A stretch of DNA of 61,879 bases from Bacteroidota bacterium (lineage in GTDB: Bacteria > Bacteroidota > Bacteroidia > AKYH767-A > JAHEYN01). The notes beneath the pieces were generated by a model. That model saw only the letters and a list, made by a program, of their open reading frames with translations. It searched no databases and was not told the origin of the DNA. The stretch spans positions 1-61,879 of the forward strand of contig CANFOZ010000005.1 of the NCBI GenBank assembly GCA_947448795.1, read 5' to 3'. Position numbers and translations under genes: made by a program. The stretch's first letter is position 1. Every line of letters begins with the position of its first letter. Of the stretch, positions 1 to 61,879 are shown in pieces.

Positions 1-608
1 CGGGCCCAACAGGTCCAACAGGCAGTGGCGGCGGTGGCAGCGGGGTTACAGGCCCAACGGGTCCAACAGGTCCAACAGGCAGTGGCGGCGGTGGTAGCGG
101 GGTTACCGGCCCAACGGGTGCAGCAGGTATAGGAGCAACGGGTCCAACAGGTGCGGCAGGTATAGGGGTGACTGGATCAACTGGATTAACAGGAGCCACA
201 GGTCCGAATAATGTGAAATTGTATTCAGCATTTGGCACCACAGATGTAACTACGAACTCCGGTGCTTGGGTCGATATCCCTCAAATGAGCATTACATTTA
301 CGCCATTAAACCCGTTGGTTTTTGTTCAATTTACAATTGCTGGTACGTGTAGTGTTTATGGTGATATTCTTGACTTTAGAATTTTCAATGCTACCACAAA
401 TACCCCAATAGCGGGTGCTGATTGCTTATCAGGTCAAACCTGGAATATTTACAACGGAGCAATTTCATGTCCAGTTGCAGTTACCGTAGGTACTCCTGTA
501 ACTATAAAAGCGCAATGGGAGCAAGGAGGAGGCCTTGCCAACTGGTATAATTACGCAGCTACTCAGTATTATGCACACCGCAGTTTAATAATTACGGATG
601 CACCATAA
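1..608 (+). CDS. Collagen-like (Gly-X-Thr repeat) surface protein, 5'-truncated by the window edge, with a beta-rich C-terminal head domain
   Basis: The frame of ORF 168..608 is open back to base 3 and reads GPTGPTGSGGGGSGVTGPTGPT...GATGP, followed by a ~130 aa non-repetitive beta-strand-rich domain; this layout is BclA-like. Confidence 0.8.
   Translation, partial: GPTGPTGSGGGGSGVTGPTGPTGPTGSGGGGSGVTGPTGAAGIGATGPTGAAGIGVTGSTGLTGATGPNNVKLYSAFGTTDVTTNSGAWVDIPQMSITFTPLNPLVFVQFTIAGTCSVYGDILDFRIFNATTNTPIAGADCLSGQTWNIYNGAISCPVAVTVGTPVTIKAQWEQGGGLANWYNYAATQYYAHRSLIITDAP
6..119 (+). repeat. Two 57-nt in-frame tandem repeats encoding PTGPTGSGGGGSGVTGPTG
   Basis: 6..62 and 63..119 differ at only two synonymous positions. 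Confidence 0.9.
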
Positions 609-656
609 AATTTGAGCCGAAAGTGATTATTTATTCGTTTTTATAGTATAAGCGAA

Positions 657-1085
657 TTACACCACGAAATTCTCTTCCACAATTTTCATCAGCACTTCCT
701 TGGTGAGGGGCTTACTGATGAAGCCCTTGAGGTAGCCGATCTTTTTCGCATGGGTTGCGTCGTCTGGATTGAGGCTCGTTGTTAGCATCGCCATTACTAC
801 GCGGGCACGAATGTCCTCGGGCAGTTTCTCGTATTCTCTCAGAAAATCCCAGCCGTTCATGCCGGGCATGTTGATATCCAATAAAATAATGCCTGGTCGT
901 GGAAACTCTGCACATTCGATGAATTTGCCTTTGCAGGTCAAATAATCCAAGCCGTCTTGCGCGCTCTCCACATCCTGCACCTTCACATCAAGGCCCGAAT
1001 CGTTTATTGTAAGGGTGTGTAAAAAGTTCGTCGCGATGTCGTCGTCAATCAAAAGAATACAATCTAGTCCGCTAAATTTTTTCAT
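657..1085 (-). CDS. Single-domain response regulator (receiver)
   Basis: ILLIDDD, LLDINMPGMNG (phospho-Asp), MLTTS and FISKPL motifs. Confidence 0.92.
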   Translation of the reverse strand: MKKFSGLDCILLIDDDIATNFLHTLTINDSGLDVKVQDVESAQDGLDYLTCKGKFIECAEFPRPGIILLDINMPGMNGWDFLREYEKLPEDIRARVVMAMLTTSLNPDDATHAKKIGYLKGFISKPLTKEVLMKIVEENFVV

Positions 1086-1096
1086 CTGTTGGTGTA

Positions 1097-2317
1097 TTAA
1101 ATGCTTAATGTAAAGTGAAAGGTACTTCCTTTGCCTAATTCAGACTCTACCCAAATAAGTCCATCGTGCAACTCCACGATCTTTTGGCAATGCGCCAGAC
1201 CTATGCCTGATCCTTCGTAGGCGGTGTTGGAATGAAGCTTCTGAAAGATTTGAAAGATTTTTTTATGAAAGGCCGGGTCGATACCAATGCCGTTGTCTTT
1301 GACTTGAAAATGCCAAAACCCAACTTCTTTACGGCTTGTTATTTGGATAACGGGCTTGCTGTCTTTTTTACGAAACTTGATCGCATTGGTAATCAGATTC
1401 TGAAACAACAGGTGTAGTTCCGTTTCAAAGCCATTCATTTCTGGTAAGTTGCTTCTTATAATTTCAGCTTGAGAGTCGTTTATAAGCGCGCCAAGGTCCT
1501 CGCATACATGGTCGAGCACAACGTTCAGGTCTGTTGGTTTGCGTTCGGCATTTCGCCCCAAACGGCCGTAATCGAGCAATCCTTTGATGAGCATGCTAAG
1601 GCGCGTGGTGGCATCGGCAATAAAAGAAAGACTCTTTTTGCCTACTTCATCCATTGTTAGTCCGTAATTGGTGTTTAATAAGCGTGCAAAGCCATCGATA
1701 GTCCGAACCGGTTCTTGCAGATCGTGGCTTGCGATGTAAACGAACTGTTGCAACTCGCGATTTTGACGCTCCAATTCGTTTTCGCGTTGTTTTTTTTCAG
1801 TGATGTCAAAGCTGATGCTGATATAGCGCTCTGGTTTCCCGTATTTATTATTAAAAGGAATAATATTCATATCGAGCCAGTAGAAATGGCCGTCTTTCGT
1901 TTTGTTTTTTATCTCACAGCGCCACCGCTTACCCAAGCGGATGTTTTCGAACATGATTTTAAAAAAATCTTTGTCGTGAAAGCCAGAGTTGACCATGCGC
2001 TGGTCTTGTCCTAAAATTTCTGCTTGCGTAAAGCCGGATAATGAGCAAAAGAGCGCGTTCACATATTCAGTTTTTCCATCCACCCCAACAATCGACACGA
2101 TGGCCGAAGCGTCGAGTGCCAATTTGTAATCCGAAAGTTCCCGACTGGCTTTTTCCAGTAATTGTTTAGATTGAAAAAGCTTTTCGCCGCTGCGGTGTTC
2201 AAGCTCCATGTTCGCCAAATAGAGGTTGCGCGTAGTATGCTCAATCATATCCTCAAGGATGCGGATCTTGTGCTCCGCCTTCTCAAGATTCTTGGCTGCG
2301 CGTTCTTTCTCGTCCAT
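1097..2317 (-). CDS. Cytoplasmic PAS-domain sensor histidine kinase (H-NOX-associated)
   Basis: N-terminal coiled coil, one PAS domain, H-box ASHDLQEP, N-box NLITNAIKF, G-boxes DNGIGI and GSGIGLA; no transmembrane segment. Confidence 0.92.
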   Translation of the reverse strand: MDEKERAAKNLEKAEHKIRILEDMIEHTTRNLYLANMELEHRSGEKLFQSKQLLEKASRELSDYKLALDASAIVSIVGVDGKTEYVNALFCSLSGFTQAEILGQDQRMVNSGFHDKDFFKIMFENIRLGKRWRCEIKNKTKDGHFYWLDMNIIPFNNKYGKPERYISISFDITEKKQRENELERQNRELQQFVYIASHDLQEPVRTIDGFARLLNTNYGLTMDEVGKKSLSFIADATTRLSMLIKGLLDYGRLGRNAERKPTDLNVVLDHVCEDLGALINDSQAEIIRSNLPEMNGFETELHLLFQNLITNAIKFRKKDSKPVIQITSRKEVGFWHFQVKDNGIGIDPAFHKKIFQIFQKLHSNTAYEGSGIGLAHCQKIVELHDGLIWVESELGKGSTFHFTLSI

Positions 2318-2859
2318 TAGCTGAAGTGCAAATGGAACTCACAAACCTCGCGGCCGTTTTGTTCCATGGTTTTGTGTTTTTGGGTGATTGCTTGCTTAAA
2401 ATGGGCGGCGACACCTTCAATCAGTCCTTCCATAAAAGCGTATAGTTTACGCTCGCTGAAATAAACGATAATCAGTTCGTTCTCGCTCGGATCTTCGTAT
2501 GTGAAACTTGGAAGGGCCGTTCCATTATAAAGCTTTCGCACCTCCATGTGGATAACCTGATCCACCGTTTTTAAAAAGGTCTTGGCATCTTTGTGATGTT
2601 CCAAGAAGACCGGGTGGCGCTCTGCCAATTTGCCGAAGGAGTAACGGCCCAATTTAGAGAGCAGTTCAGCTGGCGTAATGCCTGCTTTTGCAGCTCCTTT
2701 CGTCACCATCTCCACCATGTCTTCATCGGGGTAGGTGCCCGGGCCTACAAAGGGTTCTTTGGTAATTAGGTTGCAGCTCGCCATGATCTCATCTAACGCA
2801 TCTTCACCATAGGTTTCGATGATGAATTGCTCGGCGATATTAAAAATGATTCCTTTCAT
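2317..2859 (-). CDS. Heme NO-binding (H-NOX/HNOB) protein
   Basis: MKGIIF start, TYPD motif, proximal His in IHMEVRKLY, LPSF proline and the YxSxR heme-propionate motif (YFSER). Confidence 0.92.
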   Translation of the reverse strand: MKGIIFNIAEQFIIETYGEDALDEIMASCNLITKEPFVGPGTYPDEDMVEMVTKGAAKAGITPAELLSKLGRYSFGKLAERHPVFLEHHKDAKTFLKTVDQVIHMEVRKLYNGTALPSFTYEDPSENELIIVYFSERKLYAFMEGLIEGVAAHFKQAITQKHKTMEQNGREVCEFHLHFS

Positions 2860-2877
2860 GGAGGCGTTAATTTGCTT

Positions 2878-3255
2878 TTACTCGTTCTTGTTCAGAATCT
2901 CTTGTATGTTTTCGGTTGTGATGGGCTTCGAAAGATAGCCTCGCACACAACTGTACCCTGCTGCCTTTTCCTCATCTAGGGGATTGATTGAGGAGGTGAG
3001 GATATACAAGCTTGCTGCTGGGTTTTTCTGTTGAAACTCATCCAAAAACTGCCAACCGTTCATTTCTGGCATGTTCAAATCGAGCAGCACCAAGAAGGAG
3101 TGATCCAACGTCAAGGATTTTAGATAGGCCAGGCCCTCTACCGGATTGGTAAAGGACTGAACATCCATGCCTGGATGATGTAGCCTTATCATCAGTTCGC
3201 AGAGGTAGTTGTTTGGTGGATCATCGTCGACGATCACGATTTTTTGTATTTCCAT
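2878..3255 (-). CDS. Single-domain response regulator (receiver)
   Basis: IVIVDDD, LLDLNMPEMNG, ILTSS and YLSKPI motifs. Confidence 0.92.
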   Translation of the reverse strand: MEIQKIVIVDDDPPNNYLCELMIRLHHPGMDVQSFTNPVEGLAYLKSLTLDHSFLVLLDLNMPEMNGWQFLDEFQQKNPAASLYILTSSINPLDEEKAAGYSCVRGYLSKPITTENIQEILNKNE

Positions 3256-5849
3256 TACCGGATAGGGATTTTTATGGTAAACGTGGTTCCTTGCTCAACG
3301 GCACTTTCGATTTCGATGGTGCCTCCAATAGTTTCAACTTGTGATTTTGTCATGTGCAGTCCAAGGCCTTTGCCTTCCACATCGTGGTGGAAACGCTTAT
3401 ACAATCCGAAGACATACTCGCCTTGTTTGGCCAGGTCGATACCGCGTCCATTGTCAGATACACGAAGCACAAGCTTTTCGTCTTCAATAAAAGAGGATAT
3501 GCGAATCAAGGGCGGGCGCAGTTCCGATTTATACTTGATGGCATTGCTAACCAAATTGTATAAAATACTTTCCAAATAGCTGCGTATGGTAATGATGGTC
3601 TTAGCATCCTCAGCAAAGTTGATATTCAAGATTGATTTTGATTCTCGAATCTGCAAGTCGAGGGTGCCGCAAATACTGGTGAGGAGTTCTTTCAGGTTCA
3701 CCAGCTCACGCTTTTCGTTCAAAGCGGTACGCGACGATAATATCACCGCCAAATCCTTCACCATGTCGTCCATCTTCACCACCGAAGCATAGATGTAGTC
3801 GATTACCTGATTCTTGTCTTTATCGGTTACGTTTGGCATTTTTAACATACGCGAAAGTCCGATGATATTAGCAATCGGCGCGCGTAGATTATGCGATACG
3901 ATGTAGTTAAACTGCATCAGCTCATTGTATCTCCCGTTGAGCTCCATCACCATGCTGTCGAGTTCTTTCTCCTTCTTCTTCAGCTCCGTTACATCCACGC
4001 CATAGCCCATAACAAATTGCTTGTTATCTGGACTAATAAAGGGATGATACCGTCGGTAAACGAAAATGCTTGATCCATCTTCTGTTTTGTGTTCATCGAT
4101 CCACTCCGCATCGATCTGCGTGCTTACAACTTGGTTGAAAAGCGCTCTGCGGCGCTCAGCAATTTCGGTACTGCTATTTTTTAATTTAGCATAATCAAAA
4201 TCATCTTTCCCGATCATCCACTTTCTTAATTTGGGATCACGGATGCCTTTTGGGTTAACAAAGATGTACTGATGCTGGGCATTGAACACCGCGACATCTG
4301 CAGGGATGTTGTTCAGAATATCTTCGGTAAAATAACGCTGAAAATCCAGCGCACGCTGTGTTTTTTTTATTGCGGAAAGGTCTCGTGCAAACAGGAGGAT
4401 GCGCAGGTTTCCATTGATAATTTGCGTAACGAAGCTGAGCAGCAGATCACTCGCTTGCCCATTTTTATCAACTCCTGTGGCTTCGATGTTCCCGCTGCTT
4501 TTGCTTAGCGCCTTTGCCGCTTTTTGAAAAGCATCCAGCACCGCCGCTTGGCTTTCCTCTTCAAGAAACAAAAAACGCAAGTTTTTTCCAATGACTTCCG
4601 ACTCGCTCCATCCAAAAAGAGCCTTTGCTTTCTCGTCCCAGCCATTGATTTTACCATCGCGGGAAATCATTATCGCCGCATCAGGAGAGGATTCATAGAT
4701 GCTCTCTAGCATGCTTTTGTGCTCTTGCAGTGTCATCTGCGCTAGCTTTAGCTCGGTGATGTCTTGCGCAATGCCGAAGGCCTTTATTTGCTTGCCTTGT
4801 TTATCGCGGACGAGCTCGGCTTGCCCCATAAGGTATTTCTTTACCCCTTGTTGGTCGCGGATGCAGAACTCAAAAGCCGATAATTTGTTGCTTACCAGAA
4901 AGGAGCGCATCCGCCGTCGCATTTCTTGGCGTCCGTCGGCACAGATGCGTTGCCAAAGCGCGCCAAAACGCATGTCTTTTTCGTCTGGCTTTAGATCGAA
5001 TATGGCATACATTTCTTTGGAGAAATGAAGCTGACCAGTAGTCATGTCAAGCTCCCAACTGCCCATCTTGGCAATTCGCTGAGCATCGTCGAGCAAGATG
5101 GAATTTTTGCGCAATTGCTCATCGGCCTCCATTTGGGAGGTGATGTCGTGCGCAATCCAGCTCACCATACCATTGCCAAAGCCTTGGTCGCGCAGCGTAT
5201 TGTTGTAATCTAAATATACAATGCGGCCTGTGCTGTGTGCTACGCGAAGCATGCCTTTGGCCACTTTTTTTGTAGCGATCGTTTCTAAATACGCACGAAG
5301 ACGTTCTTGGTCTGGAGCAATCACGAGGTCTTTTAGGTTGAGCTTGCAGAGCTGCTCTTCGCTGAACCCTAGCATCTTCGTGGCCGCACTGTTAACCGCT
5401 AAAATACGTCCCTGTAAGTCGTGGTTGCAGATAAACTCATGGCTGTTGTTGATCATCTCAAAGGCAGCGCCATTCACAAGGTCGTTGCGAACCGATTGTT
5501 CATTGATGAGGAAGCGATTGGAGACGAACTGCATGATCTTTCCCTGCGCGTCAAAGACAGGGGAGATGGTGGTTTCAACCCAATATAGATTGCCGTCTTT
5601 GCTTTTGTTGCAAATTTCTCCCTTCCACTCCCTTCCAGAGCAGATGGTTTGCCATAGGTTCACGAAAAAATCCTTGCTATGGAAGCCGGAGTTGAATAGG
5701 CGATGGTCTTGTCCGATCAACTCGGATAACTCGTATTGTGAAGTCTGGCAGAACTGTTCGTTCGCAAAGATGATTTTCCCCTTTGGATCGGTGATCGAAA
5801 GGAGGGAGCCTTTGTGGTTGAACGTTATTTCTTTAAGGACTTTAATCAT
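3255..5849 (-). CDS. Multi-PAS cytoplasmic sensor histidine kinase
   Basis: Several PAS/PAC repeats (DIT motifs), H-box VSHNLRAP, NLVSNAIKY, DNGRGI and GKGLGL. Confidence 0.92.
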   Translation of the reverse strand: MIKVLKEITFNHKGSLLSITDPKGKIIFANEQFCQTSQYELSELIGQDHRLFNSGFHSKDFFVNLWQTICSGREWKGEICNKSKDGNLYWVETTISPVFDAQGKIMQFVSNRFLINEQSVRNDLVNGAAFEMINNSHEFICNHDLQGRILAVNSAATKMLGFSEEQLCKLNLKDLVIAPDQERLRAYLETIATKKVAKGMLRVAHSTGRIVYLDYNNTLRDQGFGNGMVSWIAHDITSQMEADEQLRKNSILLDDAQRIAKMGSWELDMTTGQLHFSKEMYAIFDLKPDEKDMRFGALWQRICADGRQEMRRRMRSFLVSNKLSAFEFCIRDQQGVKKYLMGQAELVRDKQGKQIKAFGIAQDITELKLAQMTLQEHKSMLESIYESSPDAAIMISRDGKINGWDEKAKALFGWSESEVIGKNLRFLFLEEESQAAVLDAFQKAAKALSKSSGNIEATGVDKNGQASDLLLSFVTQIINGNLRILLFARDLSAIKKTQRALDFQRYFTEDILNNIPADVAVFNAQHQYIFVNPKGIRDPKLRKWMIGKDDFDYAKLKNSSTEIAERRRALFNQVVSTQIDAEWIDEHKTEDGSSIFVYRRYHPFISPDNKQFVMGYGVDVTELKKKEKELDSMVMELNGRYNELMQFNYIVSHNLRAPIANIIGLSRMLKMPNVTDKDKNQVIDYIYASVVKMDDMVKDLAVILSSRTALNEKRELVNLKELLTSICGTLDLQIRESKSILNINFAEDAKTIITIRSYLESILYNLVSNAIKYKSELRPPLIRISSFIEDEKLVLRVSDNGRGIDLAKQGEYVFGLYKRFHHDVEGKGLGLHMTKSQVETIGGTIEIESAVEQGTTFTIKIPIR

Positions 5850-5923
5850 TTGTTTTCGCCAAATTCAGAAGGCTATTCAGGTCTAATTAGGGCAGCATCC
5901 AAACCACCCCCCTTCGGCTACTA

Positions 5924-5931
5924 CAAATGTA
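5924..5931 (-). promoter_or_regulatory. Bacteroidota housekeeping promoter -7 element (TACATTTG) for the H-NOX operon
   Basis: Exact TAnnTTTG match about 75 nt upstream of the 5849 start. Confidence 0.55.
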
Positions 5932-6072
5932 ATAAAAAATCAGACGTGAAAGTAGTCGCGTACCCATTTTCTGCCTTGGAGAAGGATGGTTAATGGCATG
6001 TCGTCTGATTAGCGAAAGGGCTTGCTATTTTCGCGTCCTAGAATAAGTATCTTCGCATCAAGTATAATCACC

Positions 6073-8355
6073 ATGAAAAAAACACTGCTTTTGTTTGCTA
6101 TTTTTTTGATGTCTTGTGGTGCCTTTGCGCAGTCGCTGTATGATTTAAATACTATACAGGATATTCGCGTATTCTTTCCAAACACCAGTTGGGATAGCAT
6201 GATGGATACCGCAATAGCGGGGTCAGAGGGGTATATCGTAGCCGACTCTGTTTTTGTAAATAGCGTAAAGTTCATCGGCTGCGGAGTAAAGTACAAGGGC
6301 AATAGTTCATACAGTGCTACTCGGGCGAAGAATCCACTCCACATCAAGCTCGATTATACCTCCAATCAAGATTATCAGGGGTATCAAGATTTGAAGTTGG
6401 CAAATGGGTTCAGCGATCCTTCATTCATACGTGAGCCGTCATCGTACCTTGTGCTTCGTCAATACATGAGTGCACCACTGAGCAATTTTGCCAAGGTGTA
6501 TATCAACAACGCCTACTACGGTATTATGACCAACGACGAGGATATTAGCAACCGATTCCTTGAGCAGAACTATTTTTCATCGTGCCATACGCTTATCAAA
6601 TGCAACCCATTGAACGCAGGCCCCGGCAGCGGCACGGGCAGCAGCCTAGCCTACGCCGGAGTGGATTCCACGAGCACCAACTACACCAGCATGTACGAGG
6701 TTAAGTCCGATTATGGCTGGACCGACCTCATTCATTTTTGTGACACACTAAATAATTCCTCTGCTTCCATTAACAGCGTGCTCGATGTGGATCGCGCCTT
6801 GTGGATGCTGGCTTTCAATGATGTATTAGTGAACCTCGACAGTTATTCTGGGAGTTTTCGTCAGAACTACTACCTCTATCGTGATCATGCCAACCAATGG
6901 ATACCAACGGTTTGGGATGTTAACATGAGTTATGGAAGCTTTACTATGAGCGGCACTGGCCAGGGGCTCAACCTGTCTTCGATGCAAACGCTTACCCCGC
7001 TCTTGCATGCAACAGAGTCGGCTTGGCCGCTTATCTACAAACTGCTCGCGAACGCGCAGTACAAGAAAATGTACATCGCGCACATGCGCACCATCAATCA
7101 AGAAAATTTCTTGGGTGCGCAATACAAGCCAGCCATCGTTGCCATGCGCGCGCTGATTGACAACGCAGTGAGTACAGACCCTAATTTTTTGTATAGCTAT
7201 ACCCAGTTTCAAAGCAACCTCACTACTACCATTACCGGTGGTGGCGGACAAGGTGGTGGTGGTACCTGTGGCGTGTATGAGTTGATGGATACTAGGGCTG
7301 CATGGCTTAATACCTGCACCGAATTTTCACAAGTGCCGCCAACCATTGCTTCGGTAACCCCATCCTCGTCAACGCCAGCTTTCGGCTCCAATGCAGCAAT
7401 CACTGCACAGGTCACCAATGCTACTAGCGTTTATTTGGGAAGTCGCAGCAAAGTTTCCGACCGTTTCGTGCGCATCGCCATGCTCGACGATGGTAACCAC
7501 AACGACGGTGCTGCCGGTGATCTGGTCTTTGGGGTCAACATGCCGGTGAATTCGATGAACATACAGTATTACGTATATGCTGAGAATGGGAACGCCGGTA
7601 TCTTCTCGCCGGTGCGTGCCGAACATGAATTCTATCAGCTAAACCCAACAATAACGCAAGCCACTACGGCTGATTTAGTGATCAACGAAGTGCTTGCCGC
7701 TAACACTTCTGGTATTGTTAACGAAAGTGGCAAAAACAAAGACTGGCTTGAGCTATACAACAAAACGAACAACACGCTCGGTTTGAACGCTATTTTCTTA
7801 TCCGACTCGCTTAGTAATATTGGTAAATGGCGCTTTCCTGCCGATGCGTTCATAGGGCCGAATGAGCATTTGCTGGTATGGGCGGATGATAAAAACGTGA
7901 CCTTGCTCGACCACCATACAAACTTCGATTTGAACAACGCCTTCGACATGGTGCTGCTGAGCGATTCGCTTGTGATTGGAGACAGTCTGTCGTTTTTGAA
8001 TCAGCCCGCTAATCAGGGCTTGGCGCGCTGTCCGGATGGAACGGGCGACTTTCAGCCAACCACCACCCTCACACCAAAAGCGGTAAACATCTGCGAGCTG
8101 AACCTGCTTGATGAAGAAGTGCCCTTTTCGATTTCCTTGTCACCGAATCCGACAACGGGAATGGTGAACCTCGCCTTTCAAGGAGACCTTATTCCACAGT
8201 CGATTCAGTTGGTGAACATGCTTGGCCAAGTGGTCTTGGAAGGGAATGGGAGCAGCAGGCAACTCGACCTGACAGATTTGGCATCCGGCTTGTATGTTGC
8301 GCGTGTCTCCCTCGTAGGTCGCCGTCCATTGTTTGTAAAAATCGTTCGCCAGTAA
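6073..8355 (+). CDS. CotH-family kinase with lamin-tail domain and T9SS type A C-terminal sorting domain
   Basis: Signal peptide from MKKTLLL; KYKGNSS, DPSFIRE, NLDSY...NYYLY and WDVNMSYG CotH motifs; DDGNHNDGAAGD motif; LVINEVLAAN...DWLELYN lamin-tail motif; SPNP...GLYV...KIVRQ CTD. Confidence 0.85.
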   Translation: MKKTLLLFAIFLMSCGAFAQSLYDLNTIQDIRVFFPNTSWDSMMDTAIAGSEGYIVADSVFVNSVKFIGCGVKYKGNSSYSATRAKNPLHIKLDYTSNQDYQGYQDLKLANGFSDPSFIREPSSYLVLRQYMSAPLSNFAKVYINNAYYGIMTNDEDISNRFLEQNYFSSCHTLIKCNPLNAGPGSGTGSSLAYAGVDSTSTNYTSMYEVKSDYGWTDLIHFCDTLNNSSASINSVLDVDRALWMLAFNDVLVNLDSYSGSFRQNYYLYRDHANQWIPTVWDVNMSYGSFTMSGTGQGLNLSSMQTLTPLLHATESAWPLIYKLLANAQYKKMYIAHMRTINQENFLGAQYKPAIVAMRALIDNAVSTDPNFLYSYTQFQSNLTTTITGGGGQGGGGTCGVYELMDTRAAWLNTCTEFSQVPPTIASVTPSSSTPAFGSNAAITAQVTNATSVYLGSRSKVSDRFVRIAMLDDGNHNDGAAGDLVFGVNMPVNSMNIQYYVYAENGNAGIFSPVRAEHEFYQLNPTITQATTADLVINEVLAANTSGIVNESGKNKDWLELYNKTNNTLGLNAIFLSDSLSNIGKWRFPADAFIGPNEHLLVWADDKNVTLLDHHTNFDLNNAFDMVLLSDSLVIGDSLSFLNQPANQGLARCPDGTGDFQPTTTLTPKAVNICELNLLDEEVPFSISLSPNPTTGMVNLAFQGDLIPQSIQLVNMLGQVVLEGNGSSRQLDLTDLASGLYVARVSLVGRRPLFVKIVRQ

Positions 8356-9111
8356 TTACTTGGCCACCCAGCCGCCGTCTACTGCTAAGGCCTGACCCGT
8401 TACGAAGCTCGCTGCCTCCGAGCACAACCACAACACAGCTTGCGCTACTTCTTCGGGCTGCCCCAGGCGACCAACCGGTTCCATCTCCGCATAGTGTTGC
8501 TCCACCTCTTTTTGCTTTCCCGTAGCACGATCAATCATAGGCGTTTTGATTATCCCAGGACAAACGGCATTCACCCGAATGCCTTGCAAAGCATACTCTA
8601 GTGCCGTCGCTTTTGTAAGGCCCACTACACCGTGTTTTGAAGTAACGTAAGCAGCTGCGTTTGCAAAGCCCACCAAGCCGGCAACCGAGCTGTTGTTTAC
8701 GATGCTGCCATATCCTTGCTTCGACATTATCGTTAGCTCTTGCTGCATGCAGTTCCAGGTGCCTTTTAGGTTAATGCCAATGACCCGATCAAACTCCTCT
8801 TCCGGATATTCGTGTGTTAAGCCCTGCAGCCCTTCTATACCGGCGTTGTTGAAGGCATGGTCAAGGCGGCCGTGGGTTTTTAGGATGTTGAAAAACAAAC
8901 CGCTCACGGCTTCTCGATCAGCGATGTCGCAGGGTATTTGCGTAGCAACACCACCCGCTTCTTGAATCATATAAAGTGTGCCGGTGTCCGCATCACGGTC
9001 GGCAAGGATAACATGTGCACCTGCTTTTGCAAAGGCCAAGGCGCTTGCTCGGCCAATGCCGAAGGCAGACCCCGTAACGAGGACGACGCGATCTTTAAAC
9101 GAGTGCTGCAT
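8356..9111 (-). CDS. SDR family oxidoreductase
   Basis: TGSAFGIG, NNAG, YVTSK and VDGG motifs; the ATG at 9111 is the more plausible start. Confidence 0.9.
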   Translation of the reverse strand: MQHSFKDRVVLVTGSAFGIGRASALAFAKAGAHVILADRDADTGTLYMIQEAGGVATQIPCDIADREAVSGLFFNILKTHGRLDHAFNNAGIEGLQGLTHEYPEEEFDRVIGINLKGTWNCMQQELTIMSKQGYGSIVNNSSVAGLVGFANAAAYVTSKHGVVGLTKATALEYALQGIRVNAVCPGIIKTPMIDRATGKQKEVEQHYAEMEPVGRLGQPEEVAQAVLWLCSEAASFVTGQALAVDGGWVAK

Positions 9112-9553
9112 CTTTCTTTTTGGTTTTAGTGCTTTTTTTAACCGGACTCGTTTTAACAAGCTTGAATACATCTTGTTTTAGCTTTCGAAAGGAGAGTCGT
9201 ACTTCTTGCACCTGCTCTTTCAGCTCTTCGTGTGCTTGTCGATACGGTTGTTCATCGAGCAGTTTAGAATCAATGATACGCGAGAGGTCATTCTCGTGAT
9301 CATTCACTTCTTGGCGCAGGGCTACCATGTGGTCGGCAGATAGGCGAATGAGTTCTTGTTCTACTTCTTTAGCCTGTTTTGTTTTAGCTACTGCAGCCCT
9401 TGGTTTTTTGCGTAGCATCAGCGAATAAAAGAAGGCTGCTTCGTCTTTCCAATAATCTATTTCTTCAAGCCAGTCCATGCTCTCTCTATGTAGTTTTTCG
9501 AGGGCGTTTTCCAGTAAGAATGAGCCGGTGGGGGTGGGCAGTGTTTTGTTCAT
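9095..9553 (-). CDS. Hypothetical alpha-helical protein (His/Glu-rich helical bundle)
   Basis: Coding-like ORF from MNKTLPTP with LHRES...W...W and EVNDHE...HEEL motifs; it overlaps the downstream SDR start. Confidence 0.7.
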   Translation of the reverse strand: MNKTLPTPTGSFLLENALEKLHRESMDWLEEIDYWKDEAAFFYSLMLRKKPRAAVAKTKQAKEVEQELIRLSADHMVALRQEVNDHENDLSRIIDSKLLDEQPYRQAHEELKEQVQEVRLSFRKLKQDVFKLVKTSPVKKSTKTKKKDAALV

Positions 9554-9607
9554 AGCGTAGAGATTTTTCTGTTTAGCAAAGATGCTCAGCAAAGATGCCC
9601 ACAAGGC

Positions 9608-9643
9608 ATGATTACCCTCATCCGCAAGCTTGATCCTTTTCAT
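9608..9643. promoter_or_regulatory. Two TGA-N6-TCA (CRP/FNR-type) palindromic boxes in the divergent promoter region
   Basis: ATGATTACCCTCAT at 9608..9621 and TTGATCCTTTTCAT at 9630..9643, 22 bp apart. Confidence 0.5.
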
Positions 9644-9698
9644 TTGCCCGGAGGATAAGACGGATGATCTTCGCAGTGTTCATTAAACATCCAAAACC

Positions 9699-10019
9699 AT
9701 GAAAATCAACATACAATCCTTGCATTTTACAGCCAACACAAAGCTTGATAAAGGCATTCGAGACAAGCTGACAAAGCTTTCCAAAATCAACGAGCGCTTG
9801 CTGGCTGCAAACGTTGTTTTAAAGATTGATAAATCTGACCGACTCGATAATCAAGTGTGCGAGATTAGGTTGGAGTTGCCTGGTCCCGATCTTTTTGCAA
9901 AAGCACAATCATCCACCTTTGAAAAGGCTTTCGCCATCGTGTACGATGAACTGCATCAGCAGCTTTTGCGCCAGAAAACGAACACCATCCGCAACCGTCG
10001 CAAGGCCGTGATAGTTTAA
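9699..10019 (+). CDS. raiA: Ribosome hibernation factor, HPF/RaiA family
   Basis: MKINIQSLHF...CEIRLELPGPDLFAKAQSSTFEKA pattern typical of Bacteroidota HPF proteins. Confidence 0.8.
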   Translation: MKINIQSLHFTANTKLDKGIRDKLTKLSKINERLLAANVVLKIDKSDRLDNQVCEIRLELPGPDLFAKAQSSTFEKAFAIVYDELHQQLLRQKTNTIRNRRKAVIV

Positions 10020-10035
10020 ATTAAAACACCACCGC

Positions 10036-12456
10036 ATGAAGACACTTCAATACGTAACTTTTTTCGACTCGATAGGCTGGACCGATATTCCTTCTTTTGG
10101 AGGCAAGAACGCCTCGCTCGGCGAGCTGCATCGCGTCTTTATCCCGCTCGGCATGAACATCCCTTTCGGCTTCGCTGTCGGGACGCCATCATTTTGGGCT
10201 TTCCTCAAAGAGAACGGCCTTCAAGCACACATCACCTCCGAGCTGAAATCATTGGACCGCGAGAACTTCTCCAACCTTCATCAAATTGGCTCCTCAATTC
10301 GAAGTGCAATGCATCGCGCTGTTTTTTCGGAGGAGCTCAAAAGACAGGTTTTGGATGCGTATCGAAAACTGGCCTCGGAAAACGAACCCGCTTTTTCAGT
10401 AGCTGTTCGAAGCAGCGCCACGGCTGAGGATTTGCCCAACGCGAGCTTCGCCGGACAGCACGATTCATACTTGAATATTTGCAGTGAAAAGGGATTGATC
10501 AAAGCCATTCACGATTGCTTTGTTTCCTTGTATAATGATCGGGCAATCAAGTACCGCGAAGATCATGGCATCGACCACTTGCAAGTTGGCATGTCGGTGG
10601 GTGTGCAAGTGATGGTGCGTGCCGATAAAGCCTGCTCCGGTGTTGCTTTCACCCTAGAGCCGGAGTCTGGTTTTCGAAATGTGATTCACATCGCCGGATG
10701 CTGGGGTCTGGGCGAAAATATAGTGCAAGGCCAAGTGAATCCCGATGAGTTTTATGTTTTCAAAACAACCTTCTTGCAGAAGAAGAACGCCATCATTCAA
10801 CGCAAGCTGGGTAGCAAGCTTAAAACGATGGTGTATGCCGAGCATGATCGGGCGACTTTGGATAAGCAGGTTATTAATACCAACACCTCGATTGACAAGC
10901 AGCGCAGCTTTGTTTTGAGCGATGCGGAGATCAATCAACTCAGTGCATGGTGCATGCTGATTGAACAGCATTATGGTAAACCCATGGATATTGAATGGGC
11001 CAAGGATGGAGTAGATCAAAAGCTCTACATCCTGCAGGCTCGACCAGAAACCACACACCCGTCTGATCCACCGCTGTCGTTCAGCAGCTACCGACTTTTG
11101 CAAAAGGGAATGAAGCTGGTTGAGGGCGATGCTGTGGGAAGTAAAATAAGCAGCGGCATCGCTCGAATTATTAAAGATCCGTCAGAGGCCGATAGATTGA
11201 AGCCCGGAGAAATTATCGTAACCGAGCTTACCAATCCCGATTGGGATCCTTATCTGAAAAAGGCAGCCGGTATTGTCACCGACAAAGGGGGGCGGACAAG
11301 TCATGCATCCATTGTGGCGCGGGAGCTTGGGATACCTGCAATTGTTGGAACAAACGAGGCCACTCGCAAGATACGCGACGGCGATTTGATCACGATTTCA
11401 TGCTCCGAAGGCAAGACCGGCAATGTCTATGCGGGTTTCTTGCCATGGGCGATAGATACCGTTGAAATTGAGGAGGCAGGCGATACGACTGTCAAGCCGC
11501 TCTTGATTGTGGCAGATCCAGACCAGGCCTTCAAATTGGCACTCTATCCTTCGCATGGTGTAGGATTGATGCGTTTGGAGTTTGTAATTAGCAACACGCT
11601 GCGTATTCATCCAATGGCTTTGGCTCATTTCGATACGCTGAAGGACGCGGATGCAAAGGCGCAGATCGAAGAGCTAACGGCGAATTACAGGGATAAAAAA
11701 GCCTACTTCGTAGATCAGTTGGCAAGCGCAGTGGCGGTCATTGCAGCGGCCTTCTATCCGCGTGAGGTAATCGTGCGGATGAGTGATTTTAAAACCAATG
11801 AATATGCAGGTCTTATAGGTGGTGCTGAGTTTGAGTCTGCCGAAGAAAATCCCATGATTGGTTTTCGCGGAGCTTCGCGCTATGATAACGACAAGTACCG
11901 CGATGGTTTCAAGCTCGAGTGCGAGGCGATGAAAAAGGTGCGCGAAGAGATGGGCCTCAGCAATGTGAAGCTGATGATTCCTTTCTGTCGCACGCTAGAA
12001 GAAGCCAAGCAGGTGCTGGCTTTGATGGCTTCTCTAGGTTTGAAGCGTGGAGCGGATGAGCTTGCGATATACATGATGGTAGAGGTGCCTTCGAATGCCC
12101 TCTTGGCAGAAGGTTTTGCAAAGCTTTTTGATGGCTTCTCCATTGGGTCCAACGATCTCACTCAGCTCACGCTCGGCATTGATCGCGATGCGGTTCTGGT
12201 GAGTCGCCTTTTTAGTGAGCATAATCCCGCTGTCAAACAACTTATCTCGCTAGCTATTCGCGCTGCAAAGCACAATGGTATTCCGATTGGCTTATGTGGT
12301 CAAGCACCTAGCGACGATGCTGATTTCGCGGCTTTTCTAGTTCATGAAGGAATAGATAGTATCTCTTTTAACCCGGATGCGTTTTTGCAAGGTGTCCGAA
12401 ATATCCAACAAACAGAGCGTGTCCAAGAGGCGCAGCTTTCTTTAAGTCTTGTTTGA
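10036..12456 (+). CDS. ppsA: Phosphoenolpyruvate synthase
   Basis: GGKNASLGE, VRSSATAEDLPNASFAGQ, GGRTSHASIVARELG (phospho-His), SIGSNDLTQLTLG and LCGQAPSD. Confidence 0.95.
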   Translation: MKTLQYVTFFDSIGWTDIPSFGGKNASLGELHRVFIPLGMNIPFGFAVGTPSFWAFLKENGLQAHITSELKSLDRENFSNLHQIGSSIRSAMHRAVFSEELKRQVLDAYRKLASENEPAFSVAVRSSATAEDLPNASFAGQHDSYLNICSEKGLIKAIHDCFVSLYNDRAIKYREDHGIDHLQVGMSVGVQVMVRADKACSGVAFTLEPESGFRNVIHIAGCWGLGENIVQGQVNPDEFYVFKTTFLQKKNAIIQRKLGSKLKTMVYAEHDRATLDKQVINTNTSIDKQRSFVLSDAEINQLSAWCMLIEQHYGKPMDIEWAKDGVDQKLYILQARPETTHPSDPPLSFSSYRLLQKGMKLVEGDAVGSKISSGIARIIKDPSEADRLKPGEIIVTELTNPDWDPYLKKAAGIVTDKGGRTSHASIVARELGIPAIVGTNEATRKIRDGDLITISCSEGKTGNVYAGFLPWAIDTVEIEEAGDTTVKPLLIVADPDQAFKLALYPSHGVGLMRLEFVISNTLRIHPMALAHFDTLKDADAKAQIEELTANYRDKKAYFVDQLASAVAVIAAAFYPREVIVRMSDFKTNEYAGLIGGAEFESAEENPMIGFRGASRYDNDKYRDGFKLECEAMKKVREEMGLSNVKLMIPFCRTLEEAKQVLALMASLGLKRGADELAIYMMVEVPSNALLAEGFAKLFDGFSIGSNDLTQLTLGIDRDAVLVSRLFSEHNPAVKQLISLAIRAAKHNGIPIGLCGQAPSDDADFAAFLVHEGIDSISFNPDAFLQGVRNIQQTERVQEAQLSLSLV

Positions 12457-12470
12457 AAAACGCAAAGAAT

Positions 12471-13325
12471 ATGTTAACCATCCTTGTACCTACTGATTTT
12501 TCAGCAAATTCAAAACACGCCTTGCGCTATGCAATCGCTTTTGCAGGAAAGCGAAAGGCCGCTATCCATCTTGTCCATGGCTACACACCTTTGTTTCTCG
12601 ACCCAAGAAGTCCGGTGGAAGTGGCCGCTAATAAAGTAGCTGCCGCCGAGCAAAAAGCGAAGGAAAAAATGCGCGGCTTCTGTCTCGAACAGCCTTTGCC
12701 AGAAAACATACAATACCACTCTTCCATTCGTGAAGGGAGTGTGTCGAAGGTCGTTCTTGAAATCCTCGAACTAAAAAAAATAGACCTGGTTATTATGGGC
12801 ACGCGGGGCGCTGGCGCTTTGAAGAAAACCATAATCGGTAGCAACGCTTCACGTATTATGGAGCAAGCTCCTGTACCAGTTCTTGTGGTTCCCGCAAGGT
12901 ATCGGTTCAAGCCGATTCGCCGACTCCTGTATGCATCGGCATATAGTGACAGCGATGCCGAACATTTGCAGCAGTTGCATCGATTAATAGCTTCGCGGTC
13001 AGCCGAGACAAAGGTTTTGCATGTGGCTAGTGATGATTATACACACAGCAGCGAACGTGAATTTATGGAGGGCTACAAGGCCAGCATGCTTAAGAAAATG
13101 AAAAGCACCAAGCTGCTGTTCAAAGTGATTTTTGGTTCCGATTTCATGGATCGGATTGCTCGCTTTCTAAAGCAAGAACCTGCTGATTTATTTGTAGTGG
13201 CTACGCGAAAACGCACTTTTATGGGGCGCCTGTTTCACGAAAGCACCGCGCGTGAATTGGTGTGCAAAGCGCGAATGCCCATTCTCGTTTTTCATCGTGC
13301 CCGAGTTCGCTCGGCGTCTATCTGA
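12471..13325 (+). CDS. Universal stress protein (tandem USP domains)
   Basis: ILVPTDFS, DLVIMGTRG...IGSNA...PVLVVP and a second degenerate USP domain; alternative TTG start at 12453. Confidence 0.9.
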   Translation: MLTILVPTDFSANSKHALRYAIAFAGKRKAAIHLVHGYTPLFLDPRSPVEVAANKVAAAEQKAKEKMRGFCLEQPLPENIQYHSSIREGSVSKVVLEILELKKIDLVIMGTRGAGALKKTIIGSNASRIMEQAPVPVLVVPARYRFKPIRRLLYASAYSDSDAEHLQQLHRLIASRSAETKVLHVASDDYTHSSEREFMEGYKASMLKKMKSTKLLFKVIFGSDFMDRIARFLKQEPADLFVVATRKRTFMGRLFHESTARELVCKARMPILVFHRARVRSASI

Positions 13326-13394
13326 AGCAAAAGCATACAATATTTTGTTGTTTTTTCGTAAGCGCTTGGCTGCATTTCTGCACTATTTTTCGCC

Positions 13395-14186
13395 ATGCAA
13401 AAAATACATGGAGCTGCTTTAATCACTGGAGGCGGGCGTGGACTAGGTTTGGCTTTTGCGCACGAAGCCGCGCAGTGTTGCTCGCACCTCATATTGGTAA
13501 ATATGAGCATCGAGAACCTTATGCTAGCCAAGGCAGATTTAGAGCGTCTTTATGAAGTGAGCGTTCATGTTTTTGTTCAAGATCTAAGCGTGCCTGACGC
13601 TGCCGACACGCTTTACAGCAAGGTCCAAGCATTGGGTATACCGATAGCTGTGTTAATCAACAATGCCGGCATCGGTCAATACGGGCCATTTCACGAGCTT
13701 CCTTGGGAAAGTCACAAGCGACTGATTGATCTGAACATGATCGCATTGAGTCATTTGACGCATGTTTTTTTGCAGGATATGATACAGCGAAAGCAAGGCA
13801 TGATTCTCAATGTATCGTCTGTTGCCGCTTTTGTACCCGGGCCACTAATGGCATCCTATTATGCTTCCAAAGCGTTTGTGCTCTCTTTTTCTTTGGCTTT
13901 ATCAAGCGAACTGAAAGACACCGGAGTAAGCTGTACGGTGCTTTGTCCGGGCCCCACACAAACTGGCTTTATGAAAAACCAAGGCCAAGATACATGGCTT
14001 GCAAAAAGAAATCTTTTGGCCACAGCAGAAAGCGTTGCAAAGCTTGGTTTCGAGGGAATGTTGAAGCGGAAGATGCTCGTTGTGCCTGGTTTGATAAACA
14101 ATTTTGTGGTTCGGCTTTCGTCTTTAGTGCCGCCAACATGGGGTTCAACACTATTGCATTTCTTGCAAAAAAGAAACAGGGCTTAG
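13395..14186 (+). CDS. SDR family oxidoreductase (DltE-like)
   Basis: TGGGRGLG, NNAG, YYASK and LCPGPTQT motifs. Confidence 0.9.
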   Translation: MQKIHGAALITGGGRGLGLAFAHEAAQCCSHLILVNMSIENLMLAKADLERLYEVSVHVFVQDLSVPDAADTLYSKVQALGIPIAVLINNAGIGQYGPFHELPWESHKRLIDLNMIALSHLTHVFLQDMIQRKQGMILNVSSVAAFVPGPLMASYYASKAFVLSFSLALSSELKDTGVSCTVLCPGPTQTGFMKNQGQDTWLAKRNLLATAESVAKLGFEGMLKRKMLVVPGLINNFVVRLSSLVPPTWGSTLLHFLQKRNRA

Positions 14187-14206
14187 CCTCCCTTTTTTTT
14201 GGACAA

Positions 14207-14237
14207 AAAAAAGGCCTGAACGAGTCAGACCTTTTTT
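14207..14237. terminator. Bidirectional intrinsic terminator
   Basis: AAAAAAGGCCTGA-ACGAG-TCAGACCTTTTTT between convergent genes. Confidence 0.7.
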
Positions 14238-14239
14238 CC

Positions 14240-14281
14240 CGGACGCCTTACGGGGCGTTCTACGGATGCCTTACGGGGCAT
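14240..14281. repeat. Tandem pair of REP-like hairpins (23-nt period)
   Basis: CGGACGCCTTACGGGGCGT and CGGATGCCTTACGGGGCAT, with a compensatory stem change between them. Confidence 0.65.
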
Positions 14282-14293
14282 AAATCGTGCAGA

Positions 14294-14542
14294 TCAATAT
14301 TCGGGGATGAAGGGGTCGTATTTTTGCTCCGACGGAACGGCTTGCTGGTCGGTTTCTTTGGTTGGTAGCGCTGTCTTTTTTGCTAAGCCGCCTTTTTTGC
14401 GGTCGCCTGTTTTACTAATTGTTCCTCTATAACCAGCTTCCCGATTTTTACGGCTGTCCTTGTCGTCACGAATGTCTGGCTTGGGCTTCTTTGTCTTGCC
14501 CTGCTTGCTCTGTTTGCTAATGTTGCTGCGTGTCGTTTTCAT
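14294..14542 (-). CDS. Small basic, low-complexity hypothetical protein
   Basis: Lys/Arg-rich ORF from MKTTRSN, followed by the terminator at 14207..14237. Confidence 0.5.
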   Translation of the reverse strand: MKTTRSNISKQSKQGKTKKPKPDIRDDKDSRKNREAGYRGTISKTGDRKKGGLAKKTALPTKETDQQAVPSEQKYDPFIPEY

Positions 14543-14772
14543 GTTGTAAGGATAGCGCATAAACCCAACTCCATGCAGCGCTCTTCGTTTAAACGGCACA
14601 TCCAATCGCTGAACTCCACATATCAGGTTCTTAGGAAAAATAAAATACCGCTTGTATTACATTATTGCTCATTAGCCTATGAAATTCAACCCATACTTTA
14701 TACTGTGATGTTTGTTTTTAATTAAATGTTAAATTTGATACCGTTATCATGTAAAATAGGAGAAATATGTTA

Positions 14773-14784
14773 CCCCCCCCCCCC
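14773..14784 (+). repeat. C12 homopolymer upstream of a response regulator
   Basis: Twelve consecutive C in an otherwise AT-rich intergenic region. Confidence 0.9.
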
Positions 14785-14883
14785 ATTTTTGCAGGGCATC
14801 CTGCTCTTTAACTATGGAGCGCGGTGTTTTCAAAATACCAATTGCTTTTTTTTGATAAAAGCAGTAACAAAAATTAGGTTTTT

Positions 14884-15267
14884 ATGAAGACACTTTTGAT
14901 TATTGATGACTCAGCGCTGCTCGTTGAAAATTTAGCCGAGTTTTTTGAATTGCAAGGGTATCGCGTTATAACGAGCACGAACGGAAAGGATGGCCTGAAG
15001 CTTGCTAATAAGGAGCTCCCCGATCTAGTAGTCTCCGATATTTTAATGCCTCATTTGGATGGGCACGAGGTTTGTATCGCATTGCATAATCACGTAAAAA
15101 CAAGAAATATCCCCTTTGTCTTTAGCTCAGCGCGTTCCGAGCAAAAAGATCAAAACAGCGCACTTGAATTAGGCGCTGATGCCTACCTGGTGAAACCGTA
15201 CGATCCGCATGAACTTTTAGCGGTTGTGGAGAAGTTACTTGGCAAAAGCACCTTCAGAAAAGATTGA
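14884..15267 (+). CDS. Orphan single-domain response regulator
   Basis: LLIIDD, VSDILMPHLDG, FSSAR and YLVKPY motifs. Confidence 0.9.
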   Translation: MKTLLIIDDSALLVENLAEFFELQGYRVITSTNGKDGLKLANKELPDLVVSDILMPHLDGHEVCIALHNHVKTRNIPFVFSSARSEQKDQNSALELGADAYLVKPYDPHELLAVVEKLLGKSTFRKD

Positions 15268-15449
15268 TAATCAAGGTTTTGAAAAAAACCGAAGGATTCT
15301 CGCGTTTTTACCGTCTAAATAGCGTTGGTTTAGCAGGGCATTTGCTAGGTTTTTTTATTTCGTAAAATGACCAAAATCCAAACGAAAATTTATAAGTTTG
15401 TGCTTTGTAAGCACGCTTAACAGAGTATTATTATAAATTCTACAAATCT

Positions 15450-18329
15450 ATGCGCCAACCAATTTACTCTCTCTTTATAGTACTGGCAGGCCTTGTTTCA
15501 ACTGTAAATGCACAACGCATCTGCGGTAGCGCGGAGCACCTCAACCAACAGCTTCAAGCCGATCCGAATTTGGCTATCATTCGCCAACAGATCGAGAATC
15601 AAACGGCTGCCTATGTTGCTTCGCATCAAGCTGGAGCCCCTTCGCCGATGGCTGTTATTACAATTCCTGTCGTTTTTCATGTGGTTTACAACACCGCCGC
15701 GCAAAACGTGTCTGATGCACTTTGCCAAGCGCAGGTTGATCAATTGAATCTCGATTACGCTCGCATGAATACGGATGCGTCAAGTGTTCCGGCTGCCTTT
15801 GCTTCTGTGGCTGCCAATACCAACATCCAGTTTTGTTTGGCGAGCACAGATCCATCTGGAAATCCAACCACGGGCATCGAGCGCCGCCAAACGACTACGA
15901 CCAGCTTTAGTACCAACGATGGTGTGAAAAGCACCACTACCGGCGGAATGAATGCTTGGCCGAATACAAGCTACCTCAACTTATGGACCTGTGCTTTAGG
16001 TGGTGGTGTTTTAGGGTACGCCCAATTCCCAGGAGGATCAGCAGCTACAGATGGCGTTGTATTGCTCAACACGTCCGTAGGTAGTATGGCCTCTCCAGCT
16101 CCAGGAGGTTCGCCTTATGATTTTGGCCGCACCGCAACCCACGAAGTAGGTCACTGGCTGAACATGATTCACATCTGGGGCGATGCTAACTGTGGTAATG
16201 ACCAAGTGAGTGATACACCCTTACACAATACTGCCAATTACGGCTGTCCAACCTATCCATCCAATAGCACTTGTACAGGTAGTCCTGCTATGATGACCAT
16301 GAACTACATGGATTACACCGACGATGCCTGTATGTATATGTTCACTGCAGGTCAAGCTACCCGCATGAATGCGCTGTTCGCTACCGGTGGTGCGCGTGTT
16401 AGTCTGCTTTCTTCAACGGCTTGTCAGATTACTGCATTGCCTGCTTGCAACACGGTTACGTTAGGTAGTGTAACTGTTTCTAGCGATACCCTCTGCACCG
16501 GCCAAACGGCAGTATTTAACCTTGCTAGTGTTACTTCAGGCGTTAGCGGTGTTCATACACTGTGGCAAACTTCTGCGGATGGATTAACGGGTTGGAATGC
16601 CGCATCAGGCAGTAACACGGGCATGTCCTATACCGCGCCAGCAGCGCCGGGCGTAGTATATTATCGCAACCTTGCTATGTGTGATTCCTCCGGCACCAGC
16701 GTTTCTTCAACGCCAATTCCTGTTTACACCTACGGCATTAGCTCTATTGATAACGACACCGTATGTACGGCAGGCGCTGTTGATCTTATAGCCAACGGAT
16801 TTGGTACCGTTAGTTGGTATGCTACCAGTACAAGCACAACTCCACTTGCAACAGGCAACCCGTTCAATATTAATGTAATTGGTGATACCCTTTTCTACGC
16901 AGGAGTAAGCAGTGGAGCAAGCACAACGTATACAGTGGGTCCCGTGAGTAATGCCTTTAGCACTGCGGCTACATATTCAAACTGGGGTCGTGGCGAGCGT
17001 TTTACCGCTCTTGCAGATCTTGTTATTGATTCGGTTTCATTTTACCCGTATGGCGCTGGTAACGTGGTGGTTAATATGCTAGATTCTGTAACTGGCACAA
17101 CCGTGCATACCGCCACATTTGCTGTTTCTGCAGGTCAGGTAGGCACAAAAGTGACTGTGTTTCTTGGTTTTACGGCTGCTGCAGGTACTAATTATATCAT
17201 GACCGCAACTGGCTCCACCGTTTCGGGTCTTTCTCGCAACCAAACAGGCGCGAGCTACCCTTATACTGTTCCTGGTGTGATCTCAATCAATCGCGGCTAC
17301 ACTACAGCAACGAGCTATTATTTCTTTTATGATTGGAAACTCCACAACGGCTGTACACCTCCGCGTGTTGCTGTACCTGTGCATGTAGGCCCACTTAATG
17401 TGCAAATCCAATCTGTTTCAGATACCATCTGCGCAAACGGTACTGCTACATTAACCACAAGTGGAGCCAATACGTATGTTTGGATGCCAGGTAATCTTAC
17501 CGGCTCCTCTATAACTGTTAGTCCGGCAACAACAACTGTATACAGCGTTACTGGAACTGCGGCTGGAGCGTGTACCGGAACAAGCACCTATTTAGTTACC
17601 ATCATCCCTCAACCAACTGTTTTACTGACTGCAACAAACGACACCATCTGCAAAGGAAGCCCTACTTCGCTTGTTGCAAGTGGGGCCAACACCTATGGCT
17701 GGTCAACAGGCACATCAACAGCAAGCTCAATCATCGTAGCTCCAACTGTCAATACCACCTATACAGTAACTGGTTCAGTGGCTGGTTGTTCAGGCTCTGC
17801 ATCGGTACTTATACATGTATTTGCTCCTGCCGTTTCTGTTACAGCTGTTGACTCAAACACCATCTGCAAAGGCGATTCTATTACCTTGCTAGCAAGCGGT
17901 GGTAGCTCCTATACATGGTCGCCGGGTGGATTAACAGGCAGTTCCGTTACCGTTGCGCCTCCAACCTCCATCACCTATACTGTAACAGGTAGAGATGACA
18001 ATGGATGTACGGCCTCAAAAACCATTCAAGTTTTTGTTATCGATTGTGGCGCAAGCGGCATTGCTAGCACGAACCTAGAAGAGTCCTTCAACGTGTATCC
18101 GAATCCTGCTCAAGATGAATTGATGGTTCGTTTTGTAGGTGTTTCAAGTGGCCTATATACACTTACACTTACTGATGCGCTTGGTCGTACGCTGCAAGAA
18201 CGCAGTGTTTCATCTACAGGGAACGAGCACAGCGAGATGCTTTCTCTTGCTGACCTTAGCAAAGGGGTATATGTTATTCGCCTAATCGGAAACGGACAAA
18301 CAGTGCTTCGCAAGATTGTAAAGATGTAA
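15450..18329 (+). CDS. M43 (ulilysin/pappalysin-like) zinc metalloprotease with Ig-like repeats and T9SS type A CTD
   Basis: Signal peptide, RICG cysteine-switch propeptide, IPVVFHVVY, THEVGHWLNMIHIWGD zinc motif, MNYMDY Met-turn and YPNP...KIVKM CTD. Confidence 0.9.
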   Translation: MRQPIYSLFIVLAGLVSTVNAQRICGSAEHLNQQLQADPNLAIIRQQIENQTAAYVASHQAGAPSPMAVITIPVVFHVVYNTAAQNVSDALCQAQVDQLNLDYARMNTDASSVPAAFASVAANTNIQFCLASTDPSGNPTTGIERRQTTTTSFSTNDGVKSTTTGGMNAWPNTSYLNLWTCALGGGVLGYAQFPGGSAATDGVVLLNTSVGSMASPAPGGSPYDFGRTATHEVGHWLNMIHIWGDANCGNDQVSDTPLHNTANYGCPTYPSNSTCTGSPAMMTMNYMDYTDDACMYMFTAGQATRMNALFATGGARVSLLSSTACQITALPACNTVTLGSVTVSSDTLCTGQTAVFNLASVTSGVSGVHTLWQTSADGLTGWNAASGSNTGMSYTAPAAPGVVYYRNLAMCDSSGTSVSSTPIPVYTYGISSIDNDTVCTAGAVDLIANGFGTVSWYATSTSTTPLATGNPFNINVIGDTLFYAGVSSGASTTYTVGPVSNAFSTAATYSNWGRGERFTALADLVIDSVSFYPYGAGNVVVNMLDSVTGTTVHTATFAVSAGQVGTKVTVFLGFTAAAGTNYIMTATGSTVSGLSRNQTGASYPYTVPGVISINRGYTTATSYYFFYDWKLHNGCTPPRVAVPVHVGPLNVQIQSVSDTICANGTATLTTSGANTYVWMPGNLTGSSITVSPATTTVYSVTGTAAGACTGTSTYLVTIIPQPTVLLTATNDTICKGSPTSLVASGANTYGWSTGTSTASSIIVAPTVNTTYTVTGSVAGCSGSASVLIHVFAPAVSVTAVDSNTICKGDSITLLASGGSSYTWSPGGLTGSSVTVAPPTSITYTVTGRDDNGCTASKTIQVFVIDCGASGIASTNLEESFNVYPNPAQDELMVRFVGVSSGLYTLTLTDALGRTLQERSVSSTGNEHSEMLSLADLSKGVYVIRLIGNGQTVLRKIVKM

Positions 18330-18352
18330 TTAGAAATTTTAAACCACCTTGC

Positions 18353-18385
18353 AAAGGGACGGCACTATGCCGTCCCTTTCTTTTT
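18353..18385 (+). terminator. Intrinsic terminator
   Basis: AAAGGGACGGCA-CTA-TGCCGTCCCTTT followed by CTTTTT. Confidence 0.85.
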
Positions 18386-18468
18386 AGCGCCCGTATTTAG
18401 CTTTTGGGCGAATATATCGGCCAAGATGGGAGAACACAGCGTACGTTCGAAAAAAATCGAAATTGCGC

Positions 18469-19764
18469 ATGAAAACAGGCACACTCCTTTTTACGCTTTT
18501 TATAAGCACTCTTTTGCAAGCGTCTACCGTTTTTGCTGGTGATCCCTTGGTTTCAATAAAGAAAGACGTATCCGGGTATCGGCTTTATAATCGAGGCAAG
18601 CCTTATTTTATACAAGGAGCAGGTGGATACAGCCACTTCGATCGCTTACAAGCCATCGGCGGGAATTCCGTTCGGCTTTGGAGCGCCAACGGTGTTGCCC
18701 CTTATTTAGATCAGGCGCATGCGCTGGGTTTAACGGTTACCTTGGGTTTAGACATGGGGCAGGAACGAACCGGTTTTAATTACAACGATGAGCAAGCAGT
18801 TCAGAAACAATATGACCAGGTTTGTGCAGAGGTGTTAAAATACAAAGACCATCCGGCCTTGTTGGTTTGGGCCGTTGGCAATGAGCTCGACCAATTTGCA
18901 TACAATTACAAGGTCTGGGACGCCGTTGAAAAGGTAGTGCAGTTCATCCATAAAAACGACCCGAATCATCCGGTTACAACGATGCTCGCTGGGGTTCCAC
19001 CACAGCATATAAAAGAGATAATAACCCGTGTTCCAGATTTGGATTTGCTTGCAATCAATGCGTTCAAGGACCTGCCTTATATCGAAAAGAAGATAAGCGA
19101 TGCTGGCTGGACAGGTCCTTATATGATTGGCGAATGGGGGCCTGATGGCTATTGGGAGTCGCCGATGCTTCCTTGGGGCACTTTCATCGAACAAACGAGC
19201 ACGGAGAAAACAGCAGCCTGTGAAGCGCGCTACAAGACAGCAATCGAAGGCCATCGGAATCGTTGCTTGGGTGCGTATGTGTATTATTGGGGCACCAAGC
19301 AAGCGCGTACGCACACCTTGCTAAGTTTATTCCTTGATGGAGGCCAGGAGTATGGCGTACAAGACATGCTTATGCGCCAATGGACAGGGAAGGATTCACC
19401 GAAAACGGCACCAACAACAGGCGCTCTAACCATCGAAGGACAGGATGTTTTAAAAGGCTGTGTAGTAAAAAAGGGAAGCTATCTAACGGCATCCATCACC
19501 GCAAAAGACCGTGAGCAATTGGTGTATCGCTGGGAGCTTTATGAAGAAAGCAAGGAAAAAAAGGAAGGAGGCGACACCGAAGCACAGCCTCCAAAGGTGG
19601 ATGCACGCTTCGATGGCTTATCCGATGGCCGTGTGCTTTTTCAGGCGCCGGATCGGCCAGGAGCGTATCGCTTGTTTGTGTATATCTATGATGGAACAGG
19701 TCGGGTGGCAACAGCCAATGCGCCCTTTTTTGTAGGTGAAATGGCAATCAGTCAAAACCCTTAA
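18469..19764 (+). CDS. Secreted clan GH-A glycoside hydrolase (GH2-like TIM barrel)
   Basis: Signal peptide, GGNSVRLW, WAVGNE (acid/base Glu), PYMIGEWG (nucleophile Glu) and a C-terminal Ig-like domain. Confidence 0.75.
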   Translation: MKTGTLLFTLFISTLLQASTVFAGDPLVSIKKDVSGYRLYNRGKPYFIQGAGGYSHFDRLQAIGGNSVRLWSANGVAPYLDQAHALGLTVTLGLDMGQERTGFNYNDEQAVQKQYDQVCAEVLKYKDHPALLVWAVGNELDQFAYNYKVWDAVEKVVQFIHKNDPNHPVTTMLAGVPPQHIKEIITRVPDLDLLAINAFKDLPYIEKKISDAGWTGPYMIGEWGPDGYWESPMLPWGTFIEQTSTEKTAACEARYKTAIEGHRNRCLGAYVYYWGTKQARTHTLLSLFLDGGQEYGVQDMLMRQWTGKDSPKTAPTTGALTIEGQDVLKGCVVKKGSYLTASITAKDREQLVYRWELYEESKEKKEGGDTEAQPPKVDARFDGLSDGRVLFQAPDRPGAYRLFVYIYDGTGRVATANAPFFVGEMAISQNP

Positions 19765-20177
19765 GGCTGTCGCAGAAAATGGTATTTGGTTTTGACGAGG
19801 GCAGAATCTTTGTATTCCAAAACCAGGGTGTCGCTCACTAATTTGCAGATTTTATAGGGGCGTTTTTCGGTGCTGTTATCCACTGCGAGCGTGAGAACGC
19901 CAGCGTATTTATCCATGCTCCAGAGGCCTGTTGTAGCCACGCCACCGCTTGTTATACTAGCTTTGTGATCAGCGTCGAAACGCGCTTCGTCATTGGCTTC
20001 TTTTGTGTTTGCTTTTTTCATCATCCCAAACTCTTCAGACCCGGTGAATTTCCAATGCTGAGTTAGAAGCGTTTCTTTTGTGGCTTGCACAGAAGCGGAC
20101 TTGCTGTTTGTTGTTTGCGCGAAAGCTGCAGTAAAAGCAAGGACAGCGAAGAGGATTGTACATGGAATGCGGCTCAT
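19761..20177 (-). CDS. Secreted lipocalin-like hypothetical protein
   Basis: Signal peptide, LLTQHWKF, GLWSMD and KLVSDTLVL beta-barrel pattern. Confidence 0.6.
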   Translation of the reverse strand: MSRIPCTILFAVLAFTAAFAQTTNSKSASVQATKETLLTQHWKFTGSEEFGMMKKANTKEANDEARFDADHKASITSGGVATTGLWSMDKYAGVLTLAVDNSTEKRPYKICKLVSDTLVLEYKDSALVKTKYHFLRQP

Positions 20178-20620
20178 GATGCTTTGTTTTTTTGTAAAGC
20201 TAAGTAATGATCTTCTTTTGAACGCATTTCTTTTTTCTCAGCAGTCGTTTTGTCGCGATATCCGCACAGATGCAGCAGTCCATGAATGAGGACGCGGCTC
20301 AGCTCTTGTTGGACACTGACGCCAAAGGTTTTCGCATTATCACGCACGCGGTCGATGCTGATGTAGATTTCGCCTGAAACTGTTTCAGGACTATCTTTAG
20401 CAGCATAGTCGAACGTTAGAATGTCGGTGAGGGTGCGATGGTTGAGAAACTGAATATTCATCGCAAGCAAGGTGTCGTCACTGCAAAACACATACTGTAA
20501 ATCGGTGATGTCTTTCCCTTCTTTATGTGCGCTTTTGCGCAGCCAATTTCGATAGAAAGGAGCATCATTCAAAGGTGATTTTACACCTTGAGCAGCGAAG
20601 CGGATTTTAGGAGCAGGCAA
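20174..20620 (-). CDS. ybeY: rRNA maturation RNase YbeY
   Basis: TDILTFDY, GEIYISIDRV and IHGLLHLCGY motifs. Confidence 0.93.
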   Translation of the reverse strand: MPAPKIRFAAQGVKSPLNDAPFYRNWLRKSAHKEGKDITDLQYVFCSDDTLLAMNIQFLNHRTLTDILTFDYAAKDSPETVSGEIYISIDRVRDNAKTFGVSVQQELSRVLIHGLLHLCGYRDKTTAEKKEMRSKEDHYLALQKNKAS

Positions 20621-20626
20621 GGGGCT

Positions 20627-21040
20627 TTATGCAGAGAGTTTGAAGCCCAGCTCAACGGTTCTTCCGTAGTCTGAAAAAATCAGTTGGTCGGCTAAATGCT
20701 TCATCAGAAAAATTCCACGGCCGTTGGGATTCTCAATGTTTTCCGGCGCCGTTGGATCGGGGAGGAGGTAGTAGTTAAAGCCCTCGCCTTGGTCCTTGAT
20801 GATGAAAACGATTCGATCGTCTTTATAGGAACAATCAACTTTTACTTTTTTATCGGGGTTGGCTTTGTTGCCGTGAATAATTGCGTTGTTAACGGCTTCT
20901 GTAACAGCTACTAGCATATTGCCATACAGATCTTCACTCAAGGGAAACTGCTCCCGGATATCGTCAACTAATTTTTCAACGAGGTTAATGTTTTCAGCGC
21001 GGGAATCGAATTCCATTTTAGTGTCCATTTGTGTGAGCAT
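20627..21040 (-). CDS. RsbW-like anti-sigma factor / HATPase_c_2 ATP-binding protein
   Basis: EAVNNAIIHGN, DQGEGF and GRGIFLM motifs. Confidence 0.88.
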   Translation of the reverse strand: MLTQMDTKMEFDSRAENINLVEKLVDDIREQFPLSEDLYGNMLVAVTEAVNNAIIHGNKANPDKKVKVDCSYKDDRIVFIIKDQGEGFNYYLLPDPTAPENIENPNGRGIFLMKHLADQLIFSDYGRTVELGFKLSA

Positions 21041-21070
21041 GCGTAGAAGTGGTTTTTAAATAGCCCTCGA

Positions 21071-24000
21071 TTATTCTTTAATGTTCTTAAAATAATCGTC
21101 GACTTTGCTTTTATAATACGGACTTAAAGAAGGAGGAACTGTTTTTAAAAGCTCCATTTCTTTTTCTTTCAACCGCTTGTACGCTGCAAATTCTTCTGGG
21201 TTACGGGTGAACTCGTTTTTGCCTTCGGTTGATTCTCTCTTTTCTTCCTGATCTCGCTGCTGCTCTGCCTTTTCGGCCTCTAGCAAGCGAGTTAAAATTT
21301 CTTGCTGCCGCTTGAATGTTTCGTTGTTTAGGATTTTATTTACAAGGTCGGTTTCTGTTTTTTCCATCTCTTTGGCAAGCTTGTCGAGATCGCCCATAGT
21401 GCCCTTTCCGTCTTTGTTGTTCTCTTGATTGTAACGCTGTAATTCTTTGCGCAACATTTCTTGTTGGGCAGCCATGCGCGCCAATTGTTCGCTCATGCCA
21501 GGCTGTCCGCCAGGTACTTGGTTATTACCTGGTTTCTTGCCTTCCTGCATGCTTTTTTTCAAGGCATCCATCTGTTGGTTAATCGACTCCTGCATCTTTT
21601 TCATTTGTGCGGCAGACGAGGGCTTTCCACTGCCCGGCTTGCTGCAAGCGCTTCCCGGCTTCTTGCATTGCGATTTGCTTTTGCTCTTGCTTTGCTTCTC
21701 CGACTGTTGCTCGTTGGCTTTTTGTTGCATCTGCTGCAAGGCCTCATTAAGCATCAGTGCAAGGTTGTTCACCGAAGTCATGGCCATCTGCCCACGACCG
21801 CGAAGCATCGATATCTGCCGCTCTTGGAAGTAGTCGATGGCTTTGTCCATGTTGTCGTTTACCAAAGCAATTTCCCTGTTAACAACCGACTTGATTTGTG
21901 GCACCCGCTTGCTTAATGCGAAGAGCGAATCTTCAATCATTTTAGCGTCGTCTTTGAGTTTGCGTTGCAATTGCGCAGACTTGAGGTACTGCGGATTGTT
22001 GGTGCTCATCGTCTTCATCTGCTCCATCAATCCCTCTTGATCAAAGGAAAGCCGAAGGAGGTTCTCGAGCAGGGCGCGCAGGGCATCCATGTCTTCTTCC
22101 TGCTGCTCTTCCTCATTCTTTTCTTGCTGTTGCTGCATCTTTTCCGCCATAGACTTCATCTTTTCTGCGGCTTGCTTCTGCGACTTGGATGCGTTTTGCT
22201 TCTTGTTTTGGCTCAGGTTCGACTTGCTGTCTTTCATGTCCTGATCAATAGACTTTTGCTCCTCTTCGCTGTTTTTAAGCTCCTTTGGTTCTTCTAGTGC
22301 TTGATTTTTTTGTTCCAAGTCTTTGAGGTCTTTTTTCAAATCCTCGAATTGCTTGTTCAGCTCTTCCTGTTTTTTTTCTAATTCTTTGCTGTCGGCATTC
22401 TTGTCTTGTGATTCTTTTGAGAGCTGCTCTTGTTTTTCCGCGAGTTTTTGAAGGTTGTCGGTGGCTTCTTTCAGCTTCTGTTCCACTTCCATTTGCTTGA
22501 ATAGCTCCAACGTGCGATCCAGTTCTTTCGCAAGGTCTTTGTTTTCCAGTTTCATTTTATCAAGCTGGTCTTGGATCTTTTCTTTGTCTTGCTGCCCGAG
22601 CATCTTTTCTAAATCGGCCATGAGTTTTTTCATCTCCTCCGTCATCAGCTGATCCATGAGCTTGCGAAGCTCTTCGTGTTTTTGCGCGAGCTCTTTATCG
22701 GGCTCTTTGTATTCGGATTGTTTTTGGATGTTTTTTTCGTTTTCCCGTTCGGTTTTTTCTACCTCTTTCTGCAAGTCCCGTTGACGCTTGATGAGATCTT
22801 CGGCTTTCTTTTTCTCTTCCCAGCCAAGACTTTTTTTCTCCATCATCTTCTTCTCCAGCTCGGCAAGTTCCTTTTGGATATTCTTAGCTTCTGTAATACT
22901 TTCTTTCAGGCTCTTCTTGATTTCGGTATTGGTTTTGTCCGCACCTTCGGCGATCTGCTTGAGTGTCGGAGCTTTGAATTGCATCGACTGGGAGCGCGTG
23001 GATTTAGGTCCATGCACGCCGTCGTTGTCCCAAATTTCGAAGTAATATTCTAGACCTTCGCCGGCCTGAAGCCCTATTTCAGAGAGGTTCCAAACGCGGT
23101 AGAAGGTTTGCTCGGTGCTGTTTTTATCGATGTTAAGCCACTCCGACTTCATGGATGAGGAGTCTTTGTCGCGCTGTATTTTGTAGTGAAAAGCAAATTT
23201 GCTTAGGCCGTGATCATCGCTGACACTACCTTGAAAGACAAGGACTTTAGAAGAGCTGCTGTCTTCGTGTTGCTCGAGTTCGATGGCGGGGAATTGGTCG
23301 GGGATAACGGCTACGGCGTATTGGACGGAGTCTTTGTTTTTAAGGTATTGGTTGGATGTACTAACGGTATAGATGTCGTTATCCAGGAATCGTTTGCGAT
23401 AGACGAACTTGTCTTCGGACTGCCTTGTTGGTATTACGAGCGAGTCGCCAAAGCTCATCTGAAGCACCTCGGTATTTTTTGTATGAAAGGTCCATGTGGC
23501 GATGGTTCCAGCTGGAATATTGAGGTCGCCGGTGTTGGCGAGCTGCTGCGGCTTTTGGTTCAGATAGGCGGGGAATTGCAAACTGACTTCAAAGTCGAGC
23601 ACGATAGGCTTAGGGATAGCGGTTAGCGTGTATGTTTTCGAGTAAAATCCGGCGCCAAAGAATTTGAAGGAGGTGCTTTTCTGAACATTTTTAAAGAGGT
23701 ATTTAAAGGCAACCGGACTTTCTTTATCCATTCGGTATTGGTTGCCATCGATTTCCATAAACACGGCATCGGGAAGCTTGCTGCCTTCAATCTTTAGGTC
23801 GAGCGGGAAGTCTTCCTGCTGCATAGCCATTAGATTTTCATTTTGAAGGACGAAGGCGAAAGGGGCAGGCTTCTCGAAGTAGGTGTTATGCGCTAAAAGC
23901 CGAGACGTGCTTCCTGTAAGGATTGCGCGGTTGAAAAGCAGCAGTGCGAAAAGCAGCAGCAGGGGCAGTGCGATGAACTTGAGGTACTTTCGGTTTTCGT

Positions 24001-24457
24001 TGAAGTTGATCGCCGCTGTGAAGGGGATCGGCTTTAGGGCTTGAATTTTTTGGTCGATCCCTGCCTGAATAAGGGCTGCGTTATCCGTATCAAGTGTGGC
24101 TAGTTGCTTGAGTTGCAGCACATTTAACAGGCGATCTTGCACCGCAATGAAATGCTTGCCGATAATGGCCGCGGCTTCTTCGTGGCTGATGATGGCGCCG
24201 AGGCGATAGAGCTTTAGCGCTGGGATACAGAGCTGTCGAACGAAGACGGTTCCATTAACTATGATGAAGCCATAAAACAAGATGGAGCGCACGGTGGTGT
24301 TGAAATTTCCGACATACTCCAGCAGGATGATGCTTAGGTAAAAGGCTAAAAAGATTCCCGTGAAGTAGAGCGCCCCGCGTAGCAGCAGGTTTTTGTAGTA
24401 TTTCCGGATGAATTCATCCAGTTTTTCAATCAACAGCTCATAATTCGATCTCTGCAT
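21071..24457 (-). CDS. Large membrane-anchored coiled-coil protein (DUF4175-like)
   Basis: N-terminal TM helices, Ig-like middle region (DDHGL, WDNDGVHG), long Q/E/K coiled coils and RQQEILTRLLEAEKAE near the C-terminus. Confidence 0.75.
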   Translation of the reverse strand: MQRSNYELLIEKLDEFIRKYYKNLLLRGALYFTGIFLAFYLSIILLEYVGNFNTTVRSILFYGFIIVNGTVFVRQLCIPALKLYRLGAIISHEEAAAIIGKHFIAVQDRLLNVLQLKQLATLDTDNAALIQAGIDQKIQALKPIPFTAAINFNENRKYLKFIALPLLLLFALLLFNRAILTGSTSRLLAHNTYFEKPAPFAFVLQNENLMAMQQEDFPLDLKIEGSKLPDAVFMEIDGNQYRMDKESPVAFKYLFKNVQKSTSFKFFGAGFYSKTYTLTAIPKPIVLDFEVSLQFPAYLNQKPQQLANTGDLNIPAGTIATWTFHTKNTEVLQMSFGDSLVIPTRQSEDKFVYRKRFLDNDIYTVSTSNQYLKNKDSVQYAVAVIPDQFPAIELEQHEDSSSSKVLVFQGSVSDDHGLSKFAFHYKIQRDKDSSSMKSEWLNIDKNSTEQTFYRVWNLSEIGLQAGEGLEYYFEIWDNDGVHGPKSTRSQSMQFKAPTLKQIAEGADKTNTEIKKSLKESITEAKNIQKELAELEKKMMEKKSLGWEEKKKAEDLIKRQRDLQKEVEKTERENEKNIQKQSEYKEPDKELAQKHEELRKLMDQLMTEEMKKLMADLEKMLGQQDKEKIQDQLDKMKLENKDLAKELDRTLELFKQMEVEQKLKEATDNLQKLAEKQEQLSKESQDKNADSKELEKKQEELNKQFEDLKKDLKDLEQKNQALEEPKELKNSEEEQKSIDQDMKDSKSNLSQNKKQNASKSQKQAAEKMKSMAEKMQQQQEKNEEEQQEEDMDALRALLENLLRLSFDQEGLMEQMKTMSTNNPQYLKSAQLQRKLKDDAKMIEDSLFALSKRVPQIKSVVNREIALVNDNMDKAIDYFQERQISMLRGRGQMAMTSVNNLALMLNEALQQMQQKANEQQSEKQSKSKSKSQCKKPGSACSKPGSGKPSSAAQMKKMQESINQQMDALKKSMQEGKKPGNNQVPGGQPGMSEQLARMAAQQEMLRKELQRYNQENNKDGKGTMGDLDKLAKEMEKTETDLVNKILNNETFKRQQEILTRLLEAEKAEQQRDQEEKRESTEGKNEFTRNPEEFAAYKRLKEKEMELLKTVPPSLSPYYKSKVDDYFKNIKE

Positions 24458-24511
24458 TGTATTCGGGGGAGGCTAATCTTCTTTAAACGAAGGCGTTTCA
24501 AAAAAGTTGCC

Positions 24512-25393
24512 TTAAAAATTGCGAAATCTACCGAAAACACCAAGAGGCAGCTTTACGCCTGTGCTTGCTTGGAGATACAGCTCGCCGGTTTCTAATTTAT
24601 CTTGGGCCACGTCTTTCAGGAGGTTTTCGATAATCATGGAGGAGAAGCCGAGGGAGTATGCATTGAGGATGAGGAAGTGCTCTTTATCGAGCAGCTGGAT
24701 AACCTGGTCCATCATTTCGCGGATATCGTCTTCGAGCTTCCACTTCTCACCATCTTTTCCATGGCCGTAGGCAGGAGGATCGAGGATGATGCCGTTGTAT
24801 TTATTGCCTCTTTTCACTTCTCTTTTCACAAACTTCAATGCATCTTCGACTACCCAGCGGATGTCTTTTAAACCAGAGAGTTCCATGTTGTCGTTTGCCC
24901 AAGAGACAACTTGCTTGATAGAGTCGAGGTGTGTTACATCGGCACCTGCTGCTTTAGCGGCGATAGAGGCCGCACCGGTATAGGCGAAGAGGTTTAGAAA
25001 TTTCGGTTTCGGGACGCTCATTTTTTTTATCGAGTCCTGAATATAATCCCAGTTTACCGCCTGTTCGGGAAATATCCCTACATGCTTGAAAGAGGTGAGG
25101 GCCAGGCGGAAGTTGATTTTTATGGGATTGTCGCTATTGGCACCAAGGGTGTAGCCGATGTTCCATCGCTCCTTCATTGGCCGGAGTTTTTGCCACTCGC
25201 CTGAGGAGCTTGATTTAGGCAGAAATCGAACATGCGCTGTTTGTTCCCACTCTTTGAGTGTTTTTTTTCGTGCCCAAACGGCTTGTGGTTCAGGGCGTAT
25301 GGTGATGAGCTGGCCGAAGCGCTCGAGTTTTTCGAAATCACCGCAATCGATGAGTTCATAGTCTTGGAAATTGGATGGCGTAAGCATTAACAT
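24512..25393 (-). CDS. Class I SAM-dependent (RlmI/RlmK-like) RNA methyltransferase
   Basis: DYELIDCGDFEKLERFG, FKHVGIFPEQ, LNLFAYTG and DPPAYG motifs. Confidence 0.85.
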   Translation of the reverse strand: MLMLTPSNFQDYELIDCGDFEKLERFGQLITIRPEPQAVWARKKTLKEWEQTAHVRFLPKSSSSGEWQKLRPMKERWNIGYTLGANSDNPIKINFRLALTSFKHVGIFPEQAVNWDYIQDSIKKMSVPKPKFLNLFAYTGAASIAAKAAGADVTHLDSIKQVVSWANDNMELSGLKDIRWVVEDALKFVKREVKRGNKYNGIILDPPAYGHGKDGEKWKLEDDIREMMDQVIQLLDKEHFLILNAYSLGFSSMIIENLLKDVAQDKLETGELYLQASTGVKLPLGVFGRFRNF

Positions 25394-25519
25394 CTTGCAA
25401 ATTTACAATTTAAGACGCGGTATCGAAATGTTTTCAAAAAGCCCTTGCTGAAAACATTTCAGATTGGGATAGCATTAGGGGTTCATTAATCGTTAATTTC
25501 GAAAAAATTAAAATCCAAC

Positions 25520-26959
25520 ATGACAAAAAACGCAACTTGGTCGATGATGCTGACGCTCGTTTCAGTGTTCTTCTTTTGGGGCTTTGTGGCCGCCAGTAAC
25601 GACATTCTGATTCCTGTGTTCAAAGAGCATCTGCATTTGGAGCAATGGCAGAGTCAGCTCATCTCGGTGGCTTTTTATGTGGCCTACACGGTGGGGTCAA
25701 TTATTTATTTTGTGTTATCGCGCTCCACCGGTGGAGACATTCTCAATAAAATAGGATATAAGAACGGGATTGCTTTGGGTCTTGTCCTTTCGGCCTGTGG
25801 TACGCTCTTGTTTTATCCAGCAGCCATGTCGGCCTCGTTCCCGCTCATGATCAGTGGCTTGTTTATCGTGGGACTTGGCTTTTCCTTGCAACAAACGGCC
25901 GCCAATCCGTTGGCCATCAACATGGGTGATCCGATGAAGGGTTCGCAGCGTTTGAGTTTGGCTGGGGGTATTAATAACATTGGTACGACGATAGGCCCGG
26001 TGGTGGTGAGTATAGCCATCTTCGGATCCTTAGCACCCGGCGCGAAGCTGGAGAATTTAGAGTCGGTAAAGACACCGTATTTAATTCTTGGGGCCGCTTT
26101 TCTGGTGGTGGCTTTCCTTTTTAAGATTTCGTCCTTACCTAATCAGATACACCACGAGGAGACGGAGCAGGAGCGGGGTTCCAAGTCGCAGAAGTCGACA
26201 CGTGCAATTTCTTATCCGCAATTATGGATGGGGATGATAGCGATTTTTCTGTATGTCGGCGTGGAGGTTGCGACCGCATCGAATTTGCCTGAATTTATGA
26301 AGCAGAAGCTACATGTACCTACGGACCAGGTTTCGCCGTATGTTTCATTGTTTTGGGCCAGCTTGATGATTGGCCGATGGTCGGGTGCAGTGGGCGCCTT
26401 TAACATCAGCAAGCAAGGCCGAAAAATACTTTCCTTTGTGCTGCCGTATGTGGCCTTCGGTGTTTTTATGTTGGTTAATTATTTAGCTAACCAGAACCTT
26501 GCGCCATTTTACTCATACCTCTTCGTTATTCCTTTGATAATTATAGCCGACCTTTTGAGCAAAGGAAATCCTGCGCGTCAGTTGGTGCTATTCTCTGCGC
26601 TTGGAATCGTTGCTTTGCTCATCGGCATTTTAGCTGACGGCATGGTGAGTGCGTATGCCTTCATCAGCGTTGGGCTTTTTTGTTCAACACTATGGCCCTG
26701 CATTTTTACCTTGGCCATTGCTGGCTTGGGCAAGAAGACCAACGACGGCGCTAGCTTCTTGATCATGATGATTATGGGTGGAGGCTTGGTGAGCTGGTTG
26801 CAGGGGTATCTTGCCAAAGATGAATTGCTGGGGATACAATGGAGTTATCTTGTAGGTGTTTTTTGTTTCGTTTACCTAGCTTATTATGGCTGGCGAGTAA
26901 AATCCATCCTTTCAAAACAAGGGATTGATTACGATCTAGCATCAAGCAGCGCGCACTAA
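25520..26959 (+). CDS. MFS sugar transporter (FucP/GluP family)
   Basis: FFFWGF, LQQTAANP, FLYVGVEV and MIMGGG motifs; multiple TM helices. Confidence 0.88.
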   Translation: MTKNATWSMMLTLVSVFFFWGFVAASNDILIPVFKEHLHLEQWQSQLISVAFYVAYTVGSIIYFVLSRSTGGDILNKIGYKNGIALGLVLSACGTLLFYPAAMSASFPLMISGLFIVGLGFSLQQTAANPLAINMGDPMKGSQRLSLAGGINNIGTTIGPVVVSIAIFGSLAPGAKLENLESVKTPYLILGAAFLVVAFLFKISSLPNQIHHEETEQERGSKSQKSTRAISYPQLWMGMIAIFLYVGVEVATASNLPEFMKQKLHVPTDQVSPYVSLFWASLMIGRWSGAVGAFNISKQGRKILSFVLPYVAFGVFMLVNYLANQNLAPFYSYLFVIPLIIIADLLSKGNPARQLVLFSALGIVALLIGILADGMVSAYAFISVGLFCSTLWPCIFTLAIAGLGKKTNDGASFLIMMIMGGGLVSWLQGYLAKDELLGIQWSYLVGVFCFVYLAYYGWRVKSILSKQGIDYDLASSSAH

Positions 26960-27897
26960 TGAGACACGTTGTTGCAGCCATCGACATCGGTGGCACGAAT
27001 ACGAAGTTCGGCTTGGTTGACCGTGCGGGAAAGATTCTTTTCCAATCGACGTTATCCACCCGTTCATTTCCGGATCCGATAGATCTTGTAGCGCATCTTA
27101 AATCGATTTTTGAAAAGGAGGTGCAGCAGCTTGATGAAGCGAGCATCCTTGTAGGCATAGGCATCGGAGCTCCGAATGGAAACTATTTTACGGGGCAGAT
27201 TGAGTTTGCGCCGAATTTGCTGTGGAAAGGGAAAGTGCCATTGTGCAGTCTATTTGCCGAGGCCATGAACTGTCCGGCATGGCTTACAAACGATGCCAAT
27301 GCTGCGGCTTTGGGAGAGCTGGTTTATGGCGCGGCCAAAGGGATGAAGGATTTTTTGTTTATCACCTTGGGCACTGGATTGGGCAGCGGGATAGTAGCCA
27401 ATGGCGAGCTCATTTATGGCCACGACGGCTTTGCGGGTGAGGTAGGGCATGTTCTTGTTACACCTGGCGGAAGGCTTTGTGGTTGTGGTCGCAAGGGCTG
27501 TTTAGAAACCTATTGTTCAGCTACAGCTATAGTAACAACCTATCATGAATTGAAGAATAGCAAGGAGTTGGTGGATGCAAAGATTATCGCCGACAGAGCG
27601 CATGCGGGCGAGCGCGAAGCGTGTGAGGCCTTTCGATTGACAGGGGAAACTTTAGGTTTAGCCTTAGCGAATAGCGTGGCATATACGAGTCCGGCGGCCA
27701 TCTTTTTGTTTGGTGGATTAGCGCATGCGGGCGAGCTTTTGTTTGCCCCTACGCGCAGGAGTTTCGAAGAGAATCTGTTGATCATTTATAAAAACAAAAT
27801 AAAAATTCTCCCTTCTGGTCTGCACGAGGACGATGCTGCTTTACTAGGCTCGGCATCGCTAATTTGGCAGGAGTTGGGAAGGAAAAAGAAAAAGTAA
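26959..27897 (+). CDS. ROK-family sugar kinase
   Basis: IDIGGT, NDANAAALGE, TLGTGLGSG and GEVGH...CGCG..GCLE zinc motif. Confidence 0.92.
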   Translation: MRHVVAAIDIGGTNTKFGLVDRAGKILFQSTLSTRSFPDPIDLVAHLKSIFEKEVQQLDEASILVGIGIGAPNGNYFTGQIEFAPNLLWKGKVPLCSLFAEAMNCPAWLTNDANAAALGELVYGAAKGMKDFLFITLGTGLGSGIVANGELIYGHDGFAGEVGHVLVTPGGRLCGCGRKGCLETYCSATAIVTTYHELKNSKELVDAKIIADRAHAGEREACEAFRLTGETLGLALANSVAYTSPAAIFLFGGLAHAGELLFAPTRRSFEENLLIIYKNKIKILPSGLHEDDAALLGSASLIWQELGRKKKK

Positions 27898-27903
27898 AAA
27901 ACT

Positions 27904-29496
27904 ATGCGTCGCACTCCTTTACTCCTCTTGTTTATCGGCCTTGTTTTCGTTACTACAGCAAATGCGCAAGGCATCATCCCCAATCCCAAGAAGCAGGAGC
28001 TTCGTCCGGGTGTATTTCAGCTTATGAACGGCACGGTCTTAACCTATGCCACAGCGGATTGCAAGGAGGCTGCTGTTTTACTGCGTCAACAGATACAGAT
28101 GTATCAGGGCATTTCGTTGGTGTTGCAAGAAAAACCTAGTCCGAATACGCCCTTTATTCGCTTGGAGCAAGGCGTTTCGAAAAAGCATGCCGAGCGGTAT
28201 CGCATCAACATAACGCCCGATCAGGTGCTCATCCAAGGCGCATCGAAAGCAGGGCTGATCAATGGCATTTCGAGTTTTGTGCAAATGGCTAATCTTAAGA
28301 GCGAGGGATTGGCAGAAGCGCACAGTGTTCGAATCGATGACGAGCCGGCATTTGCTTGGCGCGGCATGCACTTGGATGTGTGTCGTCATTTCTTTAGCAA
28401 AGACGAGGTGAAGCGTTATATCGATTACCTTGCTTTGTATAAAATGAATGTGTTTCATTGGCACTTGACTGACGATCAAGGCTGGCGTATAGAGATTAAA
28501 AAGTATCCTTTGTTAACGGGTGTTGGCGGGTATCGCAAGGAAACCATTGTGGGTAGGCAGAGCGACACGGCTCGTTTTGACGGCATCCGTTACGGCGGCT
28601 TTTATACACAAGACGAGGTTCGAGAAGTTGTGGCGTATGCCGCGAGCAGAAACATTACGGTAGTGCCAGAGATAGAAATGCCAGGCCACGCTTTGGCTGC
28701 GCTTGCTGCTTATCCTGCGTTTTCATGCAATGGCGGCCCCATTGAAGTAGGCACTAAGTGGGGTGTTTTTGATGATGTATACTGTCCAGGGAAGGATTCT
28801 ACATTTCTTTTTCTGCAGGATATTTTGGACGAGGTGTGCTCGTTGTTTCCTAGTACATATATTCATATTGGCGGTGATGAGTGCGTTAAAAATCGATGGA
28901 AGCAGTGTGCTCGCTGTCAGGCTAGGATGAAAGCGCAGGGCTTAAAAAACGAGGAAGAGCTGCAAAGTTATTTTGTGCAACGCATCGAACGATACTTGAA
29001 TGGCAAAGGCCGACAGATGATTGGTTGGGACGAGATTCTCGAAGGCGGCTTGGCGCCTAACGCAGCGGTGATGAGCTGGCGTGGCACTTCGGGCGGCATT
29101 GCTGCAGCGAAGCTGAAGCACAAGGTTATTATGACGCCTGGTAAGCCGTGTTATTTTGACCACTACCAAGACCGCGACAGGTTGAAGGAGCCGCTAGCTA
29201 TTGGTGGATTCAATCCATTGGATTCGGTGTATTCGTATCATCCTTTACCAAAAGAATTGAGTACGAAAGAGCAGCGTTATATTTTAGGTGCGCAGGGCAA
29301 TGTATGGACTGAGTACATGCCCGATTTTAAGGAGGTGGAATACATGTCATTGCCTCGGATGGCAGCGCTATCGGAGGTTTTATGGACGCCAGATAAAAAG
29401 AAGAATTACGGCGATTTTTTAGTTCGACTAAGGTATCACACGGTGTTGCTTGATCGAATCGGCGCTATGTATGCAAAACATTTTTTACAAAAATAA
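27904..29496 (+). CDS. GH20 beta-N-acetylhexosaminidase
   Basis: WRGMHLDVCRHF, HWHLTDDQGWR, PEIEMPGH, HIGGDE catalytic motif and WTEY. Confidence 0.93.
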   Translation: MRRTPLLLLFIGLVFVTTANAQGIIPNPKKQELRPGVFQLMNGTVLTYATADCKEAAVLLRQQIQMYQGISLVLQEKPSPNTPFIRLEQGVSKKHAERYRINITPDQVLIQGASKAGLINGISSFVQMANLKSEGLAEAHSVRIDDEPAFAWRGMHLDVCRHFFSKDEVKRYIDYLALYKMNVFHWHLTDDQGWRIEIKKYPLLTGVGGYRKETIVGRQSDTARFDGIRYGGFYTQDEVREVVAYAASRNITVVPEIEMPGHALAALAAYPAFSCNGGPIEVGTKWGVFDDVYCPGKDSTFLFLQDILDEVCSLFPSTYIHIGGDECVKNRWKQCARCQARMKAQGLKNEEELQSYFVQRIERYLNGKGRQMIGWDEILEGGLAPNAAVMSWRGTSGGIAAAKLKHKVIMTPGKPCYFDHYQDRDRLKEPLAIGGFNPLDSVYSYHPLPKELSTKEQRYILGAQGNVWTEYMPDFKEVEYMSLPRMAALSEVLWTPDKKKNYGDFLVRLRYHTVLLDRIGAMYAKHFLQK

Positions 29497-29500
29497 CCCG

Positions 29501-30184
29501 ATGCTTAATAAACGCTTATTAGAGATTGTTGCTTTTCGTCCTGAATCGGCCTTGATTGCAGAGCAAGCAGGAGCTGATCGGATTGAGCTTTGTGATGACC
29601 ATGCAGCCTCAGGCATTACGCCATCAAAGGCCTCCTTGGATTTTGTGAGACATCGTTTAACGATCGATTTATTCGTCATGGTTAGACCGCGCGGAGGAGA
29701 TTTTGTGTATACAGATGAAGAGTTTGAGCAGATGAAAAGGGATATTGAGTATTGCAAGCAGATTGGTTGTGAAGGCGTTGTTTTCGGAATTCTTATGCCC
29801 GGTACCAACCTTGTTGATGAGACGCGCTGCTCTGCGCTAGTTGATCTAGCCGGCCCGATGGGTGTTACTTTTCATAGAGCGATAGACAAGACACCCGACG
29901 CACTGCAAGCGGTTGATTCCATTGCGCGTTGCGGCTTCCATCGAATACTTACCTCTGGCGGAGCAGACAACCCCTTGTTGGGAGCGACGCGCTTAAACGA
30001 CATGATTCGTTTGGCTGGAAAGCGTTTGTCAATAATGCCTGGCGGAGGTGTGCGAGCTGACAACATTAAACAGATAAAAGAGATTACAGGTGCTATGGAG
30101 TTTCATTCGTCTGCATTGAACCTAGAGACTATGCTGCCTGAGCTCGACGAAATCAGGACGATGAAAAGCATTCTTTTAGCATGA
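29501..30184 (+). CDS. cutC: CutC-family TIM-barrel protein
   Basis: GADRIELC, GITPS, MVRPRGGDFVY, TFHRAID, RILTSGG and MPGGGV motifs. Confidence 0.92.
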   Translation: MLNKRLLEIVAFRPESALIAEQAGADRIELCDDHAASGITPSKASLDFVRHRLTIDLFVMVRPRGGDFVYTDEEFEQMKRDIEYCKQIGCEGVVFGILMPGTNLVDETRCSALVDLAGPMGVTFHRAIDKTPDALQAVDSIARCGFHRILTSGGADNPLLGATRLNDMIRLAGKRLSIMPGGGVRADNIKQIKEITGAMEFHSSALNLETMLPELDEIRTMKSILLA

Positions 30185-32694
30185 ATGGAAAGAACTGGTT
30201 CCTAACTCTCCTTTGCCTACTACTGCAGATTAATGCTGGCCTTCGTGCTTCCAATACAGCGCGTTTATTGGATACAGCTTGGTCTTTTCGACAACAGGGA
30301 GCAGCAGCTTGGATGCCAGCACACGTGCCGGGAACGGTGCACACCGATCTGCTTAATAATAAGCTGATACAAGATCCTTTTTTGGGAATGTGTGAAGCCG
30401 ATTTGCAATGGATTGGCGATACAACTTGGGAGTATACAATGTCTTTTGATTGTAGCGATAATGAGCGAACGTCGCAGCATCAATCCTTGCTTTTTGAAGG
30501 ACTTGATACATATGCTAAAGTGTGGTTTAATGACAGCTTGATACTTGTTGCCGATAATATGTTTCGTGCATGGGAAGTGGGTGTGACAGGGCATTTGAAG
30601 TTGCATAACCAGTTGCGTGTGGTATTTGAGCCAGCATCGAAGCGTGGTAAGGATGAGGCAAGTAAGCTGTCCTACACGCTGTCAAAAGAAGAGCGAGTTT
30701 TTACCCGCAAGGCCCAATATCAATATGGATGGGATTGGGGACCAAAATACATCACCTGCGGTCTTTGGAAATCCGTTAAGTTGCTTACTTGGCAAGGCGC
30801 GCGCATGAATGCGGTTCAATTGCTACAAGATCATTTATCAGATAGTATAGCGCTACTTAATTTCGCATGTCATCTGGAATGCGAAACGGATGGATTGTAT
30901 TTTTTAAAAATACTGCCGAGTGATTCAAGCTTGGCGCCGATTGAGCAAGCATGCTTTCTGAAAAGCGGTTTGAATACGGTTGTTGTCCCGTATTCAATAA
31001 AAAACCCGGAGCGATGGTGGTGCAATGGTATGGGAGCGCAAAGGATGTATCGATTTCAAGTTCAGTTGAAGTATGCCGACGTTTTAAAAGATGAGCGCGA
31101 GCTTAGCATTGGCCTTCGGGAATTGGAGTTGGTGCGTGCACCAGACGCTATGGGCACTAGTTTTTATTTTAAGCTCAATGGCTTGCCTGTATTTATGAAA
31201 GGCGCCAATTGGGTTCCGGCAGATAATTTTGTGCCGCGTGTTGAGGATGATAAATATGCAGCTCTTTTGAAAGATGCTAAAGCAGCCAACATGAATATGC
31301 TTCGCGTATGGGGTGGAGGCGTTTACGAGCAGGATGTTTTTTATAATCTCTGCGATGAATATGGCTTGTTGGTATGGCAAGATTTTATGTTTGCCTGTGC
31401 CATGTATCCTGGTGATTCGGCATTTATGAGCAATGTGAAGCAAGAGCTCATGCAACATGTTATACGCTTGCGAAATCATCCTTCATTGGCTTTGTGGTGC
31501 GGCAACAACGAGATTGCAGAAGGGTGGAACAATTGGGGATGGCAGAAGGAATATGAATTGACTAGCACAGATTCAACAACGATTAATCGCGACTACGAGC
31601 ACCTGTTTAATGGATTGATTCCTGAGGTATTGACGGAGCTTGATCCAGCAAGGCCATACATCGCATCTTCACCTGAGCTAGGTTGGGGCAGGGCAGAGAG
31701 TATAAAGCGCGGCGATTCGCATTATTGGGGTGTGTGGTGGGGCATGGAGCCATTCGAAAACTACAAAGAGAAAACGGGACGCTTTGTGAGTGAATATGGA
31801 TTTCAAGGTATGCCAAACAAATCTACCTTGCAGCGCTGTTGTGGGGATAGTTTGCTATCTATGAATTCGGCGTGTTTGCAGGCCCATCAAAAGAACCCAC
31901 GGGGCTTTCAGACGATCGACGAATACATGCTCCGGGATTATCGAAAGCCGAAGGATTTTGCTCACTATGTTTATGTTTCACAGGTACTCCAGGCCTTTGG
32001 GATGCAGCAAGCCATAGTATCTCACCGACTCCGAACGCCCTACTGTATGGGATCTCTGGTGTGGCAGCTCAACGATTGTTGGCCGGTTACTTCGTGGAGT
32101 TTGATAGACTCCGATAGGCATCGCAAAGCGGCCTACTATTGTGTGAAGCGCAGTTTCGAAAAAGTCTTGATATCGAGCGTTGACAAGGGCGATGAAGTTT
32201 TGGTTTATGCCTTGCAAGATAGTCGACAGCAAATGGTGGGAGAGCTGACTATACAGCTGCTTGATTTTCGCGGCAAGAAGGAGCAGGTCGAATTTAAAAC
32301 CGTGCCTTTAATGCCTGGCGAAGTCCAATTAGTAGGCCGATTTTCTAGACAGCGGTATGCAGCGTTGTTCGCTGATTCAGCAAATCTTGTTCTGTCCGCC
32401 TCTTTTAATTGCGAGGGGAAAGAGTATACCTTTGCGCATTACTTTGCACGTCCCAGAGAGCTTAAACTCGAGAAGCCATCCATCACCATTAAATCCCTTG
32501 GCGCGAATGTTTTTGAGTTGCAAGCGGATCGACTTGCAAAGGATGTTTATGTTAGTGGAGAGTATGATTTTAGCTGTAGCGATAACTATTTCGATTTACT
32601 GCCAGGGGTGCCTCATCAGGTACGCATTGATTCACCAATTAAAATAGTTAAAACCCAGCTACACACCGTCTCCTTGTTTGATAGTTATCCATGA
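30181..32694 (+). CDS. GH2 beta-mannosidase
   Basis: RKAQYQYGWDWGP, MKGANWVP, NMLRVWGGG, WCGNNE, RFVSEYGFQ and WQLNDCWP motifs. Confidence 0.93.
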   Translation: MNGKNWFLTLLCLLLQINAGLRASNTARLLDTAWSFRQQGAAAWMPAHVPGTVHTDLLNNKLIQDPFLGMCEADLQWIGDTTWEYTMSFDCSDNERTSQHQSLLFEGLDTYAKVWFNDSLILVADNMFRAWEVGVTGHLKLHNQLRVVFEPASKRGKDEASKLSYTLSKEERVFTRKAQYQYGWDWGPKYITCGLWKSVKLLTWQGARMNAVQLLQDHLSDSIALLNFACHLECETDGLYFLKILPSDSSLAPIEQACFLKSGLNTVVVPYSIKNPERWWCNGMGAQRMYRFQVQLKYADVLKDERELSIGLRELELVRAPDAMGTSFYFKLNGLPVFMKGANWVPADNFVPRVEDDKYAALLKDAKAANMNMLRVWGGGVYEQDVFYNLCDEYGLLVWQDFMFACAMYPGDSAFMSNVKQELMQHVIRLRNHPSLALWCGNNEIAEGWNNWGWQKEYELTSTDSTTINRDYEHLFNGLIPEVLTELDPARPYIASSPELGWGRAESIKRGDSHYWGVWWGMEPFENYKEKTGRFVSEYGFQGMPNKSTLQRCCGDSLLSMNSACLQAHQKNPRGFQTIDEYMLRDYRKPKDFAHYVYVSQVLQAFGMQQAIVSHRLRTPYCMGSLVWQLNDCWPVTSWSLIDSDRHRKAAYYCVKRSFEKVLISSVDKGDEVLVYALQDSRQQMVGELTIQLLDFRGKKEQVEFKTVPLMPGEVQLVGRFSRQRYAALFADSANLVLSASFNCEGKEYTFAHYFARPRELKLEKPSITIKSLGANVFELQADRLAKDVYVSGEYDFSCSDNYFDLLPGVPHQVRIDSPIKIVKTQLHTVSLFDSYP

Positions 32695-35645
32695 TTTTAT
32701 TTAACGCAATTAGACCTATGATTAAAAAAAAATGTACGCCATTCGTCTTCTTTTTGTTGGCCCAATTTTGCTTTGCGCAAGCACCATCAACGTATGTTGA
32801 TCCATTTATTGGAACAGGTGGACATGGACACACCTTCCCAGGTGCAACGATGCCTTTTGGTATGGTGCAACTCTCGCCAGATACACGCGTTGATGGAAGT
32901 TGGGATGGATGCAGTGGTTATCATGAAAGCGACAGTTTGATATATGGATTTTCGCATACCCATTTGAGTGGAACAGGCTGCAGCGATTATGGCGACATAA
33001 TGTTGATGCCGATGATGGGCAACACGTCGTATGATCGGAATGTCTATGCCTCAAGGTATACGCACCGCAGCGAGAAGGCGGAGCCGGGCTACTATGCCGT
33101 TAAACTCGAAGACGACGATATCGATGCCTCTTTCACAAGCACCACGCGCGTTGGGTATCATCAATACATTTTCAATAAGCCGGGCAGGGTGAGTGTTATC
33201 TTGGATTTGAACCATCGCGATAAGTTGTTGGCTGGGGTAATAAAAGTAGTTAACGACCGCACCTATGAGGTCTATCGCTGCAGCGAGGCTTGGGCCAAGA
33301 GTCAGAAGTTATATGCTCGTATTACCTTTTCTAAAGCAGTCATCGAGACACGCAATCCTGCCGAAGGCGAGGTGCCGAAAAGTGCCGACCCTTGGAACAA
33401 GAGTATAAAAACGGCCTTTGTTTTCAATGTAAAAAAGGGAGACACCATTCAGGTTAAGGTTGCTATATCGCCAGCATCTATGAAAGGCGCAGCCTTGAAC
33501 ATGAAGGAGGAGCTGCCCTATTGGGATTTTGAGGCTATCCGCAAGGAAGCGCGCAAAGCGTGGGACAAAGAACTGGGCCGCATCGAGGTGCGGGACGATC
33601 GAACTGATCAGAAAAAGATTTTTTACACAGCGCTTTATCACTGCATGATACATCCGAGTATTGCCATGGATGTTGACAGTATGTATCGAGGGATGGACGA
33701 CCAGGTGCACAAGTCGATGGATCACATACACTACAGTGTTTTTTCGCTTTGGGACACCTTTCGCGCTTTGCATCCTTTGTTTAGCATGATTGATCAAAAA
33801 CGCACAGCTGATTTTATTAAAACATTTTTAGCCATGTACACAGAAGGTGGCAGGCTGCCTGTTTGGGAGCTTGGCTCGAATGAAACCGACTGCATGATTG
33901 GGTATCATTCGGTTTCGGTAATAGCCGATGCATACATGAAAGGGATTCGCGACTTCAATGCGCCGCTTGCTTTAGAGGCTATGAAGAAGAGCGCAACATG
34001 GAAGCATCTAGGCATACCTGTTTATATGACACAAGGGTATTTGGGCATGGACAACGAGTCGGAGTCGGTGTCGAAAACATTGGAATACAGTTACGACGAT
34101 TGGTGTATCGCCCAATTGGCACACATGCTTAACAAACGCGAAGATTATGTAACGTATTCGCGGCGTGCACAGAATTGGAAAAATATTTGTGATCGCGAAA
34201 GTGGTTTCATGCGTCCAAAAGAAAATGGTAACTGGATCAGCCCTTTTGACCCGCGCCGGGTGGATAACAATTATACCGAAGCCAATGCATGGCAGTATAG
34301 TTTTTTTGTGCCGCAAGATGTTAGCGGCCACATTGATTTTATGGGGGGATATGCACGCTATGAAAGCAAGCTCGATTCCTTGTTTTCAATCAGCAGCAAA
34401 ACTACAGGGCGCGAGCAGTCTGACATTACGGGATTGATTGGGCAGTATGCACATGGTAACGAACCGAGTCATCACATTGCGTATCTCTACAATTACATCG
34501 GCAAGGCTTGGAAGACGCAACAGCGTGTGCATCAGATACAATCTGAATTTTATAAAGCCACACCCGATGGGCTTATTGGAAATGAAGATTGCGGACAAAT
34601 GAGCGCATGGTATGTGATGAGTGCAATGGGCTTTTATGCGGTAACGCCTGGGCTGCCTGTATACAACATCGGCACGCCTGTTTTCAAGGAGGTTAATTTG
34701 CATTTGCAAAATGGCAACGAGTTGTTGATTCGTGCCAAAGATGTTAGCGATCGCAATTTTTATATTCAATCAGCAAGCCTTGGCAATGCAGATTATTCGA
34801 GAAGTTGGATTGAGCACAACGATGTGATGAAAGGAGGCTTGCTTGAGTTTCAAATGGGGTCGGCCGCACAGCCTTTGTGGGCCGCCGAAACATCCACTAT
34901 CCTTTCTACACCGCCCAGCGAATTCCCGGTGGTGCCTGTGCCCTTGATTATCACCGAAGGAAAAACGTTTAAAGACTCAACCCTAGTTAGCATGGCTCCT
35001 GGCTTTCCGGGATGCCGATTGTTTTACACTTTGGATGGAACAGCTCCTTCGGATACATCGCAAGAATACAAAGAGCCATTTAGTCTTGATAGCACCCGCA
35101 TGGTGCGCGCAGTAGCCATGAATGAGCAAGGCGCATTGAGCTCGCCGGTGAAGGCGCGCGTATACGAGCTGCCTCATCCGGATTGGAAAGTGAACATAAA
35201 ATCGACCTGTAACCCGTCTTATACGGCCGGAGGCGATGGAGGCATTATCGATGGATTACGCGGCACAACAAGTTGGCGGAAAGGCGACTGGCAAGGCTAT
35301 CAGGCGCAGGATTTCGAGGCTACCGTGGACATGGGGAAAGAGGTCATCGTCAATCAAGTGGGCGCTGGCTTTTTGCAAGACACACAAGCCTGGATTGTAT
35401 TTCCGACAAAGCTTGTTGTTGAGTTTTCATCCGATGGCTATACCTTCACGCAAGTAGCGGAGATACTCAATACGGTGCCTGACAAGGATTTGACAACACA
35501 GGTTAAGGATTTTGTGAAAGACCTTCCGAAATTGAAAGCACGGTATGTTCGGTTAAAAGCCAAAAACTACGGTGTTTTGCCTGCATGGCATCAAGGCGCT
35601 ACCGGCGACGCTTTTATTTTTATCGATGAGCTAATAATTCAGTAA
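32691..35645 (+). CDS. GH92 alpha-mannosidase with C-terminal FN3-associated and F5/8-like domains
   Basis: VDPFIGTGGHGHTFPGA, FSHTHLSGTG, SLWDTFR, QYAHGNEPSHH and GNEDCGQMSAWY; alternative start at 32718. Confidence 0.93.
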   Translation: MILFNAIRPMIKKKCTPFVFFLLAQFCFAQAPSTYVDPFIGTGGHGHTFPGATMPFGMVQLSPDTRVDGSWDGCSGYHESDSLIYGFSHTHLSGTGCSDYGDIMLMPMMGNTSYDRNVYASRYTHRSEKAEPGYYAVKLEDDDIDASFTSTTRVGYHQYIFNKPGRVSVILDLNHRDKLLAGVIKVVNDRTYEVYRCSEAWAKSQKLYARITFSKAVIETRNPAEGEVPKSADPWNKSIKTAFVFNVKKGDTIQVKVAISPASMKGAALNMKEELPYWDFEAIRKEARKAWDKELGRIEVRDDRTDQKKIFYTALYHCMIHPSIAMDVDSMYRGMDDQVHKSMDHIHYSVFSLWDTFRALHPLFSMIDQKRTADFIKTFLAMYTEGGRLPVWELGSNETDCMIGYHSVSVIADAYMKGIRDFNAPLALEAMKKSATWKHLGIPVYMTQGYLGMDNESESVSKTLEYSYDDWCIAQLAHMLNKREDYVTYSRRAQNWKNICDRESGFMRPKENGNWISPFDPRRVDNNYTEANAWQYSFFVPQDVSGHIDFMGGYARYESKLDSLFSISSKTTGREQSDITGLIGQYAHGNEPSHHIAYLYNYIGKAWKTQQRVHQIQSEFYKATPDGLIGNEDCGQMSAWYVMSAMGFYAVTPGLPVYNIGTPVFKEVNLHLQNGNELLIRAKDVSDRNFYIQSASLGNADYSRSWIEHNDVMKGGLLEFQMGSAAQPLWAAETSTILSTPPSEFPVVPVPLIITEGKTFKDSTLVSMAPGFPGCRLFYTLDGTAPSDTSQEYKEPFSLDSTRMVRAVAMNEQGALSSPVKARVYELPHPDWKVNIKSTCNPSYTAGGDGGIIDGLRGTTSWRKGDWQGYQAQDFEATVDMGKEVIVNQVGAGFLQDTQAWIVFPTKLVVEFSSDGYTFTQVAEILNTVPDKDLTTQVKDFVKDLPKLKARYVRLKAKNYGVLPAWHQGATGDAFIFIDELIIQ

Positions 35646-35664
35646 AATCTTCCATTCGGAAGCG

Positions 35665-35672
35665 TAACTTTG
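35665..35672 (+). promoter_or_regulatory. -7 promoter element (TAACTTTG) for gltX
   Basis: TAnnTTTG match 8 nt before the gltX ATG. Confidence 0.65.
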
Positions 35673-35680
35673 CACCCATT

Positions 35681-37225
35681 ATGGAAAGAAAAGTTAGAGT
35701 TCGTTTTGCCCCTAGTCCGACAGGTCCCTTGCACATGGGCGGTGTTCGTACCGCTTTATACAATTACCTATTCGCTAAAAAACACAATGGTGATTTCATT
35801 CTTCGAATAGAAGATACAGACCAGGCGCGATTTGTTCCGGGTGCCGAGGAATATATTATCCAAGCTTTGAAATGGTGCGGCATTACGCCAAACGAAGGCG
35901 TTGGGTTTGGTGATGGAGGCCATGCACCGTATCGTCAAAGTGAGCGCAAGCCGATGTATCGCCAGTATGTTGAGCAACTGATCAGCAGTGGCCATGCATA
36001 CTATGCTTTCGACAGCACAGAGGAGCTTGATGAGATGCGTTCTCGGATGGAAAAAGCAGGCAGCTCATTTGCCTACAATGCCATCATCCGACAGAGCATG
36101 AAAAACTCGCTGACCTTATCGGAAGACGAGGTGCAGCGCCGGCTTGCGGCCAATGAAAATTATGTTGTTCGTATCCAATTGCCGCGCAACGAAGAGGTTC
36201 GTGTGAAGGATATTATCAGGGGTTGGGTTGTTGTGAATACGGCTCAGATGGACGACAAAGTTTTGTTCAAAAGTGACGGTATGCCAACGTATCACATGGC
36301 CAATGTCGTGGATGATTACACCATGCAGATTACGCATGTAATTCGTGGCGAGGAATGGCTTCCATCGGCACCTCTGCATGTGTTGTTATATCGTTTTCTA
36401 GGCTGGGAATCGTCGATGCCTGAGTTTGCGCATCTCCCGCTGTTGCTTCGTCCGGATGGGAATGGCAAGCTAAGCAAACGCGATGGAGACCGACTCGGTT
36501 TCCCTGTATTTCCATTAAATTGGACGGATGCAAAAACGGGTGAACAATCGTCGGGTTATCTTGAGCGCGGCTATTTTTCAGACGCTTTTGTTAACATGCT
36601 TGCCTTGTTGGGATGGCACACTAGCGGGAATAGAGAGATTTTTAATATGGACGAATTGGTCCAAGAATTTTCGCTTGATCGTGTCAGTAAATCCGGCGCA
36701 AAGTTTGATCCAGAGAAAGCCAAGTGGTTTAACCAGCAATATCTAAGACTGCATTCCGACGAGGAGTTGGCAGATTTATTTGCGGCTTCATTGCAAGAAA
36801 AACATCCCGGAATAGTCAATTCTGTTAGTCGTGATTTTCTTGTCACAGCGTGTAAATTGATTAAAGAAAAGGCCAACTTCGTGCATGAGTTTTGGGAGCA
36901 GGGAAGCTATCTGTTCATCGCCCCCGAAATGTACGACCAGGAAGTCATAAAAAAACGCTTGAACGAGCGAAGCATGGCCTTTGTAGTGGCTATGAAAGAT
37001 GTCTTTTTGGGGCTTGCCGAATTCACAGCAGCAAGTACAGAATCGGCTTTTAAGCAGGTGGCCGAAGCGCAGGGTATCAAGACCGGTGAGGTGATGCAAC
37101 TTTTTAGAGTATGCTTAACCGGCGTAGCTGGTGGGCCTGCCTTATTTGAGATGTGTGCTTTGCTCGGCAAGGCCGAATCTGCAAACCGTTTGGAGCGCGC
37201 ATTAGCAACTATTAAAACGCAATAA
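35681..37225 (+). CDS. gltX: Glutamate--tRNA ligase
   Basis: RFAPSPTG-HMGG (HIGH), LRIEDTD, THVIRGEEW and KLSKR (KMSKS) motifs. Confidence 0.97.
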   Translation: MERKVRVRFAPSPTGPLHMGGVRTALYNYLFAKKHNGDFILRIEDTDQARFVPGAEEYIIQALKWCGITPNEGVGFGDGGHAPYRQSERKPMYRQYVEQLISSGHAYYAFDSTEELDEMRSRMEKAGSSFAYNAIIRQSMKNSLTLSEDEVQRRLAANENYVVRIQLPRNEEVRVKDIIRGWVVVNTAQMDDKVLFKSDGMPTYHMANVVDDYTMQITHVIRGEEWLPSAPLHVLLYRFLGWESSMPEFAHLPLLLRPDGNGKLSKRDGDRLGFPVFPLNWTDAKTGEQSSGYLERGYFSDAFVNMLALLGWHTSGNREIFNMDELVQEFSLDRVSKSGAKFDPEKAKWFNQQYLRLHSDEELADLFAASLQEKHPGIVNSVSRDFLVTACKLIKEKANFVHEFWEQGSYLFIAPEMYDQEVIKKRLNERSMAFVVAMKDVFLGLAEFTAASTESAFKQVAEAQGIKTGEVMQLFRVCLTGVAGGPALFEMCALLGKAESANRLERALATIKTQ

Positions 37226-37227
37226 AT

Positions 37228-37578
37228 ATGGGCAAGGTATTGGTGAATGGAATTAAGCTTTATGCGTATCATGGCTGCATGGAAGAGGAAGGCAAGGTGG
37301 GTCGCAGTTTTATCGTGGATGTGGTGCTAGATGCCGATTTCACCAAAGCAGAGCAAACGGATCGGATTACCGATGCAGTTAATTATGTTACTGTTTATGA
37401 AATCGTAAAACGCGAAATGGACATTCGTTCGCACCTCATTGAACATGTTGGGCGTCGCATCGTCAAGGCCTTGCAGCAGGAATTTCCGCAGGTAACAACG
37501 ATTGAAGTTAAAGTCACGAAACTAAATCCGCCCATCCACGGCAACGTTGATTCGACGGCGGTAATTATCACCAACTAA
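37228..37578 (+). CDS. folB: Dihydroneopterin aldolase
   Basis: YAYHGCMEEE, DAVNY, LIEHV and KLNPPI motifs. Confidence 0.93.
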   Translation: MGKVLVNGIKLYAYHGCMEEEGKVGRSFIVDVVLDADFTKAEQTDRITDAVNYVTVYEIVKREMDIRSHLIEHVGRRIVKALQQEFPQVTTIEVKVTKLNPPIHGNVDSTAVIITN

Positions 37579-37579
37579 C

Positions 37580-38335
37580 ATGACTAAAATTGCATTGATC
37601 ACAGGCGCCAGCTCTGGCATCGGCGCAGCCACTGCCCGTGCTTTAGCAAAATCGAATTATCGCCTTATACTTTGTGGTCGCCGTGCAGAGCGCTTGGATG
37701 CATTAGCAATGGAGCTAAGCGCCATCACCGAAACAACGACCTTGCTTTTTGATGTGCGTAAATCAAAGGATGTATTTGAACAAATCGGCAGTTTGCCGGA
37801 TGCTTGGAAAGCGATTGATGTGCTAGTGAATAGCGCCGGCAATGCGCATGGCTTGGCCACATTTCAAGAAGGCAATATCGACGATTGGGATGCGATGATC
37901 GACGGGAATGTAAAAGGCCTGCTCTATGTTTCAAGAGCAATTGTACCGGGCATGGTGGAGCGCAAAAGCGGCCACATCGTTAACCTGAGCTCTGTTGCAG
38001 GCAAGTATACCTATCCAGGCGGATTAGTATACTGCGCCTCCAAGAAGGCCGTAGAGGCCATTAGCGAAGGCATGCGTCTGGATTTAACGCAGCATGGCAT
38101 TCGGGTAACTAATGTAGCTCCAGGCGCTGTGGAGACCGAATTTTCACTCGTGCGATTCAAAGGCGATAGCGAACGGGCGAAAAAAACCTACGAAGGATAT
38201 ACGCCGCTTTATGCGGAAGATATCGCATCGGCAATTGCTTATGCGGTGACAGCGCCAGCGCATGTTAACCTGACTGACATGCTGATTTACCCGTCTGCAC
38301 AAGCGGCCCCGGGGATGATCTATAAGAAAGGTTAA
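37580..38335 (+). CDS. SDR oxidoreductase (YdfG-like)
   Basis: TGASSGIG, GRR, YCASK and PGAVETEFSLVRF motifs. Confidence 0.9.
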   Translation: MTKIALITGASSGIGAATARALAKSNYRLILCGRRAERLDALAMELSAITETTTLLFDVRKSKDVFEQIGSLPDAWKAIDVLVNSAGNAHGLATFQEGNIDDWDAMIDGNVKGLLYVSRAIVPGMVERKSGHIVNLSSVAGKYTYPGGLVYCASKKAVEAISEGMRLDLTQHGIRVTNVAPGAVETEFSLVRFKGDSERAKKTYEGYTPLYAEDIASAIAYAVTAPAHVNLTDMLIYPSAQAAPGMIYKKG

Positions 38336-38362
38336 TTTGCAAAACAGAATCCGGTTAGGAAT

Positions 38363-38977
38363 CTAGACTTGAATATACCCTGGCTTTTCAGCTAAGGAAT
38401 AGGAAAGCGCATCTTCGTTTTTTATTACTAGAAAGTGTTCTTTGGAAAAAGTTGAAACGCTCCAGCCAATCACTCCGCCAATAACTAGGCCTGCGATCAC
38501 ATCCGAAGGATAATGCACCCCTAGCGCTATACGCGAATAGCCGATAAGGAAAGCCCAAAAAAGCAAGCTTTTGACACGGCGTTGAGTTGGAAATAAAAGC
38601 ATCATGCTAATAGCTAGTGAGGCTACTTCAGATGAATGGCCCGAAGGGAAGGAGGGGCCGCCGCCATCAACGATTCTGTCAATTTCATTAAAGCAATAAC
38701 CTGGTCTTTCCCTATCAATAAGATGTTTGCATGCTTGGGTAATCAAGGTGTTGAGTGTAAAAACCGACACGAGAACTAAGAATTTAATCTTCCATGTTCG
38801 GGATTTATAGATCAACCCGATCACCAATACCGCTAGAATAATAGCTATACTGAAATAGGTACAGTAGGTGGAAATGAACTTTAAGAAAGGAAGACTGAAA
38901 GGCAGGTGATTATGATTCAGCCAATGCAACAACTGAAAATCCTGTGCTAATAAAAATTCACGATAAAGCGCCCTCAC
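38363..38977 (-). CDS. PAP2-family phosphatase (possible lipid-carrier phosphatase)
   Basis: KxxxxxxRP (KHLIDRERP), PSGH and SRxxxxxHxxxD (SRIALGVHYPSD) motifs. Confidence 0.88.
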   Translation of the reverse strand: MRALYREFLLAQDFQLLHWLNHNHLPFSLPFLKFISTYCTYFSIAIILAVLVIGLIYKSRTWKIKFLVLVSVFTLNTLITQACKHLIDRERPGYCFNEIDRIVDGGGPSFPSGHSSEVASLAISMMLLFPTQRRVKSLLFWAFLIGYSRIALGVHYPSDVIAGLVIGGVIGWSVSTFSKEHFLVIKNEDALSYSLAEKPGYIQV

Positions 38978-39118
38978 TTTCGTTTAGAATCGGTGTGTAT
39001 TAAATGAATACAGAACAATACTAGCGAATAGTTCATTGACTACCTAATTGGTAATAATTATTTCATATTCAATTAAAGAAAAAATAATCCGCTAACTAAT
39101 TCTTAGCGCATCTTTATA

Positions 39119-40468
39119 CTATGGCTTGTTCTCATACTTCGCCTGGTCGTAATCCGGGTGTTCCTGCAATTCATTGAAGTTTGCGGGCGCATGACGGTGT
39201 AAAAAAACCGCTTTGTAGGCCTTAAAAGTCATGCTGTCGTAGGTGATCAGCTGCTTGGTGTATTGTTCTGTTTGAAACAAAGAAAGCCATATTACTCCGA
39301 TGCCGATAATCCAGGATGTAAGTAGTGCACGAAATCCTTTTGCAAAAACTCGATCAATCAATGCCGCAAGCGGAAACGCCAATAAGGCATAGCTTTCGAT
39401 CAACGCACGCATGCCGTAGCTGCCGCCATACCACCAGCACCACCAACTAAGCACCACATAGATGCTCAAAGGAAGGTAGATAATCAGCGGGACAAGGAGC
39501 TCGCTTGCTTTTTTTCGCATAAACAAAAGCCCAGCGAAAGCAGCGAACATCAAAGGGGTGTATATGAACCATCCTTTGCGGAAACCGAAGAGTCCTTCAA
39601 CAATGTGCGGCGCGCCGAAAAAAAAGTGCTCTTGTTGATAGGAATAATAAAGGAATGAACCGGATATAAGTTTATAATAAGCTAGTTGGATACCATAGAT
39701 AAACAGCGCGGGAAGAAGAGCGAATAGCAGATGATAATTCTTGAACCACCTGCAAATACTTGTTTTGAGCTCCTGTATGTTTTTAACACCATAGAGCAAA
39801 GGGATCAACAAAACAAGGCAGTTTGGAAGACGCGTTAATGCAATGAGCCCAGCGGCGACACCAAGAGTCCAAGCACCTTTTCGGCTTGGCATGGCGAACC
39901 AACCAAGCGTTGCTTTTAACAGGAATACGAAAAGAAAAAAGCTGTACGCATGCGACATAAAGGGCTCGTAAAGCACGTAATAATGCAAGTTCGTGCCGAA
40001 TGCGATAAGCAGCAGTACCAAAGCCGTTGTACCATCACCGAATTTTTTTAAAAGGATGTTGCGCAACAAGCGCAAGCCACTATAGGCATAGAAAACGGTG
40101 GCTATGCAGAGCATCAAAGCATAAGGCGGCGAGAATCCATCGGCTTTCCAATTGCTAATTTTGGCGAATGCATGAGCAAGTAAAAAGAAGGGCGCCTGCA
40201 GCAAGGCAATACCTGCGCCCATTTTGGTGTGTTTTATACCAATAGGCGAGGTCGAATACCAAAGGTTGTCGTAGTAGGAAGGCTGCTTGGTATCAAGGAA
40301 GGCGAGCGTTAAATCATGCTTGATGAAGGTCATCGGGAGATAGGCATAATACGATAAACCATCTCCTTCGATAAACTTTTCACGCTTCCAGATGTCTGCT
40401 TTGAAAACTCCACAGAGCCAACTGATACCGATGATTAATAAAGCAATTCTAGAAAGCGGACCGCGCAT
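39119..40468 (-). CDS. Polytopic membrane protein, probable GT-C-fold glycosyltransferase
   Basis: DGLSYYAYLP in the first loop, many TM helices, KGWFIYTP and WWCWWYGGSYGMR motifs. Confidence 0.65.
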   Translation of the reverse strand: MRGPLSRIALLIIGISWLCGVFKADIWKREKFIEGDGLSYYAYLPMTFIKHDLTLAFLDTKQPSYYDNLWYSTSPIGIKHTKMGAGIALLQAPFFLLAHAFAKISNWKADGFSPPYALMLCIATVFYAYSGLRLLRNILLKKFGDGTTALVLLLIAFGTNLHYYVLYEPFMSHAYSFFLFVFLLKATLGWFAMPSRKGAWTLGVAAGLIALTRLPNCLVLLIPLLYGVKNIQELKTSICRWFKNYHLLFALLPALFIYGIQLAYYKLISGSFLYYSYQQEHFFFGAPHIVEGLFGFRKGWFIYTPLMFAAFAGLLFMRKKASELLVPLIIYLPLSIYVVLSWWCWWYGGSYGMRALIESYALLAFPLAALIDRVFAKGFRALLTSWIIGIGVIWLSLFQTEQYTKQLITYDSMTFKAYKAVFLHRHAPANFNELQEHPDYDQAKYENKP

Positions 40469-40955
40469 TATCTGTTGAATAGAGATAGGACTTTCGTTTT
40501 TAACTCGAGCGATAAATTACCCTAGCAGTAAAAGGATGCGATGGGTATAAATTTTAAAGCAGACATACGCTAGAATAAATTATAAAAGCCCAATTTAGTA
40601 TAGTAGATGACAAATAGGCATTAGTGGATGATGATGATTTTTTCTGTGCCGAGATGATGCTTTTATTGCTTTAATGAAAAGCCTTTGAGTGAACTATAAA
40701 CAGCCTCTTTTTGTATCTTAAAATGTTTTGCAAAGAACGGAATAATTATAGTCGACAACATGGATTTATATTTTTATTTAAAGTGAATTTAAACAGAACA
40801 TGAGGTGCTTTTCTGCTGTATTTATTCTTGAGCGAGTTTGACAATTTAGTGCAGAACAATATTTTTTGTAATTTCGAGGTATAAAATTTAGCTGGTTGTT
40901 TACACGATAACAATCTATTTCGGCAATCATCCTTTAAATTGAGCCTACCCATACG

Positions 40956-42386
40956 ATGAAAACAGTGCTTTTGCGTCTTCTTTTTTTAGTGCTTCTAGGT
41001 GGGCTAATAGTTCCTGCAGTTGCCCAAAATAATACTCAAAATGTGGATTTTTTTGGCTATCGAAACGGGCAAACTAACATTAGTCATTATGATCCAGATC
41101 GCCCAACGGCACATATGGTTCATAAGGACTCTGTCATGTTGGAATACAAGGTATTAAAGCAATACTACAGCGGCTTGTTGGAATTGCAAAAAGACTCTGT
41201 GGACATGATGGATGTTTTTGACGATATTTCTTTCAATTCGGGAAGACAATTCACGATATTTGGTCATGTCAGTCCTAACTGCTCGGTGCACTGCGAGTCT
41301 TTCACCTACGACTATTTGGTGGATGAGATTTGTTATCAGAATCAATACCTCGCCATGAAGGAACTTGATCGGTATATCATCCTTGGAGAAAACGCAGAAG
41401 AGGAATTCGGCGATCAAATTTTATTGTATACCTATCGACCACGAAATGTGCCTGCAAGCAAATTTGATACGCTATTAGATGGTGTTTCCTTGTCTGCTAA
41501 AGTGAAAATAATTCCAAGCTACAATCAACTCTTGCTTACAGGAACCTTGTCTCAAATTAAACAAACAGTAAGTGTTTGCAGGATGCTTGATAGAGCCGTT
41601 GAGCGTATTTTCTTGGAGTTGTTGGTTGTCGAATACAATCACGGGAATAATTTTCAGTGGGACTTCGATGTCTCGTCCGGAACATTGGGGCGTGTAAAAG
41701 ATGTGACTTATAATCCGAAAGATGGTTTTGTAAGTGCAACCTACGACTTCCTTAGTCAACTGCGACCGAATTTCAAGGTTAATCTTTCCGCTTTGGTTTC
41801 TGCTGATTATGCAAACATTGTGACTAATCCCCGTATGATGGCCTTGAACAACGAGGAGGCAACTTTTACCACCGCCGACTCCAAGTGGTTGCGCTTGGTG
41901 TCATCTGGGCTTAATGGTAACTCTACCACCTTTCAAAAGATTGATGCGAGTATGAACTTAAGAGTAACCCCAAAAATTTTAAGTGACCAACTTATCTCTC
42001 TTGATCTTTTTGCAGATAAAACGGAGTTTACCGGGACTCAGTCTTCTGATAATATTCAAACATCCTCCAGTACGATTAACACAAAAGTTATTCTGAAGAA
42101 TGGAGAGACGCTTATCATTGGCGGCCTGATCAAAGGAACCGAAAGCAACACAGAGGGGGGGTTTCCAGTACTTAGCAAAATACCATTTTTTGGGGCTTTG
42201 TTTTCGAATAAGTCAAATGCCAAAACATACAAGGAAACGGTTATGTACATTACTCCATACATGGCTCCTTTAACAGGAAAGGCCATCGAGTCTGGTGTTT
42301 CTACAGTTGAAAATTTAGTTCAACAAGGAAATAAAAAGCAAAAGCTAATAATGCAACGTAGAAAAAGAGCACGTCGGCAGCGTTAA
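40956..42386 (+). CDS. Secretin (GspD/PilQ/pIV family outer-membrane channel)
   Basis: Signal peptide; N3-like NQLLLTGT...LD; LSALV...IVTNPRMMALNNEEATF; LRVTPKI; KNGETLIIGGLI...PVLSKIPFFGALF...MYITP secretin signature. Confidence 0.88.
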   Translation: MKTVLLRLLFLVLLGGLIVPAVAQNNTQNVDFFGYRNGQTNISHYDPDRPTAHMVHKDSVMLEYKVLKQYYSGLLELQKDSVDMMDVFDDISFNSGRQFTIFGHVSPNCSVHCESFTYDYLVDEICYQNQYLAMKELDRYIILGENAEEEFGDQILLYTYRPRNVPASKFDTLLDGVSLSAKVKIIPSYNQLLLTGTLSQIKQTVSVCRMLDRAVERIFLELLVVEYNHGNNFQWDFDVSSGTLGRVKDVTYNPKDGFVSATYDFLSQLRPNFKVNLSALVSADYANIVTNPRMMALNNEEATFTTADSKWLRLVSSGLNGNSTTFQKIDASMNLRVTPKILSDQLISLDLFADKTEFTGTQSSDNIQTSSSTINTKVILKNGETLIIGGLIKGTESNTEGGFPVLSKIPFFGALFSNKSNAKTYKETVMYITPYMAPLTGKAIESGVSTVENLVQQGNKKQKLIMQRRKRARRQR

Positions 42387-43354
42387 TGGAGAGCAATAAT
42401 TTTAAAATGAAGAATAAACTACCTCTTTTCTTTTTAGGACTGTCCCTGCTTGTATTCTTTGCATCTTGCAGAGACAATATCTTTGGACCCAATAAAGCAA
42501 CTATACAGGGTGTCGTTACCGACCTTGCAGGGAAGCCCATTGCAGGAGCAATTATAAACGGAATGCGCAAAGATACACTTGGGAATATGAATCTTGTTGC
42601 ATCGGGCTTTACGGATAATGAGGGGGGTTATCAGCTAGTGAATGTGCCCCTATGTGTTGTTATTCTCTCGGTTCAAAGTGTTGGGTTGCAAACAGCTTAC
42701 GCGACTCTAAATCTCACTCAAAAAAACGATCATCCATTGATTAACTTTGTATTGGCCGGTCATGGCACTATTCAAGGCCGAGCTACTGACAACAACGGGG
42801 AACCGATAAAAAACGCATCCGTGATTGCGACACGGAATGACACTATAACGAATATAACGTATTCGGCCTATACTGATTCGTCTGGTAAATATGCATTAAC
42901 CAATTTACCAGTTGGTGGTTACAATGTCACGACCACCTTTACAGGCCTGAAAACGAACACAAACACAACCGAGATTAATGCGGCTCACTTTATACAAGAT
43001 TTAAATATTGTTTTCGAAGGAGCGCCCGTGATTAAAAGTTTTTATCAAAGGGATTTTATAGCTTCTAAATTGGCATTAGATAGCGTTCGTTTCGCAGTAA
43101 CGACGACAGATAGTTATACATCAAATCCAAATATTGTTTGGGTTACGGTATATGCTACTATTCGTAATAGCAGCGGCTATGTTGTGAAGATTTACGAAAG
43201 CACATCGACAACTCCGTCTACGAGTTTGCTGTTTAACTTCGCATTGCCGGCAACTGATTTGGATTTAGGAACCTACAGCGTCGAATTTGAAGCTGAGGAT
43301 AATGATTATAACAGAAGCACTACCTATCCAGCTACTTTTAATATAGTGGATTAA
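42386..43354 (+). CDS. Lipoprotein with two carboxypeptidase-regulatory-like (Cna-B type) domains and a C-terminal beta domain
   Basis: Lipobox FFASC; IQGVVTD..GKPIAGA...TDNEGGY and IQGRATD..GEPIKNA...TDSSGKY repeats; the start overlaps the secretin stop (TAATG). Confidence 0.8.
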   Translation: MESNNFKMKNKLPLFFLGLSLLVFFASCRDNIFGPNKATIQGVVTDLAGKPIAGAIINGMRKDTLGNMNLVASGFTDNEGGYQLVNVPLCVVILSVQSVGLQTAYATLNLTQKNDHPLINFVLAGHGTIQGRATDNNGEPIKNASVIATRNDTITNITYSAYTDSSGKYALTNLPVGGYNVTTTFTGLKTNTNTTEINAAHFIQDLNIVFEGAPVIKSFYQRDFIASKLALDSVRFAVTTTDSYTSNPNIVWVTVYATIRNSSGYVVKIYESTSTTPSTSLLFNFALPATDLDLGTYSVEFEAEDNDYNRSTTYPATFNIVD

Positions 43355-43363
43355 GGGCGATTT

Positions 43364-43404
43364 AAATCCCCTCGCTACGCGATAGGGATTTTTTGAGGTC
43401 CCGA
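43364..43404 (-). repeat. Displaced copy of the tRNA-Cys 3' end plus terminator (att-like direct repeat)
   Basis: 40 of 41 nt identical to 43708..43748. Confidence 0.9.
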
Positions 43405-43569
43405 GTGGATGTATTCCGCTTCGCTTCATGAATCTTTGGGATGGCCGTAAAGTCAACGAACAAAAGATCAAACCTTCGGTTTTCTTTTGACGTTTTTCAG
43501 CCGCGTCTGAAAGAGCTCTTTCGACGCGTCTTTTAACGTCAAATTCAGCTATCGCTGAATGTGTTCGTA

Positions 43570-43589
43570 TTGAGGTCCCGACCAGATTT
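43570..43589 (-). repeat. Second copy of the tRNA-Cys 3' end (att-like direct repeat)
   Basis: TTGAGGTCCCGACCAGATTT is identical to 43737..43756. Confidence 0.9.
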
Positions 43590-43705
43590 AACTCCGCAGA
43601 ATCCAACAAAGTCCCAGTGCAAGCATTATCCCCATCCCGCCTTTGGCGGTATTGGGATTTTTATTTTTTCGTCACGCTCAAGCACACTTGGCGTTCCTTC
43701 AAAAT

Positions 43706-43738
43706 AAAAATCCCCTCGCTACGCGATGGGGATTTTTT
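43706..43738 (-). terminator. tRNA-Cys intrinsic terminator
   Basis: AAAAATCCCC-TCGC-TAC-GCGA-T-GGGGATTTTT hairpin immediately 3' of the tRNA. Confidence 0.75.
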
Positions 43739-43739
43739 G

Positions 43740-43810
43740 AGGTCCCGACCAGATTTGAACTGGTGTACAAGGTTTTGCAGACCTCTGCCTAACCACTCGG
43801 CCACAGGACC
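43740..43810 (-). tRNA. tRNA-Cys (GCA)
   Basis: GGTCCTGTGGCCGAGTGGTTAGGCAGAGGTCTGCAAAACCTTGTACACCAGTTCAAATCTGGTCGGGACCT folds as a cloverleaf with a GCA anticodon and U discriminator; CCA is not encoded. Confidence 0.96.
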
Positions 43811-43823
43811 TAAAAAGGAAATG

Positions 43824-43831
43824 CAAAGGTA
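43824..43831 (-). promoter_or_regulatory. -7 promoter element (TACCTTTG) for tRNA-Cys
   Basis: TAnnTTTG match 13 nt upstream of the tRNA 5' end. Confidence 0.7.
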
Positions 43832-43935
43832 GTTATTTTTGATGAACTGAAAAAGCCATGGTAAAAACCACTGATTTATTTTAAAATTACACTGCGTATA
43901 TAAGGATTCCGGCTGCTTGCTGCCAAGCAAATGCA

Positions 43936-45561
43936 TCAGTCTAAGAGGCGATAAACATAAAGCCGCTCCGTTTTGGATTCGAAAACCTGTTCATCGATTA
44001 AGTCCTTGACTTTGATGGGGGTTGTTGAGAAAACATATCGGCAATGCATGCCGCGCAAACGGTCGAAATTCCACGCGAGGTTTTGTATTGGCGATTTTTT
44101 CTGTTGCAGCTCGTAACTATACAACTCCGGCCTTTTGCTATGCATTTTTTTGCCGCTTTTGCTTAGCTCATCCTTGACGATCGCTTCAACGGATTCCATG
44201 TAACTCAAGGGGAAGATCGGGAAGTATCCTCCAATAGTATTGTAACCGTTGTACTGAGCAACCTCCGAATTGATTCCTAAACAGCCAACATAGCCAGCCT
44301 TGGGAATCGCATGCGCCACCTTTTTGAATAAGTCTCTTTGATAATATCCATCAAAGGTGTTGTATTCGTTATTATGTGTATCGAAATAGGTTCTATAAAA
44401 GCTATTTTCTGCAAAGTCGGAGCTATAATAATCCGATCTTCCAAGAGGAAAAAAGCCATACAAAAGCATTGCTCCTAATAAGGCACTCACAAGCCCTTTT
44501 AAACGGGGTTTTTCAAGCATCAAACTAGAAGCCGCATAAGCAAGCAGAACATACCAAGCCAGCGGAGCTAAGGCCTGAAAACGCATCTGAAACAAGGGCA
44601 TAACTCCACCTACCAAATGCATAAAGCTTTTCCATTGGAATAGAACAAAGAGAAAGGAAAGAGAACATACGACAATCGTGAGCTGAAGGAGAACATATCG
44701 TTTTGTTGTATCACGCACCAAGAAAAACGAAAGCGCTACAAACCCTATAAGCAATGGCGACTGATAGCTGTGAAAATGGTAGTGGCCGTAAAGAAGATGC
44801 CTGAAAAACAATTGCCCAATGCCAAAAATATTCAGCGTGCCGATACCAAGCTCTTCGCGGTTGCTGACAAAGTGGTCGAGGTAGCGCATTAGAATCAACC
44901 TGTATTCGCAGCCCAATGAAAGGAGCGAAAAAACGAAGAGGGTAAAGAGAAATACGTAGTTGATCGACTTGTTTTTTATACAATGAAACAAGAAAATGAA
45001 CGAAAGCCCAGCAACGAAAAAGACGTTGCTGAAAATGAAACTCGAATAAAAAGGGAAAAGCCCGATGATAATAAAGTTCTTTGCCTGCCTACTGTTTTTT
45101 AGGATGTTAAAAAAAGCATACAGCAACAACGGTTGTCCGGCAATGCTAAGGCCTGCTCCGGGCCAGAAGGGCAATATGGCAAAAAGCAAAGCGCAGAAAT
45201 AGGCGAGGCGCTCTTGCGTATGCTCTAATACATGCTTTTTAAGAAACAAGGCCATTCCAAAAAAGCCAATCAAATGAATCAGTAGGATATTGATATTGTA
45301 TGCAGCCAGTGGCGAAAAAAAAGAATACAACCAAGGCAGCACGTTCAGTTCGGAGGGATAGCAGCCCCGCTCTAATCCATTCAATGCTTGTGGCACGATT
45401 GCGTGATTAGGCGCTGTTATTTTGCCGCTTTCAGCTAGGTTTTTAAGCCAAACCGTATTCGAGTTTAAGTTATCGTGGATCAAATACCTCGCCTTTTCTG
45501 GGAAAAGGATATTCGGGCTTAGGTAAATAAGTAGAATAAGGAAGGCAAGGGCTCTCGACAT
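43936..45561 (-). CDS. DUF6044/YkoS-like polytopic membrane protein (putative GT-C glycosyltransferase)
   Basis: IHDNLNS motif after TM1, many TM helices and a soluble C-terminal domain with AQYNGYNTIGGY. Confidence 0.65.
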   Translation of the reverse strand: MSRALAFLILLIYLSPNILFPEKARYLIHDNLNSNTVWLKNLAESGKITAPNHAIVPQALNGLERGCYPSELNVLPWLYSFFSPLAAYNINILLIHLIGFFGMALFLKKHVLEHTQERLAYFCALLFAILPFWPGAGLSIAGQPLLLYAFFNILKNSRQAKNFIIIGLFPFYSSFIFSNVFFVAGLSFIFLFHCIKNKSINYVFLFTLFVFSLLSLGCEYRLILMRYLDHFVSNREELGIGTLNIFGIGQLFFRHLLYGHYHFHSYQSPLLIGFVALSFFLVRDTTKRYVLLQLTIVVCSLSFLFVLFQWKSFMHLVGGVMPLFQMRFQALAPLAWYVLLAYAASSLMLEKPRLKGLVSALLGAMLLYGFFPLGRSDYYSSDFAENSFYRTYFDTHNNEYNTFDGYYQRDLFKKVAHAIPKAGYVGCLGINSEVAQYNGYNTIGGYFPIFPLSYMESVEAIVKDELSKSGKKMHSKRPELYSYELQQKKSPIQNLAWNFDRLRGMHCRYVFSTTPIKVKDLIDEQVFESKTERLYVYRLLD

Positions 45562-45706
45562 GTTGAATTGCTCGGTATAAAAGCGATAAGGTAAACATAC
45601 TAAAAAGCAAGAAAAGAATAACTTAATTAAACCTTTTTGTTCGCTCTCGTCTAAATAAGCTATTAATCAATGCCTTAATCGAATTATGGCTTGTTTTTTA
45701 ATTATT

Positions 45707-45714
45707 TATCTTTG
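45707..45714 (+). promoter_or_regulatory. -7 promoter element (TATCTTTG)
   Basis: TAnnTTTG match upstream of the ATG at 45748. Confidence 0.6.
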
Positions 45715-45747
45715 CATAACTATAAAACCCTAAACAGTATTAAACCT

Positions 45748-47283
45748 ATGAAAAAACGTTTACACCTATTTTGCATTGTCATGTTAGCTTTTATTGGCAT
45801 TGCTAATGTTAACGCTCAACAAGTTATTGTGTCCACAGGTTTTGATGGATTTCCAACTACAGCTCCTGCAGGTTGGTATGTTTCTTCAACCGGGGTATAT
45901 ACCACAAATGGCAATTTTGGATTTGCTTCGCCTTCTTTAAGGATGTCCAATAATACAGTTGACTCACTGACTACGATTATTACTCCTTCTTTTAGCGGTG
46001 CCGACACCCTTTCTTGTTGGATAAAATTAAATGCTGGTGGTGGCACTGGTGGACTCAATGCGCCATTGAGCACGATGAATGTATATGAATCTCCGGACAG
46101 CACGAACTGGACCCTTATCAGCAGCGCCGACTCCCTTCCTACTACTGGAACAACCGTTCGATTTCCAATATCAGCGAACACGCAAAATGTGAAGATAACC
46201 TATCACAAATTTGCTGGAAACCTCGCTATTGATGATATTAAGCTTACCCATTATGTGCCAGGTGTTCCATTTGCTGACTTCTCTTCATCGGTTGCTTGTA
46301 TTGGCGATTCTACCTCCTTCACTGACCACTCCGTAATAAATGGCGGAACGATTACCAATTGGGCGTGGACCTTCGGCGATGCTTCTGCTCCAGTGATTAG
46401 CCAAAATCCGAAACATTTGTATTCAACGGCTGGCACTTACATTGTTACCCTTTTGGTTTCTGACAATACGCTGGATACCAATTCTATTAGCTATACAGTG
46501 AATGTTAATCCTAAGCCTGTGCCAACATTCACAGCTACTCCCGTTTCGGGCTGCGCTCCATTAGCAGTGCTGTTTACGGATGTTTCTACTATCAGTGCAG
46601 GTACGCTGTTAACCGATCGTTGGTATTTTGGCAACGGCGATACAACACGTTTGAATAACATTGATACCCTTTATACCTACAACACGCCAGGCACCTTCAC
46701 CGTTCGCCTTGGTGTTGTTAGTCAAGCGGGCTGCTTTGCTATCGACTCGCTAGTTAATTTGGTTACCGTATCCGCTGCACCTGTTTCTAACTACAGCTTC
46801 AGCACCACCGGCATGACAACGGCGTTCACCAATGCGGCAACTGGTGCTGCTACGTACGACTGGAATTTTGGCGATGGTACGGCGCATGCTACAAGTACTG
46901 ATCCTTCACATACCTATGCTGCACCGGGTAGCTATACCGTTTGCCTAACAGCAACATCCGCAAACAGCTGTACCGATTCAGTTTGTAAAAATGTGGTTAT
47001 AGCAGATCCTACAGGGATTAAAACCAACGAAGGCGGTCGTTTGAGTATCAGTCCAAACCCGTCACAAGGCCTCTTTAACATCAATTTTGGTGAGGCTGTA
47101 GAAGGAAGCGTAAGCATCAAAGTATACTCTATTCTTGGTCAAGAGGTGCGTAACTTTGAAACGCGTCGCACATCGGCAGCAACCTATGTACTCGATCTCA
47201 CAGGGAGCGACAAAGGGGTTTACTTCATTCAAATAACCTCTGCGAAGGGCGTGCAAACAACCCGCGTTTCGATTTCCCGATAA
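45748..47283 (+). CDS. PKD-domain surface protein with T9SS type A CTD
   Basis: Signal peptide MKKRLHLF, three PKD repeats (WTFGD, WYFGNG, WNFGDG) and SPNPS...GVYFI CTD. Confidence 0.88.
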   Translation: MKKRLHLFCIVMLAFIGIANVNAQQVIVSTGFDGFPTTAPAGWYVSSTGVYTTNGNFGFASPSLRMSNNTVDSLTTIITPSFSGADTLSCWIKLNAGGGTGGLNAPLSTMNVYESPDSTNWTLISSADSLPTTGTTVRFPISANTQNVKITYHKFAGNLAIDDIKLTHYVPGVPFADFSSSVACIGDSTSFTDHSVINGGTITNWAWTFGDASAPVISQNPKHLYSTAGTYIVTLLVSDNTLDTNSISYTVNVNPKPVPTFTATPVSGCAPLAVLFTDVSTISAGTLLTDRWYFGNGDTTRLNNIDTLYTYNTPGTFTVRLGVVSQAGCFAIDSLVNLVTVSAAPVSNYSFSTTGMTTAFTNAATGAATYDWNFGDGTAHATSTDPSHTYAAPGSYTVCLTATSANSCTDSVCKNVVIADPTGIKTNEGGRLSISPNPSQGLFNINFGEAVEGSVSIKVYSILGQEVRNFETRRTSAATYVLDLTGSDKGVYFIQITSAKGVQTTRVSISR

Positions 47284-47298
47284 ATAAGCTATTAAGCG

Positions 47299-47330
47299 AA
47301 AACGCCGCTCCGGTTCGGGGCGGCGTTTTT
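47299..47330. terminator. Bidirectional intrinsic terminator
   Basis: AAAACGCCGCTCCG-GTT-CGGGGCGGCGTTTTT between convergent genes. Confidence 0.85.
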
Positions 47331-47364
47331 ATTGATGGTCGGTCGTGTCTTTGAAAAATGGAGG

Positions 47365-48420
47365 CTACAAAAACCGAACGTTTTTGAGTGATCCTTCCCG
47401 CGATTGCTTAATCGGTTTAATGTAGCTAATCAATAATTCCGGTCCCGCTTTTACTTTGCTTGCCGAATGTAAATTAGAGATGTTCAAATCATAACTAAGT
47501 CCTAGTTTGTAGTCTTGGAATTCCATTCTTCCAGTTAGGATGATGGCATCCTTGCTGCGATACCAGCAGCCCAAGTAGAGGGCACTCGCTTTCTTTGCGC
47601 CGGTGTAGCGCGAACTTTGTCCAAGGCCATAGCGTATGTTAGTTCCAATAACCAACTCGCTTGCTGTGCCTTGTTTCATAAACCAATATCCGGGATTCCA
47701 AGAGATGTTGCTGTTAGGAACTCCAAGAAGCACCATGCCATGCACTACTAAACGCATTTTAAGCGGGTCGCCTTCGGTCTTTAATGGATTGGTGTTAGGG
47801 GTGTTTAAATGATGTATAGCGATGCCGTTACTAATACTTAATCTCCGGTTTCCCGCGTTGCTCTCTCCTTTGTTGAATTGCCATAAAAGGCCGCCTGAAA
47901 AGTCGGTATAAAAAACTTGACCGCTACCTCCACTCTCACCAGAAGGAAGTCCTTGGTTGTAATCCATACCGTCGTATTGGCTGCCCCATTGGTACGCCGA
48001 ATAATCGATGCTGCGTTGCGCAAAAGTGGCTTGCAATCCTGAGGATAGTAAATGGTTTTCAGAAAGCATTTGGGTTGATGATAAGAAGACATTCGCGCCC
48101 TGGTTGCGCAGCTTCCCATCCCCTGCTTGATCAGAGAAGATCATTAACCCAGTGCCCAAAAATCCTTTGCTCCATCGGTTTTTCATCAGCGGAGCATCAA
48201 TGCTTGCGGCCATCGTACGAAAGGGAACGGTGATGCTGTTCCACTGGTTGCGGTAGTTCATCGTTACGCGCAGGTCGCCCGTAAAAGATCCTGTGCAAGC
48301 CGGATTTAAGTGCATCGGACTAACTGCTGCCTGCGACAAGTGCATGTCTTGTGCCTTTGTTTCTGATGCTAGGAGCAGTGCAGCACACGTCACTGCTAAA
48401 AAGGTTCTTAGCTTATTCAT
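47365..48420 (-). CDS. PorP/SprF-family T9SS outer-membrane barrel
   Basis: QDMHLSQ...LNPACTG...NYRNQW, SDQAG and GLSYDLN motifs. Confidence 0.9.
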   Translation of the reverse strand: MNKLRTFLAVTCAALLLASETKAQDMHLSQAAVSPMHLNPACTGSFTGDLRVTMNYRNQWNSITVPFRTMAASIDAPLMKNRWSKGFLGTGLMIFSDQAGDGKLRNQGANVFLSSTQMLSENHLLSSGLQATFAQRSIDYSAYQWGSQYDGMDYNQGLPSGESGGSGQVFYTDFSGGLLWQFNKGESNAGNRRLSISNGIAIHHLNTPNTNPLKTEGDPLKMRLVVHGMVLLGVPNSNISWNPGYWFMKQGTASELVIGTNIRYGLGQSSRYTGAKKASALYLGCWYRSKDAIILTGRMEFQDYKLGLSYDLNISNLHSASKVKAGPELLISYIKPIKQSREGSLKNVRFL

Positions 48421-51400
48421 GAATGAGGGTGATATTGCCTTTTTTGGTAACTTCTTCTCCGTTCTTCAAAGTTGCATGCAAGTAATAAATGAATACATTT
48501 TCATTCATCAAAACGCCTTTTAATTTTCCGTCCCAACCAACAGTTTTGTCGTTTGTTTGAAAGACTTTCTCTCCCCATCTATCGAAGATCATGAATTCTA
48601 AAATAGTGATGCAGTTGCCATATACATAAAGCACTTCGTTATTCCCGTCGTTGTCAGGCGAGAAGGCGTTGGGCACAAATACATTGCCGCACTTGTTTTC
48701 TACAATCACGCGAACAGTGTCTGTGCTGCTACATCCATTAGCATCGGTGAGGGTGAGGGTATACGTAGTCGTCGTCTGTGGGTTGGCTAAAGGATTTGGA
48801 CAGTTGCTGCAACTCAATCCCTCAGCAGGTGTCCATGCATAGCTAGGCTGCATTGCATTGTCGGTGCTGCTAATTTGAACAGGCACGCTGTCGGCTACGG
48901 TTAGCGTTGGTCCTGCATCAAGCGATACCGCAGCGGCTTGTTCAATGTTGAAGGAAATAGCACTGCTGCACCCCGCGCTGTCTGTTATCGAAACACTATA
49001 GCTTCCCGCTTGCAAGCCTGTAACTCCTGCTCCGCTAGATCCGTTGCTCCAGGTAAAACTATAAGGTGGTATACCAGCTACAGGTACGATGTTCGCCGAG
49101 CCCGTGTTTGCTCCATTGCAGGCCACATCGCTCGTGCTTACCAAGCCTGCTGCTGGCGTCGACGTGTTGATGGTTATGGAGTCTATTATGCTGCATCCAT
49201 TGACATCGGTAACGTTAATAAAATAGATCCCTGCGGCCAAGCTTGAAAGGGTTGAATCACCTATTGCGCCTGTATTCCATTGATAATTTATCGGGCCTGT
49301 TCCCCCATTAGCCAAAGCTAATGCGCTGCCATTCGCATTGCCACACGTGGTGTTTATTACGGTTACGGATAATTGAAGAACAGGGGGAGCTGCTATCGTG
49401 AAGTTTTGATTGCTTGTACAGCCAGCGGAATCGGTTATGGTGAGTGTGTAATTGCCTGCCGGTAAATTGCTTGCACTGCTTGCATTGCCGCCAATCGGAC
49501 TCCATGCATAAACATACGGTGTTGTGCCGCCAGTAACACTGGTGTTTATCACGCCGGTGCTATCTCCATTGCAAAGTAAGCCGGTGCTGTTTTGTGTAGC
49601 AATACTTGGCGCATTGGTATTGACAACAACCGCGGTGTCTATGATGGAGCAGCTGTTAGAGTCGCTAACAGTAACATAGTAGCTACCTGAAGCGAGTCCC
49701 GTTATAGTGTCGTTTGTTTGACCCGCCGAGGCCCAATTGTAGGTCAGTGTGCCAGTGCCACCAGATGCCGTTACCCAGGCCGAGCCATTGCTAATACCAC
49801 AAGCAGCAGGCGCAGAAAAAGTCGAGGAGAGGAGCGGCGCAGGATCGATAATAGTCACAGTTACAGGATAGCTGTTTCCGTTTGCATCGCTTACGGTTGC
49901 CGTATAATTTCCGTCGCATAATCCAGTTGCTGTTTGGGTCAATTGGCCGTTACTCCAAGAATAGGTATAGGGACCCGTGCCTCCAATCGGTGTTGCTGTT
50001 GCACTTGCATTGCAGGCGCCGGGGCAGGTTGGCGTGGTGTGTGCTTCCGAAGCCATCATGGATGTGAAGCACTGCGCCGGCATCGGGTTGCAAGCGGCTA
50101 TGTTTACACTGCTGACAAAGCCATTGCCGCAGGCGATAACATTGCCGCTACTCGTTACATCAACATCATACACGGCTCCACTTGTTGCAGAAAAAGAAAG
50201 CTGCGTGAGGGCCGCATCAAATTTATATACACCGCTTGTTGAGCCCACATAAATGTTCCCGCAACTGTCGATATCAAGTCCGCTATTGCCCGGGGTGTTG
50301 CCACCCACGAAAGGCACCGTGCTTGAAACTCCGCCAGGAATGGTCACGCTGTTGATAATGGCTCCGGTGCTTAAGTTTCGGCGGTGAAGCGTTGTTCCGT
50401 TTTGGGTATATAAATAAACCGAATTCGCTCGCATCGCACTGATGCCTTGGTTCGTAGAGCCATATGCAGGGATTCCATAGGTAAAGTTGTACGTACTGCT
50501 GGTTTGATAATCTACCGTTAAGCCGCTATTCAAAGCGCCGATCGAGTCTAATGTTAAATAATAGTATTTGCCGTTCGGACCCGAGCAAATGGAGCGTACT
50601 TCTTTGATCGTGGGGATAAATCCTCCAGTAGTGTAGCCAACATCCAAGTAGCTCGAAATGCTTCCGTTTGCTAGGTTGATTTTCATGATCGAGCCTCGAT
50701 AACTGGATGTGGAGAATGGGCTAGGTGTGCGCATACCGCCAATCAAGAGCTCCGTGTAGTCGCAGTTGAAAGCCATATGCCAGTACTCGAAAAGGGGACC
50801 AAAAAGTCCGTTTGGATTGTTGTACCACACAGAGCTGCCCGAAGGGTTAATTTTGCGAAGCTCGCCGTTGGCACTAGACGTGATGTAACTGTTGCCGGAT
50901 GGGTCCACGATGAAGGTGCCAATCCAAAAATTTGTAGTATCCCAAGCCGTGGTGTAAGTCCACTGCAAAGTACCTGTAGTGCTGTATTTTTTGAGCACCA
51001 TCGGCATCTCGCCTCCGTAAATAAAAACATTGCCCGCTGCATCTGTTTCGGTTTCCCAGATTTTGTTTGAGCTTGGCAATGCAGGCGTAGCCGTCCATGG
51101 ATCGATGATGAGCGTGCTGCTATGGTCGTAGTTATCGATATGAAAACGAACAACATCTCCGCTGCGTTCAAAGCGGGATGCAATAAAATGGCCTTGCTCC
51201 GATTCTAAATAACTGCTCGGGGCATGATCCACGATGGCTCCGAGTGGTGTTTTAAATACAAGCTCTCCATCGGTGTTTAAAGTCCAAGGCCGATCCGATT
51301 GAATCCGCATAGCAATGGCATTCACGTCTCCACCGGGATGAACAAGAAATGCATATTTGATACCCCTTTCAGGGTGAATAGTATACACGAGATCAATATG

Positions 51401-51853
51401 TGGATACAGGTTTTTATAGACCAGGCGCTTGTACCCTTTGATATGAGCTACCTCATGCTCACTACTAATAAGCGCTGTTTCCTCATCACTGGTTACATCT
51501 TCAGCTATTAGCAGGCTTGCTGGACTTCTGTTTACCCATTCAATTCGAACATTCCCGGTTTGTTTTTCAAGTTTCTCATTTGCCTCCCGCTCTGCGCCCC
51601 ATTCGCGTTTTGGTTTGAATTTATCGATACGCCAGCTCATGCCGTCTTGGGTAAAAAGCGCCCTGATAGGGCCTTCTGTGTATCCGAAAAGAATGCGTGA
51701 TCGAATATCACGGCTCAGTCCATCCAGTTGTGCACGATTCTCTCTGAATACCGCATCGCCAGGTCGTGTTTGTTTCCACGACGGATTGCCCGCCTGTAAA
51801 CTAAATGTAAGAAGCACAAGCAATTGGATAAACAGGAATGTAATTGTCTTCAT
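48413..51853 (-). CDS. Large T9SS type B cargo (SprB-repeat adhesin with gliding-motility-associated CTD)
   Basis: Signal peptide from MKTITFLF; YKNLYPHIDL...IIDP N-terminal domain; propeller-like region; SprB repeats (GGTGPYTYSW, VTDVNGC); PNAFSPDNDGNN...FDRWGE...WDG CTD. Confidence 0.88.
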   Translation of the reverse strand: MKTITFLFIQLLVLLTFSLQAGNPSWKQTRPGDAVFRENRAQLDGLSRDIRSRILFGYTEGPIRALFTQDGMSWRIDKFKPKREWGAEREANEKLEKQTGNVRIEWVNRSPASLLIAEDVTSDEETALISSEHEVAHIKGYKRLVYKNLYPHIDLVYTIHPERGIKYAFLVHPGGDVNAIAMRIQSDRPWTLNTDGELVFKTPLGAIVDHAPSSYLESEQGHFIASRFERSGDVVRFHIDNYDHSSTLIIDPWTATPALPSSNKIWETETDAAGNVFIYGGEMPMVLKKYSTTGTLQWTYTTAWDTTNFWIGTFIVDPSGNSYITSSANGELRKINPSGSSVWYNNPNGLFGPLFEYWHMAFNCDYTELLIGGMRTPSPFSTSSYRGSIMKINLANGSISSYLDVGYTTGGFIPTIKEVRSICSGPNGKYYYLTLDSIGALNSGLTVDYQTSSTYNFTYGIPAYGSTNQGISAMRANSVYLYTQNGTTLHRRNLSTGAIINSVTIPGGVSSTVPFVGGNTPGNSGLDIDSCGNIYVGSTSGVYKFDAALTQLSFSATSGAVYDVDVTSSGNVIACGNGFVSSVNIAACNPMPAQCFTSMMASEAHTTPTCPGACNASATATPIGGTGPYTYSWSNGQLTQTATGLCDGNYTATVSDANGNSYPVTVTIIDPAPLLSSTFSAPAACGISNGSAWVTASGGTGTLTYNWASAGQTNDTITGLASGSYYVTVSDSNSCSIIDTAVVVNTNAPSIATQNSTGLLCNGDSTGVINTSVTGGTTPYVYAWSPIGGNASSASNLPAGNYTLTITDSAGCTSNQNFTIAAPPVLQLSVTVINTTCGNANGSALALANGGTGPINYQWNTGAIGDSTLSSLAAGIYFINVTDVNGCSIIDSITINTSTPAAGLVSTSDVACNGANTGSANIVPVAGIPPYSFTWSNGSSGAGVTGLQAGSYSVSITDSAGCSSAISFNIEQAAAVSLDAGPTLTVADSVPVQISSTDNAMQPSYAWTPAEGLSCSNCPNPLANPQTTTTYTLTLTDANGCSSTDTVRVIVENKCGNVFVPNAFSPDNDGNNEVLYVYGNCITILEFMIFDRWGEKVFQTNDKTVGWDGKLKGVLMNENVFIYYLHATLKNGEEVTKKGNITLIHE

Positions 51854-51951
51854 GCGAACAAATTTAGCATTGTTTTTTATTCTTAACACCTTTTTTAAAC
51901 CTTTGTATTTCTGCTTTGTCAAAGCAAAAATGTAAATTTCAAAGATAAACC

Positions 51952-53595
51952 ATGAGCCGAATAGACTATTCTCGCTTCTCCTTGCTAGTTATCTTTTTGC
52001 TAGCCCAGCTTGCAGTTCACGCACAAACATTCGATATTGTTCTCGGACGACCAACAGGTTCATCCATTACAGCAAGCGTCATGTTCAACCAAGCCGAAGA
52101 GTTCTATTTCGAATACGGTACCTCTTCGGGTGTATACAACGCTTCATCAATCAATTTTACCGCTGCTCCCAACGTACCCGTAGAGGCCGATATAACTGGT
52201 CTAACTGCGAACACGCTTTATTATTATCGACTGAAACACCATGCTGTCGGTGCTTCCACCTATAACACAAGCTCCGAGTATACATTCCATACCCAGCGTG
52301 CCGTAGGCAGTGAGTTCTCCTTCACGGTAGAAGCCGATGAGCACCTCTACGATAAAAAAGGTGTGCAGAGCATTTACAATATATGCTTGGATAATCAAGC
52401 CAAGGACAAGCCTGATTTTATGTTCTCCCTGGGCGATACCTTCGGTGATGACCATACGGCCTTTACCATCACCTCAGACACATTAGACGAATTGCATCGC
52501 TTCTATCGTCCTTTTCTCGGACGTATCACCCACTCAGTGCCGTTCTATTTCTGCTTGGGAAATCACGAGGGAGAGAACGACTATTACATGCTGCAGAATC
52601 CGCCGAACAACTTGGCCATTATGGGTACGCTTTGGCGCAAATACTATTATCCGAATCCGTATCCGAACAACTTTTACACCGGTAATACAGAAGTAGAACC
52701 TTATGGTGTTGGCACTCCGGAAAACTATTATGCATTCACATGGGGCAATGCCTTATTCGTGGTGTTGGACGTCTATCGAAACGAATGCGACACATCGCCG
52801 AAGCCACAAGGTTGGAACTGGTCTTTGGGTCAACCGCAATACGATTGGCTGAAAACTACCTTGGAAGGAAGTCAAGCCCAATATAAATTCGTGTTCGCAC
52901 ACCATGTGCGTGGTCAAGGCCGCGGTGGAATTCTAGAAGCGAAGTTGTATGAGTGGGGTGGCTACGAGCAAAATGGAACATCCTACACCTTTCCGGCAAA
53001 CAGACCAACAATGGCCAAGCCCATCCATCAACTTTTTATTGATAACGGCGTGACGATTTTCTTCCAAGGCCATGACCACGTCTTCGCGCACGAAGTGATG
53101 GATAACATCACCTACCAAGCGGTACCGATGCCAAGCGATTCAACCTATATGATCGGCAAATTAGCCAATGCCGATGCGTATGTTTCAGACACACTCGATG
53201 GAACAGGACATATCCGTGTGAAAATCAATCCTACTTGCGTAAAGGTGGATTATGTAAAAGCGTACTTGCCCGCCGATACCTTGAGTGGCCAACATCACAA
53301 CGGCGAAATCGGATTTACCTATACGCTCGGTACATGTTCACCAACCGGCATAAGCAAGCCCGGACTCGAACAGGCTGTGATGGTCTATCCGAATCCCGCA
53401 AAAGATCTGCTGGTCGTGCAGCTACCCCCTGAACTCGAAAAGTATCGTATTCGCTTGCTGAACCTCTTGGGACAAGAAGTATTGAATACGAGATCAACGA
53501 GCATTGATGTGCGCGCCCTTCCGAGCGGAGTGTATATTATGTCTCTGGAATCGGCTCAGGTAACCCTTACTCGCAAAGTCATCATCAACCATTAA
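51952..53595 (+). CDS. Calcineurin-like/purple-acid-type metallophosphoesterase with N-terminal FN3-like domain and T9SS CTD
   Basis: ADEH, LGD, GNHE, FAHH and GHDH metal motifs; YPNP...GVY...KVII CTD. Confidence 0.88.
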   Translation: MSRIDYSRFSLLVIFLLAQLAVHAQTFDIVLGRPTGSSITASVMFNQAEEFYFEYGTSSGVYNASSINFTAAPNVPVEADITGLTANTLYYYRLKHHAVGASTYNTSSEYTFHTQRAVGSEFSFTVEADEHLYDKKGVQSIYNICLDNQAKDKPDFMFSLGDTFGDDHTAFTITSDTLDELHRFYRPFLGRITHSVPFYFCLGNHEGENDYYMLQNPPNNLAIMGTLWRKYYYPNPYPNNFYTGNTEVEPYGVGTPENYYAFTWGNALFVVLDVYRNECDTSPKPQGWNWSLGQPQYDWLKTTLEGSQAQYKFVFAHHVRGQGRGGILEAKLYEWGGYEQNGTSYTFPANRPTMAKPIHQLFIDNGVTIFFQGHDHVFAHEVMDNITYQAVPMPSDSTYMIGKLANADAYVSDTLDGTGHIRVKINPTCVKVDYVKAYLPADTLSGQHHNGEIGFTYTLGTCSPTGISKPGLEQAVMVYPNPAKDLLVVQLPPELEKYRIRLLNLLGQEVLNTRSTSIDVRALPSGVYIMSLESAQVTLTRKVIINH

Positions 53596-53613
53596 TTTCA
53601 TAACCTCCCATTT

Positions 53614-55335
53614 ATGAAACTGCTGAACCCCATTCTTCTTGTATTGCTCTTTACAGGTCTTCTGAGCACCGGTAAGGCCCAGAATATGATGTTTTCGGAG
53701 CTACTCGGCCGACCTACAGACCACAGCATCACCATTCAAGCCTTCTTTGCTGATTCGGTGGAAATGAGCATTCAATATGGCACTAACCCGGGTAATTATA
53801 CGAGTCAAACTGCTTGGCAAGCCTTCTCGGATAGCATGCCTGCTGAAGTTGTAGTGAGCGGTCTACAAGCGGATACGCGGTATTTCTATCGCATGAATTA
53901 TCGCTTGCCCGGCTCCACGAATGTGATACAGCGTCCGGAGTATACCTTTCAAACCCAACGCTCACCGGGCCGTACCTTCTCTTTCGTTGTAGAAGCCGAT
54001 CCGCACCTCGATGCGCAAAGTGACTCCACTTTGTATAAGCTCTGTCTGCAAAACCAACTCGAAGATCAACCGGATTTCATGATTGATTTGGGTGATGTGA
54101 TGATGACCGACAAGCTGCGCAATGCTTCCAATGTGGTGCCGCACGACACCGTACCCTACCGTTGTAAATTATTTCGGTCCTATTACCAGCGTTCATGCCA
54201 CTCAATGCCCTTGTTCATGGCACTGGGAAACCACGAAGGCGAAGCAGGTTGGTACAACCTTGGTCAAGGGAATGATATGTCTATCTGGGACTCGCAAGAG
54301 CGCAAAAAGTATTTCCCGAACCCCATCCCCGATAACTTTTACAGCGGAGATACAACGAATAATCCATTCGTTGGGGTGCGCGAGAATTTCTACACCTGGC
54401 AATGGGGTGATGCGCAGTTCATCGTGCTCGATCCCTATTGGTACACCATGACCAAGCCCGACTCTTTGCATGGCTGGTATTGGTCCTTAGGCAAACCGCA
54501 ATACGATTGGCTAAAACGCACACTCGAGAACAGCACTGCAAAATTCAAGTTTGTTTTTGCCCACCAAATCATCGGTGGCGACCCTGAAGGACGCGGCGGT
54601 GTTGAATATGCCGACAAATATGAATGGGGTGGCAACAACCTCGATGGAACGCCCGGTTTTGCCGCTAATCGCCCGGGATGGTATAAGCCAATCCGTGAAT
54701 TATTAGAGGAAAATCACGTGAACATATTCTTTCACGGCCACGATCATTTCTTCGGCAAGCAAGACCTCAACTGTCTCGTCTATCAAGAGGTTCCGCAGCC
54801 GAGTCACCCCAATTTTAGTACTGCAACCTATGCCACCACATACGGCTATGTGCAAGGACAAATTTTGCCAAACTCCGGACACATGCGCGTGACCGTCATG
54901 GATACCGTCGTCAAAGTTGAATATGTGCGCGCCTATCTTCCTCAAAATGAAAACGGCACGCGACACAACAAAGATGTTTCAGCTAGCTATTTTATACCGG
55001 CATTCAATTGCTACGACTCCCTTTCAATGAGTACGCCCGTTATATGGAATAGTAACTACGGCGAAGACATCGCGTATCCGAATCCTTTTAGTCATGAAAC
55101 GGTGATTCCGGTGGATGTGCCGTCAACAATGCCTTTGCGCTTGGTTATTCTTGATCCCCTAGGCCGTGTCGTGCGTACCTTGTTGAATGGTCACACACTC
55201 GAACAAGGATCTTACAAATTGGTGTGGGATGGCTTGGATGCCAATAACGGTCAGCTTCCATCAGGCAATTATTCCTTCATGCTTACAGGTAATGCCGGTT
55301 TGTTGAAAACAGGCAAGCTCGTATTGATCAGATGA
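53614..55335 (+). CDS. Paralogous metallophosphoesterase with FlgD-Ig/T9SS-type CTD
   Basis: ADPH, LGD, GNHE, FAHQ and GHDH motifs; YPNPF...GRVVRTL...WDG...SGNY...KLVLIR. Confidence 0.88.
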   Translation: MKLLNPILLVLLFTGLLSTGKAQNMMFSELLGRPTDHSITIQAFFADSVEMSIQYGTNPGNYTSQTAWQAFSDSMPAEVVVSGLQADTRYFYRMNYRLPGSTNVIQRPEYTFQTQRSPGRTFSFVVEADPHLDAQSDSTLYKLCLQNQLEDQPDFMIDLGDVMMTDKLRNASNVVPHDTVPYRCKLFRSYYQRSCHSMPLFMALGNHEGEAGWYNLGQGNDMSIWDSQERKKYFPNPIPDNFYSGDTTNNPFVGVRENFYTWQWGDAQFIVLDPYWYTMTKPDSLHGWYWSLGKPQYDWLKRTLENSTAKFKFVFAHQIIGGDPEGRGGVEYADKYEWGGNNLDGTPGFAANRPGWYKPIRELLEENHVNIFFHGHDHFFGKQDLNCLVYQEVPQPSHPNFSTATYATTYGYVQGQILPNSGHMRVTVMDTVVKVEYVRAYLPQNENGTRHNKDVSASYFIPAFNCYDSLSMSTPVIWNSNYGEDIAYPNPFSHETVIPVDVPSTMPLRLVILDPLGRVVRTLLNGHTLEQGSYKLVWDGLDANNGQLPSGNYSFMLTGNAGLLKTGKLVLIR

Positions 55336-55363
55336 TTACATTTACTAATACAAAACAATAACC

Positions 55364-56968
55364 ATGAAAAAAGTACTCACCTTGCTACTGCTGATTTTCG
55401 CATCAACAGCTTTTGCCCACGATTTGAATTACGAACGCGTGATTGCGCGGACCTGGCACAAGCAACACGATGGTCGTGAGTTACACGGTACTTTTTTCAT
55501 GCACAAAGCGGATCGGGTGTATCTGCAGGATGCACAAGGTGCTGTTTTTACGGTTTATTTTAACGATTTGTCGGCTGCCGACCAAGCATTTGTTCAAGCC
55601 AAGGATAATCAAATTGCACGTTTGAATTCATTCAATACATCGGTTTCAAATCCGGAAGTCGCTCAATCAGTTCCGTATGGTAAATATGCTTTTGTTTTTT
55701 GCCTGCTTTTGCTGGCGGGTCTATTGGCTATGCGTTTCCTTGAAAAACAAAGTTTGCGCTATGTGCTGCCGGTATTGGGTTTTGGAGTGATGACATTGCT
55801 ATACAGCTTCTCTGGAAAGCCATTGCACATGCTGCAAGCTGCCAACGATCCAATCGCGATGGATTCGGCTTTCGCCCCCTTCCGTCCGAACGTGCATACC
55901 TTTTGGGACGCTACGTATTTTCATGTTGAATCGCGAGGGATACCCGCTACGCACGAAATGATGGTGGGCATCTCCAACCACGGCTGGCAGCAACAAGTGC
56001 CGATTCCGCAGTGTTACATGGACACGAACTCATGGAGCATTCCATTGAATCCGGTCATGGCCGCGAGTCCAATTCCGGTTGATTCCGTTCATTTCACACG
56101 CGGAGCGATTGCTATCGCCGTGAACGGGGTGCCAATTTTCAACGTACACACGAATACCGGCGTCGATTCTTACTTAGATGGTCAATTGGATATCTACGGG
56201 GGCCATTGCGGTCGTGCCGATGATTACCACTATCACACAGCACCGCTTAGCCTTTACAGTTATACAAGTGCGCATCTTCCGATTGCCTATGGACTTGATG
56301 GCTTTGCTGTTTACGGCTCTATTGAGCCCGATGGCAGTGCCATGCAGACACTGGATGCGAATCATGGTCACTTGGGTACCAATGGCGTGTATCACTACCA
56401 CGGCACCGCAACTGCACCGTATATGATTGCAGCCATGGCCGGCGAGGTAACAGAAGATGCAACCCATCAGCTCATTCCGCAGCCGGCAGCACATCCGGTG
56501 CGTCCATCCCTCACACCGCTCAATGGTGCTTTGATTACCGCGTGTACTCCAAATGCGAACAACAACGGGTATAATCTTACCTATACGCTCAACGGTGTTA
56601 CCGATTCGGTTGTTTACAGCTGGACTAACAATGGTCAGTATGCCTTTAATTTTTACGTGAATGGTGTTTTAACCACCAACAATTACAATGGTTTCACGCA
56701 ATGTACGGTGCCACTTACTCCGGTAGGAATTACGCCAGAAAATAGTGTGGCAACAGAATTAAACATCTATCCAAATCCGGTTACAAAAACACTGTATCTC
56801 AAGGGTGCTGCTGGTTTAGTTCGCATCTATTCCATAGATGGGAAACAAGTTTTTATGTCCAACGCAACAGTTCAAACCATCGATGTAAGTCGATTTGACA
56901 GAGGGCTCTACATGCTATCTGTAGAGAATGAAAAAGGCCGTGTTACCAAGAAGTTCATCGTCCAATAA
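55364..56968 (+). CDS. YHYH-domain protein with SHD1-like N-domain, two TM helices and T9SS CTD
   Basis: RTW...LSAADQAFV (SHD1-like), two hydrophobic helices, GAIAIAVNGVPIFN, GHCGRADDYHYH, DGFAVYG, LDANHGH...YHYH and YPNP...KKFIVQ. Confidence 0.85.
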   Translation: MKKVLTLLLLIFASTAFAHDLNYERVIARTWHKQHDGRELHGTFFMHKADRVYLQDAQGAVFTVYFNDLSAADQAFVQAKDNQIARLNSFNTSVSNPEVAQSVPYGKYAFVFCLLLLAGLLAMRFLEKQSLRYVLPVLGFGVMTLLYSFSGKPLHMLQAANDPIAMDSAFAPFRPNVHTFWDATYFHVESRGIPATHEMMVGISNHGWQQQVPIPQCYMDTNSWSIPLNPVMAASPIPVDSVHFTRGAIAIAVNGVPIFNVHTNTGVDSYLDGQLDIYGGHCGRADDYHYHTAPLSLYSYTSAHLPIAYGLDGFAVYGSIEPDGSAMQTLDANHGHLGTNGVYHYHGTATAPYMIAAMAGEVTEDATHQLIPQPAAHPVRPSLTPLNGALITACTPNANNNGYNLTYTLNGVTDSVVYSWTNNGQYAFNFYVNGVLTTNNYNGFTQCTVPLTPVGITPENSVATELNIYPNPVTKTLYLKGAAGLVRIYSIDGKQVFMSNATVQTIDVSRFDRGLYMLSVENEKGRVTKKFIVQ

Positions 56969-56975
56969 AAGCACA

Positions 56976-58202
56976 ATGAAACTTCTTTTTACTGCGTTCT
57001 TCACCGCGCTGACTGGCTTTGCATATGCGCAATACAACGGCACGGGTTCTGTAACACAAGGCCCTGCCGCAACTGTATTTAGCAACATGTACACCTGCAC
57101 CGGCGGGCGTGTGACGAATGTCGGCACCATCACGGCAAGCGACAACACCGTGTGGACAGTGCCTGCAGCTGTGAATTTTCAAAGCAGCGCATTTCCCTTT
57201 GCATCCGATCTTTACAATCCTTGTACCGGTCCTTTGTATGCCAATACAGCAGCTGCTTTGGCAGCTCTAACCGGCAGCGATACCATCACCATTGATACAG
57301 ATGGAGAACTGATTACGGCTTTTGTTTTTGCCGATAATTATTTTGAGATGTACATCAATGGAACCGCTGTTGGTAAAGACGATGTGCCCTTCACGCAGTT
57401 CAACTCAAACATCATCCGCTTCCGTGTGAAACGGCCATTTACCATCGCCATGCATTTGGTCGATTGGGAAGAAAATCTCGGCCTGGGTTCTGAAAACAAC
57501 AACGGCTTTTCCTATCATCCCGGCGATGGCGGCATGGTGGCTGTTTTTAAAGATGCGAGTGGCAATATCATTGCAAAAACTGGATCTGATTGGAAAGCGC
57601 AAACCTTTTATACCGCACCGATTACCGATCTTGCTTGCCCAACTGAAACGGGTGCCCTGCGATCTTCATCTGCTTGCAGCACCGCCGACTCCAACAACGG
57701 AAGTCAATACTATGGTTTGCATTGGGCTTTGCCAACGAATTGGATGGATGCGGCCTACAACGATGCCGATTGGCCGAACGCAAACACATTTACCAATGCT
57801 GAGATTGGCGTGAACAACAAACCGGCGTACACCAATTTCACCGATATCTTCGATGCACCTGCCAAAGATGCCGAATTCATCTGGAGCAGCAACGTCATTC
57901 TCGACAACGAAGTGATCGTGCGATATAAAGTTTTAGCGGCATCAATACCAAGTGATAAATCGCTCTTGCAACCCATCGAGCTAATTCCCAACCCCGCTTC
58001 TAAATTCGTCGACATACGCGCCGCTGCTGACATGAAACCAGGATCCATTGAAATTTTCAACACCTTGGGTGATTGTGTTTATACATCAGTCGGCTCTGAA
58101 ACACGCATTGACACAAGCACTTGGCCTTCGGGTTGCTATGTCGTGAAATATACCTCCAGCAACGGCTCACAGTTCCGCAAACTCATTATCCAGTCCAATT
58201 AA
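56976..58202 (+). CDS. Uncharacterised T9SS cargo with jelly-roll-like domain
   Basis: Signal peptide from MKLLFTAF; FADNYFEMYING, WMDAAYNDADWPNA and AEFIW motifs; PNPA...GCY...KLIIQ CTD. Confidence 0.75.
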   Translation: MKLLFTAFFTALTGFAYAQYNGTGSVTQGPAATVFSNMYTCTGGRVTNVGTITASDNTVWTVPAAVNFQSSAFPFASDLYNPCTGPLYANTAAALAALTGSDTITIDTDGELITAFVFADNYFEMYINGTAVGKDDVPFTQFNSNIIRFRVKRPFTIAMHLVDWEENLGLGSENNNGFSYHPGDGGMVAVFKDASGNIIAKTGSDWKAQTFYTAPITDLACPTETGALRSSSACSTADSNNGSQYYGLHWALPTNWMDAAYNDADWPNANTFTNAEIGVNNKPAYTNFTDIFDAPAKDAEFIWSSNVILDNEVIVRYKVLAASIPSDKSLLQPIELIPNPASKFVDIRAAADMKPGSIEIFNTLGDCVYTSVGSETRIDTSTWPSGCYVVKYTSSNGSQFRKLIIQSN

Positions 58203-58211
58203 TAAAGCATT

Positions 58212-59393
58212 ATGAAGTTCAAAATCTCGCTCTTATTGCTGCTTTTCATCAGCTCAATGTCCATTGCGCAAACGGTTGTGAAAACGATGAAGCGCTTGCC
58301 GGATACAGGGCAAACAATGAGCTATACAAGCACTGCTGGCGAGGACAACGACTACAGCATAAACACCCCATCCTTTATTGATCATGGAAACGGCACCATC
58401 ACCGATACCATCACGGGTTTAATGTGGATGACAATGGACGGTGGCGAGATGACCATCGAAAATGCTCGATTGTATGCAGATACCTGCACTGCATCCGGCT
58501 ATAGCGATTGGCGCTTGCCCTTGCCAATCGAATCGTATAGTATCCTGAATCATCAGGCAAACAACCCGGCCATTTTCTCAACCTACTTCACCAGTACGAC
58601 GGCGGAATACTGGTGGACTTCAGTCGTGCAATGCAACGACAGCAATAAAATATGGGCGACAAATGCCGGAGGAGGAATCGGTAATCATCCCAAAACAGAA
58701 ACCATCAGCGCCGGTGGAACAAAGCATTTTCATGCTCGCCTCGTACGCGATGTGCAAACACCATTTATCCTAACCGACCGATACACCAATCAGCAAGACG
58801 GAACGTTTCGCGATGAGCTGACCAACTTGGTTTGGCAGCAGACGGCGCTTACAGATTCTATCACCTGGGAGGATGCCTTGCATTATGCCGACACCTGTGC
58901 GTTGGCCGCACACAGCGACTGGCGTTTGCCCAATGTGAAAGAAATTCAATCCCTCAACGAAGAATCGCATTTCGGCCCATCCATCAACACAAACTACATA
59001 CAAAATGTGGGTGTTGGAAAGGTGTGGTCATCCACCTCGCTGCCGAATCAAACCGCGAAAGCCTGGTATTTAGATACACAATACGGCATCACCACGTATC
59101 AAAACAAGATTAACAAATTAAAGGTTTTGTTGGTGAGAGGACCTGAACAACCCGCTATTCCTAGTGCTGTGCACCCTGAATTTGAGAAGCCGGCTGATCA
59201 TGCGTTTCCGAATCCATTTCACAACACCATTCATCTTTTAGGTGACAAAGAGCAGAACGCTGTATTGTTCACTATCTTGGGTGAATGTGTATATGCAGGG
59301 AAAGACATTGCCGCACAGGATTTTTCCAAATTACCGGCAGGTGTGTATATCTTAAAGACGCCGATGTACACCGAGAAGTTAATCAAGCAATAA
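58212..59393 (+). CDS. Tandem DUF1566 (Lcl C-terminal, C-type-lectin-fold) protein with T9SS CTD
   Basis: LPDTGQT; two DxxTxLxW...WRLP...WxS repeats; FPNPF...GVY...KLIKQ. Confidence 0.85.
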   Translation: MKFKISLLLLLFISSMSIAQTVVKTMKRLPDTGQTMSYTSTAGEDNDYSINTPSFIDHGNGTITDTITGLMWMTMDGGEMTIENARLYADTCTASGYSDWRLPLPIESYSILNHQANNPAIFSTYFTSTTAEYWWTSVVQCNDSNKIWATNAGGGIGNHPKTETISAGGTKHFHARLVRDVQTPFILTDRYTNQQDGTFRDELTNLVWQQTALTDSITWEDALHYADTCALAAHSDWRLPNVKEIQSLNEESHFGPSINTNYIQNVGVGKVWSSTSLPNQTAKAWYLDTQYGITTYQNKINKLKVLLVRGPEQPAIPSAVHPEFEKPADHAFPNPFHNTIHLLGDKEQNAVLFTILGECVYAGKDIAAQDFSKLPAGVYILKTPMYTEKLIKQ

Positions 59394-59400
59394 GGCTTTC

Positions 59401-59967
59401 ATGAACACGGGGTCGCTTATTTGGCAGTATCTGCAGATCGGCTTCACGCATGTCTTGCCGCTCGGTTTCGATCATCTTTTATTTATCCTCACCTTGTTTT
59501 TCATGCCGGGCGGCTTCCGGTCGATACTGCTTGCCTGCACCATTTTTACATTGGCACATTCCCTATCGTTAGCCCTTGCAGCAAGCGGTTTGGTGCTGCC
59601 TCAAGCCAACCTCATTGAACCCTTTATCGCCTTGTCAATTGTTATTTCTGCTTTAGGCAATATCGTAAGCAAGGAAGAGGGCAGATGGAGGTACCCGCTC
59701 GTTGGACTCTTCGGACTTATTCACGGCTTGGGTTTTGCTTCAGCGCTTAAAGACGCTGGCCTGCCATCCAAAGGATTTTTTACCGCATTGATATCATTTA
59801 ATGTCGGTGTGGAGCTCGCGCAAATTAGCGTGCTTTTAATCGCTTACGTTTTGGTAACGATACCTTTCGGCGCTAAAACATGGTATAAAACGCGATTAGC
59901 GTATCCCTCCTGCGCAATTATCGCCGCGGTAGGCATGTATTGGCTAATAGAGCGATCAATCGTTTAA
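59401..59967 (+). CDS. HupE/UreJ-family membrane protein (putative Ni/Co permease)
   Basis: GFTHVLPLGFDHLLF, FTLAHSLSL, FGLIHGLGFA and FNVGVELAQ motifs. Confidence 0.88.
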   Translation: MNTGSLIWQYLQIGFTHVLPLGFDHLLFILTLFFMPGGFRSILLACTIFTLAHSLSLALAASGLVLPQANLIEPFIALSIVISALGNIVSKEEGRWRYPLVGLFGLIHGLGFASALKDAGLPSKGFFTALISFNVGVELAQISVLLIAYVLVTIPFGAKTWYKTRLAYPSCAIIAAVGMYWLIERSIV

Positions 59968-59976
59968 AAGCAAGAT

Positions 59977-61551
59977 TTATTGCTTGATCAGTTTTTGAGT
60001 TTGGCCTCCGCTTGCTTTTAAAAAGTACACCCCACACGGAAGCGTTGAAAAATTTTGCTTTTCCAAGTCCTTGCCTTGAAAAATGGTTTGTCCCAGCGCA
60101 TTCGTTAGTCTAAAGCTAGCTGTTGGTTCAGGATTTTTAACATGTAAATACCCATTGAATGGATTCGGATAAACCAAGCTTTCTGCTTGTCTACTTATCG
60201 ATTCAATACTGACACCCGGCGTGCAAAAAACGCTGCTACCAACAAGATTACTCATTTGATTGCAGAGGTAAATGTAATTCGTCGCAGCTTCCGAGCTAAG
60301 TGTGTCTAAAAGTAAGTTAATCAGTTCTGAAGGGTCGGATGCCAAATGATAAAACTCTTCTCCGCCGTAATCGAAGCGAATGAGTTTGTAATCCATGTTC
60401 CGCATCGCCTTCCCATCCATCGAATCGGTGGTTGTTTTAAACACTTCGGTAAAAGTCCAAGGGCGAACGCTCTGGCTTTGATTCTTGATGATAGGGACAA
60501 TGCTTTTACTGTCACACGTATCGCTTGCAGGTATTTGCGATTGCCAATTGGTGTTCCCCATCAATTCTTGCGTCGTGGCGAAGATGTCTGCTAAATTGAC
60601 CAAGGCATCTGAACTTCTTCCGGGATTGACAACAGATGGACCCGCAACCACGAAGGGAACATGAACTCCATATTGGTAAAGAGATCCTTTGGCTCTAGAG
60701 GTATCCGCAATCTGTGCGGATGGTTGGGCATTCCCATTGTCACCAATGAAAATGAAATCGATACTGTCAAGAATGTTCAGTGTTTGTAAAGAGTCGAACA
60801 TGCGGCCGACTTCGTGATCGAGGGCTTCAAGATCGGCTTTGAAATACTTCTTTGGGTTGTTGTTGATGTCGCCCGCTGCTCCGCTTAAGGTCAGATCCGA
60901 ATACATACCGGCCGGCGGTAGGTGATAAGGTTCGTGCGGGGCATTGAAGGAAAGCCAAAGAAAAAAATCTTGGGTGTAATGTGCTTGAATCCATGTGATC
61001 GCGTCATTGGCCGTCTCTGTTGTGGCGTAATTGGTACAGGTGCTTACCACGCCGTCGGTTACCTTCGACCAATTGTAAAAGCTGGTCAGTGTTCCGTTGA
61101 AGTTGCCCGCATAATGGTCATACCCCATGATGTTCGGATTGTTCAGGTTTGGCAAGGCCTGTACTTGCAGATGCCATTTGCCGGTGTTCGCCGTGGCGAT
61201 GTTCGGGTTGTAATTTTTGAGCGCTTTTGGAATACTTAATTCAGACGTGCTCAATGGATTTGACCCGCCCATGCCGCCAACCACGCCGCCAACGCCAGTG
61301 CGAAAAGCGTACTTTCCCGTGAATATCGATGCTCTCGTAGAGGAGCAATACGGGTTAGACATAGCATTGTCGAAGCGAATGCCTCGTGCCGCCAAAGAGC
61401 GTAAATGCGGGATGTTCGCCGTGTCCACATGATCGGGGTAGAAGCCGCACCAATCCGTGCCCAAATCGTCAGCGATGATTAAAATGACTCGGCGTTGTGC
61501 ATGCACGCTGAGCGCAACTAGCATTAAAAAAAGAAACACTAGTTTTTTCAT
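59977..61551 (-). CDS. Sulfatase (formylglycine type) with T9SS CTD
   Basis: IIADDLG, CSSTRASIFTG, GKWHL, NAPHEP, GDNG and KGSLY motifs; YPNPF...KLIKQ CTD; start MKKLVFL. Confidence 0.9.
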   Translation of the reverse strand: MKKLVFLFLMLVALSVHAQRRVILIIADDLGTDWCGFYPDHVDTANIPHLRSLAARGIRFDNAMSNPYCSSTRASIFTGKYAFRTGVGGVVGGMGGSNPLSTSELSIPKALKNYNPNIATANTGKWHLQVQALPNLNNPNIMGYDHYAGNFNGTLTSFYNWSKVTDGVVSTCTNYATTETANDAITWIQAHYTQDFFLWLSFNAPHEPYHLPPAGMYSDLTLSGAAGDINNNPKKYFKADLEALDHEVGRMFDSLQTLNILDSIDFIFIGDNGNAQPSAQIADTSRAKGSLYQYGVHVPFVVAGPSVVNPGRSSDALVNLADIFATTQELMGNTNWQSQIPASDTCDSKSIVPIIKNQSQSVRPWTFTEVFKTTTDSMDGKAMRNMDYKLIRFDYGGEEFYHLASDPSELINLLLDTLSSEAATNYIYLCNQMSNLVGSSVFCTPGVSIESISRQAESLVYPNPFNGYLHVKNPEPTASFRLTNALGQTIFQGKDLEKQNFSTLPCGVYFLKASGGQTQKLIKQ

Positions 61552-61556
61552 ATACT

Positions 61557-61879
61557 TTAGTTTTTTCGATAAAAAATAGCGCATCCAAAAGTGTCGGTCT
61601 CGGGTTTACTGACCTTTTTACCTTGCAGCAATTCGTCTACCGCTTCGGTGATGTATGTGTGCTGGACTTTCTCGGGCTCTGCGCCATTATCATCAATGGC
61701 ACCTGCATAACGAATGATCCACTTACCCTGCTCTTTCCAAAGTACGAATGCATCCGGTGTGTGGTCAGCAGCAAAGGCTCTGCCAACATCCTGCTTGCCA
61801 TCTTGCAGATAGGGGAAGGCCCACTTTTCGTGCTCTGCCCAGGCCTTCATTTGTGCGTAATTCTCATCTTCATAAATCA
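61557..61879 (-). CDS. Redoxin/thioredoxin-like (AhpC/TSA) protein, 5'-truncated by the window edge
   Basis: Frame open to the window end; FPYLQD, HTPDAFV, YAGAIDD and FGCAI motifs. Confidence 0.82.
   Translation of the reverse strand, partial: IYEDENYAQMKAWAEHEKWAFPYLQDGKQDVGRAFAADHTPDAFVLWKEQGKWIIRYAGAIDDNGAEPEKVQHTYITEAVDELLQGKKVSKPETDTFGCAIFYRKN

Follow-up and report, generated by a model that had tools for sequence, protein, structure and literature searches.

A recurrent gene module around the YHYH protein family, with secreted esterases and a HupE-type permease, in a lake Bacteroidota bacterium

Genes at the locus and their products

The DNA analysed here is a stretch of 61,879 nucleotides (the window) originating from a lake bacterium. 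At positions 51952..61879 ORF calls placed six close-packed genes on the + strand, converging with a sulfatase-redoxin pair on the - strand. Domains were assigned with Pfam and NCBIfam profiles run against the window ORFs. The features are:

51854..51951, + strand: intergenic stretch 5' of MPE1 and necessarily the site of the promoter for the six-gene operon
51952..53595, + strand: MPE1, secreted calcineurin-like metallophosphoesterase (Metallophos, Por_Secre_tail, TIGR04183)
53614..55335, + strand: MPE2, metallophosphoesterase paralogue with a FlgD_ig-like C-terminal domain (Metallophos, FlgD_ig)
55364..56968, + strand: long-form YHYH protein (Pfam YHYH, Por_Secre_tail)
56928 (ORF; probable start ATG 56976) to 58202, + strand: UNK, T9SS cargo (sorting domain only)
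58212..59393, + strand: Lcl_C (DUF1566) protein (Pfam Lcl_C, TIGR04183)
59401..59967, + strand: HupE_UreJ_2 inner-membrane protein, 188 aa (Pfam HupE_UreJ_2)
59977..61584, - strand: S1-type sulfatase with T9SS sorting domain (Pfam Sulfatase)
61557..61879, - strand, running past the window end: 3' part of a gene for a ResA/TlpA-like thiol-disulfide oxidoreductase (weak AhpC/Redoxin match)

The + strand genes were separated, in order, by 18, 28, 7, 9 and 7 nt (the third gap measured from the ATG at 56976), and 9 nt lay between the convergent stops of HupE_UreJ_2 and the sulfatase. Six tight genes meeting an opposing pair had been reported in a preliminary description of this DNA, and the ORF positions and gaps were found to be the same. 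That description also ascribed T9SS C-terminal domains to six of the eight products. Five are certain, as TIGR04183, the T9SS type A sorting domain, scored above its curated cut-off in MPE1, YHYH, UNK, Lcl_C and the sulfatase; MPE2 has a FlgD_ig-like end instead (35.4 bits, Pfam) and is only a probable sixth. The metagenomes listed as containing the window DNA all came from freshwater (lakes, rivers and others, including one biofilm), which is a weak indication of habitat; no RNA run was among them.

Both metallophosphoesterases exceeded the Pfam Metallophos cut-off of 21.5 bits (MPE1 37.8, MPE2 38.2) and, at about 40% identity (tblastn), are paralogues. The motifs DEH, GD, GNHE and GHDH were readable in the MPE1 translation, its N-terminal domain is of a weak purple-acid-phosphatase type with Pur_ac_phosph_N under its cut-off, and its sorting domain scored 47 bits with Por_Secre_tail (Pfam) and 44.9 bits with TIGR04183. 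The sulfatase (Pfam Sulfatase, 127.9 bits), which probably starts at the second Met at 61551, aligned with PDB entries for carrageenan and GalNAc sulfatases and has C-S-S-T-R, not C-x-P-x-R, as its nucleophile motif. The first 97 or so codons of the redoxin gene lie past the window end, and the fragment aligned to residues 100-203 of a full-length orthologue; full-length orthologues matched AhpC-TSA at E=4e-18 and resemble ResA/TlpA. The permease scored 146.5 bits with HupE_UreJ_2 and 36.8 bits with HupE_UreJ (Pfam), and its two motifs, H-x6-DH and FTxAHS (in the first and second hydrophobic segments, respectively), were conserved in 35 sequences (34 orthologues and that of the window).

The YHYH protein scored 42.9 bits with Pfam YHYH (cut-off 25) and 50.2 bits with Por_Secre_tail. 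The long form consists of a signal peptide, an invariant His after it, an SHD1-like part, two hydrophobic segments, the YHYH domain (approx. residues 160-400), a beta-rich domain and the T9SS sorting domain. Among Bacteroidota homologues, labelled Saprospiraceae, Chitinophagaceae, Chitinophagales and Bacteroidia, the YHYH domain was 70-80% identical over 300 residues. Alignments revealed invariant His, Asp and Tyr across 82 diverse members, including the invariant motifs DDYHYH and YHYHG. The AF2 model of the domain was confident (pLDDT 95.7), and a search of solved structures with it gave no fold match. Passages in two published papers predict a three-His (plus Asp) metal site in YHYH. From the conservation, the invariant residues, the confident model and these predictions we infer a metal-binding domain that looks enzyme-like and may be catalytic.

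UNK matched no Pfam or NCBIfam family apart from the sorting domain, and its AF2 model was poor (pLDDT 58.7). A homologue search gave 2023 hits at E<=1e-3, and UNK shared 65-74% identity with homologues carrying the labels Saprospiraceae, Ignavibacteria, Kapaibacterium and Flavobacterium. The Lcl_C protein scored 151.8 bits over two stretches with Lcl_C, the current Pfam name of DUF1566, and 26.2 bits with TIGR04183; no PDB chain was matched by its sequence at E<=0.1. DUF1566 had been taken in the preliminary description to have no established bacterial function, which no longer wholly holds, as the family forms the C-type-lectin-like head of the Legionella protein Lcl, described in PMC11162425 as a trimeric C-terminal domain that binds sulfated glycosaminoglycans.

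Recurrence of the gene set in other genomes

We compared the 80 best-scoring of 590 relatives found, all loci from other species and not phylogenetically independent of each other. Near YHYH (tblastn) Lcl_C was present in 68 loci, MPE2 in 38, HupE in 34, UNK in 33, MPE1 in 32, redoxin in 16 and sulfatase in 14. Where the flanks were complete (32 loci), Lcl_C was found in 29, HupE and MPE in 15 each and UNK in 13. With one of the 80 loci dropped, 335 of 337 module genes lay on the same strand as YHYH. Esterases were missing from about half of the loci, in which YHYH-Lcl_C was still kept, and are thus not obligatory for the module. The module came without glycoside hydrolases or SusC/D genes, which speaks against a standard role in polysaccharide utilisation, and the recurrent neighbours in the 80 loci included neither efflux pump nor P-type ATPase and neither phosphate nor sulfate transporter.

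Co-inheritance was also seen at closer range. Among 40 relatives YHYH and Lcl_C occurred in an identical set of 6 genomes and UNK in 5 of these; the MPE family was found in 3, two of which have it within the YHYH cluster. All 6 near relatives with a YHYH orthologue keep the order YHYH-(UNK)-Lcl_C-(HupE), to which some add MPE1-MPE2 or redoxin-sulfatase.

Several of the separate products are joined elsewhere. YHYH, UNK and Lcl_C form one polypeptide in Verrucomicrobiota, Gammaproteobacteria and other Bacteroidota, and three separate T9SS cargoes in the window. Of 82 longer UNK homologues 81 were fusions with YHYH and/or Lcl_C (YHYH in 74, Lcl_C in 42, counted from the listing). Domains detected on 39 long YHYH representatives were Metallophos (10), PEBP (10), Sulfatase (7), Lcl_C (5) and HupE_UreJ_2 (1, the single YHYH-HupE fusion P0282), and YHYH was fused as well to UNK, PhoD-like, BACON, F5/8, fucosidase and lectin-like modules.

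Because it recurs in other genomes, the grouping exceeds chance. The co-occurrence proposed in the preliminary description was borne out, since all eight families adjoin YHYH in other species and most are also fused to it. Its picture of a surface module for metals and esters stood in so far as these genes co-occur and fuse elsewhere, while metal binding by YHYH, metal import by HupE and co-regulation of the eight genes are predictions in it; its convergent sulfatase-redoxin pair is real in the window but atypical of the module, as in relatives both genes are co-directional with YHYH (sulfatase 15/15, redoxin 16/16). The redoxin belongs to the ECF/oxidase arm, which in this genome sits on another contig.

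Regulatory and redox genes of the module in relatives

At the head of the arrays in relatives we found an ECF sigma gene (17 loci), a single-pass protein of about 100 aa (11) and a Spy-like protein (20). The same order, ECF sigma, small single-pass membrane protein and membrane-anchored helical periplasmic protein, is present in this genome on contig C59. The Spy-like protein matched PF13801 (LTXXQ) below threshold (25.7 vs 29.2 bits); its profile matched Spy among structures at E=3e-4 and also ZraP, and no CnrX chain at E<=10.

An ECF-type motif, C[CAG][AGT]G[AG][AT]-N12-14-nCGTC[TCA][AT]A, occurred 36 times in 2.43 Mb, and 30 of these sites lay 0-108 nt 5' of module genes (YHYH 12, small anti-sigma-like ORFs 11, ECF 4, oxidase 2, MbnP 1). 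It was present in 18 of 104 module upstream regions, from which the pattern had itself been derived, and the independent observations are its presence in 0 of 308 other upstream regions and its position 5' of both ECF and YHYH genes. The window operon has no such motif (best PWM score in 51500-61879 of 6.8 vs 12-38 for training sites), and elsewhere in this genome a variant lies 5' of the ECF gene, a short YHYH paralogue and other genes. ECF drive is therefore indicated in the relatives and conjectural for the eight genes of the window.

A CueO-like multicopper oxidase (13 of the 80 loci), MbnH (7) and MbnP (6) often lay directly 5' of a YHYH paralogue. The oxidase has no Met-rich insert like that of CueO and, at 369 bits, stayed under the CueO cut-off of 525, so copper is no more than a candidate metal. 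The order MbnP-MbnH-YHYH paralogue was found in L036, L097 and L104, and with intervening genes in L085 and L059; the adjoining paralogue is the short YHYH, not the long form of the window. In this genome the MbnP/MbnH genes are on contig C8. In or beside the arrays we also found arylsulfotransferase (6 loci), KatG (3) and, in one locus, an animal haem peroxidase bearing a sorting domain. HupE paralogues in genomes without YHYH occurred in a DUF4331-TPR-HupE triad, in some loci close to a TonB-dependent receptor and ECF/anti-sigma genes.

Interpretation and comparison with known systems

Our preferred reading, held tentatively and somewhat short of probable, is that the window carries, in these eight genes, a local copy of a module that is widespread and moves horizontally, a stress- or metal-responsive surface enzyme system around YHYH. 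Its core would be a three-part extracytoplasmic unit, in which YHYH serves as the metal-dependent catalytic subunit and is positioned by the beta-rich UNK and the lectin-like DUF1566/Lcl_C. The recurrent partners would be purple-acid-phosphatase-like metallophosphoesterases and S1 sulfatases, which together with YHYH may act on ester-decorated substrates outside the cell, and the HupE_UreJ_2 permease, which would deal with the matching metal at the inner membrane. In relatives the whole set appears to stand under the dedicated ECF sigma with its small membrane protein and Spy/ZraP-like periplasmic protein, often beside the oxidase, the TlpA-like redoxin and MbnP/MbnH, so an envelope-stress or metal signal may switch the surface enzyme system on.

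The same genes could instead form a transition-metal homeostasis island, most likely for copper, in which YHYH would be a His-rich, non-enzymatic protein, secreted or at the surface, that together with HupE, MbnP/MbnH, the multicopper oxidase and the redoxin sequesters metal or hands it on, and the phosphatases would contribute by setting free phosphate with which metal precipitates at the surface. Citrobacter/Serratia and Caulobacter are known examples of metal precipitation driven by phosphatases. We regard this island as unlikely, though a serious contender. The oxidase and MbnP/MbnH neighbours, the one HupE-YHYH fusion, the invariant His after the signal peptide and the DUF4331-TPR-HupE triad, which resembles an uptake system, are consistent with it, and the ECF trio fits heavy-metal ECF groups described by Casas-Pastor et al. 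However, very high conservation over 300 residues, with about 20 polar positions invariant, is more typical of an enzyme than of a metal carrier, and the same applies to the fusions of YHYH to two esterase types and to lectin-like, BACON, F5/8 and fucosidase modules; the oxidase without a Met-rich segment, the sub-threshold PF13801 match and neighbours free of efflux pumps and P-type ATPases also speak against it. Plain scavenging of P and S from organic esters dissolved in lake water that is poor in nutrients, with YHYH, UNK and Lcl_C as further hydrolases or binding proteins and the metal-type regulators and permease supplying cofactors or being unrelated, seems to us distinctly less likely. 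Two secreted PAP-like phosphoesterases, a sulfatase, YHYH fusions to Metallophos, PhoD-like, sulfatase and anion-binding PEBP domains and the freshwater metagenomes agree with it, but YHYH-Lcl_C is retained in the loci devoid of esterases, the module is headed by the ECF/Spy-like trio and by nothing resembling a Pho regulator, and phosphate and sulfate transporters are missing among the recurrent neighbours.

Lower still we place an extracellular oxidative system, in which YHYH would be a new redox metalloenzyme, e.g. with copper and a Tyr/His-derived cofactor made by the MauG-like MbnH, acting on phenolic or polymeric substrates alongside multicopper oxidase and peroxidases, with the esterases stripping off sulfate and phosphate groups. 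The MbnP-MbnH-YHYH order, the oxidase, peroxidase and arylsulfotransferase neighbours, the invariant DDYHYH and YHYHG and a fold without solved relative suggest it; yet its basis is genomic context, cofactor chemistry being unreadable from sequence, MbnP/MbnH accompany the short paralogue, and oxidative partners occur in a minority of loci and not in the window. A chance pile-up of T9SS cargo genes without shared function could be imagined, as sorting-domain matches were found in 41 of 41 genomes searched, where cargo genes are very numerous, and a SprB-like/PorP gene pair (Pfam) lies immediately 5' of the six-gene operon. Conserved gene neighbourhoods in 80 species, the same patchy distribution among genomes and the gene fusions refute it, unless assembly artefacts are involved, and we give it next to no credence.

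The preliminary description knew of no characterised system of this composition, and our literature searches, which found no published description of the module, agree. Recurring in several bacterial phyla, the gene set connects a pair of unstudied protein families with secreted enzymes for phosphate and sulfate esters and with a membrane permease of the metal type.

HupE/UreJ proteins are nickel/cobalt permeases, such as Rhizobium HupE and cyanobacterial HupE. The window protein shares with them the His...Asp-His motif in the first membrane segment, but it belongs to the divergent _2 subfamily and has no hydrogenase, urease or B12 genes nearby. MbnP/MbnH, a copper-site protein and its di-haem maturase, find counterparts directly 5' of the YHYH paralogue in several related loci (MbnP 131.7 bits, CCP_MauG 170.6 bits); unlike the known pair these fall below the NCBIfam equivalog cut-offs, have no methanobactin genes and lie outside the window. 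Casas-Pastor et al. tie some ECF groups to heavy-metal stress via a 'heavy-metal resistance protein at +2', and the order of ECF, membrane protein and PF13801-like protein in relatives and on contig C59 is like that of their groups ECF281/ECF290. CnrYXH of Cupriavidus is the studied cousin of these. As in metal-stress ECF modules an autoregulatory-looking ECF promoter motif accompanies the trio; in contrast to them the trio lies outside the window, the PF13801 match is sub-threshold, and the targets are secreted T9SS proteins instead of an RND efflux pump. With Legionella Lcl the window protein shares Lcl_C/DUF1566, here in two stretches, and the module has a sulfatase as recurrent neighbour, but the window protein has no collagen repeats and is exported by T9SS rather than T2SS. 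The three esterases of the window match known secreted purple-acid and PhoD-type phosphatases and S1 formylglycine sulfatases in family and catalytic motifs, and differ from the phosphatase and sulfatase systems we found described in the literature by their fixed partnership and fusion with YHYH, UNK and DUF1566.

Gene layout and protein families

The eight genes were delimited from the ORF list, with translations for the + strand run.

Genes under study (coordinates, strand, product)
51952-53595, + strand, metallophosphoesterase MPE1
53614-55335, + strand, metallophosphoesterase MPE2, a paralogue of MPE1
55364-56968, + strand, YHYH protein
56976-58202, + strand, UNK, a T9SS cargo protein
58212-59393, + strand, Lcl_C protein
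59401-59967, + strand, HupE_UreJ_2 protein
59977-61584, - strand, sulfatase
61557-61877, - strand, redoxin-like protein

The gaps along the six + strand genes were 18, 28, 7, 9 and 7 nt; in the ORF list the UNK ORF opens at 56928, ahead of 56976. The + strand run and the - strand pair converge 9 nt apart. The last ORF (61557-61877) leaves the window and was identified by Pfam/NCBIfam as the 3' portion of a gene of the AhpC/redoxin type. Directly upstream of the operon, divergent from it on the other strand, a SprB-like gene and a PorP/SprF-type partner gene were found at 47365-51922. In the SprB-repeat protein DUF7948 and a type B (CHU_C) sorting domain were recognised; the ORFs of this protein and of PorP/SprF overlapped by 8 nt (48413-48420). 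The listed datasets matching the stretch were all freshwater metagenomes, from lakes, rivers and other sites and in one case from a biofilm, and no RNA dataset was among them.

The families named for the eight genes in the preliminary description were confirmed by Pfam and NCBIfam. Both phosphoesterases matched PF00149 (37.8 and 38.2 bits, cut-off 21.5), and all five metal-ligand motifs (DxH, GD, GNHE, H, GHxH) were readable in the translations of MPE1 and MPE2; Pur_ac_phosph_N scored 24.2 and 24.6 bits, below its Pfam cut-off of 30. Lcl_C (PF07603), the present name of DUF1566, was matched in two stretches with 151.8 bits against 34.9. In Lcl this domain forms a trimeric head that binds sulfated glycans; no solved chain matched the protein of the window by sequence. 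HupE_UreJ_2 (PF13795) reached 146.5 bits (Pfam cut-off 24.5), and YHYH (PF14240) 42.9 bits (cut-off 25) over model positions 1-110 of 193. T9SS-type CTDs had been described for six of the products. This held for five, which passed the cut-off of 23 bits for the type A sorting domain TIGR04183 (MPE1 44.9, YHYH 48.4, UNK 42.3, Lcl_C 26.2, sulfatase 38.3). MPE2, a probable sixth, gave no TIGR04183 match and carried an FlgD_ig-like C-terminal domain instead.

The sulfatase, of the S1 family, matched PF00884 with 127.9 bits, and residues 33-427 aligned to a kappa-carrageenan sulfatase, of the formylglycine class. Its nucleophile motif reads C-S-S-T-R and not the canonical C/S-x-P-x-R, with Cys and Arg kept. 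Two sulfatase subgroups were seen in loci of other species (L052-L099), one redoxin-linked with C-S-[S/A]-T-R, the other located between Lcl_C and HupE with the canonical C-S-P-T-R. The HupE protein has a His-x6-Asp-His motif in its first transmembrane segment, and the motif G[FY]xHV[IL]PxG[FWY]DH was kept in all 35 sequences (34 orthologues and that of the window).

Most of the 120 listed homologues of UNK showed 65-74% identity to it, and more than 2000 homologues exist; Saprospiraceae, Ignavibacteria, Kapaibacterium and Flavobacterium are among the few labels. It has four invariant Cys. A Pfam search returned no family besides the sorting domain, and UNK deserves a family of its own. Its AF2 model was poor (pLDDT 58.7). 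Foldseek matches were driven by the sorting domain and set aside as fold evidence, and all clusters returned by the ESM Atlas (0.83-0.86) were unnamed, so that no fold conclusion was drawn.

Residues 160-460 of the YHYH protein shared 70-80% identity with most of the 120 homologues listed, the labelled ones all from Bacteroidota. DDYHYH and YHYHG were invariant in the alignment. Over 82 diverse members H281, D286, D287, Y288, H289, Y290, H291, D312 and D331 were invariant; H197 and H346 were almost invariant. An AlphaFold model of the domain from this 82-member alignment reached a pLDDT of 95.7. No solved fold matched it: the top PDB Foldseek E-value was 0.32, the best hit of the VIA-wide structure search (Z 5.9) covered 60 residues of the C-terminal beta-meander, and a sequence search of the PDB with the domain returned nothing relevant. 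A predicted complex of the YHYH domain with Lcl_C scored 0.00 without controls, which is evidence neither way. The passages of Iyer et al. (PMC7824862) that deal with YHYH predict a hydrolase that depends on a metal and has three His plus one Asp; they also describe YHYH fused to domains of phage tails and lectins. An excerpt of the N-Zinclopedia preprint names PF14240, uncharacterised, among its novel-fold candidates and predicts a three-His site for it. The missing PDB match for the modelled domain fits this label, without proving novelty.

The long YHYH form, to which the protein of the window belongs, has in this order a signal peptide followed at once by His, an SHD1-like domain, two hydrophobic segments, a small-x-small motif and the YHYH domain. 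In a simple pattern search of its N-terminal third (55364-55840 in the window, and the corresponding region in L027-L106) 69 of 78 long-form proteins, including that of the window, had a small residue and His just after the signal peptide, and the His was invariant in the long-form alignment. The mature protein would therefore begin with His. Membrane-spanning segments are odd in a T9SS cargo protein. Past the hydrophobic segments, [S/G/A]-F-[T/S/A/G] resembles a second signal-peptidase site. Cleavage may split the long YHYH protein, leaving an N-terminal part anchored in the membrane and a secreted part with YHYH.

Synteny, co-inheritance and fusions

A full-length YHYH protein was encoded in six of 40 same-order relatives (G009, G014, G021, G025, G033, G037). 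The remaining matches in these genomes covered the sorting domain only, save two partial YHYH-domain matches in G010 (E=1e-12 and 2.5e-9). All six share neighbours with the window; outside G033 and G025 the versions were shorter, two of them being cut by contig ends. The order was redoxin-sulfatase-YHYH-UNK-Lcl_C-HupE, on a single strand, in G033 and MPE1-MPE2-YHYH-UNK-Lcl_C-HupE in G025. An Lcl_C orthologue was present in exactly the six YHYH-bearing genomes and UNK in five of them. The MPE family was found in 3 of the 40 relatives, inside the cluster in two, and HupE_UreJ_2 was more widespread (18 of 40, G018 counted). Because the 40 genomes are kin, these counts overstate independence.

A scan with one genome per species yielded at least 590 stretches encoding relatives, of which the best 80 were retained as loci; their sources were MAGs labelled Flavobacteriales, Chitinophagales, Saprospiraceae, Cytophagales-type, Ignavibacteria and Kapaibacterium. 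By tblastn, with presence called when at least half of the query aligned, Lcl_C was found in 68 of the 80, MPE2 in 38, HupE in 34, UNK in 33, MPE1 in 32, redoxin in 16 and sulfatase in 14, many of the loci ending at contig edges. Among the 32 loci with at least 8 kb upstream and at least 5 kb downstream, 29 had Lcl_C, 15 HupE, 15 MPE and 13 UNK. Lcl_C lay 3' of YHYH in 51 of the 56 loci with at least 4 kb downstream, and 335 of 337 module genes were on the YHYH strand (strand and flank counts leave out L096, with its YHYH ORF unclustered). The window, with its sulfatase-redoxin pair inverted, is therefore the exception.

In relatives without YHYH (L107-L118) a HupE_UreJ_2 paralogue followed a DUF4331 protein (about 692 aa) and a TPR protein (about 445 aa) in 12 of 12 loci; genes for ECF/RskA-type anti-sigma, TonB-dependent receptor, YceI and DUF5777 proteins were close by in some. 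One of these loci, L117, combines the DUF4331-TPR-HupE triad with redoxin, arylsulfotransferase and UNK. Our literature search found no published work on DUF4331.

Searching 1.84 billion representatives with HMMER, we found the YHYH domain in 1298 clusters (50% identity) at E<=1e-3. The fusion scan took 39 of 150 listed matches, namely proteins of more than 600 residues only. YHYH was fused to EF-hands in 11 of these 39, to Metallophos in 10 (and in one more with a PhoD-like match only), to anion-binding PEBP/PBP in 10, to Sulfatase in 7, to Lcl_C in 5, to SHD1 in 2, and in one each to BACON, to a fucosidase with F5/8 and to HupE_UreJ_2 (P0282); six had YHYH alone, with or without a sorting domain. 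Counted by hand from the precomputed Pfam column of the listing, 82 longer UNK relatives contained YHYH in 74 cases, Lcl_C in 42, PEBP in 26, Metallophos in 4 and Sulfatase in 3, and just one had neither YHYH nor Lcl_C. Source names of these longer relatives include Verrucomicrobiota, Pseudoalteromonas, Shewanella salipaludis, Thalassotalea insulae and Saprospiraceae; the YHYH+UNK proteins of Pseudoalteromonas, S. salipaludis and T. insulae mostly have PEBP too. Flavobacterium luteum is the named source of a UNK homologue. The fusion data thus imply that YHYH, UNK and Lcl_C, three separate genes in the window, behave as one unit. The esterases and the permease are true partners and not bystanders.

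The co-occurrence of the module families in other genomes was thereby borne out, in six near relatives and in the 80 loci. A chance pile-up of T9SS cargo genes was considered as an explanation and rejected on the synteny, the phyletic pattern and the fusions. We concluded that the evidence supports a real and co-inherited module with a YHYH-UNK-Lcl_C core.

Further neighbours and ECF-type regulation

To survey the neighbours, all ORFs in the 80 loci were clustered de novo and representatives were scanned with Pfam and NCBIfam.

Neighbours in the 80 loci that are absent from the window (number of loci)
ECF sigma factor, 17
Single-pass protein of about 100 residues after the ECF sigma factor, 11 plus unlabelled equivalents
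Spy-like protein (membrane-anchored, helical, weak PF13801/LTXXQ matches), 20
Multicopper oxidase with sorting domain, closest match CueO, 13
Short YHYH paralogue, 8
MbnH-like protein, 7
MbnP, 6
Arylsulfotransferase with sorting domain, 6
Thioredoxin-like protein, 4
KatG, 3
YceI, 3

PF13801 in the Spy-like protein scored 25.7 bits, below 29.2; with its profile the best PDB match was Spy (E=3e-4), ZraP also being found and no CnrX listed. The fullest arrays, L069 and L041 (the latter without the sulfatase), carry on one strand, in this order, the genes for ECF, small protein, Spy-like protein, oxidase, arylsulfotransferase, redoxin, sulfatase, YHYH, UNK, Lcl_C and HupE. An animal haem peroxidase and a YHYH-BACON protein, both with a sorting domain, were seen within arrays at single loci (L076:7231-9285 and L059:2934-5111).

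A common ECF-type motif, roughly CCAGAA-N13-TCGTCTAA, was found upstream of both the ECF and the YHYH genes. Written as a regular expression it gave 36 occurrences over the 80 loci (2.43 Mb, both strands). Of these, 30 lay on the module strand and 0-108 nt ahead of a module gene, 12 of them before YHYH, 11 before small anti-sigma-like ORFs, 4 before ECF, 2 before oxidase and 1 before MbnP. Among 104 module upstream regions 18 had the motif, and among 308 regions upstream of non-module genes of these loci none did, the pattern having been derived from the same upstream regions in which it was later counted. Independent support is given by the clean control and by one motif serving both the sigma gene and YHYH. 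Co-regulation of the module in relatives is supported.

In the source genome several of these neighbour genes were found on other contigs.

Related genes elsewhere in the source genome
C59:14560-17800, ECF sigma factor (about 14671-15210), 83-aa single-pass ORF, Spy-like protein and CueO-like oxidase
C8, MbnP-MbnH
C81, short YHYH paralogue

C59 ends 70 nt past the oxidase, in a signal-peptide-like ORF start, and the window end (61879) falls inside the redoxin gene, the first approx. 97 codons lying beyond. From the gene order in relatives and from this ORF start, C59 and the window end may abut; no exact end overlap between the two was found. If they do, a run from ECF to oxidase-redoxin-sulfatase would converge on the six-gene operon.

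A relaxed motif scan of the genome gave 80 matches and was too permissive, so a stricter pattern was used. The local variant CGAAGG-N14-18-CGTC[TA]AA occurred 7 times in the source genome against 1.6 in shuffles. Its sites precede the genes for ECF and the short YHYH paralogue, the small ORF and an M43 peptidase gene. The last of these sites, CGAAGG-N17-CGTCTAA at window 15285-15320, lies about 130 nt upstream of the ORF (window 15450-18329), which encodes an M43 metallopeptidase of 959 aa that carries a T9SS sorting domain. By its upstream sequence the peptidase may share a regulon with the ECF gene and the short YHYH paralogue. In the eight-gene region no ECF-type motif was detected, the best PWM score being 6.8 against 12-38 for the training sites. 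A near-match at 56932 was discarded for its wrong spacing and its position inside the YHYH coding end. Since the motif is missing in the region, we infer ECF control of the eight genes from the relatives only.

Possible functions and comparison with known systems

Our preferred reading, held tentatively and at somewhat less than an even chance, is a stress- or metal-responsive surface enzyme system. YHYH would be its metal-dependent subunit, catalysing alongside phospho- and sulfo-esterases at the cell surface, and HupE would handle the metal. We favour it because the YHYH domain is conserved in the manner of an enzyme and occurs fused to esterases, to lectin-like modules and to a domain that binds anions. 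Its main rival is a copper-type homeostasis island in which YHYH would sequester the metal or hand it on; the ECF/Spy-like trio, the neighbouring multicopper oxidase and MbnP/MbnH, the YHYH-HupE fusion and the N-terminal His of the long YHYH form all argue for it. Plain scavenging of phosphorus or sulfur is weakened by the many loci that have no esterase and by the type of regulator.

A bolder reading is improbable in our estimation. YHYH would then be the catalytic core of an unrecognised class of surface metalloenzyme machines, maybe a copper redox enzyme with a Tyr/His site matured by MbnH-like di-haem enzymes. With UNK and DUF1566 as its obligate partners it would work outside the cell against organic esters or against sulfated or phosphorylated polymers, under a dedicated metal- or stress-sensing ECF switch and with metal fed by the HupE-type permease.

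YHYH and UNK are large families without assigned function, YHYH having a confident predicted fold and no solved relative. The module gives them fixed partners (DUF1566, PAP-like phosphoesterases, sulfatases, PEBP and the HupE-type permease) and a sigma factor of their own whose promoter motif can be recognised, and it would give HupE_UreJ_2 and DUF1566, as families, a role. Both proteins can be tested in cultured carriers, namely Pseudoalteromonas, S. salipaludis, T. insulae and, for the UNK homologue, F. luteum. The carriers are abundant heterotrophs of lakes, rivers and the sea, and the module may therefore bear on the processing of dissolved organic phosphorus, sulfur or trace metals in natural waters.

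The preliminary description knew of no characterised system with this composition, and our literature searches agreed: no description of the module was found among the papers listed, which for YHYH were part of those that use the name. Queries for PF13795, HupE UreJ 2 and PF14240 returned nothing on the module, those for MbnP/MbnH with multicopper oxidase in Bacteroidetes nothing, and those combining T9SS, copper, multicopper oxidase and ECF no such system in titles and abstracts. Unlike in the Ni/Co HupE-UreJ linkage, no hydrogenase or urease genes were among the recurrent neighbours in the 80 loci and the 12 loci without YHYH. The oxidase of the related loci and of C59 reached 369 bits, below the CueO equivalog cut-off of 525, and no Met-rich segment was found in 15 sequences (14 of the oxidase cluster and the one on C59), unlike in CueO. 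In relatives and on C59 the ECF sigma factor, a small anti-sigma-like protein and a periplasmic protein have the gene architecture of a possible CnrYXH-type system, with PF13801 below its cut-off and with Spy and ZraP but no CnrX listed in the PDB profile search. The order of the trio in relatives matches the 'heavy-metal resistance protein at +2' arrangement of Casas-Pastor et al., whose section on such ECF groups relates them to heavy-metal stress.
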